Shown in pieces: positions 1 through 64,000 of a DNA stretch of 64,000 nt. The DNA comes from an uncultured Pseudomonadota bacterium. Lineage in GTDB: Bacteria; Oederibacteriota; Muellerivitia; Muellerivitales; Muellerivitaceae. Where the stretch lies: assembly GCA_963836235.1 (NCBI GenBank), contig CAWIIP010000004.1:889725-953724 (forward strand), in the 5' to 3' direction. Position 1 is the first letter of the stretch. Each line of letters starts with the position of its first letter. A program made the translations under genes and the position numbers. Under the pieces are notes generated by a model. That model ran no database searches and was not told the DNA's origin. It was given only the letters and a program-made list of their open reading frames with translations.

Positions 1-1
1 T

Positions 2-244
2 GCTAATCGCGCTCTTTGGATAACGCTTCTTGTTTCTGCCCCTATTTTGGGTCTAGGTTTAGCCGTGGGCGTTGCGGTATCCATTTTTCAGGCGGTTACA
101 CAGATTCAAGAAATGACGTTGACATTTATTCCCAAAATAGTGGCCATTTTTATGGCGATTCTTATTTTTGGTAAATGGATGATGCTAATTCTTTTGAACT
201 TTACTTCGAATTTGTGGATTAATCTTCCCAACTACGTGAAGTGA
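2..244 (+). CDS. fliQ: Flagellar export gate protein FliQ (5'-truncated by window edge)
   Basis: Frame is open from base 2 (ANRALWITLLVSAPILG...). Has the FQAVTQIQEMTLTFIPKI motif and precedes fliR. Confidence 0.95.
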   Translation, partial: ANRALWITLLVSAPILGLGLAVGVAVSIFQAVTQIQEMTLTFIPKIVAIFMAILIFGKWMMLILLNFTSNLWINLPNYVK

Positions 245-251
245 GGACTGC

Positions 252-1037
252 GTGCCTATAAACCCATTTGATTTCAACCCGAAAGATGTATTGGCTTTTG
301 TTTTGATTTTTATGAGGGTTGCTGGTTTATTTTTATCCGCACCAGTTTTTAGTAGTCGTAATATTCCTGTTATGGTTAAGGCTTCTTGGATTTTGGTTGT
401 TACCTTTCTCATTTTTCCAGTGGTGGATTTTAAAATTGAAACTTTACCTATCCCAGGACTTCCGCTAGGTTTTGCGGTCGTAAGAGAACTACTGGTTGGT
501 TTTTCCATTGGGATGGGAGCAACTCTTGTTTTTACGGGGATCCAGTTTGCCGGGCAGATTGTCGATATTCAAATGGGACTAGGTATGGTCAATATTATTG
601 ATCCGCTTACTAGTACGCAAATATCTATTATGGGCCAGTACTATTATATGATTGCCACCATGGTGTTTATGGCTTCGGACGGTGACCATCTTCTTTTAAA
701 GGGAATAGTGGATAGTTTTGGAATAATCCCACTGGGTCAAGCTCATCTTTCAGTTGCACTGGGAACGAAAATGATGAGCCTTTTTTCCCAAGTTTTTTTT
801 ATCGCTTTTCGGATCGGGGCACCAGTAATAGGCGCGCTTTTTATAACGAATATGGCTTTAGGAATAGTTGCCCGTACGGTTCCACAAATGAACGTTTTCA
901 TTGTTGGAATGCCTTTGAACTTGGCTGTCGGATTGCTTATTACGGCTGTATCGATGAGTTTTTTTACGTTTATGATGCAAGGGTTGTTTAAGGGGATGTA
1001 TCGGGACTTGGCAGTTTTAGTCCAAACCATGCGGTAA
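252..1037 (+). CDS. fliR: Flagellar export gate protein FliR
   Basis: Hydrophobic 261 aa with FMRVAGLFLSAPVF, AGQIVDIQMGLGM and RTVPQMNVFIVGMP motifs. Confidence 0.95.
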   Translation: MPINPFDFNPKDVLAFVLIFMRVAGLFLSAPVFSSRNIPVMVKASWILVVTFLIFPVVDFKIETLPIPGLPLGFAVVRELLVGFSIGMGATLVFTGIQFAGQIVDIQMGLGMVNIIDPLTSTQISIMGQYYYMIATMVFMASDGDHLLLKGIVDSFGIIPLGQAHLSVALGTKMMSLFSQVFFIAFRIGAPVIGALFITNMALGIVARTVPQMNVFIVGMPLNLAVGLLITAVSMSFFTFMMQGLFKGMYRDLAVLVQTMR

Positions 1038-1062
1038 CATTTAACTTTAAGCGAAAGAACTA

Positions 1063-2136
1063 ATGGCAGACCCATCGCGTAGTGAAAAAGCGACTCCGAA
1101 ACGTAAGCAAGAGGCCAGAGAAAAGGGTCAAATTGCTCGTTCCGTTGAGGTTAACTCCGCTCTTGTTCTTTTAGCGGCTTTATCCGCTTTTCGATATGGT
1201 GGGCCTTATATGATTGACTCGATAAATAACCTTGCTGTTTTTACTTATCAAAATATGAACACTTCTTTTGGCATGGAAAATATATATTCCATGGCGCTCT
1301 TTTATATGTGGCAAGTTTTCAAAATTATTGCGCCTGTTTTAGGTACTGTTTTAGCGGTTGGATTGTTGATCAATTACCTACAAGTCGGTGTTTTATTCAG
1401 CTTGAAACCTTTAACGCCAAAATTGAGCAACATTAATCCAATTGGAGGATTTCAAAAATTATTTTCTCGAAGATCAGCGATTGAAATTTTGAAATCGCTT
1501 TTGAAGTTATCAATTATCGGCGGCATTGCCTATTGGGGGGTTAAAAACGCATTACCAGAATTAGTGCCGACGATGGACATGCAGGGCGCTGCGGCTTTAG
1601 GTTTCGTTGGTGCTTTGACAATGAAAATTTTGAACTGGATTATTTTCACCTTAATGGCCCTTGCTCTTTTAGATTATTTTTATCAAAGATGGGAATATGA
1701 TCAAAGCCTAATGATGACAAAACAGGAAATTAGGGATGAATTTAAGCAATCCGAAGGCGACCCAATGATTAAAGCCAGAATCCGACAGATTCAAAGGGAA
1801 ATGGCCCGCCGTCGAATGTTTGAAGCTATTCCTCGAGCCGATGTAGTCATCACGAATCCAACTCACGTGGCTGTTGCTTTGGAATATAAAGAGGGAATGC
1901 AGGCTCCGATGATTATAGCAAAGGGAGAGCGGGTAATAGCTGAGCGAATAAAAGAAATGGCAAGAAAACATAATGTTCCAATCATTGAGAATCCTCCATT
2001 GGCGCGGGCACTTTTAAAACAATGCCCTGTCGGTGCTCCAATTTCACCTGATCTGTTTGAGGCTGTCGCGGAGGTGCTTGCTTTCGTTTATCGTATGAAT
2101 AAAAGAAAATCCGAGACTTCTGAAGTTTTTTCATGA
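1063..2136 (+). CDS. flhB: Flagellar export substrate-switch protein FlhB
   Basis: SEKATPKRKQEAREKGQ N-terminus, KQSEGDP, and the NPTH autocleavage motif. Confidence 0.97.
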   Translation: MADPSRSEKATPKRKQEAREKGQIARSVEVNSALVLLAALSAFRYGGPYMIDSINNLAVFTYQNMNTSFGMENIYSMALFYMWQVFKIIAPVLGTVLAVGLLINYLQVGVLFSLKPLTPKLSNINPIGGFQKLFSRRSAIEILKSLLKLSIIGGIAYWGVKNALPELVPTMDMQGAAALGFVGALTMKILNWIIFTLMALALLDYFYQRWEYDQSLMMTKQEIRDEFKQSEGDPMIKARIRQIQREMARRRMFEAIPRADVVITNPTHVAVALEYKEGMQAPMIIAKGERVIAERIKEMARKHNVPIIENPPLARALLKQCPVGAPISPDLFEAVAEVLAFVYRMNKRKSETSEVFS

Positions 2137-2259
2137 TAGAAATATGTTTAAAGCGTAGAAATGAATTAGTTAAAAGGATGAATGAACAAATTGAAAAATA
2201 CAGTTACAATACTAGTTCATTTCAATATTAAGAAGACTCTTCATTATTAAGAGGAAGCC

Positions 2260-4347
2260 ATGGCAGAAGCAACAGCGATGAATACGATACAAAAAAACAG
2301 CGATCTTTTTGTTGCTTTCGTTGTAATTTTGTTTGTTTTAATGTTGATCATTCCGCTTCCGCCTATTTTTTTGGATGTTTTAATTTCTTTCAATATAACG
2401 ATGGCTTTGGTTGTGGCTTTAATCACAATGTATACTTTGGAACCATTACATTTTTCTATTTTTCCAACGCTGCTTTTAATTACCACCATTTTTCGTCTTG
2501 CTCTTAATATTTCAGCCACCCGTCTAATTCTTTTGCATGGAAGCGAAAGTTCTGCTGCGGCTGGTCGGGTGATCGAGACAGTGGGAAATTTTGTAGTTGG
2601 CGGTAGCTATTGGGTCGGTTTTGTCATTTTCTTGATTTTAATTATTGTTCAATTTGTTGTGATAACCAGTGGCTCGCAACGTGTTGCCGAGGTGGCGGCT
2701 CGATTCACATTAGATGCAATGCCAGGAAAGCAAATGGCTATAGATGCTGACCTCAATTCTGGATTGATTACGGACGATCAGGCCAGAAAACGACGCAAAG
2801 AAGTTGAGCGAGAAGCGGATTTTTATGGTGCGATGGATGGTGCCAGTAAATTCGTACGGGGAGATTCCATTGCGGCAATCATAATCGTAATTGTCAATAT
2901 TTTGGGTGGGTTAGCTGTTGGGTTCTTTAAAAGTGGAATGTCATTGGGGGAAATACTTCAACGGTATAGTCTTTTAACTATCGGAGATGGACTTGCTACC
3001 CAGATACCTGCCTTGCTTTTATCGTTTGCGACCGGTGTTGTTGTTACGAGGGCAGCATCGGATAGTAATCTTGGAACAGATTTGGTCCGTCAAATTATCT
3101 CCCAACCGAGAGCATTGTGGATTGCTTCTGCAGTTCTTTTTGGAGCTGGTCTTGTTCCTGGTTTGCCGCATTTTGCTTTTATTTTTATTTCTATTTTGAC
3201 AGGATCTCTTGCTTATTTTGTTCAACAATCATTGAAAGAAGATCTAGAAGCTGTTGCCGAAAAAGAAAAAGCTCAGATGGGTCCAGAAAAGAAGAAAGAG
3301 CCTGAAAACGTATCTTCTCTTCTTCAGGTAGATCATTTGGAAGTAGAGATTGGATACAGTCTCATTCCCTTGGTTGATGAAGCCCAAGGTGGAGACCTTT
3401 TGGAAAGAATTACCGGTATTCGTCGGCAAATGGCCAGTGATTTGGGATTAGTTGTTCCGCCTATTCGAATTCGTGACAACATGCAGTTACAACCATCCGA
3501 ATATGTGATCAAAATTAAGGGTGTTGAAGTTTCAAAATGGAAAATAATGCCGGGGCATCTTTTGGCGATGTCAACTGGTTCGAATATGCCGAAAATTCAA
3601 GGGATCGAGACTAAAGAACCAACGTTCAATCTTATTTCTTATTGGATTACCGATGAGGAGAAAGGATTGGCAGAGCAAGCTGGTTATTCTGTAGTAGATG
3701 TATCTACGGTTATAGCCACTCATTTAACGGAAGTAATTAGAAATCAAGCCCATGAATTTTTGACTCGGCAAAGTGTTGCCAAATTAGTGGATACAGTTAA
3801 AAAAGAATCACCTGCGGTTGTGGATGAGCTGGTTCCGGCACAGCTGTCCATAGGAGATCTTCAGAAAATTCTTCAAAATCTTTTGAGAGAACATATTCCA
3901 ATTAGGGATTTAGAAAGCATTCTTGAGGCAGTGGCCGATCACGTGCGTGAAACAAAGGATGTGCAGTTGTTGACGGAATATGCCCGTAAAGGTTTGGCAA
4001 GGTCAATTACTAAGTTGCACCAGGCAACGGATGGAAAAGTTTATGGGTTGACGTTGGATCCGCATCTTGAGAAAAGAATTATGGATTCGGTTCAAGCGGC
4101 CGAAAATGGAACTATTACAGCAATGGACCCCCGGTTTCTTCAACAAGTATTTAGAAGTCTTTCGTCAGGTATAGAGAAAATGGCTGGTTCTGGTCGTCAG
4201 CCTTTGGTCCTCTGCTCTCCAAATGTAAGACCGTATTTTAAAAAATTAATCGAACGGTTTATTCCGCATTTAACCGTTCTTTCTTTCAGCGAGCTTTTAC
4301 CGAGAACTGAAATTCAGTCCTCGGGTGTGATTGAGGCTGGTGAATGA
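2260..4347 (+). CDS. flhA: Flagellar export protein FlhA
   Basis: FHIPEP motif RVAEVAARFTLDAMPGKQMAIDADL and FYGAMDGASKFVRGD. Confidence 0.98.
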   Translation: MAEATAMNTIQKNSDLFVAFVVILFVLMLIIPLPPIFLDVLISFNITMALVVALITMYTLEPLHFSIFPTLLLITTIFRLALNISATRLILLHGSESSAAAGRVIETVGNFVVGGSYWVGFVIFLILIIVQFVVITSGSQRVAEVAARFTLDAMPGKQMAIDADLNSGLITDDQARKRRKEVEREADFYGAMDGASKFVRGDSIAAIIIVIVNILGGLAVGFFKSGMSLGEILQRYSLLTIGDGLATQIPALLLSFATGVVVTRAASDSNLGTDLVRQIISQPRALWIASAVLFGAGLVPGLPHFAFIFISILTGSLAYFVQQSLKEDLEAVAEKEKAQMGPEKKKEPENVSSLLQVDHLEVEIGYSLIPLVDEAQGGDLLERITGIRRQMASDLGLVVPPIRIRDNMQLQPSEYVIKIKGVEVSKWKIMPGHLLAMSTGSNMPKIQGIETKEPTFNLISYWITDEEKGLAEQAGYSVVDVSTVIATHLTEVIRNQAHEFLTRQSVAKLVDTVKKESPAVVDELVPAQLSIGDLQKILQNLLREHIPIRDLESILEAVADHVRETKDVQLLTEYARKGLARSITKLHQATDGKVYGLTLDPHLEKRIMDSVQAAENGTITAMDPRFLQQVFRSLSSGIEKMAGSGRQPLVLCSPNVRPYFKKLIERFIPHLTVLSFSELLPRTEIQSSGVIEAGE

Positions 4348-5552
4348 GGATAAGAAGATACGAAGCGCCCACTATTCAAGAAGCTCTGATGAAGGTGAAA
4401 AAAGATTTGGGACCAGAAGCTGTGATCTTATACACAAAAACATTTCGCAAAGGCGGAGTTTTGGGAATGTTTGGAAAATCTATGGCGGAAATTACCGCGG
4501 GGATTGACTTGAATCTTCTAGATGATGTAGTTAAGAAGAAAACGACGCTGAACTCAGTGATGCCAGTAATTGATAGAGGGGAAATATCTCCGGTTCGTTC
4601 ATCTACTCCTTCTGGAGCTCAATCACCCATTCTTTCAACAATGGGTTCTTTAGATCCGGCCCGGGCGAAGGTCAAGGCTCTTCAAAGAGAATTAAATGAA
4701 ATGAAAACATCCAGTGTGGCAATGGCTTTGCGGGATTTAAATCCAGCAGATACGCCTGGGTTTCTTTCCGAGGGATTTAATCAAATCAAAAAAAAATTTT
4801 TAAAGCAAGAAGTGGAAGATTTTCTCATTCAAAAAATGATTAAAGGAATGATTGCCGATAGAATTGATCCTGAAAATAGTGCCGAAGTTTTTGCTTGGAC
4901 CATTCGTTTTGTTGCTGGTACCGTCAAGATTGCAGCATCTTCGCACGAGGTCAAGTTTCAGCGTGTGATAGCTTTTGTTGGCCCGACTGGCGTTGGTAAA
5001 ACTACGACTTTGGCTAAATTGGCTGCCCGCTATAGTCTCATGGAACGGAAAAAAGTGGCAATGGTGACAGCCGACACTTATCGCATCGCCGCAACAGAAC
5101 AACTGAAAACTTATGGAAAAATTATGGGAATACCAGTTGATGTTGCGGATTCAGCAGATGATATTTCTGGGATTTTGACTAAATATAAGAATGTGGATTT
5201 GGTTTTGGTGGATACTGCTGGACGCAGTCCGTCGAGCGATGAACAACTCGACGAACTAAAAAAATTTATAGCTCAAAGCCAACCGGACGAAATTCACTTA
5301 GTTTTATCCGCGACCACAAAGTATTTTGACATGATTCGAATAATTGAAAGATTTGGTTCGGCCGTTCCAATAAACCGAATGATTTTCACTAAATTAGATG
5401 AGACCCGATATTATGGGGCTTTTTTAAACCTTATGAATAATTTTCAAATTCCTCTATCTTATTATGCAACCGGTCAAAATGTCCCGGACGATTTGGAAAT
5501 GCCAGAAACTCAGTCATTGTCCGAACGAATAACTAGGATGCTTTTAACATAA
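4344..5552 (+). CDS. flhF: SRP-type GTPase FlhF
   Basis: GPTGVGKTT, DTYRIAA, DTAGR, TKLDE and GQNVPDD motifs. Confidence 0.96.
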   Translation: MRIRRYEAPTIQEALMKVKKDLGPEAVILYTKTFRKGGVLGMFGKSMAEITAGIDLNLLDDVVKKKTTLNSVMPVIDRGEISPVRSSTPSGAQSPILSTMGSLDPARAKVKALQRELNEMKTSSVAMALRDLNPADTPGFLSEGFNQIKKKFLKQEVEDFLIQKMIKGMIADRIDPENSAEVFAWTIRFVAGTVKIAASSHEVKFQRVIAFVGPTGVGKTTTLAKLAARYSLMERKKVAMVTADTYRIAATEQLKTYGKIMGIPVDVADSADDISGILTKYKNVDLVLVDTAGRSPSSDEQLDELKKFIAQSQPDEIHLVLSATTKYFDMIRIIERFGSAVPINRMIFTKLDETRYYGAFLNLMNNFQIPLSYYATGQNVPDDLEMPETQSLSERITRMLLT

Positions 5553-5561
5553 GGAGAATTT

Positions 5562-6464
5562 TTGCAAGATCAAGCGGAAAACCTTCGTCAATTGATGGGC
5601 CGAATGACTACTCCGGATATTTTGGGGGAAGAAGTGGTTCCTGTGTCCCGTTGCCGAATAATTGCGGTTACAAGCGGAAAAGGAGGTGTAGGTAAAACAA
5701 ATATTTCGGTGAACTTGGCACTGGCTTTTGCGAATAAAGGAAAGAATGTTCTCTTATATGACGCAGATATGGGACTTGCAAATGTAGATGTACTGCTAGG
5801 GATTATTCCCCGATTTACGCTTCTTAATGTGTTAAACGGTCAAAAAAATCTTAAAGAAGTTATTGTTGAGGGCCCTGGAGGAATTCATTTAGTGGCTTCG
5901 GGTTCCGGTGGGGTTCAGGAACTTGCGGATTTAAATGAAGCCCAAAGGAGTAAGTTTTTAGAAGCTCTTTTAGAATTGCAACATCAATCAGAAATAATCC
6001 TTATTGACACTGGTGCTGGTCTTCAGCGCAATGTATTGGCGTTCGCTTTGGCGGCTGAAGAGGTTATAGTTGTTACTACCCCGGAGCCTACGGCTCTGAT
6101 GGATGCTTATGGAATGATTAAAATTCTTCACCGAGAAAAAAAGAATCCAACGATTAATGTTGTAGTTAATATGGCTGCAAATCAGGCAGATGCTGATGAA
6201 GCCGGAAAAAAATTGGTTTTATTGTCAAAAAGATTTTTGAGTTTAAATATCGAATATGTTGGTTTTGTTCCGCGTGATGCGGGGATGATTAGGGCGGTAA
6301 AAGAACAAAAACCAGTAATGCTATCTTCGCCCTTAAGCCCGGCTGCGGTTCATCTGAATCGGTTGGCAGAAATCTTTTTATCGGGGAAAACTCCGATTGG
6401 TGACGGAAATTTACTCCAGTTTTTTAAAAAAGTTACAAAAATTTTTAGCGGAAATGGTGATTAA
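5562..6464 (+). CDS. flhG: MinD/ParA-family flagellar number regulator FlhG/FleN
   Basis: DQAENLR N-terminus, deviant Walker A SGKGGVGKT, DADMGLANVD and a C-terminal amphipathic helix. Follows flhF. Confidence 0.93.
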   Translation: MQDQAENLRQLMGRMTTPDILGEEVVPVSRCRIIAVTSGKGGVGKTNISVNLALAFANKGKNVLLYDADMGLANVDVLLGIIPRFTLLNVLNGQKNLKEVIVEGPGGIHLVASGSGGVQELADLNEAQRSKFLEALLELQHQSEIILIDTGAGLQRNVLAFALAAEEVIVVTTPEPTALMDAYGMIKILHREKKNPTINVVVNMAANQADADEAGKKLVLLSKRFLSLNIEYVGFVPRDAGMIRAVKEQKPVMLSSPLSPAAVHLNRLAEIFLSGKTPIGDGNLLQFFKKVTKIFSGNGD

Positions 6465-6564
6465 AATGCTATCGAAATAGATGGTGGTTGGAGTTGGATC
6501 TGGGCAAAAGGACTATGTTGTTTTTTGATTGCCAAGAATTAAGTGGGTGTAATCAAAATATATA

Positions 6565-6999
6565 GTGGGGGAAAAAATGGCACAGCGTGAAAAAGATCGT
6601 CTTTACTATGAAATTACAAAGGAAAAACCTTTTGGCTCTTTTCAAATGTTGCTGGTGGGTGGTTCCGCTGGTTCTGTCACTGGTTTTTTGATTGCTTCAT
6701 TGGTGGGAGCGTATGAAGGAATAGAAATGGATATTTTAGTTTTTGTTTTTTTAGTGGCTTCTTTTTTAGGATTTTTCTTTGGGGCAATTCTCATGTGGTT
6801 TTGTCTTCGTTATTTTGGAAAATTAATCGCAGATATTCCCTTGGTGGGTGAGATTCCTTCGATTAACTCATTTGAAGAAACCGAGGATTCTTCGAAGCCC
6901 TTAATTTCACCTGAAGAAAGTCCGATTCTTGGGAACGAAGAGGAAAAAGGGAAATCGGTGGATTTTGTATTTCCCGAGCTTTCCCCTGACAAGCAATAG
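6565..6999 (+). CDS. Hypothetical two-TM membrane protein with acidic C-terminal tail (start probably ATG ~6578)
   Basis: Two hydrophobic segments followed by an E/D/S/P-rich tail. Abuts fliA. Confidence 0.7.
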   Translation: MGEKMAQREKDRLYYEITKEKPFGSFQMLLVGGSAGSVTGFLIASLVGAYEGIEMDILVFVFLVASFLGFFFGAILMWFCLRYFGKLIADIPLVGEIPSINSFEETEDSSKPLISPEESPILGNEEEKGKSVDFVFPELSPDKQ

Positions 7000-7845
7000 T
7001 TGAAGAAGATGTCGGAAGAAAATTTAAAATCATTTTGGGAACGACACTTAAAAAAGAAAGTGGATCTACAGGCACGTGAAGAGTTAGCCAAGGCCTATTT
7101 TTTTTTGGTAGAAGCTGAAACCAGGAGAATGCTGGCTCGGTTGCCTATTAGAGTTTATTGGGAAAAGAAAGAAGATCTTGGTTCAGCAGGAGTTATTGGT
7201 CTTTTGCAAGCTTTAGATCATTTTGTTCCGCCCAAGGGAAAACATTTTGATCCGGGTCGGGCATTTGAAGCTTATGCCAGATATAGGATTCGCGGTCAAA
7301 TGGTTGATGAACTACGAAATTTGGATTTTGCAAGGCGAAACTTAAGAAAACAAGCTAGAGCTATTCAGGATGCGGAGAGAAAACTGGAAGGTCGTTTAGG
7401 AAGACCTCCGCGAGAGGAAGAAACAGCTAAAATCCTTGGTATCCCCTTAAACGAATTGTACGATTGGGTAGCTGAAATTAATATGCTCAATCTCCTGTCC
7501 TTAGATGCAGAAACGGCCGAAGGGGGTGGCGGTTCTTGGGCGGATCTCATAGCAGATTCTGCTGCCGAGAATCCACTTGATAAAGTTGAGAAACAAGAGA
7601 AAATTGAGCGGGTTGAGATAGCACTTAAAAAATTAGGAGTTTCAGAACAGAAAGTGCTTCAACTTTATTATGTTGAAATGCTTACCTTTAAAGAAATTGG
7701 AAAGGTTATAGAAGTAAGTGAATCACGAATTTGTCAGATTCATCATATGGCGGTCTTTCGGTTGCAAGAATTAGTGGACGAGAGGAGGAAGCATGGCAAT
7801 ACTCAAGGACGCGAACGGATACACAACAATCACTACCGAAAGTGA
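7000..7845 (+). CDS. fliA: Flagellar sigma factor FliA/SigD (sigma28)
   Basis: GVIGLLQALDHF, FEAYARYRIRGQMVDELR and region 4 LTFKEIGKVIEVSESRICQIH. Confidence 0.93.
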   Translation: MKKMSEENLKSFWERHLKKKVDLQAREELAKAYFFLVEAETRRMLARLPIRVYWEKKEDLGSAGVIGLLQALDHFVPPKGKHFDPGRAFEAYARYRIRGQMVDELRNLDFARRNLRKQARAIQDAERKLEGRLGRPPREEETAKILGIPLNELYDWVAEINMLNLLSLDAETAEGGGGSWADLIADSAAENPLDKVEKQEKIERVEIALKKLGVSEQKVLQLYYVEMLTFKEIGKVIEVSESRICQIHHMAVFRLQELVDERRKHGNTQGRERIHNNHYRK

Positions 7846-9475
7846 TGGGGTTTATTTAACAATTTTTCCTCCTTCCGGCAAAGGAACTCGGGTTACCTTA
7901 GAAGAGGTTAAAAATGAGCTCCAAAAGAAAAATGTAATTATTGATAATCCTTCAATCATCAATCAGGCTGTGACTCTGGCGTCAGGTAGGCCTCAAAAGA
8001 TCATGAACCGAAAAATGGATGAATCGCAAGAACAAGTTTTTGTTGAAATAGCCGACGATGAAATGTCGGCCAAGTTAACTGTTGTCCCACCGCAAAAAGA
8101 GAGTGATCATTTCACTAATATCGATGATGTCCGAAATGCCCTCAAACGCAGAAACGTTATTTATGGCGTCGATGAAAGTCGGATGGCGGAGATTTCTGCC
8201 AAGTTAGGCCAATTAGAGGCATCGAAAGATATTAATGAACCAATTGAAATGGATATTGCCTTTGGAATTTCTACAACCAATGGTGAAGATGCACGAATTG
8301 AATATCTTTATAAAAAAGCTGAAGAAGAATCTCAAGCTCCGGTTCCAGAAGAAACCGAAGATGGTCGTATAGATTATAGAGCTGTACACAAAATTGACAA
8401 TATTACTAAAGGGACAATTTTAGCTCGTAAAATTCCACCAACTAAAGGCCTATCTGGGATGACGGTCACTGGGAAGACACTTGTAGCGGTGGACGGTAAG
8501 GACATTGATGTCACCATGGGAAAAGGTGTTGTAGCTTCACCTAATAATAATGAAGAGTGGATTGCGGATACCGATGGCCAGGTAATTATTAAGGAAAATA
8601 AAATTTCTGTCCTTGCGCTCTATGAGATTCCGGGGGATGTTAATCTTTCAACCGGAAATATTGATTTTATTGGAACGGTTATTATTCGAGGGGACGTCAA
8701 GGATGGGTTTAAAGTTTATGCCGGAGAAGATCTTGTTGTTAATGGCGTTGTTGAAGGCGCGGAATTGAAATGTAGCGGCAAGCTTTCGATAGCGGGCGGA
8801 GTAAGTGGAAATGATAAAGCTAGAATCGTTTGTGCCGGCGACGCCAACATTAAATATATTCGAAATGCTATTGTGGAAATTGGGGGTAGCTTGACCTCCG
8901 GACAGGCTATTATGCATAGCAAAGTTACGGTTGGAAAAAAGGTTACCGTTGCTGGCAAAAAAGGCGTGATTGTGGGTGGGCAAGTTATTGCAGGTGAGGA
9001 AGTTAATGCGGCGTCTATGGGTTCGAATTTTGCTACGCCAACCGAAGTAATTGTTGGTGAGGCCGTAGGACTCAGAGATGAACTTCAAAAAATGGAAAAT
9101 GAACTAAAGATTGGGATCGAGAATCTGGACAAAACAAAAAAGGGGATTCAGTTTTTGAAAGACCTACAAGTTAAAATGGGAGGAAATCTTCCACCTGAAA
9201 AAAAAGAGCTATTAACAAAGTTAACGAGGGCTCAGTTTAAACTTATGGCTGATACGAAAATGATGGCGGAGAAAAAACAAGACTTGGAAAAAAAAGAGCA
9301 TGATGGAGCTGATGACCGCAGACGTCATGCCAAAGTTACCTGCATGGGTGTGATTCATACTGGGGTGAAGATTACTATCAATAAGGCTAACCGCCAAATT
9401 TCGGAAGAGTTAAAGTACTGCACTTTAACGGAGTCCGATGGCGAAGTTAAAGTGGGACCTTTTCGAGGGAATTGA
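7793..9475 (+). CDS. FapA / DUF342 flagellar assembly protein
   Basis: DGRIDYR and GDVNLSTGNIDFIG motifs, beta-helix-like repeats and a C-terminal coiled coil. Follows fliA. Confidence 0.88.
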   Translation: MAILKDANGYTTITTESDGVYLTIFPPSGKGTRVTLEEVKNELQKKNVIIDNPSIINQAVTLASGRPQKIMNRKMDESQEQVFVEIADDEMSAKLTVVPPQKESDHFTNIDDVRNALKRRNVIYGVDESRMAEISAKLGQLEASKDINEPIEMDIAFGISTTNGEDARIEYLYKKAEEESQAPVPEETEDGRIDYRAVHKIDNITKGTILARKIPPTKGLSGMTVTGKTLVAVDGKDIDVTMGKGVVASPNNNEEWIADTDGQVIIKENKISVLALYEIPGDVNLSTGNIDFIGTVIIRGDVKDGFKVYAGEDLVVNGVVEGAELKCSGKLSIAGGVSGNDKARIVCAGDANIKYIRNAIVEIGGSLTSGQAIMHSKVTVGKKVTVAGKKGVIVGGQVIAGEEVNAASMGSNFATPTEVIVGEAVGLRDELQKMENELKIGIENLDKTKKGIQFLKDLQVKMGGNLPPEKKELLTKLTRAQFKLMADTKMMAEKKQDLEKKEHDGADDRRRHAKVTCMGVIHTGVKITINKANRQISEELKYCTLTESDGEVKVGPFRGN

Positions 9476-9536
9476 AAATTTAATTTCGAACAATTTTTAG
9501 AGTTTTATAACTCGATTAATACTAAGAGGAGTCAAA

Positions 9537-10217
9537 TTGGAGCTTTTTTATATACTACAAATTCTTTTTGACGGTGTTTTATTGTTTGGGATACTTTTTT
9601 TATTTCATTTTTCCGTTCATCAAACACAAAAAAAAGGTGAAGTGTCCGATGCTTTGAAAGACATTCAAGTACAGGAAATTAAGGAAAATCTTCAAGAACT
9701 CTTATTGACGCTTAAGCAACTGGGAAAGGAAGTGTCTGACAATATTCAAGAACACGTGAGTGATGCGGAGTTAAAAATCGAAGATTTTAAAATAAATATC
9801 TCAAAATTTCAAAAAGATTTAAATAAAGTAAAGAAACTTTCCGATGAGTTAAACATGGAGAGGGTTAGATTGGAAGAAAAAACGAAAACAATTGAGGCTT
9901 CGAAAAATAAGGCTTTCGAAGTAATTCCGCAGGAGAATCAATCTTTGAGAATTGTCGATCAGAAAGTGAAGAAAAATAATTCCACGTTCGAATTCAAGAA
10001 AAAAACATTGCCGAGAAGTATCGAATTAAATATCTTGGAAAATAACAAAGGAATATCTGCGGAGTTAATGGGTGTAGTTTATCATCTTGAGGATTTGCAT
10101 GTGGAAATGAATGAAATTGTTCGACGGACAAAATTGAGTCGCGCCGAAATTCAATTGATTTTGAATTTACGCGAGAATCGTTTTGTGACTTCTGAATTAA
10201 GCGCGGCAAAAAGTTGA
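9537..10217 (+). CDS. Membrane-anchored coiled-coil protein with C-terminal HTH-like motif (SwrB/DUF2802-like)
   Basis: N-terminal TM, long coiled coil, C-terminal EIVRRTKLSRAEIQLILNL. Position after the sigma28 gene. Confidence 0.55.
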   Translation: MELFYILQILFDGVLLFGILFLFHFSVHQTQKKGEVSDALKDIQVQEIKENLQELLLTLKQLGKEVSDNIQEHVSDAELKIEDFKINISKFQKDLNKVKKLSDELNMERVRLEEKTKTIEASKNKAFEVIPQENQSLRIVDQKVKKNNSTFEFKKKTLPRSIELNILENNKGISAELMGVVYHLEDLHVEMNEIVRRTKLSRAEIQLILNLRENRFVTSELSAAKS

Positions 10218-10250
10218 AAAAAATTTTGCGCGACTGATTATCAAGGACGT

Positions 10251-10898
10251 TTGATGGAAATGGTGTTTTCTTTAGAAGGTATGGGGGCGAGAACGGAATC
10301 TGTTGCGTCGGTCGGGCAGTTTTTAAACAAGGACTCAAAACCTGGTTTCGTAGAAAAAATCGTGGGGTCTGGAAGATACGTTGTAACTTTGGCGGATGGA
10401 AATCAAGTAGTTGCTCAAGGTTCACGAGGGTTAAAACCGGGTAATAGAGTTCAGGTTTTGTCTCGGATTGAAACCTTGACCAAAAAGAAAGAAATTTCAG
10501 AAATCCAGAAGTCTTTGGATAAAGACCCGGGGTTACAAGTAGAAGCGTTTTTTCCCTTGGGGTTTGGCGGTAAAAAAGCCAAGGCATTTTTGAAGATTTA
10601 TATTGAAGAAAAAAATGAGGAGCTTTTAGAAAAACGATCTCCTGCGGTTTACTTTATTTTTAATGTTGAGACGGAAAAACAAGGCAAGCTTCAATGGAGT
10701 GTTTATTTGAGAGAACGGCAGATAGCCATTCAGGTTTTTTCTGATTTGGGGGATGCGATGGCTGATGTGTTGAAAGCGTTGGTAACTAATGTTGAAAAGA
10801 ATCTGAGAAGTCGTGGTTATTGGTTGTCGTCGCCCACTGTTTATTTAAAGAGCTTTTTTAGGGTTCCTGAAGGTTTTCGCTTGAATATAAAGGGGTGA
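10251..10898 (+). CDS. Hypothetical protein with FliK C-terminal (T3S4)-like domain
   Basis: FNVETEKQGKLQWSVYLRERQIAIQV...LRSRGY pattern resembles FliK-C. Directly upstream of the FlhB-C-like gene. Confidence 0.45.
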   Translation: MMEMVFSLEGMGARTESVASVGQFLNKDSKPGFVEKIVGSGRYVVTLADGNQVVAQGSRGLKPGNRVQVLSRIETLTKKKEISEIQKSLDKDPGLQVEAFFPLGFGGKKAKAFLKIYIEEKNEELLEKRSPAVYFIFNVETEKQGKLQWSVYLRERQIAIQVFSDLGDAMADVLKALVTNVEKNLRSRGYWLSSPTVYLKSFFRVPEGFRLNIKG

Positions 10899-10901
10899 AG
10901 G

Positions 10902-11204
10902 ATGAGTCCGATATCACGACACGGAAGGAAAACGACTAGAAAAACCGCTGTGGCGATTCAATATGACCGGGAAGTTATGGCAGCTCCGAAGATTGTTGCA
11001 AAAGGTCGAGGCGGAGTTGCTGAACGATTGATAGAGCTGGCTCGAGAAAATAATGTTCCAATTGTGGAAGACAAATTACTGGTGGAAATGTTGGACCAGT
11101 TGAATTTGAATCAAGAAATTCCTGGGGAGTTATATCAAGTGGTTGCCGAAATTTTAGTTGCGGTTTATAAAGCTGAGGCGGGATTGAAAAAAAGGGCTTC
11201 TTGA
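10902..11204 (+). CDS. FlhB C-terminal-fragment-like protein (EscU/YscU/HrcU family, FlhX/YlqH-like)
   Basis: AVAIQYD...APKIVAKGRG..AERLIELARENNVPIVE...LYQVVAEIL aligns with FlhB after the NPTH site. Confidence 0.9.
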   Translation: MSPISRHGRKTTRKTAVAIQYDREVMAAPKIVAKGRGGVAERLIELARENNVPIVEDKLLVEMLDQLNLNQEIPGELYQVVAEILVAVYKAEAGLKKRAS

Positions 11205-11252
11205 TCAATTCAAACGCGTTGGTCATCTAGCGCGAGAAGGGTTATTCTCCAG

Positions 11253-13412
11253 GTGCAAAAAATCTATTTACTTTTAAACTCATTGGTCTTGAAACCCAAA
11301 TTTAAAGGGCGTTGCCTGATTTTGTCTCTAGCGGTTTTTGGGCTGACTGCCCAGAGTATATTTGCCCAAACCACTCCGATATTTGGTCAGCCGTATACTT
11401 TTGGTATTGGCCCTAGAGCGATTGGCATGGGTGGCGCTTTTGTTGCGGTTGCGGATGACGCTTCGGCGGCTTATTGGAATGTTGCGGGATTAGCTCAAAT
11501 ATCGTCTTATGAACTTTCCTTATCTAGCGCGCCGAATTATTTTTATCATAACCAAGATTATATTTCGCCGACTCCTGGTTCACCCGGCAACAGTCGTGGT
11601 TTTGGTTTTCCATGGTACGCTTCTTTGCAGCTGATAATTCCTGTGGCGAAGGATAATACCTTCGGAATATCCTTATTCCGTCCGTATCATACTCAGACGG
11701 ATTTGTTTGCGGGTAATACACTTTATAGCTCCAACCAAACCTCAGAAGGCAGTTATCTTTTGAATCCTACTTTCCAAGAAAGTGTGATCGAACTCTCCTA
11801 TGCTGCTCGTCTCCCGGCAGTTAGAAATTTTTCCGTAGGTATCAATATTAAAAGAGTTACCAATGATCCCTATTACATTGCTTACTTCGGATCAGATCCT
11901 AACCTAATACAACAGTTGACGAATCCCATTCGAGTGATCGGGTACGGAGTTGATTTAGGAATTCTTTATCGTATTCCAATTACAAAATATTCTGAAGAAT
12001 TCCGGATTGGACTTGCCTTAAATAATTTGGTCAGCCGTGTCCAATTTTCTAACGGTTTGTTAATTAGTCCGGGGGATGGTACTCCTGTTTACTTTAATCC
12101 GGGTTCGGGTTCTGAAATCCAAATGCCGCCGCAGATAACTTTGGGAATTGCTTATAAAAATGACTATTTTTTCAAGATCCGCAATATTACGGCTTTTGAT
12201 TTTGACCAGATCTCAGATCCAGATTTTGGTTATACAAACAACAAAATTATGCATTTTGGTACGGAATTTTGGTTTTTTAAAGATGTGGTGGGTATTCGCG
12301 CGGGTTATTCAACTCCCTTAAGCACGCCGGGTAACATTAGCATTGGAGGAAGCGTCCGCGCTTTAGGCGGTGATTTTGAACTGGATGCAGCTTATTTGCA
12401 AGCGGTGAGCCCAACAGCAAATATCGCTCAAGGTTCTCAAATTGGAAACATTGATACTGGCGGCATTAATTATGAACCTTTTTATATCGGAGCGACTTAT
12501 CAATTTGGGGGCGGAGAAGAAATCCCGCCGCCCAAGGTTCGGGCTTTTGTTCGACCGGCAGCCTTTACACCATCTCAAGGAGAAAAAGCGACATTTAGTT
12601 TGGATACGACAGAGGATATTGCTATCAATCGTTGGAGCATTCTTATTTATGATCAAACCAACCATTTGGTTCGAGGATTAAGGGGAAGCGGGTCTCCTCC
12701 GACCAAGCTGCTTTGGGGTGGGGAGAATGAACAATATGAACCGCTTCCACCAGGAGTTTATACTTGGGCGTTTCAAGTTATGGATCAATTGGATCATGTG
12801 GGTTCGACGCCGGTTCAGACGGTTGAAATTTTGGCGCCGTCGGAGGCAGCGGCCGCTAAAGATCCAAGTAAGCTTTTTGCGATTCGGCAACAGCAGGCCA
12901 CACTTTTAGCACAAGAAAGACAGCAATTAACCGCTTTGGCCCAACAAAGCCTTAAACAATTATTGGGAACAGATGAAGTGACACCAACCACTACTACAGC
13001 CAGTGAGAATCCAACGCCTGTCGAAGCTGGAGGAAATACAAACTATCCGGCCTTGGGTCTTGAAGGGGTCAGGAGTTTGACTCCAGGAGAAGGGTTAAAT
13101 AGTCACAAAGAACCAGATACAAATGGGGACTCAATGCTTGTGGTCAGTTACAAATCAAAACTCAATGACGCTAATTATGTTATTCAAGAAGCTGCGGATG
13201 TGATGAAAAATGACATAAAAACAGTGGGAACTAAGGATTTTAAATCGATGTTGATTAATGTATATTATGGCCTGCAGGGAAACGTGCTTTCATTGAAAGC
13301 CAATACGGAGGCAGTCGCAAATTATGAATCGGGAAAAATTGATTTGTTGAGACTTAAAAATTTATCAGAAATCTCTATTAACGGTGTAAAGGTAGGACCG
13401 GATGCTCAATAG
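11253..13412 (+). CDS. PorV/PorQ(UPF0164)-family outer-membrane barrel fused to a FlgD-Ig/CTD-like domain and an unknown C-terminal domain
   Basis: Signal peptide and GIGPRAIGMGGAFVAVADDASAAYWNVAGL. Later FTPSQGEKATF...WSILIYDQTNHLVR...W.G.N...LPPGVYTW. Confidence 0.7.
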   Translation: MQKIYLLLNSLVLKPKFKGRCLILSLAVFGLTAQSIFAQTTPIFGQPYTFGIGPRAIGMGGAFVAVADDASAAYWNVAGLAQISSYELSLSSAPNYFYHNQDYISPTPGSPGNSRGFGFPWYASLQLIIPVAKDNTFGISLFRPYHTQTDLFAGNTLYSSNQTSEGSYLLNPTFQESVIELSYAARLPAVRNFSVGINIKRVTNDPYYIAYFGSDPNLIQQLTNPIRVIGYGVDLGILYRIPITKYSEEFRIGLALNNLVSRVQFSNGLLISPGDGTPVYFNPGSGSEIQMPPQITLGIAYKNDYFFKIRNITAFDFDQISDPDFGYTNNKIMHFGTEFWFFKDVVGIRAGYSTPLSTPGNISIGGSVRALGGDFELDAAYLQAVSPTANIAQGSQIGNIDTGGINYEPFYIGATYQFGGGEEIPPPKVRAFVRPAAFTPSQGEKATFSLDTTEDIAINRWSILIYDQTNHLVRGLRGSGSPPTKLLWGGENEQYEPLPPGVYTWAFQVMDQLDHVGSTPVQTVEILAPSEAAAAKDPSKLFAIRQQQATLLAQERQQLTALAQQSLKQLLGTDEVTPTTTTASENPTPVEAGGNTNYPALGLEGVRSLTPGEGLNSHKEPDTNGDSMLVVSYKSKLNDANYVIQEAADVMKNDIKTVGTKDFKSMLINVYYGLQGNVLSLKANTEAVANYESGKIDLLRLKNLSEISINGVKVGPDAQ

Positions 13413-14964
13413 AATTTTGGCGCTGACCCTTTTCCTTTTTTTTCTGGTTGCTTCTGGATATGGAGCTTTTGACAAAGGGGGGATTACGGGTGAAGGAGCT
13501 AGGCCTATTGGAATGGGAGGGGCTTTTACATCGATTGCTGATTCGGGCGATGCCGTATTTTACAATCCGGCTGGATTGGTTCAAGTCTTAAGGCCTGAAA
13601 TTTCTGGGATGGGTGCGGTTCTTCTTAATGGCAAGGAAGATTTATTTGATTTTTCCTATGTTCAGCCTTTTGGCGATCAATTGGCTTGGGCTTTAGCTAC
13701 TCAACAATTATTATTTTCTGACGGTTCCGAAAATGAAAGGATTTATTACGGAACCTTTGCTGCCCCATTATCTGTTGATAAATCGATATCTTTTGGGATA
13801 AACATTAAACTTTTTGGAGTTGATTCAGCAACCCAGCCGGGCCAACAAGCTAGCGGTACGGGGTTAGATATGGGATTTCTTTATCATCTACCAATATTGG
13901 ACCCCCGTTATGGTAAGCAAATCAACCTAGGATTGTGTGCTCAAGATCTGGACACGAAAATTCGATATCAGGCTGGAAATGAGGACCCTATTGCATTTAG
14001 TGTTAAGGGTGGAACCAGCTATGAATTTAATGACGATTTAGTTGCAGCATGTGAATTTGAAAGTATTGCTGACCCCAATTTGGGTGATCATACGATTCTT
14101 CATACCGGGCTTGAAGGTTGGTTCTTCGAGGATCAATTAGGTCTTCGTACGGGTTATAGCGGTTTTATGACCTTGCCCGGTGCATTTACGGCTGGGATTA
14201 GTTATCGCTCCAAGACTTGGGGAATCGAGTATGCTTATATTGGACATCCTGAGTATCTCGGCGATTCCCATCGAATTTCAGCCAGTTGGAGGTTTGGCGA
14301 TTCCTTTCTTGGAAAAGTTAAAAGTTTTATACCGGAAGGGGTTAACGCTTACGTTGAAGGAGACATTATTACGCTTCGGTGGAATAACTCGCCATCCCTA
14401 TCTTTGTCCGGTTACAACGTTTATTTCAGCAAAACATCGGGCGGGGGGTATTTAAAAATTAACCAGAGAGCCATTAAAGCTAACTACTATTCCTTGAGAG
14501 GGTTAGAAAAAAATACCCATTATTATTTTGTGGTAAGTTCTGTTACGAATACAATTCCGCCCGTTGAAAGCCAATATTCGCAGGAGGTCGTGGCTGGGAC
14601 AACTTCCGCGCCGGGTGCACCAGTTGTCGTACAAAGTGAGGTTCAAAACGAAGGCGTGATTGATATTGCTAAACAAGAAGGAATGGCTGGATGGGGTGAT
14701 CCTGTTAAAAGTGGTTTGAAGGGATACAATATTTATGTTTCCGAAGTTTCTGGCGGAAGATTTGATAAAGTTAATGCCCAGCCGGTTGCAAATGTTCCGA
14801 CGTATATTGTTCGAAAATTAAAAGTAGGCCAGAGATATTATTTCAGCTTTACTTCGGTTTCCAATGATGGAACAGAGAGCGCACACTCTCGAGAAGTTTC
14901 TGCCGTCGCTCTTCCGTACAGTTCTGTAACTCAAACATCAATTCCGAATCAAACTAACCGTTAG
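13402..14964 (+). CDS. PorV/PorQ-family barrel fused to two fibronectin type III domains
   Basis: GARPIGMGGAFTSIADSGDAVFYNPAGL and LGDSHRISASWRF barrel end, then two FN3 repeats (GYNVY...GLEKNTHYYFVV; GYNIY...LKVGQRYYFSF). Confidence 0.75.
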   Translation: MLNRILALTLFLFFLVASGYGAFDKGGITGEGARPIGMGGAFTSIADSGDAVFYNPAGLVQVLRPEISGMGAVLLNGKEDLFDFSYVQPFGDQLAWALATQQLLFSDGSENERIYYGTFAAPLSVDKSISFGINIKLFGVDSATQPGQQASGTGLDMGFLYHLPILDPRYGKQINLGLCAQDLDTKIRYQAGNEDPIAFSVKGGTSYEFNDDLVAACEFESIADPNLGDHTILHTGLEGWFFEDQLGLRTGYSGFMTLPGAFTAGISYRSKTWGIEYAYIGHPEYLGDSHRISASWRFGDSFLGKVKSFIPEGVNAYVEGDIITLRWNNSPSLSLSGYNVYFSKTSGGGYLKINQRAIKANYYSLRGLEKNTHYYFVVSSVTNTIPPVESQYSQEVVAGTTSAPGAPVVVQSEVQNEGVIDIAKQEGMAGWGDPVKSGLKGYNIYVSEVSGGRFDKVNAQPVANVPTYIVRKLKVGQRYYFSFTSVSNDGTESAHSREVSAVALPYSSVTQTSIPNQTNR

Positions 14965-14978
14965 GTAAGGAGCGAAAA

Positions 14979-15764
14979 ATGCCTAGTGGACTTTATATCG
15001 CGGCTTCGGGTATGGATTCAGCCTTGATGAGGCAAAATGTTATTGCGAACAATTTAGCAAATGTTCAAACGGTTGGGTTTAAACAAAATCGAGAAGTCGA
15101 TGTAGCTTTTCCGACTTATCTTATAGCTCGATTGCACGATCAGCGCATTAATGTACTGGATGGGACTGCTGAAATTAGGCCGAATATTGGTGTTATGGGT
15201 GGAGGAGTCATTCCTCAGGAAGTTGCAACGGACTATTCACAGGGTTCACACCTTGAAACCAAAAATCCTTTGGATTTTGCCTTGAATGGTCCTGGCTTTT
15301 TCTCGGTTTTAAATCCGGACGGGAAAACATTATTGACGAGGGATGGAAACTTTAGTTTGGACTCAAATGGTAGGCTTGTAACAAAAGATGGGTTGCCTGT
15401 TTTGGGTCATAATGGTGAGATTTACATCGATGGAAATGAGGTTACGGCGGACCAAGAGGGGAATATAACGGTTGATGGTAAGGCCCTTGACCAGCTGTTG
15501 ACGGTCAAGGTTCAAAACGTTGATCAACTTACAAAGGTCGGCCATTCTTTATTCAAGACAACTCCCAAAACTAAGGTAGACATGGCTCCTGATGGAATAC
15601 AAGTTCAACAAGGTTTTTTGGAACAATCGAACGTGAATTCCATTACAGAGATGGTAAATATGATCGATACTTATCGGTCATATGAACTAAACTCCAGAAT
15701 TATTTCGACTTTTGACCATCTTGGTGAAGAAGCTGCGACTGAAATTGGAACTTTGAGGGTTTAG
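14979..15764 (+). CDS. flgF: Flagellar basal-body rod protein FlgF (FlgF/FlhO-type)
   Basis: GLYIAASGM...IANNLANVQTVGFK, TRDGNF and LEQSNVNSITEMVNMI. Precedes flgG. Confidence 0.85.
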   Translation: MPSGLYIAASGMDSALMRQNVIANNLANVQTVGFKQNREVDVAFPTYLIARLHDQRINVLDGTAEIRPNIGVMGGGVIPQEVATDYSQGSHLETKNPLDFALNGPGFFSVLNPDGKTLLTRDGNFSLDSNGRLVTKDGLPVLGHNGEIYIDGNEVTADQEGNITVDGKALDQLLTVKVQNVDQLTKVGHSLFKTTPKTKVDMAPDGIQVQQGFLEQSNVNSITEMVNMIDTYRSYELNSRIISTFDHLGEEAATEIGTLRV

Positions 15765-15801
15765 TTTAAAATAAGATTTTGATCGTTGAATAAGTGAAGA
15801 A

Positions 15802-15859
15802 AACGGCCGGACTGCTATGCGGGGGCCGTTCCCGACGCCGAATGATTGAGGCGAAGGAA
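15802..15859 (+). ncRNA. Putative cis-regulatory structured leader upstream of flgG (motif shared with the flgE leader)
   Basis: AACGGCC-GGA-CTGC-TAT-GCGG-G-GGCCGTT hairpin, then CGCC-GAATGATTGA-GGCG hairpin. Confidence 0.6.
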
Positions 15860-15906
15860 CAACCGAAAGCTGGATTTTTTCGGCTTTCAAACCTGAGGAG
15901 GCTTTT

Positions 15907-16704
15907 ATGATGCAGTCACTTTATACGGCGGCAACGGGCATGTCTGCCCAGCAGTTGAATCTTGACACAATTTCCAATAACTTGGCAAACGTGAGCACCA
16001 CGGGGTTTAAAGCCCAACGGGTGGATTTCCAAGACTTGGTGTATAAGAATTTGAAGCCAGCCGGGACGCCTACCTCCCCTGAGACAAACACTCCAGACGG
16101 ACTTCAAATTGGTGAGGGTGTTATGCCAATTTCCACAGAGCGTATATTTACCGAGGGTGCAATTCAGAATACCAATAATCCTTTGGACATATTAATTCAG
16201 GGAAACAATGGTTTTTTCCAAGTTACCCTTCCAAATGGGGAAACGGCTTATACTCGGGACGGTTCTTTTACCCAGGATGGTAATGGAAATATTGTTACCG
16301 CTAATGGCTACTTTCTAAACCCCCCAATTCAACTTCCTGCAGAAACTAGCTCAATTCAAATTACTTCTACCGGGCAGGTCATGGTGCAAGCGGGAGGTTC
16401 AACGCAAGCTGTTCAAATCGGTCAATTGGAACTAACTAACTTTGTGAACCCCGGGGGACTTAGTGCGATTGGGAATAATCTTTTTCTGCAAACGCCCGCT
16501 TCGGGAGATCCTATTCAAGGAACTCCAGGTTCAATAGGATTTTCCGCTGTTCAACAAGGTTCTTTGGAAACTTCTAACGTGGATGTGGTGACCGAAATGG
16601 TAAACATGATTGTCGCTCAACGAGCGTATGAAATGAATTCTAAAGCGGTTTCAACGGCGGATACAATGTTGCTTGATCTTGCCGGAATGAAACAATTTCC
16701 CTGA
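15907..16704 (+). CDS. flgG: Distal rod protein FlgG
   Basis: SLYTAATGMSAQQ, FQDLVY, YTRDGSF and LETSNVDVVTEMVNMIVAQRAYEMNSK. Confidence 0.95.
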   Translation: MMQSLYTAATGMSAQQLNLDTISNNLANVSTTGFKAQRVDFQDLVYKNLKPAGTPTSPETNTPDGLQIGEGVMPISTERIFTEGAIQNTNNPLDILIQGNNGFFQVTLPNGETAYTRDGSFTQDGNGNIVTANGYFLNPPIQLPAETSSIQITSTGQVMVQAGGSTQAVQIGQLELTNFVNPGGLSAIGNNLFLQTPASGDPIQGTPGSIGFSAVQQGSLETSNVDVVTEMVNMIVAQRAYEMNSKAVSTADTMLLDLAGMKQFP

Positions 16705-16719
16705 TGATGAATTAGCGGC

Positions 16720-17697
16720 ATGAGACGATTTATATGGTTGACACTTTTGGCCTTCGTTACATTTCCGCTTTATGGGGAAGAAGGTCTTTTAACCATTCAC
16801 GTTTCGGAAAATGCGGCGGTTGTCGGGCCGGGGGTGTCGCTGGGAGAAGTTGCGAAGATTACTGGAAAAAATGAAGCGATGATTGAACGGGTTCGACGCT
16901 TGATTGTGAGTAAGGCGGCTCCTGCGGGGGAACGAATTAAGCTCAGTCAGGGTTACATTAGGGTTGTTTTGCGCCGTGAGGGTTTTTCTCTTGATGACTT
17001 TACTTTTTCGGGTTCGAATTCTACGGAGGTGTTAACTCAAAGCCAAGATTTTTTTCCGGAAGACCTACTTCCCCAAGCGAAGCTATTTATTTTGAAAGAA
17101 ATTAACGAAATCCCTGAAAATGTTGAAGTTCAGCTGGATGGAGTTAATAAAAAAATGCTTTTGCCGGCCGGGAAAATTACGGCGAACTTTCGACCATCAT
17201 TCTCCGGAAAGTATGAGGGAGAAGTTTTATTAACGACAGAATTGGACGTTGATGACCACTTGATAAAAGTATTACCTCTGCGTTTGACGGTGGAACTCAA
17301 TCGTCCGGCGGTGGTAACGACGAAAAGGATTGAAAAAGGGGAAAAATTCAACTCTGAAAATATTGCTTTGGTTCGTGAACCAAGTTCTAAGATAATGCAG
17401 GGGTGTTTTCAACAATTGAGTTATGTTTTGGGGCGAACGGCTTTAATGCCGTTGATTCCAGATACGGTCATCCGGGTTGATGAGATTTTTGATCCACCCG
17501 TTGTCCTTCGAGGCAAAATTATTCAAGCCATAGTTCGACTTGGGAATGTAGAACTTAGCGTGGATGCAAGGGCAATTGAAGATGGTAAAGCTGGGGACAT
17601 AATTCGAATTGAAAATTTGGATTCTCATAAGGTCCTTCGCGCTAAAGTTTTAGATGAAAAAACGGGTTTGATTCAAAACAACGAACCGAAGTATTAG
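16720..17697 (+). CDS. flgA: P-ring formation chaperone FlgA
   Basis: Signal peptide and a SAF-like C-terminus (ARAIEDGKAGDIIRIENLDSHKV). Lies between flgG and flgH. Confidence 0.88.
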   Translation: MRRFIWLTLLAFVTFPLYGEEGLLTIHVSENAAVVGPGVSLGEVAKITGKNEAMIERVRRLIVSKAAPAGERIKLSQGYIRVVLRREGFSLDDFTFSGSNSTEVLTQSQDFFPEDLLPQAKLFILKEINEIPENVEVQLDGVNKKMLLPAGKITANFRPSFSGKYEGEVLLTTELDVDDHLIKVLPLRLTVELNRPAVVTTKRIEKGEKFNSENIALVREPSSKIMQGCFQQLSYVLGRTALMPLIPDTVIRVDEIFDPPVVLRGKIIQAIVRLGNVELSVDARAIEDGKAGDIIRIENLDSHKVLRAKVLDEKTGLIQNNEPKY

Positions 17698-17711
17698 CGG
17701 GGGTTAAATAA

Positions 17712-18326
17712 ATGAAAATTTGTTTTTTGATTTTTATCGGATTTCTTGTTTTAGCGGTAGATCAAGGTTTGCTCGCCGATTCGCTTTATCCGGTTGAGGG
17801 TACGAATTCCATTTATACCGAGAAGAGAGCTCGCCGGGTTGGTGATGTGATTACTGTGATGATTGAAGAAAATACACAAGCTTCACAAGCAGCCGGCAGC
17901 CAATACAACAAAAATGCCAGTGTGGCATTGGGGGCGGGATCCGGTTTTTTGGGTGCGGGCTCGTATGCTGGGGGTGTACTTAATTCCCCCGCCCAGATAG
18001 GTGTTGGTGCCAGTTCCGCAGCTCAAGGACAAGGAACCTCAAGTCGGAGTACGACGGTTACGGGGGAAATGACGGCTAAAATTCTTTCAGTGCTCCCAAA
18101 TGGGAATTACCTTATCGACGGAAGCCGTTATGTTGAAGTTAACGATGAAAAGCAAACAATCGAAGTCACTGGTGAAATAAGGTCGGATGATATTTCAAAA
18201 GAAAACACAGTTTCTTCCCAACGAATAGCGAATGCAAAAATAAAATTTACCGGTACTGGCCCAGCGTCTGAGGTTGCAAAGCCCGGAATATTGACTCGTG
18301 TTTTAAGTTGGCTGGGGCTCTTTTAG
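17712..18326 (+). CDS. flgH: L-ring protein FlgH
   Basis: KRARRVGDVITVMIEE, VLPNGNYLIDG and DISKENTVSSQRIANAKI. Confidence 0.93.
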   Translation: MKICFLIFIGFLVLAVDQGLLADSLYPVEGTNSIYTEKRARRVGDVITVMIEENTQASQAAGSQYNKNASVALGAGSGFLGAGSYAGGVLNSPAQIGVGASSAAQGQGTSSRSTTVTGEMTAKILSVLPNGNYLIDGSRYVEVNDEKQTIEVTGEIRSDDISKENTVSSQRIANAKIKFTGTGPASEVAKPGILTRVLSWLGLF

Positions 18327-18343
18327 ATAGTCTGGAGGAAATT

Positions 18344-19453
18344 ATGGCGGCGAAGAAATTTAAAATTTTAATTATCGTTTTTCTTCTTGGAATCGGAACC
18401 GCACAGTCGGCTCAAGTTCGATTAAAAACCATTGCGACGGTGAAGGGAGTTCGTGAAAATCAGTTAATAGGTTATGGTTTGGTGGTGGGTCTTCAAAGAA
18501 CAGGTGATACACAGCGGGTTGTTTCTACTTTACAAAGCATCACCAACATGTTGATGAACTTTGGAATAAAAATTAGTTCTGACCAGATTAGGACTCAAAA
18601 TGTTGGTGCGGTTATGGTAACGGCCCAATTGGCACCGCTTTTAAAATCAGGAGATAAAATTGATGTTACGGTTTCTTCCATAGGTGATGCCAGAAGTCTT
18701 CAGGGAGGAACGTTGTTAATGACCCCACTTCAAGGTCCCGACGGACAGGTCTATGCCGTAGCTCAAGGACCGCTTGCCGTCGGTGGTTTTTCCGATAATA
18801 CGGGAGAGTTTCCGTTGATCCAGGTGAACCATACAACCGTTGGTCGGGTTCCCAATGGAGCCGCTGTGGAAAGAGAAGTCCCTTCTACATTCGTTGATAA
18901 CGATACTATCTCAATACTTTTAGATCGTCCGGATTTTGGTCAAGCATCTCTGGTCACACAAGCGCTCAACCAGCAATTTGGTGAACAGGTCGCGAAGGCG
19001 GTGGATGGAGGACAGGTGGATGTGAAAGTTCCCTTTAATTATCGTGATAATGTTGTTGACTTTATAGCCGCTGTCGAAGATGCGCCTGTTGCTACGGACT
19101 CTCCTGCCAATAGGGTTGTTGTCAATGAAAAAACTGGAACTGTAGTTCTTGGGCAGGATGTAAGAATTGACGCCGTGGCCATCGCCCATGGGAATCTCCG
19201 GCTAGTGATTAAAAAAACGACTGAAATTACCCATGATGCGGTTTTTGGCCACGATGAGCTTACCCATACAACGACTGTCAGTTCGGATGATACTGATAAA
19301 AAAGGTAATTTAGTGGTCTTGCCAGAAGGAGCAACTTTGATGGATGTGGTTGAAGCGGTCAACGCGGTAGGCGCCACTCCGCGGGACTTGATTTCAATTC
19401 TTCAAGCAGTCAAAGAAGAGGGCGCATTACACGCCGAATTGGATATTCTTTAA
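18344..19453 (+). CDS. flgI: P-ring protein FlgI (start at ATG 18344 after GGAGG)
   Basis: GVRENQLIGYGLVVGL, GDARSLQGGTLLMTPL and GATPRDLISILQA. Confidence 0.96.
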   Translation: MAAKKFKILIIVFLLGIGTAQSAQVRLKTIATVKGVRENQLIGYGLVVGLQRTGDTQRVVSTLQSITNMLMNFGIKISSDQIRTQNVGAVMVTAQLAPLLKSGDKIDVTVSSIGDARSLQGGTLLMTPLQGPDGQVYAVAQGPLAVGGFSDNTGEFPLIQVNHTTVGRVPNGAAVEREVPSTFVDNDTISILLDRPDFGQASLVTQALNQQFGEQVAKAVDGGQVDVKVPFNYRDNVVDFIAAVEDAPVATDSPANRVVVNEKTGTVVLGQDVRIDAVAIAHGNLRLVIKKTTEITHDAVFGHDELTHTTTVSSDDTDKKGNLVVLPEGATLMDVVEAVNAVGATPRDLISILQAVKEEGALHAELDIL

Positions 19454-19471
19454 GATTAAGGGGCTCGAACA

Positions 19472-19942
19472 GTGAATCTTCCAACCCAAGCCATTTCTTT
19501 TTTGCCATTTGGACTTTCTGATCCCTCAAAGACGCTTCCGATGGAGGCGATGCAAAAAGTCTTTTCCCTTCAACCGGATTTGGCTTCGAAAGCGGCCGAT
19601 CAGGTAATATTGGGGCAATCGGGTTTGTCGCATTTAACGAAAAACAGTTCAGCAGCGTCATTAAATCCATTGCACGGAGCACCAACCCACACGGATGACG
19701 AGATTCGGCAAGTATCTAAAAATTTCGAATCTATTTTTTTACAAATGGTTTTTAAAGAAATGAGAAAGTCGGTCCAAAAATCGAATTTATTAGGGAATTC
19801 ACAGGGAATGGAAATTTTCGAGAGTATGTACGATGAAGATTTAACCCAACAGCTTGCTTCCTCTAGAGGGGTTGGGTTGGGACAAATGATTTATCAAAGA
19901 CTGAAGGCTGTTACTGTACCCCATCAAAAAACATTTTCATGA
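19472..19942 (+). CDS. flgJ: FlgJ rod-binding domain protein (no muramidase domain)
   Basis: FESIFLQMVFKEMRKSV...GVGLGQMIYQRL. Follows flgI. Confidence 0.85.
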   Translation: MNLPTQAISFLPFGLSDPSKTLPMEAMQKVFSLQPDLASKAADQVILGQSGLSHLTKNSSAASLNPLHGAPTHTDDEIRQVSKNFESIFLQMVFKEMRKSVQKSNLLGNSQGMEIFESMYDEDLTQQLASSRGVGLGQMIYQRLKAVTVPHQKTFS

Positions 19943-20370
19943 GTTTGGCGAATTGTTCGCGTTGTGGAAAGGTTTTTTCGTTTCTCCCAGGCAGTAGGGA
20001 TGTTTGTCAGTCCTGTATCAAAGAAGAAGATGATAACTACTTAAAAATTTTTCACTTCCTTTCGACCCGCCCCAGCGCAACTGCTTCCGAAATTTCCCAA
20101 GCTACTGAAGTCGATATCAAAGAAATTTATCGCTATGTTCGCGAGAACCGCCTGCGATTAGTCAAAATCGATACTGGTTTATGTTGTGAAAGCTGTGGCA
20201 TCCCTATTTCCCAAGGAAAAATTTGTGACGAATGTCGTCAAAAGCTTTCGAACGAAATGAAAGGAGAAATTGACAAAATTAAACAATATAAATCAAAACA
20301 AACTCTCTCAAACAAGTCACCTAGGGATCCAAAATACTTGAAGGATAGGCGTCGAAAGGATAAAGGCTGA
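19939..20370 (+). CDS. Flagellar operon zinc-ribbon protein (YvyF/TIGR03826-like)
   Basis: LANCSRCGKVF..C..C, an HTH-like middle and a second CxxC..CxxC. Upstream of flgM. Confidence 0.8.
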   Translation: MSLANCSRCGKVFSFLPGSRDVCQSCIKEEDDNYLKIFHFLSTRPSATASEISQATEVDIKEIYRYVRENRLRLVKIDTGLCCESCGIPISQGKICDECRQKLSNEMKGEIDKIKQYKSKQTLSNKSPRDPKYLKDRRRKDKG

Positions 20371-20454
20371 TAAAATTGGGTTTTTTCTCGTTTTTGGCAA
20401 AAAAGGGCTTATACATAAGCTTTGGAGCTTTATTCCATTCCCATCAATTTGGCC

Positions 20455-20481
20455 TAAAGTTTTAACGGGTTAAACCGTTAG
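20455..20481 (+). promoter_or_regulatory. Sigma28-type promoter of flgM
   Basis: TAAA(GTTT)-N15-ACCGTTAG versus consensus TAAA-N15-GCCGATAA. Near-identical to the site at 26942. Confidence 0.75.
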
Positions 20482-20509
20482 GTTCTTTAGAAAAATAAAG
20501 GAGTTTGCC

Positions 20510-20800
20510 ATGCGTATCGATGGATTTCAGAATATTCCAGCTGTTCTTCAGTCTTTTAAGAATGACAAACAACTTAAATCAAATCTGGATAGTGAAACGA
20601 GCCCGTCTTCTTCTGTTTCTTTGAGTTCTTTCGCGGAAGTACTCCAGTCTTTGCAACGAGATTCGGCTCAAGCGGCCAAAACTAGAAGTGCGAGAGTGGA
20701 TCAACTAGCCCAGCAAGAACAAACTGGAAAACTTTCTGTTGATTTACAGAAATTGGCATCTAGTTTGGTTAGTTCACAAGTGATTGATACCAAAGGATGA
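20510..20800 (+). CDS. flgM: Anti-sigma28 factor FlgM
   Basis: MRIDG start, SVSLS and RSARVDQL...GKLSVD..KLASSL. Sits in yvyF-flgM-flgN-flgK order. Confidence 0.75.
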   Translation: MRIDGFQNIPAVLQSFKNDKQLKSNLDSETSPSSSVSLSSFAEVLQSLQRDSAQAAKTRSARVDQLAQQEQTGKLSVDLQKLASSLVSSQVIDTKG

Positions 20801-20803
20801 CAA

Positions 20804-21295
20804 ATGCTTGAGTTGATGCGTTCGTTAATCAGCTGTTTAAAAAAAGAGACAGAACATTATCGCAATCTTGCGATTTTAGCCGCCCAACAAAAAGATTTGT
20901 TAGTGGCCGGCAAGGCGGACTCTTGGAAAGAGAACTTTCGTCTCGAGGAAAAAGAAGTATTTGCTTTAAATCCCTTGGTTGGAGAACGAAATGAATTATT
21001 GTCCAAAATAGCTAAAGCCAACGGCTTGAAAACTATTGATTTGGAAGGTGTTCTGGAAAAATGTCCTATCGAAGCAGTTGAGGATTTTAAGACGGCCGTA
21101 ATTGAGCTGATTCAAGCAGCGAAACACACGGAAGAAATAAACAAAGGAAATGGAAAGCTTTTGAAAAATGCGCTTTCCAACGTCAATTTTACTTTAAAGA
21201 TTATAAAAAACGGCGGAAAGAAAAGATCCTTCTCTCCGGCTTTGAAATTGACATCGGAAGAAAACAGGCCGTCATTTGTTAATCGGGTGGTTTAA
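20804..21295 (+). CDS. flgN: Export chaperone FlgN
   Basis: Helical protein with EEINKGNGKLLKNAL motif. Lies between flgM and flgK. Confidence 0.8.
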   Translation: MLELMRSLISCLKKETEHYRNLAILAAQQKDLLVAGKADSWKENFRLEEKEVFALNPLVGERNELLSKIAKANGLKTIDLEGVLEKCPIEAVEDFKTAVIELIQAAKHTEEINKGNGKLLKNALSNVNFTLKIIKNGGKKRSFSPALKLTSEENRPSFVNRVV

Positions 21296-21304
21296 GGAGG
21301 AACT

Positions 21305-23662
21305 GTGATAAATTCTTTTTCGGGTTTTTATACCATAACTCAAGGCTTACAAGTCGAACAACTCCTTGAAAACATAACCGCTTCCAATTTGGCTAATACT
21401 TCCGTTGATTCCAATGGGTACTTGGTTGGCAGCCTTCAACAGGTCAATATTGGCTCCGGACCTTCCGATATTCTGTCGACTGCTAATGGAAATGTTGCGA
21501 TTTCGTCTGGGCCAAGCATCGAGTCTATTACCCAACTTCGCAGTTCCTTCTTGGATTCTCAGATTCTAAATGAAAGTTCTGTTTTGGGACAAACAGAAGT
21601 TTTGTCCAACACCCAAGGTTCCGGAATATTAAATCTCATCAACAATATCGTGAATGGCCCTTCTACTTTAAACGGTGCTTTGAATACTTTCGCGGCTTCT
21701 TGGGGGAATTTGGCGACAAATACTGGAACGAGAGCCGCAGTCGTTAACGCGGGCATCGCTTTCGCTCAGTTAGCCAACACTCAGTACGAACAGTTGAATA
21801 CCTTGCAGCAAAACAACAACGCGCAAATCAATAATTCTGTCTCTCAAATCAATCAAATCCTTCAGCAGCTGTCCGCTCTAAACCATGATCTTTTAAACTC
21901 ACAAGGTGCCGCAAACGTTAATAGTTTGTTGGATGCCCGGGATTATGCATTGGATAAGCTTTCGCGCTTGATTAACATCCAAACGAACATTGGAGTCGGA
22001 GGAACCGTGAGCGTTTATTTGGGTGGGAGTAGCGTAACCTTAGTGGATCCATCCGGAGCCGCGATTTTACAAACGAATGTTGAGAACCCAAATTATCCTG
22101 AATTGCTTGGCGTGACCATTCAAAATACGGAAGGCGGGTTTTACGATGCGGCGAGCGCTAATGGGACTGTAACTCCAGAGGATATGTCGCAATGGATTAC
22201 TGGTGGTAATCTCGGGGGAGAACTTCAAGGTCAAAAGGCGATTTTATCCGCTCAAGACCAAGTCGAACAAATCGCGACGTCGGTGATGAATATTACCAAT
22301 ACCTTACAGGAAGCCGGGTATGCGGGGGATGGCACAACGACCAATACGCCCTTTTTTAATGAAACGGGCCCGGCGGGTATTGGCATCAATGCCGCCACGC
22401 AAATGAGCGTCAACGCCGCATTGATTACAAATAATAATTTGGTGGCATCCTCCCTGGTCCCCAGCAGCGATCCAAACTACAGCTTGGTCAATCCTAACTT
22501 ATCAACACCTGGAATTTTGTATAGCGGGACCATAGCCGAGTATCTTTCGAACCTGCCCAATATTTTGGCTAATAACTTTGCCCAAAGTTATGATGGAATT
22601 GCCGGGGCTTACGTGAATCCGGCGCTGGCCCTTTCGACTCAGACTTTTGCCATTACTCCAACGAACGGTTCCTTTACCATTAATGGAAAAACAATTAATT
22701 ATTTTGTCAATAATGCGGCAGCCGTCGCGGCGGGGATGCCGACCGCCCCTTACACTATTGACGGCATTATTGAAGCCATAAATGCGGCTGATCCAAACAT
22801 ATATGCGGTTTATAACGCCTCTACAGAGGAGTTTTCTCTGGTATCAAATCAACCTATTTCTATTCAAAACCTAACCGGTAATTTTGTGGGAGGTTTATCC
22901 AACTGGAGCAATATTCAAAATGTCTTGACGAGTACTATTCAAATGAACAGTTCGAATATCCCTATTTATTCCCAGATTGACTATGGCTCTGTCGGGGGCG
23001 ATCCTGGAAACCCAATGAACGCAACGGTTCCCAGCGCTTTTTTTCCGAACACCGGACCTAACTCCCAGTCTTTCCAGATAGTTCCGTCCGCCAGTGGCAC
23101 TTTCACCCTTTATCCTCCCTATCCCAATGGAGTACAGGTTTCGTGGAATAATACAATGTCGTTATCACAAATTGCCACGGCCATTACCGCGGCTTCGGGC
23201 GGTGCCATTACCGCGAGTTTTGATACCAACACAGAGACTTTGACCCTGTTTGACTCTACGCCATTACCGATGAATATTGTCGATAACACGGGAAACTTCA
23301 CTTCCTTCACCGGGTTGAACGGGAATATCACGCTGGGAACTATGACATCCGCTTTATCGGGCCCATACAGTTCCATCGGTTCCGCTGTAGCGGGTCAGCA
23401 GGCATTAACCGACCAAGCCTCAAATTCTTTGACACAATTGCAAAACGCTCAGGACAATATCGCCGGAATCACCACCCCTGGGTCAGGTCTCGCGGGTGTT
23501 TCTACCGCCACTATTGAGCAGCAGGCAACCCAGGAAATGATTGCTTACAACGCATTGCTGATGGTGTTGCAGGTGATGGACAATATGTATTCTGATTTGG
23601 TGGGAATCATTGGTAGCTCGACGCCGAGTGGAAGTTTTCAAAATCAATCTACGCCGGTTTAA
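21305..23662 (+). CDS. flgK: Hook-associated protein FlgK (divergent, with inserted domains)
   Basis: ASNLAN, ITQLRSSFLDSQ, LLDARDYALDKLSRLINI and GGNLGG motifs. The C-terminal D0 helix is degenerate. Confidence 0.8.
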   Translation: MINSFSGFYTITQGLQVEQLLENITASNLANTSVDSNGYLVGSLQQVNIGSGPSDILSTANGNVAISSGPSIESITQLRSSFLDSQILNESSVLGQTEVLSNTQGSGILNLINNIVNGPSTLNGALNTFAASWGNLATNTGTRAAVVNAGIAFAQLANTQYEQLNTLQQNNNAQINNSVSQINQILQQLSALNHDLLNSQGAANVNSLLDARDYALDKLSRLINIQTNIGVGGTVSVYLGGSSVTLVDPSGAAILQTNVENPNYPELLGVTIQNTEGGFYDAASANGTVTPEDMSQWITGGNLGGELQGQKAILSAQDQVEQIATSVMNITNTLQEAGYAGDGTTTNTPFFNETGPAGIGINAATQMSVNAALITNNNLVASSLVPSSDPNYSLVNPNLSTPGILYSGTIAEYLSNLPNILANNFAQSYDGIAGAYVNPALALSTQTFAITPTNGSFTINGKTINYFVNNAAAVAAGMPTAPYTIDGIIEAINAADPNIYAVYNASTEEFSLVSNQPISIQNLTGNFVGGLSNWSNIQNVLTSTIQMNSSNIPIYSQIDYGSVGGDPGNPMNATVPSAFFPNTGPNSQSFQIVPSASGTFTLYPPYPNGVQVSWNNTMSLSQIATAITAASGGAITASFDTNTETLTLFDSTPLPMNIVDNTGNFTSFTGLNGNITLGTMTSALSGPYSSIGSAVAGQQALTDQASNSLTQLQNAQDNIAGITTPGSGLAGVSTATIEQQATQEMIAYNALLMVLQVMDNMYSDLVGIIGSSTPSGSFQNQSTPV

Positions 23663-23677
23663 GAAAAGGCTGGTTTT

Positions 23678-26600
23678 GTGAAAACAATTAATGCGCTTTT
23701 AAATTCATCGCTTTCGACGCCGACCGACTCAATCGGTCAGTCACAGAGCCAAAATCCGGTTTCCCCCAAGGGTTCGGGATCAAAGGGGAATAACTTTGGA
23801 AATGTTTTGGCCCAATTAACCGCTCAAAATACCGTAACTAACCAGAATTCTCCCGAAAGCCAGCAGTCCTCCGGAGCCACCACTTCAACTGGAAATGCGA
23901 CTAGCGCTACATTGGAGCCAACTGCGGTTTCCGCTTCGAATGCTCCTGGGGAAAATTCCCAAGTGTCCTTTAATTCTGTTTCTGAAACCACGGTGGCTAT
24001 TACAGAGTCGGTTAAAGCCGAAAATGTTAGCCAATTGGCTCAAGCGGAACAAGCCTTGGTTTCTTTGGCGACGGGGTTGGCCCAAATTATTCAAATGATT
24101 TCACAACTTCAACAATCGGAACCGCAACAAGCCCAAGCGGCTTTGGCTTCTTTAAGTAGTTTGAATTTGAGTCCATCCGATCTTCTGACAATTTTAAATA
24201 CCTTGCAATCTTTGGTTCAAAAGTTGCCAGCTGAGCAAAATCCGCTGCTCTTAACTTCGGACCAACAAGCCAATCTTTTAAACCAAATGTTCCAACAAAT
24301 GATGCAGGCCCAACAAATTTTACTTGGAGGGACCGCGGCCAATCTTGGGAACAATTCTAACCCGACAAACTCATCGGCCAATAATCCTGGTGTTGCTGGG
24401 GTGGGAACGATAGGTTCGAATTCTACCCAAAATATTTCGTTCCAAATGTTGTTTTCAAATACAAACTTGACTGAACTGGCTCCAAACAATGGTCAAGCCT
24501 CCCGGGTTTTTATAAATTTAGAAACCTTTAAAATGTCGGCGACTTTTATCCAAACTGGAACCAATTCAACACCGGGACAAAACCCTGGCCAAGGTCCCTT
24601 GAACGTCCAAGTTCAATCGGCCATTCCGGTTAATTCCCAAAGCGTGGTCAATGATTTAAATCAAGCATTGACGAATTTAGGCAATGCGACCTCATCGGCG
24701 GGTATTCCCGCGGTGGCGCAATCAAACGCGTCCGGCATCGCTAATTTACAAAATAATTTAAGTCAAAACTTTAAAGCGCTCGTTCAGCTCTTGATGCAAT
24801 CGGGTGTAACTCAGGCGGCACTGACCACGTTCCTGAATAACCAACAAAGAGGTACTGAGAATCAGAACTCTTTTAGCCCGTCTCAAACTGTTGGCCAAAC
24901 CGTTTCAGCTAATAACCTAACCCAGGTTTTACCGGTTTCGTCGGAGATTCAACCGGCCATTCCCGCGGCTTTAACGGCAGCTTCAACTAATAATTCCAAT
25001 GCGGCCCAAGGGACGCTTCCGGGCGAAAATAATTTGCTCGTGAATGAAATGGGTTCTCAACCGGTGATAACACCGGTTCAAACAACGGGTAAAGAAAACG
25101 CCAACAATCAACAAAGCTTGAGTGTTAGTAATACCACCCTGGCCTCAAATGAAGTGGTTCCTCAATTGGCGATACCACCGGTTCAAACAACGGGTAAAGG
25201 AGAAGCCAACAATCAACAAGGTTTGAACGTTGGCAATAATAACCTGACCTCAAATGAAATGGTTCCTCAAACGGCGATGCTACCGGTTCAAACGGCGGAT
25301 AATGGAGATTCAAAAATTCCAAATATGACTGAAAAACTCCAAGCGTTATCAAATCTTGCCCAATTGTCGCCTGTTCAAACGGCGGGTTCTGAAACCAGTT
25401 TTGGTTTAAATGCCAAAGAAATTAATACTTTAAACGCGGTTGTCGCAAGTCTTAATGTCTCTGCCTTACATTCCACGCAAGGAAGCGTGAGCATGGGAAC
25501 GAATACCGTTCTTCCCAGTTCCGCCTTGACGATGGGCCAAATATTAGGGGCTTCGGAGGCCAATCAAATTTCTTCGGGTTCCATCGTGGTTGCGAATGGT
25601 AATCCATCGGTTCCTTTGGTCCCGCCGATTCCTTTGCAAGCGCCTTTGCCAACCTCTAACGCAAACAATGTCATTCTTTCGCAATTAACCCAAAGCCAAT
25701 TGTCCCAACCGCAAACGACATCGCCGTCTACCACGGTTGGTGGCCAAACCGTTGCGGTTCTTTCCGGCGCTTCTCAAGAGCAGTTAAATCAAGTGGTTCC
25801 GCCTTTGGTTCCGACACCACAGGGCGCACTTTTAAATAATTTAACGTCGAATAATGGTGTTGTTACTTCCCCGATTGATTTTAATAACGGGACTTCGGCC
25901 GTTCCGGCTCCTATAAGCCCTTCTTTGGCCGTGGTAGGGAGCAATGTCCCTAATTCGTCAACCACAAATAATCCTGCTGGGATTAATCCTTTGCCTCGGC
26001 CAACCACTATTCCTAATTCGGGAACAATTCCATTGCCGGCTAATAACAGCCCTGCGCCCCCCCAACCTTTTGCTTTCACATCGCTTAACCAAACGGCTAA
26101 TCTGGCACCGACATCTCAAGCCCCGGTTGTTCCCGCTTTGGCTTCGGCTGGGGAAGCTATTAAAACTGAGATTCCAAATCAAGCGGTGGGGAACAATAAT
26201 AATGTCCAAACTGCTATTAACAATTCACAACCTGTTTCAACCATAAAATCGCTTTCGGCCGAGGCGGTTTCACCCGTTGTTTCAGTTACCCCAACCGACT
26301 CGACCTTGAAAACTTTAGATGTCTCTGGAAGTAACACGCCTAATAATTCGACCGTTTTGGTGGGGAATGCCTTATTGGGATCTGCCAACTTTGCCTCTGG
26401 TCAAACCCACGGTTCTTCCGCTTTTTCCCTTAGTTCTGGTATACCCTCAAACGTAGGGCCAACGGGGAGCATTGATAGCGCTCAAATCTTGAATCAAATA
26501 GCGCAACAAGTTGCGGCACAAACGGCGGACGCTAAAACTATTTCCCGATTGAACTTTCAATTTGTTCCCGAGAGTTTAGGCAAAGTGACGGTTCAAATTG

Positions 26601-26917
26601 CTTTAATTGACCAATCCGTTTCGGCCCGAATTATCGTCACCAATCCGGATATAAAAGAAGTTCTCCAGAGCCATATGGTGGATTTGAAAGCGGCACTGGG
26701 TCAGGCGGGCCTTCAAATAGACCAATTGCAGGTGCAGGTTCAAGGCGGCGGGGGCAATCTTTTAGCCCAATATTACCAATATCAGCAAGAAGGTTCTGGC
26801 TATCGTCTTCCGGCCGCTTTAAACACCGCAAATGTATCCGGGGTGCAAACAGCTGAAAATATGGGAAATTTGGAGCCTTTTTCAGTTCGGACGTCCTTGG
26901 TGAATGTCTTGGCTTGA
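23678..26917 (+). CDS. fliK: Hook-length control protein FliK (very long, 1079 aa)
   Basis: Low-complexity N/Q/S/T/P region and C-terminal T3S4 domain PESLGKVTVQI...LKAALGQAGLQI. Precedes flgD. Confidence 0.88.
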   Translation: MKTINALLNSSLSTPTDSIGQSQSQNPVSPKGSGSKGNNFGNVLAQLTAQNTVTNQNSPESQQSSGATTSTGNATSATLEPTAVSASNAPGENSQVSFNSVSETTVAITESVKAENVSQLAQAEQALVSLATGLAQIIQMISQLQQSEPQQAQAALASLSSLNLSPSDLLTILNTLQSLVQKLPAEQNPLLLTSDQQANLLNQMFQQMMQAQQILLGGTAANLGNNSNPTNSSANNPGVAGVGTIGSNSTQNISFQMLFSNTNLTELAPNNGQASRVFINLETFKMSATFIQTGTNSTPGQNPGQGPLNVQVQSAIPVNSQSVVNDLNQALTNLGNATSSAGIPAVAQSNASGIANLQNNLSQNFKALVQLLMQSGVTQAALTTFLNNQQRGTENQNSFSPSQTVGQTVSANNLTQVLPVSSEIQPAIPAALTAASTNNSNAAQGTLPGENNLLVNEMGSQPVITPVQTTGKENANNQQSLSVSNTTLASNEVVPQLAIPPVQTTGKGEANNQQGLNVGNNNLTSNEMVPQTAMLPVQTADNGDSKIPNMTEKLQALSNLAQLSPVQTAGSETSFGLNAKEINTLNAVVASLNVSALHSTQGSVSMGTNTVLPSSALTMGQILGASEANQISSGSIVVANGNPSVPLVPPIPLQAPLPTSNANNVILSQLTQSQLSQPQTTSPSTTVGGQTVAVLSGASQEQLNQVVPPLVPTPQGALLNNLTSNNGVVTSPIDFNNGTSAVPAPISPSLAVVGSNVPNSSTTNNPAGINPLPRPTTIPNSGTIPLPANNSPAPPQPFAFTSLNQTANLAPTSQAPVVPALASAGEAIKTEIPNQAVGNNNNVQTAINNSQPVSTIKSLSAEAVSPVVSVTPTDSTLKTLDVSGSNTPNNSTVLVGNALLGSANFASGQTHGSSAFSLSSGIPSNVGPTGSIDSAQILNQIAQQVAAQTADAKTISRLNFQFVPESLGKVTVQIALIDQSVSARIIVTNPDIKEVLQSHMVDLKAALGQAGLQIDQLQVQVQGGGGNLLAQYYQYQQEGSGYRLPAALNTANVSGVQTAENMGNLEPFSVRTSLVNVLA
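25043..25298 (+). repeat. 105-bp (35-aa) tandem repeat, ~2.4 copies, inside fliK
   Basis: Units start with AATGAA at 25043, 25148 and 25253. Protein unit NE(M/V)..Q....PVQT(T/A)G...NNQQ.L.V.N..L.S. Confidence 0.9.
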
Positions 26918-26941
26918 AGTATGATTTTATGAGGTTTGGGT

Positions 26942-26968
26942 TAAAGTTTTTGGCTTAAAAGCCGTTAG
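26942..26968 (+). promoter_or_regulatory. Sigma28-type promoter upstream of flgD
   Basis: TAAA(GTTT)-N15-GCCGTTAG. Confidence 0.75.
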
Positions 26969-26994
26969 AAATAACAGAAAGGGTGGTGATTTAA

Positions 26995-27438
26995 ATGGTT
27001 TCAGGAGTTGGAAGTAGCTCGAGTTCGAACGGTAGCAATGCTTTATCAAGTGCGTTGGCTACATCGACGGGTGGCAACCAGTTTGTGTCTCAGAATACGT
27101 TTTTGACGCTTCTGATAACACAGCTGAAAAACCAAGATCCGATGAATCCGCAGGACAGCAGCCAGTTTGTCGCCCAGTTGGCGCAGTTTTCGTCACTGGA
27201 GCAAATGACGCAGTTAAACTCAACATTTAGCAGCGTTTTGGACAATTCAGCGGCGGGCATGATCGGACAAACGGTGACGGTTGCGGATCCGACCACGAAA
27301 AGTGGGTTCACGACGGGCCAAGTGACGGGTGTTGTTTATTTCGCCAATGGTCCGGCAGTTCAGATAAATGGAGTGAACTATCCCTTGTCGGCTATTCAAA
27401 ACGTTGGGGCAGTTACGCCTAACGCACCGACGGGCTGA
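26995..27438 (+). CDS. flgD: Hook capping protein FlgD
   Basis: FLTLLITQLKNQDPMNPQDSSQFVAQLAQFSSLEQM. Confidence 0.96.
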   Translation: MVSGVGSSSSSNGSNALSSALATSTGGNQFVSQNTFLTLLITQLKNQDPMNPQDSSQFVAQLAQFSSLEQMTQLNSTFSSVLDNSAAGMIGQTVTVADPTTKSGFTTGQVTGVVYFANGPAVQINGVNYPLSAIQNVGAVTPNAPTG

Positions 27439-27490
27439 GTTTAGTGATTTGGCCTGGATTTCAGGCTTTTGAAAGGCGGGTGAAGACAAA

Positions 27491-27898
27491 GTGGTTCAGC
27501 AGATCAACTTTAATGATCCTCATAGTACGGTAGAAAACGTCCAGAATCAGGCCCAGTTGCAGATGATGCAGCAACAGGCCAGCCGGGCGGCTGAAACCGC
27601 ACAACCTTTTGACGCGTTTTTGCAATCAACGGTTGATAGGGGTCAGGGTTTAAAGTTTTCGGCTCACGCCAAAGAACGATTAAGTTTGAGAAACATCAAC
27701 CTTTCGGCTTCGGATTTGAGCCGCATGAATGACGCGGTCAATAAAGCGGCGGCTAAAGGGGCCAGGCAATCCCTGCTGGTGATGGAAAACCAGGCTTTTA
27801 TCGTTAGCGTGCCGAATAAAACCGTCATTACTGCGCTGGACAACAACAGCATGAAGGAAAATGTCTTTACCAATATCGATAGCGCGGTGATTGTTTAG
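27491..27898 (+). CDS. Flagellar operon protein TIGR02530 family
   Basis: LKFSAHAKERL..RNI...KGARQSLLVM...AFIVSVPNKTVITAL...ENVFTNIDSAVI. Lies between flgD and flgE. Confidence 0.92.
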   Translation: MVQQINFNDPHSTVENVQNQAQLQMMQQQASRAAETAQPFDAFLQSTVDRGQGLKFSAHAKERLSLRNINLSASDLSRMNDAVNKAAAKGARQSLLVMENQAFIVSVPNKTVITALDNNSMKENVFTNIDSAVIV

Positions 27899-27922
27899 CA
27901 GTAGGTTTTGTAGTAAGCAGTA

Positions 27923-27978
27923 TCGGGCTGGTCCTCTTAGAGGGAGCCCGAAAATCAGGCGGGTTGATTACCCGACCT
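27923..27978 (+). ncRNA. Putative cis-regulatory structured leader upstream of flgE (motif shared with the flgG leader)
   Basis: TCGGGCT-GGT-CCTC-TTA-GAGG-G-AGCCCGA hairpin, then AGG-CGGGT-TGATT-ACCCG-A-CCT hairpin. Confidence 0.6.
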
Positions 27979-28000
27979 AAAAACTCTAAGGAGGAAGACA

Positions 28001-29974
28001 ATGGGTCTTCGAGATATGTATAGCGCGATTTCCGGGCTTCAAGCCAACAGCACATGGCTTGATGTGATCGGAAATAATATTTCCAACACCAATACGGTTG
28101 CTTACAAGGCCAGCCGTGTTGAGTTTTCAGATCAGTTCAGCCAGACGCTTTATGGCGGCACGGGGGACAACCCGAGTTCCAATTTGGGCGGTGTGAATCC
28201 TGAGCAAGTCGGTTTGGGAACCCGTGTGGCTTCCATCCAGACGCTTTTCACGGAAGGAACACTCCAGAATACCGGGATTTCCACCGATATCGCCATCGTC
28301 GGAAACGGCTTTTTGGTTTCCAAGAGCGGTGACCAGTCTTTGCTGACTCGGGCTGGAAACCTGACATTCGATAGTAAAGGAAACCTTGTTGACCAGAATG
28401 GCGGGTTGATCCAAGGGTTTACCGCTACGACGGTTTACACGCAAAATACCATTGATACGGCGGCGGATTCGGGGACCAACAACCTGATCATTACCACTGC
28501 CAAATTGACCTTAAACAATACTGATCCATCGGCCGCGACGGACATCAATATTCCGGCGACTTTGACCGAACCCCCTCTTGCCACCACGATGGTGAATTTT
28601 TCTGGCAATTTGGACGCGTTTCAACAGGCCAATACCACCGGAGGTGTTTTGGATATCGGTGGAAACGGCGAACCGGCTGTTTTGCCACTGGGTATTGCGG
28701 GCGTCGCTTTGGGCGGTGCCGAACCCGTTGCTGCGTTCCAGATTATCAACAACCCCAATGGGGCTACGGGACAGGTTGTTCAACAGCTTGCGGACCCTAA
28801 TGAAGGCGCTGTTGGCCCTGGCGACCAAGCGGGCGTGCAAGGAAACACCAATTCTGCCAATTGGACAAATCCCATCGTCAGTGGGGCAGTCAGTTTGGCC
28901 ACTGTCCAAGGGGACGCCATTGCCAACCCTGGCACCCTCGCTTGGGACCAGCAACCACCCGTCACTCCGGCGAAACAGATATCGGAAACGGTTTATGACT
29001 CCAATGGGAACGCCCGGCAGATCACCATTAATTTTTATCAAGTGAATGATTTGGGAGTGACACCCAATATCAACAGCCCCACCGGCCCTAACCAGGTCGC
29101 TTACGCTTGGTACGCTTTCGACACAACGAATGGAGCGCCTGTTAATTCCACTACCCTTGTGGGTGGAACCGGAATCTTCGAGGGCGACACTTCTGGAGCT
29201 GGCCCCGTTGGAGCTCCCACTGGTTATGACCGGGGCGTCACCGGAGACGGATTTTGGGGCGACTTGGTTGTCTTCAATACGGATGGGTCCTTGCTTACAA
29301 CCGGCGGGGTTGAAAATACCGCGGCGGGGATTGGGTTTCAATCCATGCCTGATATTTACCTTGATCCTGAGAATATTGCGGGTGCGGTTCCTGGGGCGAA
29401 TGGTCTCGGAGCTCCTGCTTCGCCGCTTCCCATGCAAGGCGCCGAAATTACACAGGTACAATTGAATTTCGGTAACGCGGGGATTTTGGGCAAAGGGGAG
29501 CGCAACGGCATGTACAGCGACGCTGACGGGACTTATCAGGTTGTCAATGGGGTGAACACTTATGTGCCTAACTCCACAGCCTATGCCGCCAGCCAGAATG
29601 GATACGCTGAGGGTCAGTTACAAAGCGTCAACTTTGACGCTACGGGGACCATCAACGGAACCTTCTCAAACGGACAGGTTACGGCGCTCGGCCAAGTTAT
29701 TTTGGCCGAACCGAACAATCCGGACGGCTTGGCGAACGTCGGTAATAATTATTACCAAACTTCTCCAAACTCAGGCCCCATGTTCGTGGGAAATGCCGGC
29801 CAATTGGATTTGGGAACCGTCCAAGGTGGTACCTTGGAACTTTCCAACGTCGATTTGACCGTGGAATTATCCAACATGATTATCGCCCAACGCGGGTTTG
29901 ACGTGAACTCGCGGGTGATCTCGGTTGAGAATTCCAACCTGCAGATCCTGAGCCAATTGGGTCAGGGCGGCTGA
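28001..29974 (+). CDS. flgE: Flagellar hook protein FlgE (long form)
   Basis: MYSAISGL...DVIGNNISNTNTVAYK, TRAGNL, VYDSNG and LELSNVDLTVELSNMIIAQRGF. Confidence 0.96.
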   Translation: MGLRDMYSAISGLQANSTWLDVIGNNISNTNTVAYKASRVEFSDQFSQTLYGGTGDNPSSNLGGVNPEQVGLGTRVASIQTLFTEGTLQNTGISTDIAIVGNGFLVSKSGDQSLLTRAGNLTFDSKGNLVDQNGGLIQGFTATTVYTQNTIDTAADSGTNNLIITTAKLTLNNTDPSAATDINIPATLTEPPLATTMVNFSGNLDAFQQANTTGGVLDIGGNGEPAVLPLGIAGVALGGAEPVAAFQIINNPNGATGQVVQQLADPNEGAVGPGDQAGVQGNTNSANWTNPIVSGAVSLATVQGDAIANPGTLAWDQQPPVTPAKQISETVYDSNGNARQITINFYQVNDLGVTPNINSPTGPNQVAYAWYAFDTTNGAPVNSTTLVGGTGIFEGDTSGAGPVGAPTGYDRGVTGDGFWGDLVVFNTDGSLLTTGGVENTAAGIGFQSMPDIYLDPENIAGAVPGANGLGAPASPLPMQGAEITQVQLNFGNAGILGKGERNGMYSDADGTYQVVNGVNTYVPNSTAYAASQNGYAEGQLQSVNFDATGTINGTFSNGQVTALGQVILAEPNNPDGLANVGNNYYQTSPNSGPMFVGNAGQLDLGTVQGGTLELSNVDLTVELSNMIIAQRGFDVNSRVISVENSNLQILSQLGQGG

Positions 29975-30032
29975 GGATAACAGTAGATAAATAAGCTGGG
30001 TTCCCGGTGATTGGGAGCTTGGTGTTTAAAAG

Positions 30033-30070
30033 AAACGGCGCCTCTTTCAAGAGGTGCCGTTTTTTATTTT
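30033..30070 (+). terminator. Intrinsic terminator after flgE
   Basis: AAACGGCGCCTCT-TTCA-AGAGGTGCCGTTT followed by a T-run. Confidence 0.85.
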
Positions 30071-30144
30071 GAGGGTTTTTAAAATTGGTTTAACACAGTT
30101 TAATCGAGTAAAATATAAACGATAAATTTTTTAAAAGGCGTTAC

Positions 30145-31188
30145 TTGGAAAGACTTGAATTGAAAACTTACTATTTTGCTTTTTGCTTTTTTGTCCTTCT
30201 GGGATTGTCGATGGGTTGTACTAAATCACCGTCTTCCCCAGGTTCGGGTCAATGGGGCGAAGCCACGGCCCACGCGCCTTTTTCAGGCCGTTATGGTCTT
30301 TCGGGAACTGTTTTTAACGGCCTCATGTGGGTCGTGGGAGGGGCGGCGGGCAACGCGGATAATTCCGTGACCTATTACGATGCCGATATTTGGTCATCCA
30401 GTAATGGATCGGCCTGGACAGAAGCGACTAGCAGCGCGCCTTTCGGAGGCCGGTATGGCAGCCAAACACTTTCTTATAACGGGAAAATGTGGCTTATTGG
30501 TGGAAACAACAGCGGAACTTTGAAAAATGATGTTTGGAGCTCGCTGGATGGGGTCAATTGGACGCAGGTTTTGGCTTCAACGGGCAAGGGAACGGCAACC
30601 CAATTTAGCCCAAGGGAAGATTTTGGGGCTGTTGTTTTCAACAACGCCATGTGGGTTATTGGAGGCTGGGCTGGGGTGAGTAAAAATGATGTTTGGAGTT
30701 CGACGGATGGAATCAATTGGACTGAAGTAAATGCCAATGCTGCTTTTGCGGCGCGATGGGGGATGTCTACTTTGGTTTACAATAATACCCTATGGCTGAT
30801 TTCAGGGACTTCCGGTTCAAGTACCAATTTTCCCACTACGGCGGGTTATGGCGATGTTTGGTCCTCGCCCGATGGCAATGTTTGGACAAAAGTTAACAAC
30901 TTGGCTCCTTTTGGACTATCGTATTATCATCAAGTTGTTTCAAACGGCGGCCTGATGTGGCTTTCGGCGGGCTTCCTCTGGCCCACTTGGGGTCCGCAAA
31001 GTACCGTTTGGACTACGGGTGACGGCGTAACATGGTCCAATGTTTCTTCCCCCTTTCCGGCGCGATTTTATCACTTAAGTCTTTCCTACAATAACCAGGT
31101 ATGGGTTATCGCTGGTTGTAATAATCTATGCAATAGTACTTCCGGCTGCGCGATTACTTATTTAAACGATGTTTGGTACACCCGGTAA
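30145..31188 (+). CDS. Kelch-like beta-propeller lipoprotein
   Basis: Lipobox-like LSMGC and ~6 repeats of (AP)F..R.....V.N..MW..GG...DVWSS.DG..WT. Confidence 0.8.
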   Translation: MERLELKTYYFAFCFFVLLGLSMGCTKSPSSPGSGQWGEATAHAPFSGRYGLSGTVFNGLMWVVGGAAGNADNSVTYYDADIWSSSNGSAWTEATSSAPFGGRYGSQTLSYNGKMWLIGGNNSGTLKNDVWSSLDGVNWTQVLASTGKGTATQFSPREDFGAVVFNNAMWVIGGWAGVSKNDVWSSTDGINWTEVNANAAFAARWGMSTLVYNNTLWLISGTSGSSTNFPTTAGYGDVWSSPDGNVWTKVNNLAPFGLSYYHQVVSNGGLMWLSAGFLWPTWGPQSTVWTTGDGVTWSNVSSPFPARFYHLSLSYNNQVWVIAGCNNLCNSTSGCAITYLNDVWYTR

Positions 31189-31280
31189 ATTTTAGAAGTA
31201 AATTGATTTATTCATGTTCGCGTGGCTAATGATCTTTTAAGAATTTTTGAGTTTGATGAATGTCAAAAGGTGGCCCTAAG

Positions 31281-31481
31281 ATGATTCCGGTTACTCGATT
31301 AGATGGACAGGCGGTTTACGTCAATTCGGACCTTATTCTTTTTCTGGAAAGCTCGCCCGAAACCATCATGACGCTTCAAAACGGAAAAAAGATCACAGTC
31401 AAGGAAACGATTCCACAAGTTATTGACCGGGTTGTCGAGTTTAAATCCAGATGCTATCCAGTAATACCAACGCCTTCGTAA
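31281..31481 (+). CDS. flbD: FlbD/SwrD-family small flagellar protein
   Basis: MIPVTRLDG...VNSDLI..LE..PET..TL.NGKK..VKE. Confidence 0.9.
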   Translation: MIPVTRLDGQAVYVNSDLILFLESSPETIMTLQNGKKITVKETIPQVIDRVVEFKSRCYPVIPTPS

Positions 31482-31649
31482 TGGGTTTTGAGGTAACTTA
31501 GTTTAGGAAACCGTATTTTAGAAGCTTGTAGTAGATAAAGTCATTTATCGGAGTTCACCCCATTAACACTTCTTTCCCCTAGGGAAATTGATCGGAACGA
31601 ATTAAAAGGCTTTATTTAAGCTAAATGTTCGCAGGGGGAACTGAAACAG

Positions 31650-31678
31650 TTGCACGAACCTCCGTTAGGGGAGATAAT
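31650..31678 (+). promoter_or_regulatory. Candidate sigma70 promoter for the cargo/PorV locus
   Basis: TTGCAC-N17-GATAAT. Confidence 0.45.
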
Positions 31679-31808
31679 ATAAGCATCTAGCTCTTAACAT
31701 TTTTTGATTTATTTTCAACCTAATATCGGTTTTTGATCAGGTTGTTATTTAAATAATTGCTTGAGTGATAGTTTGGGGAATATCGGCAGAATCCTTTGAT
31801 GGAATGAA

Positions 31809-33407
31809 GTGGGGAACCGAATGAAGATTAAAACACTATATTATCTTGTTTTGTCTTTGTTTTTTATTTATGTTGTTTTTCCGGCTATCCCAGGAGCTTT
31901 TGCTGTTTTCGCTCTTTCAAATGACCCCAACCAGCATTTTGACCCTACTCCCACAACAGGTGGTTCGGCAACAACGAACTGGGCTGTGACCCATAGTGGA
32001 GGCACCGCTTACACTTTGACCGTTCCTGGCGTCAGTCCTGATCAGGATACCAGCGATATCACGCCGGCTACAACGGGGCAATTAATTTCAGCGGGTAATT
32101 GCGCTGCCTGCTCAGTTACCTTGACTTATACGGATCCTTCCTCTGGTACCGGTGGAACGCAACAATATATTTTGGTGGATGTTTACACTGAAAACGTTGG
32201 ACGGCAATTACAGCTTGTGGTGACGGATACAAATAGCATAGCGGTCACATCGGCTAGCACCGATCTTCTCTATAACTGTTCCACAGGAGGAACTTTAGCC
32301 GGTACGACCAAAGCCAACACTTGGACAACCATCTTCGTCGATACGTCATCACTCACAACCATTGCAAACGTCAATATCATCATACCTGCCGGGCAAGCCG
32401 CAACAATGAACACTGATCCTGTTTTATTTGATAATCTTCAAGGTGCCAGCAATTTGCCATGCTTGATACCGCCCACGGCCACCAATACTCCGACCGCGAC
32501 CGTAACCGATACCCCAACGGCTACTTCCACGATGACCGATACAGGCACTCCCACAGACACCTTTACCTCAACCGGTACCCCTACCCATACCGCGACCGCT
32601 ACGCCGACCGGCAGTCCGACTTCCACTATTACCTCTACAGCTACTTTCACACCGACATTAAGCCTGACGCCGACCCCCTCCTTTACACCCACATTAAGCT
32701 CAACGCCGACCAATCCCTCCACTCCTACCTCAACCCCGACCGCGACTCTTTCCTCAACGCCAACCAATAGCCCCACTAATTCCGCGACTGAAACTCAATC
32801 ATTTACGGCTACCTCTACAGGCACGCCGCCGGCGACATTTACTTTTACGTCTACATCAACCGTGACTTTTACCGAAACATCCACTGCCACTTTGATTCCT
32901 ACCAACACTCCGCTACCCACTTCGACCAATACGTTTACTTTCACGCCTTCCAGTAGTCCGACTCCAACATTTACATTTACTCAAACGTTCACTCCGACCA
33001 TCACCTTTACCCCAACCAGTACAAATACGCCTGGTCCCACATCTACTTACACTCAAACGCCTTGTCCGGTTGTGGTTTATCCCAACCCTATGGATTTTCA
33101 ACATATCCCGGCTTATTCGAATAATTGTCCTAGTGGGACTGCCTGCATAAAATTTGATTGTGTTCCCGTTGGTTCGACTTTAAAAATTTACACCGTATCC
33201 TTAGGACTGGTTCGAAACTTTACCGCTACTGAACCTTCCCCCATATTCACACTGGATTCGGGCCTTAATGTAGGGACCTTCCACTGGGATGGAAACAACG
33301 GGGATGGAAATCCCGTTTCTGCCGGTTTTTATATTTATGTCATCGACGGCCCCGGCGGCAGGACTTTTGGTAAGTTCGCTATTTCACGTTCCTGGAACGG
33401 ATCTTAA
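31809..33407 (+). CDS. Secreted protein: beta-sandwich-like N domain, ~200-aa Thr/Pro linker, and C-terminal T9SS-CTD/FlgD-Ig-like domain (start probably ATG 31821)
   Basis: Signal peptide, T-x-T-x repeats, and VYPNP...LKIYT...LVRN...WDGNNGDGNPVSAGFYIY...GKFAISR. Confidence 0.8.
   Translation: MGNRMKIKTLYYLVLSLFFIYVVFPAIPGAFAVFALSNDPNQHFDPTPTTGGSATTNWAVTHSGGTAYTLTVPGVSPDQDTSDITPATTGQLISAGNCAACSVTLTYTDPSSGTGGTQQYILVDVYTENVGRQLQLVVTDTNSIAVTSASTDLLYNCSTGGTLAGTTKANTWTTIFVDTSSLTTIANVNIIIPAGQAATMNTDPVLFDNLQGASNLPCLIPPTATNTPTATVTDTPTATSTMTDTGTPTDTFTSTGTPTHTATATPTGSPTSTITSTATFTPTLSLTPTPSFTPTLSSTPTNPSTPTSTPTATLSSTPTNSPTNSATETQSFTATSTGTPPATFTFTSTSTVTFTETSTATLIPTNTPLPTSTNTFTFTPSSSPTPTFTFTQTFTPTITFTPTSTNTPGPTSTYTQTPCPVVVYPNPMDFQHIPAYSNNCPSGTACIKFDCVPVGSTLKIYTVSLGLVRNFTATEPSPIFTLDSGLNVGTFHWDGNNGDGNPVSAGFYIYVIDGPGGRTFGKFAISRSWNGS
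32469..33062 (+). repeat. Low-complexity Thr-x/Pro-Thr coding repeat
   Basis: ACN-rich codons encoding PTATNTPTATVTDTPT...TFTQTFTPT. Confidence 0.85.
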
Positions 33408-34378
33408 TGACCGGGGTTTTTTTCAAGCGTACGATCACGTCAACGCTCTTGCTATGGGGCATGATCAATTTTTCGGCCCATGCTCAAACAGATAACGGGG
33501 GCCGGGCAGCTTTTGATTTCTTGAAGATTTCCCCCATTTCCAGGGCCGTCGGAGTTGGAGGCGCCTATACGGCATTGGGCGATGATGTGGGTTCCATTTA
33601 CTACAATCCAGCGGGACTTGCCAGTATTTTAACCAATGAATTAAATGTGACTTATCTTTCCCTTTATCAGAGTTTTAGCTATGAATTTCTTGCTTATGCT
33701 TACCCATTGGGTGAGTCCCTTCCTTCCGTTGGCGGTACGGTTGCTTTGAGTGCTAGTTTGTTTCAACCGGGCAATCAATCACGAACCAATGATTTTGGCG
33801 TTACTACAGGGACTTTTTCCAGCGGAGACCAGGTTTTTTCCCTAGCTTACGCGAGAGCTTTTGGTGATAGGTTTCATGTTGGCCTTTCGGTCAATTTGAT
33901 CCAGCAACAGATTGATACCATTTCCAGTTCTGTTTTTGACGTAAACGCCGGGATTGTTGTTTTGCCCCCTTTTGACGGAATGCGTTTAGGTTTGTCGTTG
34001 AAAAATATGGGTTCCCAAGTGTCCAACTTTAATCTACCCTTTACCTTAAACGCAGGGCTTTCCTACCGACGATATGAGATTTTCAACGAACAAGACGATG
34101 GGGTTTTAACAGCGGAAGTGGCTTTTCCCCTGGAACCTATTGAAGACCCGGTGGGGGTAAAGGTGGGGGGAGAATACGATTTTAAGTGGGTTGGAAGCCG
34201 GGCGACTCTTCGTGCAGGATATGAGTTTCTCGACACATCCCTAAACGGCGTTGGACTTGCCTTAGGAGCGGGATATGGCTTGGATTTTGAGGGCACAGTC
34301 CTTTTCCTGGATTACGCTTATGCCCCAGCCGATATTTTTGGCGATGCCCAGCGTATTTCCATAACGACGAAATTTTAA
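33407..34378 (+). CDS. PorV/PorQ-family outer-membrane barrel
   Basis: FLKISPISRAVGVGGAYTALGDD..SIYYNPAGLA, DYAY...FGDAQRIS and a C-terminal Phe. Confidence 0.85.
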   Translation: MTGVFFKRTITSTLLLWGMINFSAHAQTDNGGRAAFDFLKISPISRAVGVGGAYTALGDDVGSIYYNPAGLASILTNELNVTYLSLYQSFSYEFLAYAYPLGESLPSVGGTVALSASLFQPGNQSRTNDFGVTTGTFSSGDQVFSLAYARAFGDRFHVGLSVNLIQQQIDTISSSVFDVNAGIVVLPPFDGMRLGLSLKNMGSQVSNFNLPFTLNAGLSYRRYEIFNEQDDGVLTAEVAFPLEPIEDPVGVKVGGEYDFKWVGSRATLRAGYEFLDTSLNGVGLALGAGYGLDFEGTVLFLDYAYAPADIFGDAQRISITTKF

Positions 34379-34397
34379 ATTTATCTGGAAGAGTGCA

Positions 34398-35441
34398 ATG
34401 GGTTCTACTTGTTTTATTCAATTGGCCAGAATTTTCCTGTTGATTCTAGGCAGCCTCGTTTTATGCCATCGAGCGCATTCCCAGACGGTAGGAACGACCA
34501 CGGCGGATATTTTAAAAATCAACGAGGGCGCCAGGCCGGCAGCCATGGGGGGAGCTTATACCGCCATGGGCGACGATATTTATTCCCTTGATTATAACCC
34601 AGCCGGATTGAGTTATTTGAAAGCTTCCCAGTTGGTAGTGATGCACTTAGACAGCTTAGCCGGTATTGAATATGAATATTTATCTTTTGGGACGGCATGG
34701 GGATCCAGCAACGTTTTGGCGTTTAACGCTACTTACCGCCATGAACCGCCGATTGATAATAACAACGGTAATCCGGCGGTTTATACCGACGATCTTTTAG
34801 CAAGCCTTTCGTATGGCTTTAAACTTGGTAATAATTTTCGCGCGGGGCTGACTGGGAAGTACCTGAAAAGTGATCTCGCTGCTTACTCGGCGACAGCGGT
34901 TGCTTTTGACTTGGGAATCGTCCTTGACCATTTGCCTTACGGAATCCGGGCTGGGGCCGCCGTTCAAAATCTCGGGACGGGTATGACTTTTACGCCCGGG
35001 GGAACCGGGTCTTCTAACGGTGCTCCCTCTGAATCGCTGCCGCTTTTCTTGCGTTTCGGTTTGGGGACACACCAAGTGATTGATGGAAATAAGGATTTGA
35101 ATGTTGGCATCGAAGTGTTCAAACCATCAGATCAAGATATTAAAATAGGGCTCGGTGGAGAATATTGGGTTTTTCCACAACTTTTCGTGATTCGAGGTGG
35201 ATATAAGATCGAAAATCTCGGAACGCCTTATGGAGGCATAAACGCTTCCACCAATAAACCATTCCCGGGTGTATCGAACGCGTTTCAGGATTACACTTTG
35301 GGATGTACTCTCACCCGTCGGATTGATGGAGATGATTTTTCAATTGATATCGCTTACGATCCGGGAAATTTTTCAACCACCACGCAGGATACTTTCTTTT
35401 TCGCCCTCAATCTTCGGTTCAACCAACTGCGCCTTTTCTAA
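34398..35441 (+). CDS. PorV/PorQ-family outer-membrane barrel
   Basis: ILKINEGARPAAMGGAYTAMGDD..SLDYNPAGLS, AVQNLG and a C-terminal Phe. Confidence 0.85.
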   Translation: MGSTCFIQLARIFLLILGSLVLCHRAHSQTVGTTTADILKINEGARPAAMGGAYTAMGDDIYSLDYNPAGLSYLKASQLVVMHLDSLAGIEYEYLSFGTAWGSSNVLAFNATYRHEPPIDNNNGNPAVYTDDLLASLSYGFKLGNNFRAGLTGKYLKSDLAAYSATAVAFDLGIVLDHLPYGIRAGAAVQNLGTGMTFTPGGTGSSNGAPSESLPLFLRFGLGTHQVIDGNKDLNVGIEVFKPSDQDIKIGLGGEYWVFPQLFVIRGGYKIENLGTPYGGINASTNKPFPGVSNAFQDYTLGCTLTRRIDGDDFSIDIAYDPGNFSTTTQDTFFFALNLRFNQLRLF

Positions 35442-35478
35442 TCGGTTCCCGCCATTTGATGTGACGGCTTTTCTATAA

Positions 35479-35507
35479 TTGACAAGCGTTCATAGCCCTG
35501 TTAATCT
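35479..35507 (+). promoter_or_regulatory. Sigma70 promoter of tRNA-Phe
   Basis: TTGACA-N17-TAATCT. Confidence 0.65.
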
Positions 35508-35563
35508 TCAAACCCTGCAAACGTTGTTGTTTGTTTCTAACCTAAACTTCACAATTCTTTGGA

Positions 35564-35639
<76 letters not shown>

Positions 35640-35764
35640 CTTATTCATAAAAAATTAATTACAAAATTCATGCGAAAGTCGTTAGTATTCCAGCTCGGAA
35701 TGGTTTATTTGAAGAAGGTTTGAAATCTTGATTTTTTCCACTTTTTAATGATTTTAAGGATTTC

Positions 35765-37147
35765 ATGAGCCCGGTTTCCGCTGACATATTAAAACCCGGT
35801 AGTATTCACGGGATTTATCCCAAATCACTTGGGAATACACAGGCGGAACAGATTGGTTTGGCCTTCGGGACACTCGTCAAAGATGAATACCGAAGAAATA
35901 TTAAGGTGGTAGTTGGCCACGATAACCGACATTCCAGTGGCGCCTTGAATCGATGGCTCATTCAAGGCCTGCGAAACACCGGCCTAAAAATTGTGGATGC
36001 CGGATTTGTCTCATCCCCTCTTTTAGCCTATGCCGTCCGGTTTTCCGGAGCTTCGGTGGGCATCATGATCACCGGCTCACATACCCCCGCCCAATACAAC
36101 GGATTTAAAGTCTTTACCCAAGAGGGGCCCGCGTTACTGGATTGGATGGATCGACTTTACCGGATTTTGAAAAGTCAAAACTTTAGAAAGGGAGCGGGCG
36201 TAGTCGAAAAAAAAACTTTTTACGCCGATTACCGCAATGCCTTGGTTAACACCGTGGCCCAAAATTTCAAAGGTCTTAAGATAACCGTAGATGTGGGCAA
36301 TGGAACAGCGGCTCTCACGGTACCCATGGCGTTGGAAGCCCTTCATTGCGAGGTAGACGTATTGAACGGTGAATCCAATGGAGATTTTCCCGGAAGAGGG
36401 GCGGACAGTTCCCAGATAAAGGTTCTTAATGTTTTGGGGGAAAGGGTACGGAAAACCAAGTCCCAATTGGGAGTGGCTTTTGACGCCGATGGAGACCGGA
36501 TCAGTTTCGTAGATGAAAAGGGGCACGAAGTACCCAATGACGTTGTTCTCTGCCTTTTTTCGACGGATTTACTGAAACGGCAAAAAAATGGAAGCGTGGT
36601 TTTTGATGGAGGATGTTCGGATTTGGTGGAAAAAACTGTCCGTGATTTGGGTGGGGCTCCATTGTTGGAAAAAACCGGTCATTCCTTCATTTTTGATCGG
36701 ATGAAAAAAAGCAAATCCCTGTTAGGGGGGGAGGCCTCCGGGCATTTTTTTCTACCCGGTTCTTTTCCGGGAGACGTCCTTTATGCCTGTTTGCGCCTTT
36801 TGGAATTATTGAAAGGGAGCCAAAAAAGCCTTTCCGAGGTTTGCGCGGCATTTCCCGTTAGAGTTTCCACCCATGATGTAAACCTGGCTATTTCGCCGGA
36901 AAAAGTGCCGTCTTTTTACGAGTCTTTGAAAAACCGCGCCTTAGAAAAGGGGGCTAAGGTTTCGACTCTCGACGGAGTTCGGGCCGTTTTTGATGACGGC
37001 TGGGGCATTGTCCACAACTCCGGGATTGAACCCTTCCTTTCGTGCCGTTTTGAGGCGCCTACCCTAGGCAAATTAACGCAACTGATTAAATTGTGGCTCT
37101 GTGACCACCCCGAGGTGCAGGAAAAAATCTTTAGAGATATTGAATGA
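35765..37147 (+). CDS. Phosphomannomutase/phosphoglucomutase-family protein (divergent)
   Basis: GHDNR, ITGSH (phospho-Ser loop), DADGDR metal loop and GEASGH. Confidence 0.85.
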   Translation: MSPVSADILKPGSIHGIYPKSLGNTQAEQIGLAFGTLVKDEYRRNIKVVVGHDNRHSSGALNRWLIQGLRNTGLKIVDAGFVSSPLLAYAVRFSGASVGIMITGSHTPAQYNGFKVFTQEGPALLDWMDRLYRILKSQNFRKGAGVVEKKTFYADYRNALVNTVAQNFKGLKITVDVGNGTAALTVPMALEALHCEVDVLNGESNGDFPGRGADSSQIKVLNVLGERVRKTKSQLGVAFDADGDRISFVDEKGHEVPNDVVLCLFSTDLLKRQKNGSVVFDGGCSDLVEKTVRDLGGAPLLEKTGHSFIFDRMKKSKSLLGGEASGHFFLPGSFPGDVLYACLRLLELLKGSQKSLSEVCAAFPVRVSTHDVNLAISPEKVPSFYESLKNRALEKGAKVSTLDGVRAVFDDGWGIVHNSGIEPFLSCRFEAPTLGKLTQLIKLWLCDHPEVQEKIFRDIE

Positions 37148-37175
37148 AATTATTAATTAAAATCGCTGGTTTCCA

Positions 37176-37595
37176 ATGATTTATTGTGTTTTTGTTGGCC
37201 TCTTCAAGGACAAGCGCCTTGAACAAATGAGCGAGGAGTTTCGCCAAAGACTTGATCGGCTTTGGCCGGTAAAGATTTTGAAAATGGCGGAAAAAGAAAA
37301 GGAAATTCTCAAGTTCATCCAAGAAAAAAGCGGGAAAGCCCTATTGGTTTCGATTGATGCCCCTGGGGAGTCTATGGATTCACCTTCGTTTATACGATGG
37401 GTCACGAAATCCTCGCAGGATATTTACTTTTTTGCCTGGGGCGCAGATGGCCCACCAAAAGGGGTGTTGAAAACAACCTTTAAAAGTGTGAGCTTATCGC
37501 CGATGACCTATTCCCACGAGATGGCTCGGATGCTTTTAATGGAACAGCTTTATCGGGCCGGCGCGACCTTAAGGGGACATCCATATCCCCGTTGA
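37176..37595 (+). CDS. rlmH: 23S rRNA m3-pseudouridine1915 methyltransferase RlmH (SPOUT)
   Basis: GADG and SLSPMTYSHEMARMLLMEQLYRA...GHPY. Confidence 0.85.
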   Translation: MIYCVFVGLFKDKRLEQMSEEFRQRLDRLWPVKILKMAEKEKEILKFIQEKSGKALLVSIDAPGESMDSPSFIRWVTKSSQDIYFFAWGADGPPKGVLKTTFKSVSLSPMTYSHEMARMLLMEQLYRAGATLRGHPYPR

Positions 37596-37771
37596 ATTCA
37601 ATTAGGTTATCCGGTCTCAAAGCAGCGGACGGAGATAAATGAAAGTATTCGGAGAGCGCTAAAAGATATTTGAGATTAAAATATATGCAACCAGCCGTCC
37701 GCTTCAGTCGTCTTAGCTTTGTGGGGAAGAACAGATTTGATTATCCAGCCAGAGATAAATTAGGGGGAAAA

Positions 37772-38584
37772 ATGACGAATCACAGATTGTTTTTGAGGGT
37801 TTCTTCCTTTGCCTTGACGGGATTCCTTTTGGCCTTGGCGGGGCCTTTTGCTAACCTTTCCCGTGCGGATGAACAAGCTACGGCGGCTGCGGACCCGGTG
37901 GAATATGTAGTGGAAGACATTAAGGGAACGGTTCAGGTTCTGGAAGACGGCGCTAAAGACTGGGAAACCGCGCAAGAAGGACAAGTTGTTGAATCGGGTG
38001 ATGAAATCAAGGCGGGCGACAATAGCGAAGCTACCTTGACGATGCAGTCCGAAACTTCGGTTCATTTAAGTTCCGATACCGACATGAAGGTCGAACGGAT
38101 AGAAGCCAATCAAACCGGTGGTTTTTTAAGTCAGCTTCAGGTTTTGGCTGGGAGTCTGCTTGCCGACGTTAAAAAACATCTTGTGGACAGCCATTCCTCG
38201 TTCGAGATTGAATCCAATGGTGTTGTATGCGGAGTGAGGGGGACGGCCTTTGAAGTAAGAGCCGAAGGTGATACCGCCGAAGTGGCAACTCACGAGGGGT
38301 CAGTCGCCGTGGGCAACGGAACCGAATCCCATAGGGTGGACGCGGGCAATTTTTCATCCTTTCAAAGAGGCAGGTTCCTGATGCAACGCCGGTTAGACCA
38401 ATCGGAAATCAATAGGTTCCAAAAATGGCGGGCTTTTCGTGAAATTGTCCGACAAAAACGTCAGCAGCGTCTCAGCGATCTTCGAGCCCATCACCGGACG
38501 CCTTGGAAACGCCGCCATCCTCATTTGAACCGGGCTTTGCTTCGGCGTAAGTTGCAGCAAAAGCGGCGTCGGAATATGGACTAG
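37772..38584 (+). CDS. Exported FecR-domain protein with Arg-rich C-terminal tail (start moved to ATG 37772)
   Basis: GGGGG RBS, signal peptide, GDEIKAG..SEA and FEIES..VVCGVRGTAFEV...THEGSV. Confidence 0.8.
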   Translation: MTNHRLFLRVSSFALTGFLLALAGPFANLSRADEQATAAADPVEYVVEDIKGTVQVLEDGAKDWETAQEGQVVESGDEIKAGDNSEATLTMQSETSVHLSSDTDMKVERIEANQTGGFLSQLQVLAGSLLADVKKHLVDSHSSFEIESNGVVCGVRGTAFEVRAEGDTAEVATHEGSVAVGNGTESHRVDAGNFSSFQRGRFLMQRRLDQSEINRFQKWRAFREIVRQKRQQRLSDLRAHHRTPWKRRHPHLNRALLRRKLQQKRRRNMD

Positions 38585-38632
38585 GGGCTTGGAATAAGAG
38601 CTTTGGGCCGGTTAAAATAAGCCTGTCTTTCC

Positions 38633-38667
38633 AAGAGAGAGGGAAATTTCCCTCTCTCTTTGTTTTT
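38633..38667 (+). terminator. Intrinsic terminator
   Basis: AAGAGAGAGGGAA-AT-TTCCCTCTCTCTT followed by TGTTTTT. Confidence 0.75.
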
Positions 38668-38787
38668 ATCCGCCCCGCGTTATGCGGGCTTCGTTCTAAG
38701 GGAAAACTAAAAGGCCTTCGCGATTAAAACCGTGGATCAAGTCTCGGCGTATTTTTTTGAACGTGTAAGGAAAATGATGGGAGTTCC

Positions 38788-40845
38788 ATGAATATTGCCC
38801 AAAGACTATCCTCGGTTTTTCGAGAGGCCAACCTTGAGAACCGTCCCCAACAAAACGAGATGGCTCAGGCGATCGCTCAAACCCTCGAAAAGGGCGGTTT
38901 TTTAATGGTGGAGGCTGGTACGGGCGTGGGAAAAAGTTTTGCTTACCTAATCCCGGCGGTTGAATACGCCCTCAAAAACGGCGGGCCCGTGGTGGTCTCC
39001 ACCCACACCCTTACACTCCAAGAACAGCTTTACCAGAAAGACCTGCCCATCGTTCTCGAAGCTTTAGAAAAGGAAGGCGCGGGCTTGGCTTCGGCCGTTT
39101 TGCTAAAGGGGCGGGGGAATTACCTCTCGAAGCGCCGATTAGCATTGGCTCTGGAAAATAACCCGCAAATGGATTTTGAAGGGAAAAACTCCCAACTCTT
39201 GAAAATCCAGGAATGGGTCTCCACTTCCGTGGAAGGGACTTTGTCATCTGCGGGATTCCCGATTCCATCTGAAGTTTGGGGCGAAATCAAAAGTGATCCC
39301 TTTCATTGCCTGGGGCCAAAATGCCAGACTTTTAAAACTTGTTTTTACCATTCGGTAAGGCAAAAGGGCCATGGCGCCCATATCATTTTGGTGAATCACG
39401 CGCTTCTTTTGGCGGACCTGTCCTTGAAAATGGAAGAGGAGCAAGGGGTTCTTCCACCATACGATGTCCTCATTGTGGATGAGGCCCATCACCTTTCTTC
39501 GTTGGCTGCCGAACACTTGGCAACCAGCTTTTCTTTGGCCGATTGCATGGGATTAGTAAGACGCCTGCTTTATTCGGATGATAAATCGGATAGGGGAAAG
39601 AAAGGGCTATTTACGCTCTTACCCATCTCGGGCGCGGGTGAGGCCGTTATGGAATTTAAGATCGCGGCGGAAGGCTTTTTCAACGAAATCGCCTTGTCCG
39701 CCCTGCCCGTTAACGCCGTGAATCGGTCCTATCTTTTGCCGGAGGCAACGCCCGCGGTTGAAAAACTGTCCCAGCCTCTTCAAAAAATCGAATTTCTTTT
39801 GGAGATGGCCGAAAAATCCGCGCCTTCGGAAGAACTGGCGATGGAAGCCAAAGGGACAAGGGAAGAGTGCCGGGCGCTCGTGAAGCGCTTATCTTATATT
39901 TTGGAACGAGGATGGGGAGACGAAGCTTGTTACGTGGTCGAACCCGATGGCGCCGCTTTGCGAAGAGGGGAAATTAAGGCCTCGATCATTAAAGCTATTC
40001 CGCTGGATGCCTCGGGTTTGTTAAGAGAACATCTGCTTTCTTCCGTTAAATCGGTGGTTTTCACCAGTGCCACGCTATCAGTAGGCAATGATTTCGGTTA
40101 TTTTAAACATTCTTTAGGCCTGGATGAATTTGAGGAACAGGAACGGGTCAAGACTTTGCTGGTCGGGTCGCCTTTTAACTATAAAAAACAAGTGACACTT
40201 TTTCTTCCCCGCTCCATGCCTCACCCCCGACGCGAAGAGGAGGGATATACCCGGGCGGTTGTTGACTACACCCGCGCTTCCTTGAAGCATTCCCGCGGCA
40301 AAGCCTTCGTTCTTTTCACGAGTTTTAAAATGTTGAGGCAAGTGTCGGAAGCGGTTCGTAAGGACATGGAGGATATGGGGATTACTTTATTAATCCAGGG
40401 AGAGGAGGGGTGGGATCGGACCCGGCTTCTTAAGGTGTTTCGAGAAGATATTCATTCGGTTCTATTTGGAGTGAACAGTTTTTGGGAAGGGGTTGATGTT
40501 CCCGGAGAAGCCCTATCAAATTTAATAATCACCAAGTTGCCTTTCCAAGTTCCCGAAGGTCCTTTGGTGGAAGCTCGCCATGCCCGCATGAAAGAACAGG
40601 GGTTGGAGCCTTTCCAGGTGGAAAGCTTGCCGGAAGCGGTTTTGCGGTTAAAACAGGGGTTTGGCCGGTTGATTCGTACCGCTACCGATGTTGGGACCGT
40701 GACCATCCTTGATCCTAGGGTAACCAGCGAAAGATGGGGAAGAGTTTTTTTGACCGCGCTACCTGAATGCGAGTTAGTTTATCTGTCCAAGCCCGGAATT
40801 CCGGAAAAAAAGGGAAATGTTAAATTACAATTGAAACAAAAGTGA
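38788..40845 (+). CDS. dinG: DinG/YoaA-family SF2 helicase
   Basis: EAGTGVGKS, KGRGNYL, DEAHH, TSAT, FWEGVDVPG and QGFGRLIR. Confidence 0.9.
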   Translation: MNIAQRLSSVFREANLENRPQQNEMAQAIAQTLEKGGFLMVEAGTGVGKSFAYLIPAVEYALKNGGPVVVSTHTLTLQEQLYQKDLPIVLEALEKEGAGLASAVLLKGRGNYLSKRRLALALENNPQMDFEGKNSQLLKIQEWVSTSVEGTLSSAGFPIPSEVWGEIKSDPFHCLGPKCQTFKTCFYHSVRQKGHGAHIILVNHALLLADLSLKMEEEQGVLPPYDVLIVDEAHHLSSLAAEHLATSFSLADCMGLVRRLLYSDDKSDRGKKGLFTLLPISGAGEAVMEFKIAAEGFFNEIALSALPVNAVNRSYLLPEATPAVEKLSQPLQKIEFLLEMAEKSAPSEELAMEAKGTREECRALVKRLSYILERGWGDEACYVVEPDGAALRRGEIKASIIKAIPLDASGLLREHLLSSVKSVVFTSATLSVGNDFGYFKHSLGLDEFEEQERVKTLLVGSPFNYKKQVTLFLPRSMPHPRREEEGYTRAVVDYTRASLKHSRGKAFVLFTSFKMLRQVSEAVRKDMEDMGITLLIQGEEGWDRTRLLKVFREDIHSVLFGVNSFWEGVDVPGEALSNLIITKLPFQVPEGPLVEARHARMKEQGLEPFQVESLPEAVLRLKQGFGRLIRTATDVGTVTILDPRVTSERWGRVFLTALPECELVYLSKPGIPEKKGNVKLQLKQK

Positions 40846-40891
40846 GTATTTGACGTATTTAAAAAAAACTGGTTTCGGCTAAGGAGGCTTT

Positions 40892-41422
40892 ATGGCGAAG
40901 GGATTTTTGTTTGGCGTTTTAATATCCATATTTACGGGCTTGGCTGGGGGGTATTTTTTTGTGACCAAGGGGTGGATGCCGGCCAACGCGGACGGTACTC
41001 CGCCAGCCCTGGAGAAATGGATGGCCAGGACATCCCTTAGAGCCACCCTCCAACGAGAAGCCCCCCAAACGCCCAACCCGGTGCCATTGACCGATGAGAA
41101 TTTGGCCGCGGGAATAAAACTTTACGCGGTTAATTGCGCCATTTGTCATGGAGCCGCCGACGGCAAGGCCTCCAATATTGCCGTAGGTCTTTACCAGCAT
41201 GCGCCCCAATTAGCGATGCATGGGGTGACGGATGATCCGGATGGAAAAATCTATTGGAAAATCAAGCACGGTATCCGGTTGACTGGAATGCCGGCCTTTA
41301 GCGAAACATTGAGCGAAAACCAAATCTGGCAACTGGTTTTGTTTCTCAAAAACATGGATTCCCTGACCCCGGGGGCCAGTAAGGTTTGGAATCAAGTTCC
41401 AAGCTCTGTATCGCCTCGATAA
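40892..41422 (+). CDS. Membrane-anchored monoheme cytochrome c
   Basis: CAICH heme motif and GIRLTGMPAF. Confidence 0.9.
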   Translation: MAKGFLFGVLISIFTGLAGGYFFVTKGWMPANADGTPPALEKWMARTSLRATLQREAPQTPNPVPLTDENLAAGIKLYAVNCAICHGAADGKASNIAVGLYQHAPQLAMHGVTDDPDGKIYWKIKHGIRLTGMPAFSETLSENQIWQLVLFLKNMDSLTPGASKVWNQVPSSVSPR

Positions 41423-41517
41423 GAGAAGGGTCCATTCCACGTTTGCTTCTTCGCGGGTGTCCCTTGGGGTTGAAATAACATGGTTCATTTCCCCTAAATT
41501 GATTGTAAAATGAGCCA

Positions 41518-42579
41518 ATGCCTCGTCCTAAAACTACTTCTCAAACACCTGTGAGCGACCCCGCCGAAGAACTTCGCGTCATGAATCCGAAAAAAACGGG
41601 GGAGGAAGAAGAACAAACCCTTCGTCCCCAATATTTGGCCGAATACGTGGGACAATCGGCGCTCAAGGAATCCCTTTCCATTACCTTGGCCGCGGCACAA
41701 AAGCGCAAAGAAGCTTTAGAACATTTGCTGCTTTCCGGTCCACCCGGTTTGGGAAAAACAACTTTGGCTTCCATTGTCGCCAGGGAAATGGGCGTTAACA
41801 TAAAAACGACTTCGGGTCCTGTCATTGAAAGGGCGGGGGACTTGGCCGCACTCTTGACGAACCTCCAACCTCACGATTTATTATTTATTGATGAAATCCA
41901 CCGATTGCCCCGCGTCGTTGAAGAGGTTTTGTACCCGGCCATGGAGGATTTCGAGTTGGATATCATGATCGGGAAAGGACCGACGGCCAGGGCCATCCGG
42001 CTGAATCTTCCCCCTTTTACCTTAATCGGCGCCACAACTCGATCGGGAAAGGTCAGCGCGCCTTTGCGGGACCGCTTTGGACTCTCTTTTCGGCTTGAGT
42101 TTTACACTCCGGAAGAATTAACCTTCATCGTGAAAAGGTCGGCTCAAGTCTTGAAAATCGAAATTTCGGACGATGGCGCGGTGGAAATCGCCAAAAGATC
42201 CCGCGGGACGCCAAGGCTGGCGAATCGTTTGCTGAAGCGTGTCCGGGATTTCGCCGAAGTGAAGCGCAAGGGACGGATTGACCAGGAAGTGGCGGATTCG
42301 GCGCTAAAACTTTTGGAAGTGGATGGATTGGGGCTGGATCGGATGGACCGGCGTATCCTTGCCTGTATCATCGAAAAATTTTCAGGCGGGCCCGTGGGGA
42401 TTGAAACGCTTGCCATGGCGGTGGGGGAAGAGGCCGATACGGTGGAAGATGTTCATGAGTCCTATCTCGTGCAAATCGGTTTTTTACACCGGACTTCCAG
42501 CGGGCGGAAGGCCACGGTATTGGCTTATCGGCACTTAGGCATTACGGCGCCTTCTACGGCACAAGGAAGCCTCTTGTGA
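41518..42579 (+). CDS. ruvB: Holliday junction branch migration helicase RuvB
   Basis: [31 protein letters not shown] and [12 protein letters not shown]. Confidence 0.98.
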
Positions 42580-43844
42580 GCAATCATAAACCAGGGCTCA
42601 AAAGCGCCGAGGTCCTTCTTTATTCGCTTATCACCCTCTTGGGTGTGGTCATAGGCCTGGTTTTTCCCCTTTTGCAAAATTTAAAATCAACGAGCGTCTT
42701 CTGGTTTTACGTCATTTGTGTTTTATCCGGTGTTTTCGCGGCGGGGCTCATCCTTTGGGTGGTTCAGAAAATCGTCCTGAGTCCCTTGGATGAGTTTTTG
42801 GATGCCATGGAAAAGGCTTCCCAGGGCGATTTGAACGTGGCGATAGAGGGGAAATACATCGGGGATTTTCAAGCGCTGGCCCAACATTTCAACCTCATGC
42901 TTCGGTCCATTCGCTCTTCGGTTGAACAATTGACAAAAAGCTCCGAGGAAACACTTCATTTGGCCGAACAATTGACTCAAACGATACAGCAAATGCACGG
43001 CGCCACCGAAGAGGTGTCCTCCACCATTCAAAACATCTCAAAAGGCGCGGAGGAACAAGCGGTCAAGGTTCAGGAAGCCTTCAACATCATCGACAAGATG
43101 GCCGGGAACATTCAAACTTCGGCGGAGCTTTTAAGCAATTCGGAAAAAGTGGTTTCGCGTTCGAAAAACGCATCGGCGGCGGGAAGCCATGCCGTTCAAA
43201 GAACCACCATCCAGATGAACGCTATCCATGAAGTTGTCCAAAATTCAGCCCGGGAAGTGACGGAGTTGGGTAACCGGTCCAAGGCTATCGGGAAAGTTGT
43301 GGAAGTGATCACCCATATCTCCGACCAGACCAATTTGTTGGCCTTGAATGCCGCCATCGAGGCGGCGAGAGCCGGGGAATATGGCCGGGGATTCGCGGTT
43401 GTGGCGGAAGAGGTGAAGAAGCTCGCCGACGGCTCGGCTGAGGCGGCCAACCAAATCGGCGTCATGATTAGGGAGATCCAAAAAGAGATTTCGACCGTGG
43501 TCAGCACCATGGGCGCGGGCGCCGAAAAAGTGACGGAGGGTTTGGGAGTAGTGGCGCAGGGCGGTGAAGCCCTCAAGGAAATTCAGTCCGCTTCGGATGA
43601 AGTGGCGTTGCAGGTGCAGGAAATCTCCAAGTCATTCGAGAGTCAGGCCGACCAAGCCGGAAAAGTAGTTGAGGCGATCACCAATATCGTGGCCGTTTCG
43701 GAGGAGAACGCCTCCGCCACAGAGGAAATCTCCGCGTCCACCGAAGAATTGACGGCTTCCATGGAATCCATGGTCGCGGCGGCCCGACAATTGGAGGGGG
43801 TGGCCCAGCGTCTAAGGGAAGCCGCGGCCAATTTTAAAGGGTGA
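42576..43844 (+). CDS. Methyl-accepting chemotaxis protein (2 TM, minimal sensor loop, HAMP)
   Basis: [34 protein letters not shown]. Confidence 0.95.
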
Positions 43845-44078
43845 AAAGACGGCCATTAGCCGTTCGTGATCGTTCATGGATTGAAAACAAAGAAACGCGA
43901 TGAGGTTTTGTGGTATAGTTTCCGCTGCTTTTGAGAGAAGGCCGTTTTTTAAAAAGAAATGAATAAAAAATCCTCTTGAAATTATTTGCCGGATTTATAT
44001 ATATTTTCACCCGGTGTGAAGCCTGCGACAGACAATTCGTTTTAAAAATTGATTACAAAAAATTAAAAGGCTTTTCTC

Positions 44079-45023
44079 GTGATTGAAGTAAAAGATCTTG
44101 TGAAAACCTATGGTTCGCTCGCCGCGGTGGATCGAGTCACTTTCACGGTTCCAGAGGGAACCATTTTGGGCCTTTTGGGCCCCAATGGCGCCGGCAAAAC
44201 GACAACCATGCGGATTTTGACGACCTCTCTCGCCCCCAGTGCCGGTAAGGCCACGGTGGCCGGTTTTGACGTGGTGGAGCAGCCCCAAGAAGTTCGAAAG
44301 AAAATTGGTTATCTTCCTGAAATTCCGCCTATTTATGGCGATATGTCGGTCATCAATTACTTGCGTTTCGTGGCGGAGATCAAAGAAGTGCCCCAAGACA
44401 AAAAGGCAAACCGGGTGGGAGAGGTCTTGGAAATGCTCTCCTTGGAGGATATGGGCCGCCGTTTGATCGGCCATCTTTCCTTGGGATATCGGCAAAGGGT
44501 GGGATTGGCCCAGGCGCTTATACACGATCCGGAAGTCTTGATTCTCGACGAGCCGACCCGGGGGCTTGATCCAAAACAGATTCTTGAAATTCGCAAGTTG
44601 ATCAAATCCCTCAGCGGGAAAAAGACCATTATTCTTTCCACCCATATTTTGCCGGAGGTCGCCTCAACCTGTGACGATGTGGTCATTATCGACCGGGGCA
44701 GGGTAGTGGCGGCGGATACGGTCGAAAACCTTTCGCAAAGAATTTCGGGCGGCAAATCCTTGGAGCTTGAGGTGAAAGGCCCGGCCGCGGACGTTGAAAA
44801 GGCCTTGCAAAAAACGGAGGGGGTATCCGCCGTTCGGTCCGTCGCGAAGGAAAATCGCGGGCTTTGCAAGTTTGAGGTCACGACCGATGGAAGCAATGAC
44901 TCACGGGAAGCCCTCTTTCAATGTATCGTGCGAAACAAATGGGTGCTTTACCAATTAACCCCGCTGGGAATGAGTTTAGAAGACGTCTTCTTGAAACTCA
45001 CCACAAAGGACGCAACCTCATGA
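44079..45023 (+). CDS. ABC transporter ATP-binding protein (GldA-like)
   Basis: GPNGAGKTT, LSLGYRQR, LDEPT, STH and SLEDVFL. Confidence 0.92.
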   Translation: MIEVKDLVKTYGSLAAVDRVTFTVPEGTILGLLGPNGAGKTTTMRILTTSLAPSAGKATVAGFDVVEQPQEVRKKIGYLPEIPPIYGDMSVINYLRFVAEIKEVPQDKKANRVGEVLEMLSLEDMGRRLIGHLSLGYRQRVGLAQALIHDPEVLILDEPTRGLDPKQILEIRKLIKSLSGKKTIILSTHILPEVASTCDDVVIIDRGRVVAADTVENLSQRISGGKSLELEVKGPAADVEKALQKTEGVSAVRSVAKENRGLCKFEVTTDGSNDSREALFQCIVRNKWVLYQLTPLGMSLEDVFLKLTTKDATS

Positions 45024-45733
45024 ACTCTCGAAAACTTTTCGCCCTCGTACGGAAGGAATTGACCCACTATTTTTCATCTTTCATGGGATACGTCGTTTTG
45101 TTCGCCTTTTTTGCCATTGGAGGCTTCTTTTACTATTTGATTATGGTCCAAACCCGGCAGGCCAGCATGAAACCGATTTTTCAAAATCTGAACGTTATTC
45201 TGCTTTTTGTGACGCCCGCCATTACGATGCGGCTTTGGTCGGAAGAAGAAAAAAGCGGCACGGCGGAGCTTTTAAAAACATCCCCCTTAACCATTTGGGA
45301 AATCGTCATCGGGAAATACCTGGGAGTTTGCTGCTTTTTCTTGGTGACCCTGATCCCCACCTTTATTTATCTGGGCCTTATCATGGCGACCGGAAACCCG
45401 GACCTGCAGCCGCTTTTGGCGAACTACATGGGCTATACCCTGGCGGCCATGTCGTTTTTTTCCCTGGGGCTCTTGGCGTCCACATTGAGTGAAAATCAAA
45501 TCATTTCGGCGGTTATCGCTTTTGTGATGTTACTGCTGCTTTGGGTCATTGGCGCGGCCGGGGCCAATGTACAGGGGCCCTTTGGGGATTTCCTGAAATA
45601 CCTATCGATCTTTGAGCATACGGATGATTTTTTCGCGGGCATTATTGATTTGAGCCATGTGGTTTATTTCGCGAGCCTGATTTTCCTCGGTTTGTTCTTT
45701 TCCGTCAAAGTTTTGGAAAGCAAGAGAAGCTAA
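45020..45733 (+). CDS. ABC-2 permease (GldF-like); start ATG 45020 coupled to the previous stop
   Basis: RKELTHYF.S and PAITMRLWSEEEKSGTAELL.TSPL...EIVIGKY. Confidence 0.9.
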   Translation: MNSRKLFALVRKELTHYFSSFMGYVVLFAFFAIGGFFYYLIMVQTRQASMKPIFQNLNVILLFVTPAITMRLWSEEEKSGTAELLKTSPLTIWEIVIGKYLGVCCFFLVTLIPTFIYLGLIMATGNPDLQPLLANYMGYTLAAMSFFSLGLLASTLSENQIISAVIAFVMLLLLWVIGAAGANVQGPFGDFLKYLSIFEHTDDFFAGIIDLSHVVYFASLIFLGLFFSVKVLESKRS

Positions 45734-45734
45734 T

Positions 45735-47342
45735 ATGGGCTACAACTCATTTTTAATCCAATTGCGGTCCTACAACACGGTTCTTTTGTCCGTGGGATTG
45801 GCCTTGGTTTTTGGCGGGCTACTCGCCGTCCTTATTCTTGACGCGGCCAATTGGTGGAATATTACCCTAATGGTGCTGGGCTTGCTGGTGTTGGCTTCTT
45901 TTCTAGCGGCCAACATGGCCGAAGTCAAAGCGGTGGGGAAAAAGCGGTCGACGGCGGTTCGGGCCAATTTATCATTAGTGGCCGTGGCGATGGTGGGAAT
46001 CGTCATTGGAATAAATTACATCGTGTCCCGCCACCCGTTCCGCATCGACATGACCTCCAATAAAATTTACACCCTTTCCGACCAGACGCTTGGGGCTTTG
46101 AAAAAACTTACCCAGGACGTGGACGTCACCATGTTTACCTCGGCGAAGCGTTCTTCCGCCGAGATTCAAAAGGCCCAGCAACTTCTTCAGGAATATTCCA
46201 AGAATTCGACCAAGTTCCATTTCAAAATTGTGGATGGGGACAGGAATCCGGCCGAGGCCAGGCAGTTGAAAGTCACCGAGGCGAATACGGTGGTTTTCAT
46301 GTCGGGTGACAACCGAAAAGACGTTTTGCAGCGGGATTATGTGACTTACGCCCTTCAAGGCCGCCAACCCATTCCAAAGTTCCAAGGCGAATCCAGTTTC
46401 ACGTCCGCCTTGATGCAGATGACCGACTCAACTCATTTAACCTTTTATTTCACCGAAGGGCACGGGGAGAAAGACTTCACGAGTCCCCAACCGGACGGTT
46501 TCAACGGTTTTAAGGACCTCTTAGAAAAGCAAAACTACACCTTTAAGACTCAAAATCTCCTTACCACTGGAAAAATTCCGGATGACGCGTCGGTTTTATG
46601 CGTCATGGGGCCGGACAAGCCTTTCCAGCCCTCCGAAGTCGACTTGATTAAAGCTTATCTTCTCAAAGGAGGCAAGTTGGTGGCCTGCGTGGACCCGATG
46701 GTCAAATCGGGACTCGATTCCTTGCTGAAGGATTATGGAATCAAGCTGGGAAATGACATGGTCGTGGATCCCACCATGAGTATTCCGCCCGATCCCCGCA
46801 ATGTCGTTCCCCAATACCAATATCATGCCATCGTCGAAAAGTTGTCCAGCAGCCACGTCTTGACCATCATGCCTTTTATGAGAAGCGTTCAGAAGATAGA
46901 TCCCGGTATAAAAGGGGTGACGGCGACGGTTTTCATGCAAACGACAGCCAATGGATGGGGCTTGACTGATTTTAAAGCCAAAAGCTTGAAGTATCACGCG
47001 GGCATCGATACGAAGGGGCCGGTTCCCTTGGCCATCGCGTCGGAGCTGGCGCTTCCGGATAGTCCGGATAAAAAAACCAGGGTTGTCGTTTATGGGGGGG
47101 CTAACTTTTTGTCCAACCAGTTTTTACAGGCGCCCGGCAACGGGGATGTGGGGCTCAATACCTTTAGCTGGGTTGCTGAGCAGGAAAATAAGATTTCCAT
47201 TCACCCTAAAGAAGACGATAACCGAGTGGTCAACCTGACCACCGTCAGCGCGGCGGTCATGCTTTACGTCGCTGTTTTCATCATTCCACTGGGAACCCTT
47301 CTGATCGGTGGAATTGTCTGGTACCGACGCCGTTCCTTATGA
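45735..47342 (+). CDS. GldG-family ABC auxiliary component
   Basis: RIDMTSNKIYTLSDQT, YFTEGHGE, GP.KPF and a C-terminal TM followed by RRR. Confidence 0.88.
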   Translation: MGYNSFLIQLRSYNTVLLSVGLALVFGGLLAVLILDAANWWNITLMVLGLLVLASFLAANMAEVKAVGKKRSTAVRANLSLVAVAMVGIVIGINYIVSRHPFRIDMTSNKIYTLSDQTLGALKKLTQDVDVTMFTSAKRSSAEIQKAQQLLQEYSKNSTKFHFKIVDGDRNPAEARQLKVTEANTVVFMSGDNRKDVLQRDYVTYALQGRQPIPKFQGESSFTSALMQMTDSTHLTFYFTEGHGEKDFTSPQPDGFNGFKDLLEKQNYTFKTQNLLTTGKIPDDASVLCVMGPDKPFQPSEVDLIKAYLLKGGKLVACVDPMVKSGLDSLLKDYGIKLGNDMVVDPTMSIPPDPRNVVPQYQYHAIVEKLSSSHVLTIMPFMRSVQKIDPGIKGVTATVFMQTTANGWGLTDFKAKSLKYHAGIDTKGPVPLAIASELALPDSPDKKTRVVVYGGANFLSNQFLQAPGNGDVGLNTFSWVAEQENKISIHPKEDDNRVVNLTTVSAAVMLYVAVFIIPLGTLLIGGIVWYRRRSL

Positions 47343-48718
47343 AAAACTTGAAGAGCACCGTTCTTTACCTGGCAATCGCGGCCCTTTTGGGCGGTTATAT
47401 TTATTTTTTCGAGAGAGGCCCGGTAAAACCCAAGGAAGAGGAAAAAAAAGACAAGGTATTCGATAATTTCGTCGCGGACGATATCCGGGACATCACGATT
47501 GAGAATTTAGGAACCACCTTAACCGCCAAAAAAACGCTCATCGAGTTGAAAAAAGACGATAAAGATCTCTGGCAGATCATTTCCCCCCAGGCCTTCAAGG
47601 CCGATGAGGGCACCGTCCGCACCATGCTTTCGGGCGTCGGAGACTTCAATCCTGACGCCACCATTGATAATCCCACTAATTTAAAAGACTACGGCTTGGA
47701 CTCACCCTTAGCCCGCTGTACCTTAAAATCGAAAAACGGCGCTTCCTATGTTTTGTTGATTGGCGCTAAAAACATGTCGAATTCCTCCACCTACATCAAG
47801 CGGGGCGACAAGAACACCGTTTATTTAGTGGCATCTTTCGCGGCAGAAAATTTAACCAAAGACCTCAATAACTACCGGGATAAGACTTTCTTTAAGACCG
47901 ACACGGTTTTAGCCCAAAAAGTAAAAATCACCCGGGATGGAAAAGTATTTTCCTTCGAAAAAGACAAGGATAACAACTGGAACATCACCGAACCCATCCA
48001 AGTCCTGGCGGATACGTCTAAAATCAGGGACTTGTTGAACAATATCAGTTCTTTGAATATCCAGGACTTTGAAAATGACCATCCTTCGAGCCTTGCGAAA
48101 TATGGTTTATCCAAACCCCGCATCCAAATTGAGGTGTGGTCCAGCGACAGTAAAACACCCCGAAGCATTCTCATCGGCCACAAGAAGGGAAAGACGACGA
48201 ACTTGTTCGCCGCCTATAGCGAATCTTCCTCCGTCTACCTTGTCGGGGAATACATCGACAAAACCTTGAACTTGAACCTGGCGGATTTCCGGGATAAAAA
48301 GACCATGCAATTCGATGGGGGGGCGGTTAAATCCCTAACGGTTCACCATGGGGACAAAGCCTATGTTTACCAGAAGGACGCCAAGGGACAATGGAGCTCG
48401 CCCGGACGCACGGACGCCAACGCGGAGGGAACAGCCTTGGTGAACCAGTTATCCGGCATCACGATCACCGATTTCCCGGATAAGGAAGCCGCGACGGGAT
48501 TGACGCAGCCGGCCTTTGTCGTGGAGGTGGCTTTAACCGATGGAACAAACCGCAGCTTCCGTTTTGGAACCCGCGACAAAGGGAAGGTTTATTTGGCCTC
48601 GGACAAGTCCAAGGATGTTTACTTGGTCGGGGACGGGATCATTTCCCTGATGGAAGTTTATTACAATACGGTTCTCACTCCCGTGCCGGCCGCGATGGTT
48701 CCCGCCGCCTCGAAATAG
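47339..48718 (+). CDS. DUF4340 domain protein
   Basis: Three repeats with YGL..P, LLIG and RDK motifs. Follows the GldG-like gene. Confidence 0.85.
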   Translation: MKNLKSTVLYLAIAALLGGYIYFFERGPVKPKEEEKKDKVFDNFVADDIRDITIENLGTTLTAKKTLIELKKDDKDLWQIISPQAFKADEGTVRTMLSGVGDFNPDATIDNPTNLKDYGLDSPLARCTLKSKNGASYVLLIGAKNMSNSSTYIKRGDKNTVYLVASFAAENLTKDLNNYRDKTFFKTDTVLAQKVKITRDGKVFSFEKDKDNNWNITEPIQVLADTSKIRDLLNNISSLNIQDFENDHPSSLAKYGLSKPRIQIEVWSSDSKTPRSILIGHKKGKTTNLFAAYSESSSVYLVGEYIDKTLNLNLADFRDKKTMQFDGGAVKSLTVHHGDKAYVYQKDAKGQWSSPGRTDANAEGTALVNQLSGITITDFPDKEAATGLTQPAFVVEVALTDGTNRSFRFGTRDKGKVYLASDKSKDVYLVGDGIISLMEVYYNTVLTPVPAAMVPAASK

Positions 48719-48782
48719 GTTTTATCCCCCGGCCTTTTCCGAAGGCTGACAGGCTCCCATCACGGGTGTTATAGTGTGCCCC

Positions 48783-49553
48783 ATGCCCGATCCAAGTTCC
48801 GACCGTCCTAAATATCTAACCGAGCATTTGAGCGAATTGCGGCAAGGATTGATCAAGTCCTCCGTTTATATTGTCCTCGGAATGGCCCTGGCTTTTTGGA
48901 AATCGGAATGGCTTTTTGACGTTCTCCTCAAGCCCTTTCGCGATTCCCTGGCCCGTTTTCCCGAATTTAGCGCCCAAGTCCACACCCTTCAAACCCTCAC
49001 CCCGATCGAAGCCTTCATGATCAACATGAAGCTGGCCGCCATCGTGGGAATGGTTCTGGCCTCTCCCTTTATTCTTTGGCAAGTTTGGAGGTTTGTCGCT
49101 CCCGCCCTGAAGCCCCATGAACGCAGCGGGATTCTCATGGTTTTTTTATTAGGCTTGTTTTTCTTTTTGGGCGGCCTGGCCTTCGGGTATTTCATTATCG
49201 TCCCCATCGCCATGCGGTTCCTGATTCAATACAACCTGGACTACCATTTCATTCCCCAATGGACTTTACAGGGCTATTTCGGTTTTGTGATGAATTTTCT
49301 TCTTGTGTTCGGATGTGTTTTTGAATTGCCGCTTGTTTTAGCCGGGTTAGTCACCATCGGCATCGCGACACCCGCTTTTTTGTCCCAAAAACGAAAGCAC
49401 GCGATTGTGGGCATCTTCATTTTGGCTTTTTTCATCGCGCCCAGCGCGGATCCGGTCACGCAGACCATCGTGGCCCTGCCCTTGATTGTTTTGTACGAGT
49501 TTGGCATCCTTCTTTCACGGCTGGCCTTTAGCCGGAAAAACAGGACTTCTTGA
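48783..49553 (+). CDS. tatC: Twin-arginine translocase TatC (start likely ATG 48783)
   Basis: EHLSELR, WRFVAPALKPHE, FGCVFELP and DPVTQ...LYE. Confidence 0.95.
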   Translation: MPDPSSDRPKYLTEHLSELRQGLIKSSVYIVLGMALAFWKSEWLFDVLLKPFRDSLARFPEFSAQVHTLQTLTPIEAFMINMKLAAIVGMVLASPFILWQVWRFVAPALKPHERSGILMVFLLGLFFFLGGLAFGYFIIVPIAMRFLIQYNLDYHFIPQWTLQGYFGFVMNFLLVFGCVFELPLVLAGLVTIGIATPAFLSQKRKHAIVGIFILAFFIAPSADPVTQTIVALPLIVLYEFGILLSRLAFSRKNRTS

Positions 49554-49590
49554 CGATTGTTTATGTAATTCGGGGAAAAGCCCCGCTTGG

Positions 49591-49619
49591 TTGACATTTA
49601 AATAGTGAAAGTCGATAAT
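49591..49619 (+). promoter_or_regulatory. Sigma70 promoter of fsa
   Basis: TTGACA-N17-GATAAT. Confidence 0.7.
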
Positions 49620-49647
49620 TTTAAAAAGTGAAAGACGGAGGCGAAAA

Positions 49648-50307
49648 ATGAAGTTTTTCTTGGACACGGCTAACATCGATGAAATCAAGCAGGGGGTTGC
49701 CTGGGGCCTGGTGGATGGCGTAACTACTAATCCAACCCTGGTCGCCAAAGAAGGGGTGGATTTCCACACCCGAATCAAGGAAATCTGCGCCATGGTCAAC
49801 GGGTCGGTTTCGGCGGAAGTCACGGCCACCGATTACGACGGCATGATCCGGGAAGGGCATATTCTGGCGAAGCTCCATGACAACGTGACGGTAAAAGTCC
49901 CCTTGATACCCGAAGGCATCAAAGCCTGCCGCACCTTGAGCCAGGAGGGAATTAAGGTCAATGTGACCCTTTGCTTTTCCCCCTCCCAGGCCCTTTTGGC
50001 CGCCAAATCCGGTGCCACTTTCATCAGCCCTTTCGTGGGCCGGCTGGATGATATCTCCGAGGACGGCATGAAGTTAGTCGGCGACATTGTCCAAATCTAC
50101 AAGAATTATGGGTATACCACGCAAGTTTTGGCCGCTTCCTTGCGGCATCCCCAGCATGTGGTCCAATCGGCCCTGAAGGGGGCCCATGTGGGAACGATGC
50201 CTTTCGGCGTCTTGAAGATGCTTTTCAACCACCCTTTAACGGACATCGGCTTGAAGCGGTTCCTGGAAGATTGGGACAAGGTCAAAGACAAGGTCATGAA
50301 GAAATAA
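49648..50307 (+). CDS. fsa: Fructose-6-phosphate aldolase / small transaldolase
   Basis: [25 protein letters not shown] and SPFVGRLDD. Confidence 0.93.
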
Positions 50308-50328
50308 ATTCACCCATCACTTTTACGG

Positions 50329-50359
50329 AAAAAAGGGCGGCCATCAGCCGCCCTTTTTT
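50329..50359. terminator. Intrinsic (bidirectional-type) terminator
   Basis: AAAAAAGGGCGGC-CATCA-GCCGCCCTTTTTT. Confidence 0.88.
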
Positions 50360-50379
50360 ATTTCAGTTGGAAGGCGCGA

Positions 50380-50607
50380 ATGTCTGATTTTTCGTCGATC
50401 GGGAAATGGATCGTTTTAATGGGGTTGGTTCTGGCGGGGGTGGGGGTCCTTATTTGGGCCTCGGGTAAAATCCCTTTCCTGGGCCGCCTTCCCGGGGATC
50501 TGCGTTTTGAGGGCCCGAATTTTAAGTTTTATTTCCCCTTGGCGACTTGTCTTTTGCTTTCGGCGGCCGGTTCTTTACTCCTCTGGATTCTTTCCAAGTT
50601 TAAATGA
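50380..50607 (+). CDS. DUF2905 small membrane protein
   Basis: LGRLPGD...FKFYFPLATCLLLS. Confidence 0.9.
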   Translation: MSDFSSIGKWIVLMGLVLAGVGVLIWASGKIPFLGRLPGDLRFEGPNFKFYFPLATCLLLSAAGSLLLWILSKFK

Positions 50608-51800
50608 AAATGATTTATTTATTTTACGCACTCGTCCTGGTTTTGGAAGGCTGCGCGACACCCGGGGCCATCGCCCCCCCTTCGCCGGCTGTTTCGAAAA
50701 TTTCCTCTGAAACGCCCCCTTCGGATTTCACCGAGACCCAAGACGGCTTACCACAAATCCGGGTGGCCATCGCAGTCCGCCAAAGCTCGGTCCATTTGGC
50801 CGCTCCCGAGGAATTCGTCCTCTCCGGATTTCCATGGGGAACGCCCGTGGTCGAAAAGGGGGAAAACCGCTATCAGGAAATCACCCTCACCTCGGACCAA
50901 TTGGTCGCCCATAAGGCCTATATCGAACCGATGGGTGAGGGGCAAATCAAAGTCAACGGCAAGAGTTTTCGGGGATCGATGGAAATCGTCGAAGAGCCCC
51001 GGGGTACCCTCACGGTCATCAATCAGCTTCCCTTGGAAGAATATGTCATGGGCGTTTTGGCCGGGGAAATTCCCCGAAACTGGCCCCTGGAGGCGCTCAA
51101 GGCCCAAGCCGTCGCCGCGCGAACTTTCGCGGTATTGAACCGCGCGGAAGCCCGGGAAAAGGGCCAGCCCTATGACTTGGAAAATACCGCGCTGTTCCAG
51201 ATGTACCAGGGATCGGAACTGGTGAACGAGAATATCCGAAAAGCGGTTTTGGAAACGAAGGATGAAATCTTGACTTTCAACGGAAAGCCTATCGAGGCTT
51301 TTTTTCACTCCAATTGCGGCGGACGCACTTCCGGCGCTCTGGACGTGTGGAGCAAGGACCAGCCCTATTTGCAATCCGTTTCCTGTCCTTTCGGGAATAA
51401 CGGGGAACATTTCCGATGGAGATCGGAGATTTCCATCCCGGACATGATCCGCAAACTCAGGAGCGCCGGGCTTATCCTTGACGATGTGGTCAAAATCGAC
51501 GTCGTCTCCCGGGACGAAAGCCACCGCATTCAGGAACTGTCGATCATGGACGGGGAAGGATCCTGGAAAAAAATAAAGGGTTCGTCTTTCCGGATGGCCC
51601 TCGGGCCCGACCTGGTCCGCAGTACCCGTTTTGACGCCGTGGTTGGAAGAAATAAGGTGGTGTTCAATGGCAAGGGTTGGGGACATGGCGTGGGTCTCTG
51701 CCAAGAAGGGGCCTATGGAATGGCCTTGAAGGGCTATGGAGCCTTTGACATTTTGAGATATTATTACCGTGGCGTGATTCTGGAAAAAATGAAGGACTGA
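50604..51800 (+). CDS. SpoIID/LytB domain lytic transglycosylase-like lipoprotein
   Basis: LEGC lipobox, LEEYVMGVLAGE, EALKAQAVAART and GWGHGVGLCQEGA. Confidence 0.93.
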   Translation: MKMIYLFYALVLVLEGCATPGAIAPPSPAVSKISSETPPSDFTETQDGLPQIRVAIAVRQSSVHLAAPEEFVLSGFPWGTPVVEKGENRYQEITLTSDQLVAHKAYIEPMGEGQIKVNGKSFRGSMEIVEEPRGTLTVINQLPLEEYVMGVLAGEIPRNWPLEALKAQAVAARTFAVLNRAEAREKGQPYDLENTALFQMYQGSELVNENIRKAVLETKDEILTFNGKPIEAFFHSNCGGRTSGALDVWSKDQPYLQSVSCPFGNNGEHFRWRSEISIPDMIRKLRSAGLILDDVVKIDVVSRDESHRIQELSIMDGEGSWKKIKGSSFRMALGPDLVRSTRFDAVVGRNKVVFNGKGWGHGVGLCQEGAYGMALKGYGAFDILRYYYRGVILEKMKD

Positions 51801-51804
51801 TGAC

Positions 51805-52309
51805 GCCGCGAATGAGCGCGAATTTTCGCTATTAAAAGAGGAACTAATATTGCTGACGGGGACCGAACGGACGCAATTAAATTTATTTGCTAAAAGGGTG
51901 ATTGATTGCGCCTATGAAGTTGGAAAACATTTAAAGTATGGATATTTGGAAAAAGTTTATGAAAACGCCCTCGGTTATGAAATCAGTAAAACCGGTCTGA
52001 AAGTTGAACAACAAAAAAGTATCTTGGTGAAGTATAAGGAAGCCGTGGTTGGAAACTACACCGCGGATTTGTTGGTGGAAAACAGACTTTTGGTGGAGCT
52101 GAAGACGGCCAAGGGGATCGAAGACGCCCATATCGCCCAATGCTTAAATTATTTGACGGCCACGGATTTGAGAATCTGCCTGCTCATTAATTTCGGGGAA
52201 AGAAAAATTGAATTTAAAAGATTGGTTCATCAGTTTTAACCGGCGAATTTTGGCGCCGGTGTGGCCTGGGTTCAGTTTTTATTCGCGACAATTCGCGCTC
52301 ATTCGCGGC
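51805..52309. mobile_element. GxxExxY gene cassette bounded by 33-bp inverted repeats
   Basis: Left arm 51805-51837 and right arm 52277-52309. The outer 20 bp are perfect (GCCGCGAATGAGCGCGAATT); 3 mismatches overall. Confidence 0.6.
51850..52239 (+). CDS. GxxExxY protein (PD-(D/E)XK nuclease-like)
   Basis: GYLEKVY, ADLLVE...VELK, AQCLNYL and LLINFG. 129 aa. Confidence 0.95.
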   Translation: MLTGTERTQLNLFAKRVIDCAYEVGKHLKYGYLEKVYENALGYEISKTGLKVEQQKSILVKYKEAVVGNYTADLLVENRLLVELKTAKGIEDAHIAQCLNYLTATDLRICLLINFGERKIEFKRLVHQF

Positions 52310-52321
52310 TAGGGGGGGTTA

Positions 52322-53359
52322 ATGAAAACAAGCCTGTTTGACTATCACTTGCCGGCGGAACGAATCGCCCAACGGCCTTTGGAGAAAAGGGACGCTTCCC
52401 GCATGCTGGTTTTGGACCGTAAAACGGGGCGGGTGGATCACAGCTGGGTCAAGGATTTGCCAAAGTGGCTCCTGCCAAGTGATTTGATGGTGGTCAATCA
52501 GACCAAGGTTTTTCCCGCCCGTCTCTTCGCCACCAAGCCTGAAACGGGGGCCGAGATGGAAGTTTTCTTGCTGCGCCCCGCGATGGAAGGCTCAAGCGAT
52601 GAATGGGAAGCGCTCGTCAGCCCCGCCAAAAGGATTAAGGGCGTCACGATTTTAAAATTGAAACCCAAGGGGGAAGTCGCCGTTTTGGAATCCCTGGGCG
52701 AGGGACACTTCATCGTCCGGCTGAATTGGGTGGGAAATGTCAAAAAATTCCTGGCCCAACACGGCCACGTTCCCCTGCCTCCCTACATCAAACGCAAGGA
52801 CGACAGCGCGGACCGGGAAAGATACCAGACCCTTTTCGCCAAAAAAGAGGGGTCGGTGGCGGCCCCGACGGCGGGACTTCATTTCACTCCCGGCCTTCTC
52901 TCCACCCTCAAATTAAAGGGGATCAAGCAAGCCTCGGTTACTTTACATGTGGGATTGGGGACCTTTCTGCCCGTTTCCTCCGACGACGTGGAAGAACATA
53001 TCATGCATCCCGAAAGGTTCGAGGTTTCCGCCGCCGCGGCCAAGGCCATCCAGAAAACAAAGAATCAACATGGAAGAATCGTGGCGATTGGAACGACGGT
53101 CGTGAGGGCGCTCGAGTCGGCGGTAGAGCCGGATGGAAACTTCAAAACCGAAGCGGATGAGACGAGGATCTTCATTTCCCCCGGCTACAACTTCAAGGCG
53201 GTGGACGTCCTTTTCACTAATTTTCACCAACCCCGGTCCACTTTGCTCATGCTGGTATCCGCTTTCGCGGGCAGGGAAAGGGTTTTGGCGGCCTATGAGG
53301 AAGCCTTGCGGGAAGGCTATCGCTTCCTCTCTTATGGGGACGCCATGTTGATTCTCTAA
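52322..53359 (+). CDS. queA: S-adenosylmethionine:tRNA ribosyltransferase-isomerase QueA
   Basis: FDYHLP..RIAQ, PLPPYI, SVAAPTAGLHF, LHVGLGTF and YRFLSYGDAM. Confidence 0.98.
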   Translation: MKTSLFDYHLPAERIAQRPLEKRDASRMLVLDRKTGRVDHSWVKDLPKWLLPSDLMVVNQTKVFPARLFATKPETGAEMEVFLLRPAMEGSSDEWEALVSPAKRIKGVTILKLKPKGEVAVLESLGEGHFIVRLNWVGNVKKFLAQHGHVPLPPYIKRKDDSADRERYQTLFAKKEGSVAAPTAGLHFTPGLLSTLKLKGIKQASVTLHVGLGTFLPVSSDDVEEHIMHPERFEVSAAAAKAIQKTKNQHGRIVAIGTTVVRALESAVEPDGNFKTEADETRIFISPGYNFKAVDVLFTNFHQPRSTLLMLVSAFAGRERVLAAYEEALREGYRFLSYGDAMLIL

Positions 53360-53378
53360 TCGGCCGCCCCGCCGATTT

Positions 53379-53804
53379 TTACTGTTTATTCACCATCCAG
53401 GCCGAGAAATCCCTCAAAAAATCTTTGAAGCCCTCGAGGTGCTCAAGAGGGAATTGATATTTGGAATCCGCATTCTCCAGCGTTTTCATAAAACAATCCA
53501 GCCAGGTTTGGCGGGCCCTTTCGTCGATCTCGAAAGGCAAATGGCGCGCCCGCATCCGGGGAGGGCCGTGGTCGATCACATAAAGGGGCGGCCCGCCCAA
53601 AACTTGGACAAAAAACTTGGCCGATTTATGGGAAGCCTCCTTCATGTCGGGCGGAAACAAAGACCGGATCGCCGACTTTTCCAGTTCCCCGTAAAAATCC
53701 TCCAGCATCTTAAAGATATTCTCCTCACCCATGAGGGCGTAAATGTCCCGGCTGGGGCCCGATTGGGGCGGGCCGCTGGGCGGGGTATAGATGGGTCGTT
53801 CCAT
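53379..53804 (-). CDS. Truncated hemoglobin (group II-like globin)
   Basis: DFY, F..VLGGPPLY...HGPPRMRARHLPFEI....RQTWLDCF and WMVN. Confidence 0.88.
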   Translation of the reverse strand: MERPIYTPPSGPPQSGPSRDIYALMGEENIFKMLEDFYGELEKSAIRSLFPPDMKEASHKSAKFFVQVLGGPPLYVIDHGPPRMRARHLPFEIDERARQTWLDCFMKTLENADSKYQFPLEHLEGFKDFLRDFSAWMVNKQ

Positions 53805-53878
53805 AGGCTAATTTTACAATAGGAGTCCCGGAAAGCCCTGTAAGATAATCGGGTTTCGGAACTTCCCAGGGATGGACT

Positions 53879-56020
53879 ATGCCCCTTCAAAAAGAAAAAC
53901 TCCTCGGTTTTTTCCCCCCGGCCTGCCTTTTGGCGGCCTGGGCCTGGTTCCATCACCAGGTTCTTTTCGGCGGGAACGCCTTTGTCTTGGAGGACTCCTC
54001 CCGGTTTTTCTTTCCCCTCTGGAAATGGGGGTCCCTTGTCTGGGCCCAGGGCGGGATACCCCTTTGGAATCCGGATGCCGCCTTCGGAACCCCTTATCTC
54101 GCCGATCCCCAAATGGCGGCCTGGTACCCGCCGGTCTTTCTTTTCTACCGGGCCTTCAACCCCGTCACCGCCTTCAACCTTCTCATCGCCTTTCACCATC
54201 TCTTCGCCCTTTTGGGCTTATACCTTTTCGCCCGACATAAGGGCTACTCCCGGCCCACCGCCCTGGCTGGCGCTTTGGTCTTCGGCTTTTCCTTCAACGC
54301 CATCAGTTTGATTTGGGCTTCCCCCATGCTTTTCACTTTCGCCTGGATTCCCTGGAACTTCCTGGCGGCCCATGGTTTAAGGAGCGATCAAAAGGGCTCC
54401 TTTTTATTCTTAAGCCTCACCCTGGCCATGCAGTTGGCGGCGGGTTACCCCCTCTTCTTTTACCTGACCCTCTTAACCCTTTTGTTGGAATGGATTTTTG
54501 AGATTAAAAGCGCGTGGAATTGGAAAAGGGATATTCTCCTGGGCTCCGGGTCCCTGGCCCTCGCCCTTCTTTACAACTCGGCCTGGCTTTTGCCTTTCAG
54601 GGAATTCATCCCCTTGAGCAACCTGACCCAAAGGGCTTCCTTTTCCGAATCCCTGGGCTGGGGGGACTTGGCCAGCTGGGTGAATCCCTTTTTAAAAGGC
54701 CATCCCCTCTATTCCCATCCCGGCACGCCCTTTTCCGTGACCGTTTATTTCGCCGGGCTGCCCCTGCTGGTCCTGGTGGCTTGGGGGATCGCCACCCGAA
54801 AGGCCCGCTCCAGCACCCTCTCTTTATTTTTGCTGATCCTCCTTTTAAGCCTGGGCGACACCGGGTTTTTAGGCGGTTGGCTTAAAAGCTTATTCCCGGG
54901 TTATTTTTTAGTGGTCCGGTCCGGCTATTGGATTCCTTTCGTGATTTGGGCCGCCTTGAGGGTCTTTCTGGAAACCGAAAATGCCATTTCATTCCCGGAA
55001 GAAGAAAACCACCGGTTCTCGGCGGGGTTATGGGTCTTGTTCGTTCTATTGGTTTATGGGGCCGCCCTGGCCTGGGGAGTGCCTTGGGATTTAACGGCTT
55101 TTTGGATTTCCCTCGCCTGTTTGTTAGCCGCCGTGCCGGGGCCTTCTTTTTCAAGGCTTCGGCCGGTTTTTTTGACCGCGGCCATTCTTTTTTCCCTTTG
55201 GCCCGCGGCCCGCGGCATGAACTTCACGATGGGCAGGTCCTATTACGAGGACCCGCCGCCGGTCTTGTCCCAAATGGCCCTGCCGGGGCGGCTTTACCAA
55301 TCGTCCGGGTGGGTCGACTCCACCAAAACCATATCGGGACAAAGCGTTTCGGACGCCTATGAAAAGTTAAAGCAAAAACTCCCTCCCAACAGCCCCCTGG
55401 CTTGGGGAAGGGAAGAGGTTTCATTCCCCAATTCCTTGTTCCTGAACTCTTTCTTGAAATGGTATTTATGGACGGACCATCGGGACGCGAAAACCTCGCG
55501 CCAATTCCTGGACTATCTCAATGTCCGGTATGAAATGGGGAATTCAGATTCATGGCTGGAAAACCCCAACTGTCTTCCCAAGTGGTTTTCCGTCGCCAAG
55601 GCCTTGCCCTTTCCCAAAAACCAGGCGGTGGAGGGGGCCCTATTGAACCCCCGTTTAAATTTAAGAAAAGAATGCTTTGTGATGGATGAATCCAAGGCGG
55701 GTGATTATCATCTGCGCTCCGTGGAGGAGTTGGGGCGAGGGGCTGGCCGGGTCCATTTGAGAGCCTCCGGCCGGGGTAGGGGCTTCCTGGTTTCCAGCGA
55801 GACGGCCTATCCGGGCTGGCGGGCCAAGGTGGAGGGGAAAGAAAGGCCTCTGGAGGTGGTAAACCTAGCCTTCCGGGGAATCCGGTTGGAAGAGGGCGAG
55901 GAAGATGTCCAACTCACCTACGCTCCCACCACTTTCCGGTTGGGCTGTTTCCTTTCCTTGTGCGTTTGCGGGATATGGTTTGGGTCGATATTGAGAATCT
56001 TGAGGGGCCGTCATGCATGA
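53879..56020 (+). CDS. YfhO-family multi-pass membrane protein (GT-C glycosyltransferase-like)
   Basis: PLWNP...GTPYLADPQ...YP and C-terminal SETAYPGWRAKVEG...FRGI...Y.P. Confidence 0.82.
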   Translation: MPLQKEKLLGFFPPACLLAAWAWFHHQVLFGGNAFVLEDSSRFFFPLWKWGSLVWAQGGIPLWNPDAAFGTPYLADPQMAAWYPPVFLFYRAFNPVTAFNLLIAFHHLFALLGLYLFARHKGYSRPTALAGALVFGFSFNAISLIWASPMLFTFAWIPWNFLAAHGLRSDQKGSFLFLSLTLAMQLAAGYPLFFYLTLLTLLLEWIFEIKSAWNWKRDILLGSGSLALALLYNSAWLLPFREFIPLSNLTQRASFSESLGWGDLASWVNPFLKGHPLYSHPGTPFSVTVYFAGLPLLVLVAWGIATRKARSSTLSLFLLILLLSLGDTGFLGGWLKSLFPGYFLVVRSGYWIPFVIWAALRVFLETENAISFPEEENHRFSAGLWVLFVLLVYGAALAWGVPWDLTAFWISLACLLAAVPGPSFSRLRPVFLTAAILFSLWPAARGMNFTMGRSYYEDPPPVLSQMALPGRLYQSSGWVDSTKTISGQSVSDAYEKLKQKLPPNSPLAWGREEVSFPNSLFLNSFLKWYLWTDHRDAKTSRQFLDYLNVRYEMGNSDSWLENPNCLPKWFSVAKALPFPKNQAVEGALLNPRLNLRKECFVMDESKAGDYHLRSVEELGRGAGRVHLRASGRGRGFLVSSETAYPGWRAKVEGKERPLEVVNLAFRGIRLEEGEEDVQLTYAPTTFRLGCFLSLCVCGIWFGSILRILRGRHA

Positions 56021-57155
56021 ATTCAAAATAACCACGAAAGACACCAAAACTTCCGCGCGAACGGGTGTCTTGAAACTGCCCCATGGCGAGGTCCAGACGC
56101 CCTGTTATATGCCGGTGGGCACCCAGGCCACGGTCAAGGCCCTCTCGCCTGAGGATGTTTTAGCCTGCGGCTCCGAGATACTCCTGGCCAATACCTACCA
56201 TTTGATGCTTCGGCCCGGCGCGGCCCTCATTGAAAAAGCCGGAGGGCTTCACGCCTTCATGCATTGGGAAAAGCCCATCCTCACCGACAGCGGGGGCTTC
56301 CAGGTTTTCAGCCTGGCCGACTTGCGCCAAATCACCGAGGAAGGCGTCAGCTTTCAATCGCATTTGGACGGCAGCAAATGGCAAATGACGCCTGAGTCCG
56401 CCACCGGCCTCCAGCACCAAATCGGAGCGGATATCATCATGGCCTTTGACGAATGCATCCCCTATCCCTCCCCTGAGGAATATGTGGACCAGTCGGTGGA
56501 GCGCACCACCCGCTGGGCGCGAAGATGCCTGGAAACCCACCGCAAAGCCGGTAAGGAAACCTCCCAATTCCTTTATGGCATTGTTCAGGGCTCCAACTTT
56601 CCCCACTTGAGGGAGAAAAGCGCGAAGCAACTTCTGGCCCTCGACTTTCCGGGCTACGCCATCGGGGGCGTTTCGGTCGGGGAGCCCAAGGAAGTCATTT
56701 ATGGGGTGGTGGAAAAAACAGCGCCCTATCTTCCCGAGGAGAAGCCCCGCTATCTCATGGGGGTGGGGACGCCGGAGGATCTTTGGGAATGCGTGGAGCG
56801 GGGGATGGATCTCTTCGATTGCGTCATGCCCACCCGCATCGCCCGCAACGGAACGGCCCTCACCCGCAAGGGAAGGGTCATTTTGAAAAACGCCCAATAT
56901 GCCGAGGACTTTTCCCCCCTGGACCCCCAATGTTCCTGCGAGTGCTGCCGCCTTTACACCAAGGCCTACCTGAGGCACCTTTTTATGGCGGAGGAGCTAT
57001 TGGTTCTGCGGCTGGTCAGCCTGCATAATCTCCAGTTCATGACGGATGTCACGAAAATGATCCGCGAGGCGGTTCACCAAGGAAATTTTTCCGAAGCCAA
57101 GAAGCAATTCTTGGGGGATTATTTTGCGGATTCCCCCAAGTCCCGGCCTACTTGA
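56013..57155 (+). CDS. tgt: tRNA-guanine transglycosylase Tgt
   Basis: TPCYMPVGT, LANTYHL, TDSGGFQVFSL, GIVQG, PRYLMGVG and CSCECC zinc site. Confidence 0.98.
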   Translation: MHEFKITTKDTKTSARTGVLKLPHGEVQTPCYMPVGTQATVKALSPEDVLACGSEILLANTYHLMLRPGAALIEKAGGLHAFMHWEKPILTDSGGFQVFSLADLRQITEEGVSFQSHLDGSKWQMTPESATGLQHQIGADIIMAFDECIPYPSPEEYVDQSVERTTRWARRCLETHRKAGKETSQFLYGIVQGSNFPHLREKSAKQLLALDFPGYAIGGVSVGEPKEVIYGVVEKTAPYLPEEKPRYLMGVGTPEDLWECVERGMDLFDCVMPTRIARNGTALTRKGRVILKNAQYAEDFSPLDPQCSCECCRLYTKAYLRHLFMAEELLVLRLVSLHNLQFMTDVTKMIREAVHQGNFSEAKKQFLGDYFADSPKSRPT

Positions 57156-57189
57156 TGGATTTTCCGCCAGTCCGCCGGTAAGTTGAGCG

Positions 57190-57219
57190 TTGCGGCTGAT
57201 CTTGGCCCCCGCTTATAAT
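57190..57219 (+). promoter_or_regulatory. Candidate sigma70 promoter of accA
   Basis: TTGCGG-N18-TATAAT. Confidence 0.4.
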
Positions 57220-57245
57220 GTGCCCTCACTTAAAACGAAGGATTC

Positions 57246-58112
57246 GTGAAATTGAAAAAGATTAAAAAAGTCACCCCGCCCAAGGCAAAAAAGAAGCCGG
57301 TCGAAAAAGGCGTCTCCCTTTCCTGGCAAAAGGTCCAATTGGCCCGGCATCCCCAGCGGCCCTTTGCCATGGATTACATCCAACGCGTCTTCACGGATTT
57401 CGAGGAAATCCGGGGGGATAGGGCCTTCGGCAATGACCAGGCGATCGTGGCGGGGTTCGCTTTCCTCGGGGACCAGCCCGTTTTCGTCATGGGGCACCAA
57501 AAGGGCAGGGACACCAAAGAAAACATCCTCCGCAATTTTGGAATGCCCAATCCGGAAGGCTATCGAAAGGCCCTTCGAATCCTCAAATTGGCCGAAAAAT
57601 TCAAGAAACCCATCATCACCCTGATCGACACGCCGGGAGCCTACCCGGGCTTGGGCGGCGAGGAGAGGGGCCAATCGGAGGCCATCGCGCGCAATCTCCT
57701 GGAAATGGCGAAGTTGCGGGTTCCTATTATCGCGGTCGTCACGGGAGAGGGCGGCAGCGGCGGCGCCTTGGGCATCGGCGTGGCCAACAAGATTTTGATC
57801 CTGGAGAACTCGGTTTATTCCGTGATTTCCCCCGAAGGCTGCGCGGCCATCCTCTGGAACGACCGGGCCCGCATGCAGGAAGCCGCGGAGGCGATGAAGA
57901 TGACGGCCCCCGACCTTCTCCAGCTCAAGATCGTGGACGAGATCATTCCCGAACCGGAAGGCGGGGCCCATTTGAACCACGAACTGGCGGCGCAAAACCT
58001 GAAAAAGGCCCTGGAAAAGAACTTGAAAGCCCTGTTATCGATGTCCCCCGCCGCCCTGGAAGCCCAACGATACGAGAAGTTCCGCGCCATGGGAGTTTTC
58101 CAAGAAAAGTAG
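57246..58112 (+). CDS. accA: Acetyl-CoA carboxylase carboxyltransferase alpha
   Basis: [38 protein letters not shown] and [13 protein letters not shown]. Confidence 0.97.
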
Positions 58113-58148
58113 TTTCCTAGAAAAACCTAAAGAAAAACCAAAAGGCTC

Positions 58149-58270
58149 TTGAACCACCAAGGGCACCAAGGGCACCAAGAACGACGAAAGGCAAAGATGT
58201 TGAATTATTTTTTTAAACCCCATTTTGATTTTCGGTTTTCTTGGTGCTCTTGGTGTCCTTGGTGGTTCAA
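58149..58270. repeat. ~120-bp palindromic element, copy 1 (33-nt arms built of 9-nt CACCAAGGG units)
   Basis: Arms 58149-58181 and 58238-58270 pair fully, with two G-U pairs. Confidence 0.9.
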
Positions 58271-58952
58271 TGGATTTTTGCTGTGTGCCTTTCTTTTTGC
58301 CCCCTCCTTTGGTTTTACCAAGCCGCTGGTGGTTTTGGACGCGGCCCATGGCGGGACTGATTTGGGGGTCAAGGCCGGGTCGGAAGTGGAGAAAGAATGG
58401 AATTATAAGTTTTCCCAATCCCTCGAAAGGGCCCTGCAGGGACTGGGCTTTGACGTGCTGGAGGTCCGCAAAAGGGACGAGACCATTTCCCAAGAGAAGC
58501 GCGCGGAAATCATCAACACCTCCCAGGCTTCCGCCGTGATCGTGATTCACGCGGATGGCGATTGGACCGGAACCCAGAGGGGGCCGATGATCGTGGTGGA
58601 ACCCCCCACCCAAGGAACCGAATTTCCCGATATCGCCAAGTGGGGCGCCATTACCCCCTCCCATTACCGGGCCAGCCTGAAATTAGCCCGGGACATCGCG
58701 GAAACACTCGGGATCGGCGCCGAGTTGTCCAATCTTTCGGACAGCCGGGGCGTTCTGGGCGAAAAAACCTCCGCCTCGGGCCGCCTCTATTGCCTGCCGC
58801 ACCAAAGCCTGAGGTATTTGAGCCTGCCCGCGGTGGTTTTGACCCCCCTGTTCCTGACTTCTTCCCCGGATCTTCGGAAGTTTTCCAGCGCGGAGGGGAT
58901 GGCTAATTTTTCGGCCAAGGTGGCCCAGGGAATAGCGAATTTCCTGCAATAA
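58197..58952 (+). CDS. Amidase_3-fold (N-acetylmuramoyl-L-alanine amidase-like) protein; start uncertain (58149 TTG or 58197 ATG)
   Basis: VVLDAAHGGTD, EKEWN, R..IIN and VIHAD. The catalytic Glu position reads PAVVLTPLF. Confidence 0.75.
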   Translation: MLNYFFKPHFDFRFSWCSWCPWWFNGFLLCAFLFAPSFGFTKPLVVLDAAHGGTDLGVKAGSEVEKEWNYKFSQSLERALQGLGFDVLEVRKRDETISQEKRAEIINTSQASAVIVIHADGDWTGTQRGPMIVVEPPTQGTEFPDIAKWGAITPSHYRASLKLARDIAETLGIGAELSNLSDSRGVLGEKTSASGRLYCLPHQSLRYLSLPAVVLTPLFLTSSPDLRKFSSAEGMANFSAKVAQGIANFLQ

Positions 58953-58969
58953 GGAACGCGACGGATAAA

Positions 58970-59545
58970 ATGAATAAAAACCTGATGGTTAAAATTTTAA
59001 TCTCGCTAACCCTTTTTTGCGTTTCCATCGGAGCCATCGATTTGGTCTTCCGCTGGGTTCGCTCCCTGTCGAAGATCACGCCCGTCCATAACGCCGCCCA
59101 TTCGCCCCTCTACGAACCGGGGGATAAGCCCACCACGATTTTTGTCAAAGAGGTGGAGGTTGAAAGCGGGAAAAGCATCAATGAAGGCATGGTGATCCAC
59201 GAAAGCAAGATCCGGGCGAACCAGATGCAGCAGGCAGTCGAGGCCTATTTGCAGGGCCCCCGGACGGGGCGGCTGCAGGTGCCGGTTCCGGAGGGAATGG
59301 CCATGAACGAGTTTTATTTCACCCCCTCCGGCGCCGCCGTCGTGGATTTATCCATCGCCCAGGTGCAAAAGGAAAGGGTGGGTTTTTATGATGAGGCCCT
59401 TTTCATCCGGGGGCTGATCGAGACTTTAACCAATAATTTCTTCGAGGTGAAGCAAGTCAAGGTGTTGGTGGAAGGGCAGGATGTGCCGACGGTTCTGGGC
59501 CACTATGCCTTGGGCACCTCGGAAGCCAGCCTGCCGGTTAAATAA
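58970..59545 (+). CDS. GerMN domain protein
   Basis: N-terminal TM, YLQGP...VPEG...AVVDLS...E......TLT.NF.EVKQVKVLVEG...GH. Confidence 0.85.
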   Translation: MNKNLMVKILISLTLFCVSIGAIDLVFRWVRSLSKITPVHNAAHSPLYEPGDKPTTIFVKEVEVESGKSINEGMVIHESKIRANQMQQAVEAYLQGPRTGRLQVPVPEGMAMNEFYFTPSGAAVVDLSIAQVQKERVGFYDEALFIRGLIETLTNNFFEVKQVKVLVEGQDVPTVLGHYALGTSEASLPVK

Positions 59546-59554
59546 AAAGGCGGG

Positions 59555-59670
59555 TTAACCACCAAGGCACCAAGGGCACCAAGAACGGCGAAAGACAAAT
59601 AATTTTGATATGTTGGAAAACCAATCTTGTTTTTTGCTTTTCTTCGTGCCCTTCGTGTCTTCGTGGTTAA
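59555..59670. repeat. ~120-bp palindromic element, copy 2
   Basis: Arms 59555-59585 and 59640-59670 (31 nt). The spacer start is homologous to copy 1. Confidence 0.9.
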
Positions 59671-59712
59671 TAGATGTTTTGAGCTTTTAACGAAATAACG
59701 AAAGAACTGAAA

Positions 59713-62376
59713 ATGGACAACCCAAAAGAAACCGAACTGCCTTCCGCTTACGAACCTAAAAGCGTGGAGGGACGCTGGTACAAGCAATGGGAAGAATCGG
59801 GCCTTTTCAAGGCCTCCCAAGAATCCTCGAAACCGCCTTTTTCCATGGTCATGCCCCCGCCCAACGTGACGGGAAGCCTTCACATGGGCCATGCCTTGAA
59901 CGACACCCTTCAGGATTTGGTGGCCCGCTACAAGCGCATGCAGGGCTTCAACGTCCTTTGGCTTCCGGGGGTGGACCACGCCGGCATCGCCACCCAAAAT
60001 GTGGTGGAGCGGGTTTTGAGGAAGGAAGGCAAAAGCCGCCACGACTTGGGGCGGGAAGCCTTTATCGCTAAGGTTTGGGAATGGAAGGAAAAATACGGGG
60101 CCACCATCAACCAGCAGATCCGCAAAATGGGCGCCTCCTGTGACTGGAGCCGCGAGCGTTTTACCCTGGACGAGGGCCTATCCCAGGCCGTGCGGGAAGT
60201 TTTCATCACCCTCTACAACGAAAAGCTGATCTACCAGGACTATTACCTCATCAACTGGTGCCCCCGCTGTCAGACCGCCCTCTCGGATATCGAGGTGGAA
60301 CACAAACCGGTCCACGGCAATTTCTACCACATCCGCTATCCCTTCGCCCATGACCCTTCCCAGGGCCTGGAAGTGGCCACCACCCGGCCCGAAACCCTCC
60401 TGGGGGATACGGCGGTGGCCGTCCATCCCGAGGATGAACGTTACGCGGGATTAGGGGGCAAATCGGTCACCCTACCCCTGGTGAACCGGTCGATCCCCAT
60501 CGTTATGGATACCTATGTGGACAAGGAATTCGGCACCGGCGTGGTGAAGATTACCCCCGCCCACGACTTCAACGACTTTCAGGTGGGCAATCGCCACAAG
60601 CTTCCCCGCATCAATATCCTGAATCCAGATGGGACCCTCAACGAAAACGCGGGCCCCTACCAGGGAATGGACCGTACCGCCGCGCGCAAAAAGATCGTGG
60701 CCGACCTGGAGGCCCTGGGCCTTCTCCTGAAGGTGGAGCCCCACGAGCACAATGTGGGCCATTGTTACCGTTGCGGAACCATCCTGGAGCCCTACTATTC
60801 CAAACAATGGTTCGTGCGCATGAAGCCCCTGGCCGAACCCGCCTTGAAGGCTGTGGCCGAGGGCAAAACCAAATTCGTCCCCGAAATGTGGCGGGGAGAG
60901 TTCGAGAGATGGCTGAACAATATCCAGGATTGGTGCATCAGCCGCCAAATCTGGTGGGGCCACCGCATCCCCGTTTATAACTGCCTCTCCTGCCAGCATC
61001 AAATTGCCGCCGCCGAAAAACCCGCCTCTTGCCCCAAGTGCAAGGGCACTGAATGGGAACAGGACCCGGACGTGCTGGACACCTGGTTTTCCTCGGGCCT
61101 CTGGCCCTTTTCCACGCTCGGATGGCCTGACAAGGGCAGTAAGGACCTCCAAATTTTCTATCCCACCTCGGTCATGGTCACCAGCTGGGACATTATTTTC
61201 TTCTGGGTGGCCCGCATGATGATGATGGGGCTGAAATTCATGGGCGAGGTTCCTTTCCGGGAAGTTTACATGTATTCGCTTGTGGCCGACGAGGACGGGA
61301 AGAAGATGAGCAAGTCCAAGGGCAATGTGGTGGACCCGCTCGAATTGATCGAAAAATTCGGCACCGACGCCCTGCGCTTTACCCTCACCAGCATCGAGAC
61401 TAAACAGCGTTACGTGGCGCTGACGCCGCAAAAGCTGGAATCCTCCCGGAATTTCGTGAACAAACTTTATAACGCCACCCGGTTCGTCCTCATGGGGCTG
61501 GCGGATGGCACTGAAGTGAATGGGCTTTCCAAGGAAGACCATTCCAAACTGAAATTGGAAGACCGTTGGATTTTGACCCGGCTTTCCCAGGTGGTCGGGG
61601 AAGTCACCAAAGATTATGAGAAATACCGGGTGGCCGAATTGTCCCAAACCCTTTACCGCTTCGTTTGGAACGAGTTTTGTGATTGGTACCTGGAATGCAT
61701 CAAGCCCCGGCTTTACGCCGCGGCCAATTCCGACGAAAAAAAACTGGCCGCCTCGGTCTTCGTGACGGTCTTGAACGGGGTGTTGAGGCTCCTGCATCCG
61801 GTCATGCCCTTCGTCACGGAAGAACTTTGGCATAAGCTTCCCGGGTTCATGGAAACCATCATGAAGGCCGCCTGGCCTAAGGAAGGGGACTATCCCACGG
61901 AGGATTCGTCGCTGGGGGCCTTTTCCACCCTGCAAGAAATCATCACGGCCATTCGAACCAGCCGAAGCGAACTGAATGTGCCGCCCTCGGCCCAAGTGAA
62001 GGTTTCCACCAAAGGCGAGGGGGTGAAATTCGACCCCTCTTCCCAACAAGCCGCCCTGCTGAAGACCCTGTGCCGGGTGAGCGATTTGTCCGAAGCCACA
62101 CAAAGGCCCGCCAAGTCGGCCTTGGCGGTGGTGAAAGGCGGGGAAGTCTATCTCCACTTGGAAGGGCTCATTGATTTGAAAGCCGAAGCCGCCAAACAGC
62201 AAAAGGAACGGGAAAAGCTGGCCAAGTATGCCCAAGCCATCGAGGGAAAATTGAAGAACGAACAATTCGTGAAGAACGCCCCGGAGGAGTTGGTGGATGG
62301 CGAAAAGGCCAAGCTTCAGGAAACGAAGGATAAGATTGGCCGTATTGATAGCAATTTAAAGTTTCTAGAAAGTTGA
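59713..62376 (+). CDS. valS: Valine--tRNA ligase
   Basis: [38 protein letters not shown] and a C-terminal coiled coil. Confidence 0.99.
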
Positions 62377-62379
62377 AAT

Positions 62380-63228
62380 TTGAAACTCCCTAAACTTAAC
62401 ACCCGCCCGCTTCTCCCTCTGCTCAAGCAAGCCTTGCAAGAGGATGGTGCTTTCCACGACCGCACGACTTTCGCGACCATCGCCCCCGGCCTCAAGGCCC
62501 ATGGCGAAATCCTGGCCAAGGCGGAAGGGGTTTTGGCGGGATTGCCGGTCATCGAGCAGGTATTCAAGCTTCTCGATAAGCGATGCCGGGTGAAGGCCCT
62601 GGTGAAAGAGGGGGCCAAAGTCCGCAAGGGTACGAAGGTCGCCCGGTTGGAGGGTTTGGCCCGGCCGCTTCTTTCAGGGGAGAGAGTAGCCCTTAATCTC
62701 TTGAGCCGCCTTTCCGGGGTGGCTACCCTGACCCGCCAATTCGCTGATCTGGTCAAAGGCCCGCGTCTTTACGACACCCGCAAAACCACCCCCCTTTGGC
62801 GTACCCTGGAACGTTACGCCGTCCGGGTAGGCGGGGGCCAAAACCACCGCTTCAACTTGGCCGGGCATGTGCTTATCAAGGACAACCACTTGAGCCTAGG
62901 GGGAGGGGTCTATGCCTGCGTCCAGGCCGCCCGGAAGAAGTATGGGCCCAAGGAATTCATCGAGGTGGAAGTGGAGAACTTTGAACAGGCTTCCGAGGCC
63001 CTCCGGGCGGGGGCCGATATCATCCTGGTGGATAACGCCGATCCCCGGGCTTTTCATCGAATTCTGGGGCTGGTAAGGGGCAAAATGCAGGTGGAAACCT
63101 CCGGCGGCCTGACCCTCCAAAACATCAAGAAATACTCCCGCCTGCCGGTCGACCGCTTTTCCTCGGGCGCCTTGACCCATTCGGCCCCCTCCCTCGACTT
63201 CTCCATCGAGCTTTACCCAATCCCCTAA
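62380..63228 (+). CDS. nadC: Quinolinate phosphoribosyltransferase NadC
   Basis: ERVALN, DTRKT, HR..L...VLIKDNH, EVEV, DN, ETSGG and GALTHS. Confidence 0.96.
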   Translation: MKLPKLNTRPLLPLLKQALQEDGAFHDRTTFATIAPGLKAHGEILAKAEGVLAGLPVIEQVFKLLDKRCRVKALVKEGAKVRKGTKVARLEGLARPLLSGERVALNLLSRLSGVATLTRQFADLVKGPRLYDTRKTTPLWRTLERYAVRVGGGQNHRFNLAGHVLIKDNHLSLGGGVYACVQAARKKYGPKEFIEVEVENFEQASEALRAGADIILVDNADPRAFHRILGLVRGKMQVETSGGLTLQNIKKYSRLPVDRFSSGALTHSAPSLDFSIELYPIP

Positions 63229-63254
63229 GTCTTCGGTAGCGACTCATTTTAGGT

Positions 63255-63305
63255 GTCATTGCGAGGCCCAGCCCCAATCGGGGCGATTTGGGCTGTGGCA
63301 ATCTC
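63255..63305 (+). repeat. REP/RPE-like short palindromic element
   Basis: GTCATTGCGAGG...GTGGCAATCTC ends enclosing GCCCA/TGGGC and GCCCC-AATC-GGGGC stems. Confidence 0.55.
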
Positions 63306-63340
63306 AGGTTTTTGCTTTCCACCTACCCCCATCGAATCGT

Positions 63341-63762
63341 GTAGTGCATAAACTCCTTATTTTTCGTGTTCAGCGGCTGAACATCAAAAATAAGGCTTTT
63401 TGCAATATTCTCCCGATGGCGGGTTCTAGCGCCAAGTTCCCCTTCAAAGTGTTCGCACTGCGAACACTTAAACCCAAAGCCCCTATCGCCTACCCCCAAG
63501 GCTCCCGTGCCATTTACCCCAATGGGCGGTCCGAGGGGGCTTCGTGGCGCGGTTGTACCCTCGAGCCTTTGATTTTATGAAAATTTCATAAAACGGACTT
63601 TTTATAACAGGCTCAAAAACCCTCGGTTTTTGATGGGCCGGAATGAGGTCTGGATTTATGCCGTCGGCATAAATATGGACCCCGTCAGACTGGGCCGAAA
63701 GAACCCCTTTTTTCAGGGTTCATCTTGAGGTTTAAATTTATGCCGTCGGCATAAAATAGAGC
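63341..63762. repeat. Array of odd-centred palindromes (two TGTTC-N7-GAACA, three TTTATG-N7-CATAAA)
   Basis: Centres at 63375, 63458, 63583, 63664 and 63746. Confidence 0.85.
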
Positions 63763-63890
63763 CAGATGGCCTCTGAAGCAGGACTGTTTGGTCCGGATGA
63801 GGGCACACATAATAAAGTGAACTTGAGCCGGGGGGCTTTTTCAAAGACCCCCTTGGGCTTGATTTCAGATTAAAACCCGGATAAATTTAA

Positions 63891-63909
63891 GTATGATAAA
63901 TCATCATAC
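63891..63909. promoter_or_regulatory. Candidate autoregulatory operator
   Basis: GTATGAT-N5-ATCATAC immediately before the GGAGG RBS. Contains a TATGAT -10-like hexamer. Confidence 0.6.
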
Positions 63910-63920
63910 CGGAGGTAAAG

Positions 63921-64000
63921 ATGTCCACGGCCAAAATTGCTATCACCATCGACGAAAAAATCCTAAAAACAATCGACCAACTGGTTGAAAAACATGTTTA
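63921..64000 (+). CDS. CopG/ribbon-helix-helix protein, probable antitoxin (3'-truncated; not in the ORF track)
   Basis: GGAGG RBS; MSTAKIAITIDEKILKTIDQLVEKHV... is a typical RHH beta-strand plus helix. Confidence 0.8.
   Translation, partial: MSTAKIAITIDEKILKTIDQLVEKHV

Follow-up and report, generated by a model that had tools for sequence, protein, structure and literature searches.

We conclude that the leaders of two flagellar genes in an uncultured bacterium of the GTDB phylum Oederibacteriota carry a real, conserved and previously undescribed RNA. The window (the whole stretch of 64,000 nucleotides that was analyzed) contains a long flagellar operon in which one two-hairpin motif precedes both flgG, encoding the distal rod protein, and flgE, encoding the hook protein. 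The two sites are almost certainly two copies of the same structured RNA, conserved, on the sense strand and situated just 5' of rod/hook-type flagellar genes. How the output of about forty flagellar genes is matched to unequal part numbers is understood mainly through transcription, and mainly in enterobacteria. A conserved RNA before the distal-rod gene across four phylum labels points to an old, undescribed post-transcriptional control step, and in this phylum a copy of the element has also come to stand before the hook gene. It would be a new family for RNA databases and should help to annotate the flagellar loci of uncultured phyla. Because the element is short (about 55 nt), sharply defined and present in cultured bacteria, direct experimental study should be straightforward.

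The first copy lies on the + strand in the 142-nt flgF-flgG spacer (15765..15906), which constitutes the flgG leader. Its first hairpin, HP1 (15802..15830, AACGGCC-GGA-CTGC-TAT-GCGG-G-GGCCGTT), is supported by the fold, by covariance-model scores and by covariation, and comprises an outer stem (15802-15808/15824-15830), a GGA bulge (15809-15811), an inner stem (15812-15815/15819-15822), a loop (15816-15818) and a purine opposite the bulge (15823). The second hairpin, HP2 (15832..15857), is supported by the fold, a loop conserved across phyla and compensatory changes; two outer pairs (15832-15833/15856-15857) enclose a core stem (15836-15839/15850-15853) and the conserved 10-nt loop GAATGATTGA (15840-15849). 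Covariance model R1 scored this leader at 74.1 bits across 15801-15858, and model R2 at 42.5 bits. A third predicted hairpin, P3 (15865..15888), has no U-run; relatives also have a variable hairpin at this position, of different sequence and length. The Shine-Dalgarno sequence (SD) GAGGAGG (15895..15901), in a region conserved in family f1, is followed by the flgG start codon at 15907.

The second copy lies on the same strand in the 102-nt flgE leader (27899..28000), 3' of a gene for a small flagellar protein (TIGR02530/PF12611, 27491..27898). Its HP1 (27923..27951, TCGGGCT-GGT-CCTC-TTA-GAGG-G-AGCCCGA) is supported by the fold, a model R2 score of 37.7 bits and orthologous elements, with an outer stem (27923-27929/27945-27951), GGT where relatives have GGA (27930-27932), an inner stem (27933-27936/27940-27943), a loop (27937-27939) and an opposite purine (27944). 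HP2 (27957..27978) is supported by the fold and by compensatory changes at three of five core pairs within the family; the SD AAGGAGG (27988..27994) precedes the start codon at 28001.

The preliminary description of these leaders proved accurate as to sequence and structure, and its interpretation was partly supported. The letters and coordinates of both HP1 copies were exact, minimum-free-energy folds reproduced the noted HP1 architecture in both leaders (with the U of GGU paired U-G in the flgE leader), and 5 nt past HP1 comes a further hairpin whose loop contains TGATT (15843-15847 and 27965-27969), then the SD and the start codon. The element is on the sense strand, within a long flagellar operon and directly 5' of the genes for the two most abundant axial subunits. 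The names flgG and flgE were upheld with Pfam and NCBIfam: the flgG product (15907..16704, +) scored 353.9 bits with TIGR02488 (cut-off 252.75), and the in-operon flgE (28001..29974, +) matched the FlgE and FlgEFG models. The gene 5' of the first element (14979..15764, +) was likewise identified as flgF, the proximal rod protein, from Pfam Flg_bb_rod, LlgE_F_G_D1 and Flg_bbr_C and from TIGR02490 at 179.6 bits (cut-off 178.5).

In the consensus, the outer and inner stems of HP1 are separated by GGA bulged on the 5' side and one purine facing it. HP2 has a freely varying stem closed by the loop GAAYGAYNGA, whose three GA steps hardly vary. In most copies the SD follows 13-60 nt 3' of the element, and it is unsequestered in predicted folds. 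A single covarying two-hairpin motif common to the flgG and flgE leaders had been proposed, and the stems of both hairpins indeed covary. Among 22 flgG-type sequences, 95.7% of cells were paired versus 35-66% with the partner column slid, and double changes occurred at 11 of 18 pairs, including all eight in HP2. For HP1 across both types (41 sequences), 94.8% were paired and 9 of 11 pairs were compensatory. The cross-phylum set (60 sequences) also gave 95.7%, a value biased towards structure since the alignment was fitted to the model. G-U pairs are present at several positions and would become A-C mismatches if the opposite strand were read. The unpaired GG is kept, as noted earlier; the bulge is GGA in nearly all relatives, and the GGU of the window flgE copy is a minority form shared with L032. 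The bulge A is therefore not strictly required.

Within the phylum, HP1 was found in 24 of 29 flgF-flgG spacers of relatives and in 17 of 19 leaders of in-operon flgE (flgE genes after the PF12611 gene), and was absent from all 11 other flgE-like loci examined. HP1 matches occurred in 33 of 99 genomes, mostly two in each, about 12 kb apart and on the gene strand. On the 3.97-Mb genome the HP1 model recognized two sites only (42.5 and 37.7 bits), the next-best match (22.8 bits) falling within a coding region; with two copies in place of many scattered ones, a dispersed intergenic repeat (REP-like) was rejected. One to four copies are present per genome, almost always beside flagellar genes. Positions before flgE and, in one relative, before fliK and flgF were seen only in this phylum. 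An orphan copy in one relative resembles a free-standing small RNA, with a terminator-like hairpin at its end.

Scanning named genomes for the exact pattern returned at least 119 matches, for which 83 downstream ORFs were called. Among the matches listed, the flgG-type element occurs in records labelled Bacillota, Actinomycetota, Poribacteria and FCPU426, and 44 of the 83 downstream ORFs encode FlgF/FlgG-family rod proteins and one encodes FliK; enterobacteria are not among them. The usual place of the element is between flgF and flgG; all four loci checked (L137, L155, L100 and L101) had it flanked by two rod genes, and four of five genomes from other phyla had a single HP1 match. Cultured, non-pathogenic carriers include Fervidicola ferrireducens and Thermovorax subterraneus; in Fervidicola the element belongs to a short flgF-flgG-flgJ-like unit adjoining mbl and fabZ. 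We conclude that the flgG-type element is a feature of the flgF-flgG spacer in several phyla and goes beyond a local pair of paralogous leaders.

The motif had initially been matched to no named riboswitch, and Rfam 15 indeed has no family matching either leader. At gathering score the whole window yielded one tRNA only, a search of both leaders to E 10 returned only noise (best 15.7 bits), and 18 motif-bearing loci of other phyla had no Rfam match at the motif (gathering score). Literature searches found no description of the element. A kink-turn is a 3-nt bulge directly followed by tandem sheared G-A pairs; here, as judged by reading the sequence, the GGA bulge is followed by C-G and U/C-G/A Watson-Crick or wobble pairs, and this candidate was rejected. 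So was a leader peptide: the flgG leader contains a 22-codon ORF (15842-15910) whose terminal UGA overlaps the flgG AUG, and its start AUG falls on loop nucleotides that read ACG in about half of the relatives. Neither an intrinsic terminator nor an attenuator was found in the window's two leaders or in most cross-phylum copies. The only + strand terminator-like site in either leader is a hairpin (15882-15903) that contains the flgG SD.

What the element does is best explained, in our tentative view, by a trans-acting factor that binds it and sets translation of the rod and hook subunits. The GG(A) bulge and the HP2 loop would form the recognition surface. The factor, most likely a protein tied to the state of flagellar export or assembly, would bind beside the ribosome-binding site and set FlgG and FlgE translation relative to that of neighboring low-copy genes, as ribosomal-protein leaders are governed by their own products. 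A gene-specific binder is favored over a metabolite sensor by the few copies per genome and their location, by the invariance of the unpaired nucleotides combined with free variation of the stems, by the lack of an expression platform in most copies, and by the orphan copy resembling a small RNA. Conversely, strong sequence conservation over four phylum labels is characteristic of riboswitch aptamers too and counts against a binder, as do the GGU in the window flgE copy and the attenuator-like arrangement of two copies in one relative.

It also counts against a trans-acting factor that CsrA, the obvious reader of GGA, was not found. CsrA (PF02599) was detected neither in this genome (99.4% complete) nor in any motif-bearing relative; 38 of 40 relatives gave no match and the two carriers have no motif, with positive controls from E. 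coli, B. subtilis and T. maritima. A CsrA/RsmA-type leader was moreover rejected on geometry, the GGA forming a 3-nt bulge inside the hairpin instead of lying in its apical loop, and being replaced by GGU in the window flgE copy. The SD regions contain GGA, like any AGGAGG. The CsrA-FliW leaders (hag in Bacillus, flaA in Campylobacter) share with our element the post-transcriptional control of flagellar subunits, here proposed, and a hairpin-borne GGA near the SD. In a table from a Campylobacter CsrA pull-down, flgE and flgG2 mRNAs are enriched (PMC4894983). The YvyF-like zinc-ribbon protein of the cluster follows flagella in general, not the motif (61 of 99 genomes, including motif-less families), which likewise counts against the proposal.

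The closest parallel may be with the autoregulatory leaders of ribosomal-protein operons (L1, S8, S15 and L20). Both would be short structured mRNA elements beside the ribosome-binding site of specific cistrons, keeping their unpaired nucleotides while the stems covary, present in one or few copies per genome, and tied to genes for components of a single large assembly that have to be made in fixed proportions. The element differs in belonging to a flagellar gene set, in showing no evident mimicry of another RNA and in that its binding protein is hypothetical. Post-transcriptional control has also been reported for Salmonella flgE, hook-protein output being adjusted to assembly state; to our knowledge, no conserved RNA motif has been defined there. 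The idea common to both would be post-transcriptional hook output tuned to assembly.

A narrower proposal, which we consider unlikely, is autogenous feedback on early (rod/hook-type) export substrates, with the element as its operator. Once export halts or has moved on to late substrates, translation of flgG and flgE, and in some lineages of fliK and flgF too, would be switched off by a component of the export apparatus, a factor resembling a chaperone or the subunits left unsecreted, bound to the GG bulge and the GA-rich loop. If true, secretion state and subunit synthesis would be connected at the level of RNA in at least four phylum-level groups, and flagella would have a counterpart to ribosomal-protein autoregulation.

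Alternatively, the two hairpins could be a processing or stability module, a somewhat unlikely explanation. The long mRNA would be cut just 5' of HP1 or, in some relatives, begin at an internal promoter there, and HP1-HP2 at the 5' end would shield the flgG or flgE message from 5'-end-dependent decay, so that high-copy subunits get more message than their low-copy neighbors. The element lies between cistrons, and the gene after it is always the one whose subunit is required in larger numbers (in Salmonella, FlgG outnumbers FlgF, and FlgE outnumbers FlgD and FliK), and in Bacillota-labelled records HP1 begins only 1-8 nt past the flgF-like stop. A sigma-28-like box, of the same form as the one before the window flgM, lies about 25 nt 5' of the flgE-leader HP1 in three relatives (L033, L035 and L036), suggesting that HP1 is near a 5' end there, and a short box, AAGCAGTA, recurs just 5' of HP1 in the family's flgE leaders. 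However, a protective hairpin needs no fixed sequence in bulge or loop, and here GG(A) and the GA steps persist under different phylum labels while the stem sequences have drifted. RNase sets also differ among the phyla that carry the element, which would argue against one common cleavage signal.

It is distinctly unlikely that HP1 and HP2 dock as a small riboswitch aptamer for a motility signal, such as a cyclic dinucleotide, with the ligand altering translation of rod/hook genes or, in some lineages, termination. The unpaired nucleotides are conserved across the FCPU426, Bacillota, Poribacteria and Actinomycetota labels. In one relative, terminator-like hairpins follow two of four copies, and the sequence just 5' of HP1 is complementary to the 5' strand of the terminator, so that their pairing would enclose the motif; such competing long-range pairing amounts to an attenuator or riboswitch architecture, not a simple translational operator. 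The c-di-GMP-I riboswitch (GEMM), also a conserved two-hairpin RNA, is found 5' of flagellar genes, flgG among them, according to Table 2 of PMC1950547. Yet its sequence signature is different, and neither c-di-GMP-I nor c-di-GMP-II (RF01051, RF01786) matched the window, either leader or the 18 other loci; no other Rfam riboswitch matched. The element accompanies almost exclusively rod/hook structural genes among the matches listed, with no transporters, signaling enzymes or other targets downstream, unlike known second-messenger riboswitches. Most copies also have no recognizable expression platform, and two simple hairpins without a multi-stem junction leave little room for a pocket.

Processive antitermination, in which the RNA would modify polymerase co-transcriptionally for read-through of the operon as the EAR element does in the eps operon, is very improbable. 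Like our element, EAR is a structured intercistronic RNA in a long operon that serves an extracellular structure, and the flgE leader has weak similarity to epsC/EAR (RF01735; 14.6 bits, E 2.1). This is far under the gathering score of 42, and EAR itself was rejected; the element also occurs in short operons, as in Fervidicola, and terminator-like sites are not enriched downstream in the window (21 versus 23.1 expected).

Finally, the bare shape of HP1 is common in the genome, with 201 matches to a loose descriptor. HP1 with any following hairpin gave 325 versus 130-155 in three shuffled genomes, whole-leader folding z-scores were modest (-1.7 and -2.0), and a model built from flgG leaders only scored the window flgE leader at just 14.3 bits (E 0.057). 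The case thus rests on orthologous-site conservation, covariation and intermediate forms in other families, which provide strong support. A chance likeness of ordinary intergenic hairpins without common function is already refuted by these comparative data, by the two strong genome matches of the HP1 model and by the 45 of 83 downstream ORFs across phyla that are rod/hook-type genes among the matches listed, with intermediate forms joining the flgG and flgE types. The same flgG-leader-only model matched flgE leaders of another family at 32.9 and 38.8 bits, and in one relative the copies before fliK and flgF and the orphan copy at 49-57 bits.

The window contains one long flagellar cluster on the + strand, which runs from fliR, flhB, flhA, flhF, flhG, fliA and FapA, through flgF, flgG, flgA, flgH, flgI, a flgJ-like gene and a YvyF-like gene, to flgM, flgN, flgK, fliK, flgD, TIGR02530, flgE and flbD. 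Two leaders of this cluster were compared: that of flgG (15907-16704, +), downstream of flgF (14979-15764, +), and that of flgE (28001-29974, +), downstream of the gene for a TIGR02530/PF12611 small flagellar protein (27491-27898, +). Pfam and NCBIfam identified flgF, flgG and flgE, the last two as named in the preliminary description, whose observation we could confirm in its sequences, hairpins and genes. The first hairpin (HP1) reads, letter for letter as described, AACGGCC-GGA-CTGC-TAT-GCGG-G-GGCCGTT in the flgG leader (15802-15830) and TCGGGCT-GGT-CCTC-TTA-GAGG-G-AGCCCGA in the flgE leader (27923-27951). The second (HP2) lies 5 bases 3' of each HP1, has a loop that contains TGATT (15843-15847 and 27965-27969), and is followed in both leaders by a strong Shine-Dalgarno sequence (SD) and the start codon. 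RNA folding of each piece alone reproduced this architecture in both cases.

From the window alone, the case against a chance resemblance is weak. Folding z-scores of the leaders were only -1.7 and -2.0. Two loose structural descriptors were too permissive to inform: the HP1 shape by itself matched 201 times in the genome, and HP1 with any hairpin after it 325 times, where three genomes shuffled by mononucleotide gave 130-155. Scored with a covariance model of both hairpins trained on flgG leaders only (R1), the window's flgE leader reached 14.3 bits (E 0.057) with HP2 mis-aligned, and a model of HP1 alone (R2) was used for both types in place of a single two-hairpin model.

The question was decided by comparative evidence. 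Among 29 flgF-flgG spacers recovered from the flgG loci of 40 relatives, HP1 was present in 24, namely all 20 of the window's own family and order and 4 from other families; one further spacer retains an HP2-like hairpin alone, and the motif is absent from the other four, all short (32-45 nt). HP1 was likewise found in 17 of 19 loci where flgE comes after the PF12611 gene, and in none of 11 other flgE-like loci, most of which are a second hook paralogue from a different contig. Homologues upstream of flgG and flgE in other genomes, on which the preliminary description had staked its reading, therefore exist. Most relatives possess a second hook paralogue, and the leader motif is missing from it; the window's own genome has one as well, a full-length flgE-like gene outside the window (contig C2:491043-492938) that shares 57% identity with the window's flgE.

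The aligned elements have a common anatomy. In HP1, an outer stem of 5-7 pairs is separated from an inner stem of 4-5 pairs, closed by a loop of 3-4 nt, by a 5' bulge faced by one purine; the bulge is GGA, or GGU in the window's flgE copy and one relative. The HP2 stem has 5-9 pairs of any sequence. Its loop is G-A-A-Y-G-A-Y-N-G-A in the flgG type and shorter, around YUGAUYR, in the flgE type of the window's family, and the flgG-type loop recurs in flgE leaders of another family (L056, L060). In the flgG leaders of the window's family, a third hairpin of variable sequence stands 5' of the conserved SD region. That region, CGAAUCUUGAGGAGGC (window 15889-15903; also L015-L016, L013, L008), resembles the HP2 loop plus 3' strand, CGAAUGAUUGAGGCG, and both might be recognised by a single factor; in other phyla no such likeness is apparent. 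By eye, the HP2 loop showed no convincing pairing with the flgG start region, with the bulge of HP1 or with the 3' end of 16S rRNA.

The covariation claimed for the stems was borne out. HP1 of both types, in 41 sequences, was paired in 94.8% of cells, with compensatory changes in 9 of 11 pairs. In 22 flgG-type sequences, 95.7% of cells were paired, a share that fell to 35-66% once the partner column was slid, and both sides had changed in 11 of 18 pairs, including all 8 HP2 pairs; as the aligned sequences are related, counting cells in this way exaggerates how many changes were independent. Within the family, 12 flgE-type sequences had an invariant HP1 and compensatory changes in 3 of 5 HP2 pairs. 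Outer-stem pair types differ between families (ACGGCC/GGCCGU, CGGGCU/AGCCCG, CAAGCU/AGCUUG, AAGGCC/GGCCUU, GCCGCU/AGCGGC).

The element is sparse within a genome. R1 found a single site in the 3.97-Mb genome (74.1 bits) and R2 two (42.5 and 37.7 bits, both sequences being in its training set); the next R2 match, at 22.8 bits, lies inside a long ORF that reads like a NuoN-type membrane subunit. All model matches are on the gene strand and G-U pairs are frequent, so the element fits a sense-strand RNA rather than a DNA palindrome. Across the phylum, R2 matched in 33 of 99 genomes: in 24 of 30 of the window's own family, mostly as two matches about 12 kb apart, and in some genomes of six other families. 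Many flagellated families gave no R2 match among these 99 genomes, and the stricter filters of the larger scans lose weak matches. The closed genome of one relative (G029) has four copies, of which one precedes flgF where the rod operon begins, one fliK and one flgE, the fourth being at an orphan site. R1 scored the flgF, fliK and orphan copies at 49-57 bits and the flgE leaders of another family at 32.9 and 38.8 bits, which ties the flgG and flgE types together independently of the window's own pair. The orphan copy (L094:2345-2500) comprises HP1, HP2, a third hairpin and a terminator-like hairpin with a U-run; it is not beside flagellar genes and resembles a free-standing small RNA. No Pfam or NCBIfam match was obtained for the ORF that follows (161 aa).

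Outside the phylum, an exact-pattern scan for the flgG-type HP1 core (one genome per species, 3-nt loops only) returned at least 119 stretches, with record titles seen for 80 of them. ORFs called 3' of 83 of the 119 listed matches included 44 FlgF/FlgG-family rod proteins and one FliK (Pfam); most of the remaining matches look like chance occurrences inside coding regions of G+C-rich genomes. Among the matches listed, the rod-associated ones came from records titled as Bacillota (Fervidicola ferrireducens, Thermovorax subterraneus, Tepidanaerobacteraceae, Peptococcaceae, Clostridia and Bacillota MAGs), as uncultured Actinomycetes and Gaiellaceae of the Actinomycetota, with the same HP1 and a different HP2, and as Candidatus Poribacteria and candidate division FCPU426. 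Since the leaders in the FCPU426-labelled records resemble those of the window's relatives, we took FCPU426 as the label of the window's phylum. Judged from these matches, the finding is larger than the preliminary description had it, the motif spanning several phyla.

The element lies between two rod genes in four of five annotated loci (L137, L155, L100, L101); in the fifth, a Poribacteria record (L162), gene calling gave nothing immediately 5' of the element. The Fervidicola locus reads mbl, flgF-like, element, flgG-like, rod-binding protein, fabZ. HP1 starts 1-8 nt past the upstream stop codon in Bacillota-labelled records, where HP2 is followed by 13-60 mostly A-rich bases and then the SD, with no terminator. 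Four of five genomes from other phyla had a single HP1 match (the fifth had none at the threshold used), from which we take the flgF-flgG spacer element to be the common form; among the matches listed, copies in front of flgE, fliK and flgF were confined to FCPU426. In the Actinomycetes and Gaiellaceae records (L100, L101, L110, L112, L116, L117, L123, L126, L127, L153, L158, L180), HP1 is kept almost to the letter upstream of a rod gene of 238-239 aa, and in place of HP2 stands another hairpin, GGGAG...CUCCC, which encloses a small stem; this form is a distinct subtype.

Rfam 15 gave no match for the window, for the two leaders even with E allowed to reach 10, or for the motif itself in 18 loci from other phyla, in agreement with the earlier remark that no named riboswitch was recognised. 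Full-text literature searches turned up no account of a leader motif in front of rod genes, and the text of four bacterial RNA motif surveys (PMC11109978, PMC8632094, PMC6429828, PMC5737381), consulted for flagellar and motility entries, gave none either; their supplementary tables, outside that scope, might list the motif. In the part of the 2007 CMfinder paper covered here, flgG is listed only among the genes downstream of GEMM (PMC1950547), which is a different RNA. We conclude that the element is, as far as alignment and search can tell, a new family of cis-acting structured mRNA leader.

Alignments and predicted folds establish a conserved, structured, sense-strand RNA that adjoins the ribosome-binding site of rod/hook-type genes, with invariant unpaired nucleotides and very few copies per genome. 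Tentatively, we infer that a trans-acting factor would read the bulge and loop and act at translation initiation of the downstream gene, because gene specificity is strict, most copies have no expression platform, the SD is accessible in predicted folds, and one relative has the free-standing orphan copy; these features recall ribosomal-protein operators more than metabolite sensors. Every gene that carries the element (flgG, flgE, flgF and fliK) encodes a substrate exported early, and within their operons flgG and flgE have the high-copy products; feedback from the state of export or assembly would therefore be an attractive idea. The preliminary reading of a protein-bound or processed cis-RNA held in part: the shared, covarying motif and the lack of an Rfam match stood, and its mode of action is at best a candidate. 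A module for processing or stability of these transcripts is unlikely. A riboswitch is more doubtful still: the flgF and orphan copies of G029 do have terminator-like hairpins with U-runs downstream, and there the 5' strand of the terminator has a possible pairing partner in the 5' flank of HP1, an arrangement to be weighed against the platform-free majority. An antitermination element is very improbable.

Several other identities were rejected. A dispersed repeat was dismissed on the two R2 sites in 3.97 Mb, a terminator for both leaders in the window, and a kink-turn on reading the sequence. A conserved leader peptide was considered for a 22-codon ORF (window 15842-15910) whose AUG lies within the HP2 loop and whose UGA stop overlaps the flgG start (AUGA); roughly half of the relatives have ACG in place of that AUG, and the ORF is probably fortuitous.

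CsrA is a known reader of GGA in flagellar leaders. As a partner here it was rejected, since PF02599 was found neither in the window's own genome nor in 38 of the 40 relatives. The only CsrA-positive genomes among the 41 searched (G036, G037) are two in which R2 found no motif; an either/or pattern is possible, two cases being too few to count. The YvyF-like zinc-ribbon protein of the cluster was considered as a specific partner; it occurs in 61 of 99 genomes, motif-less families included, a distribution that does not separate motif-bearing from motif-less genomes and speaks neither for nor against such a role. The window's YvyF-like protein (TIGR03826) is encoded at 19939-20370, and in a Bacillota MAG (L155) a YvyF-like gene, with a weak, below-cut-off double zinc-ribbon match, lies directly 3' of flgG.

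Promoter-like boxes were also noted. The one sigma-70-like match (15745-15772) is within scan noise (32 found against 22.4 expected), and by eye no sigma-28-like box was seen in the window's two leaders. A box TAAAGTTT-N11-ACCGTTAG lies at 20455-20481, some 30 nt ahead of flgM, which starts at 20510; one of the same form, TCAAGTTT-N11-G(C/T)CGTTAG, precedes the flgE-leader motif in L033, L035 and L036, and in relatives the second hook paralogue has a CCGTTAG box in front of it. By comparison with the sigma-28 consensus, these would be putative promoter boxes of sigma-28 type.

The cluster itself has further peculiarities. FliK (23678-26917) is very long, at 1079 aa, with the C-terminal Flg_hook domain alone recognised, and a stand-alone FlhB C-terminal-domain protein, TIGR00789-like, is encoded at 10902-11204. 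Inside the cluster, at 11253-14964 and 33407-35441, lie genes for four outer-membrane beta-barrel proteins of PorV/PorQ-like type, of which one has an fn3 domain, and a Kelch-repeat protein (30145-31188) lies between flgE and flbD; both kinds are unusual neighbours for flagellar genes.
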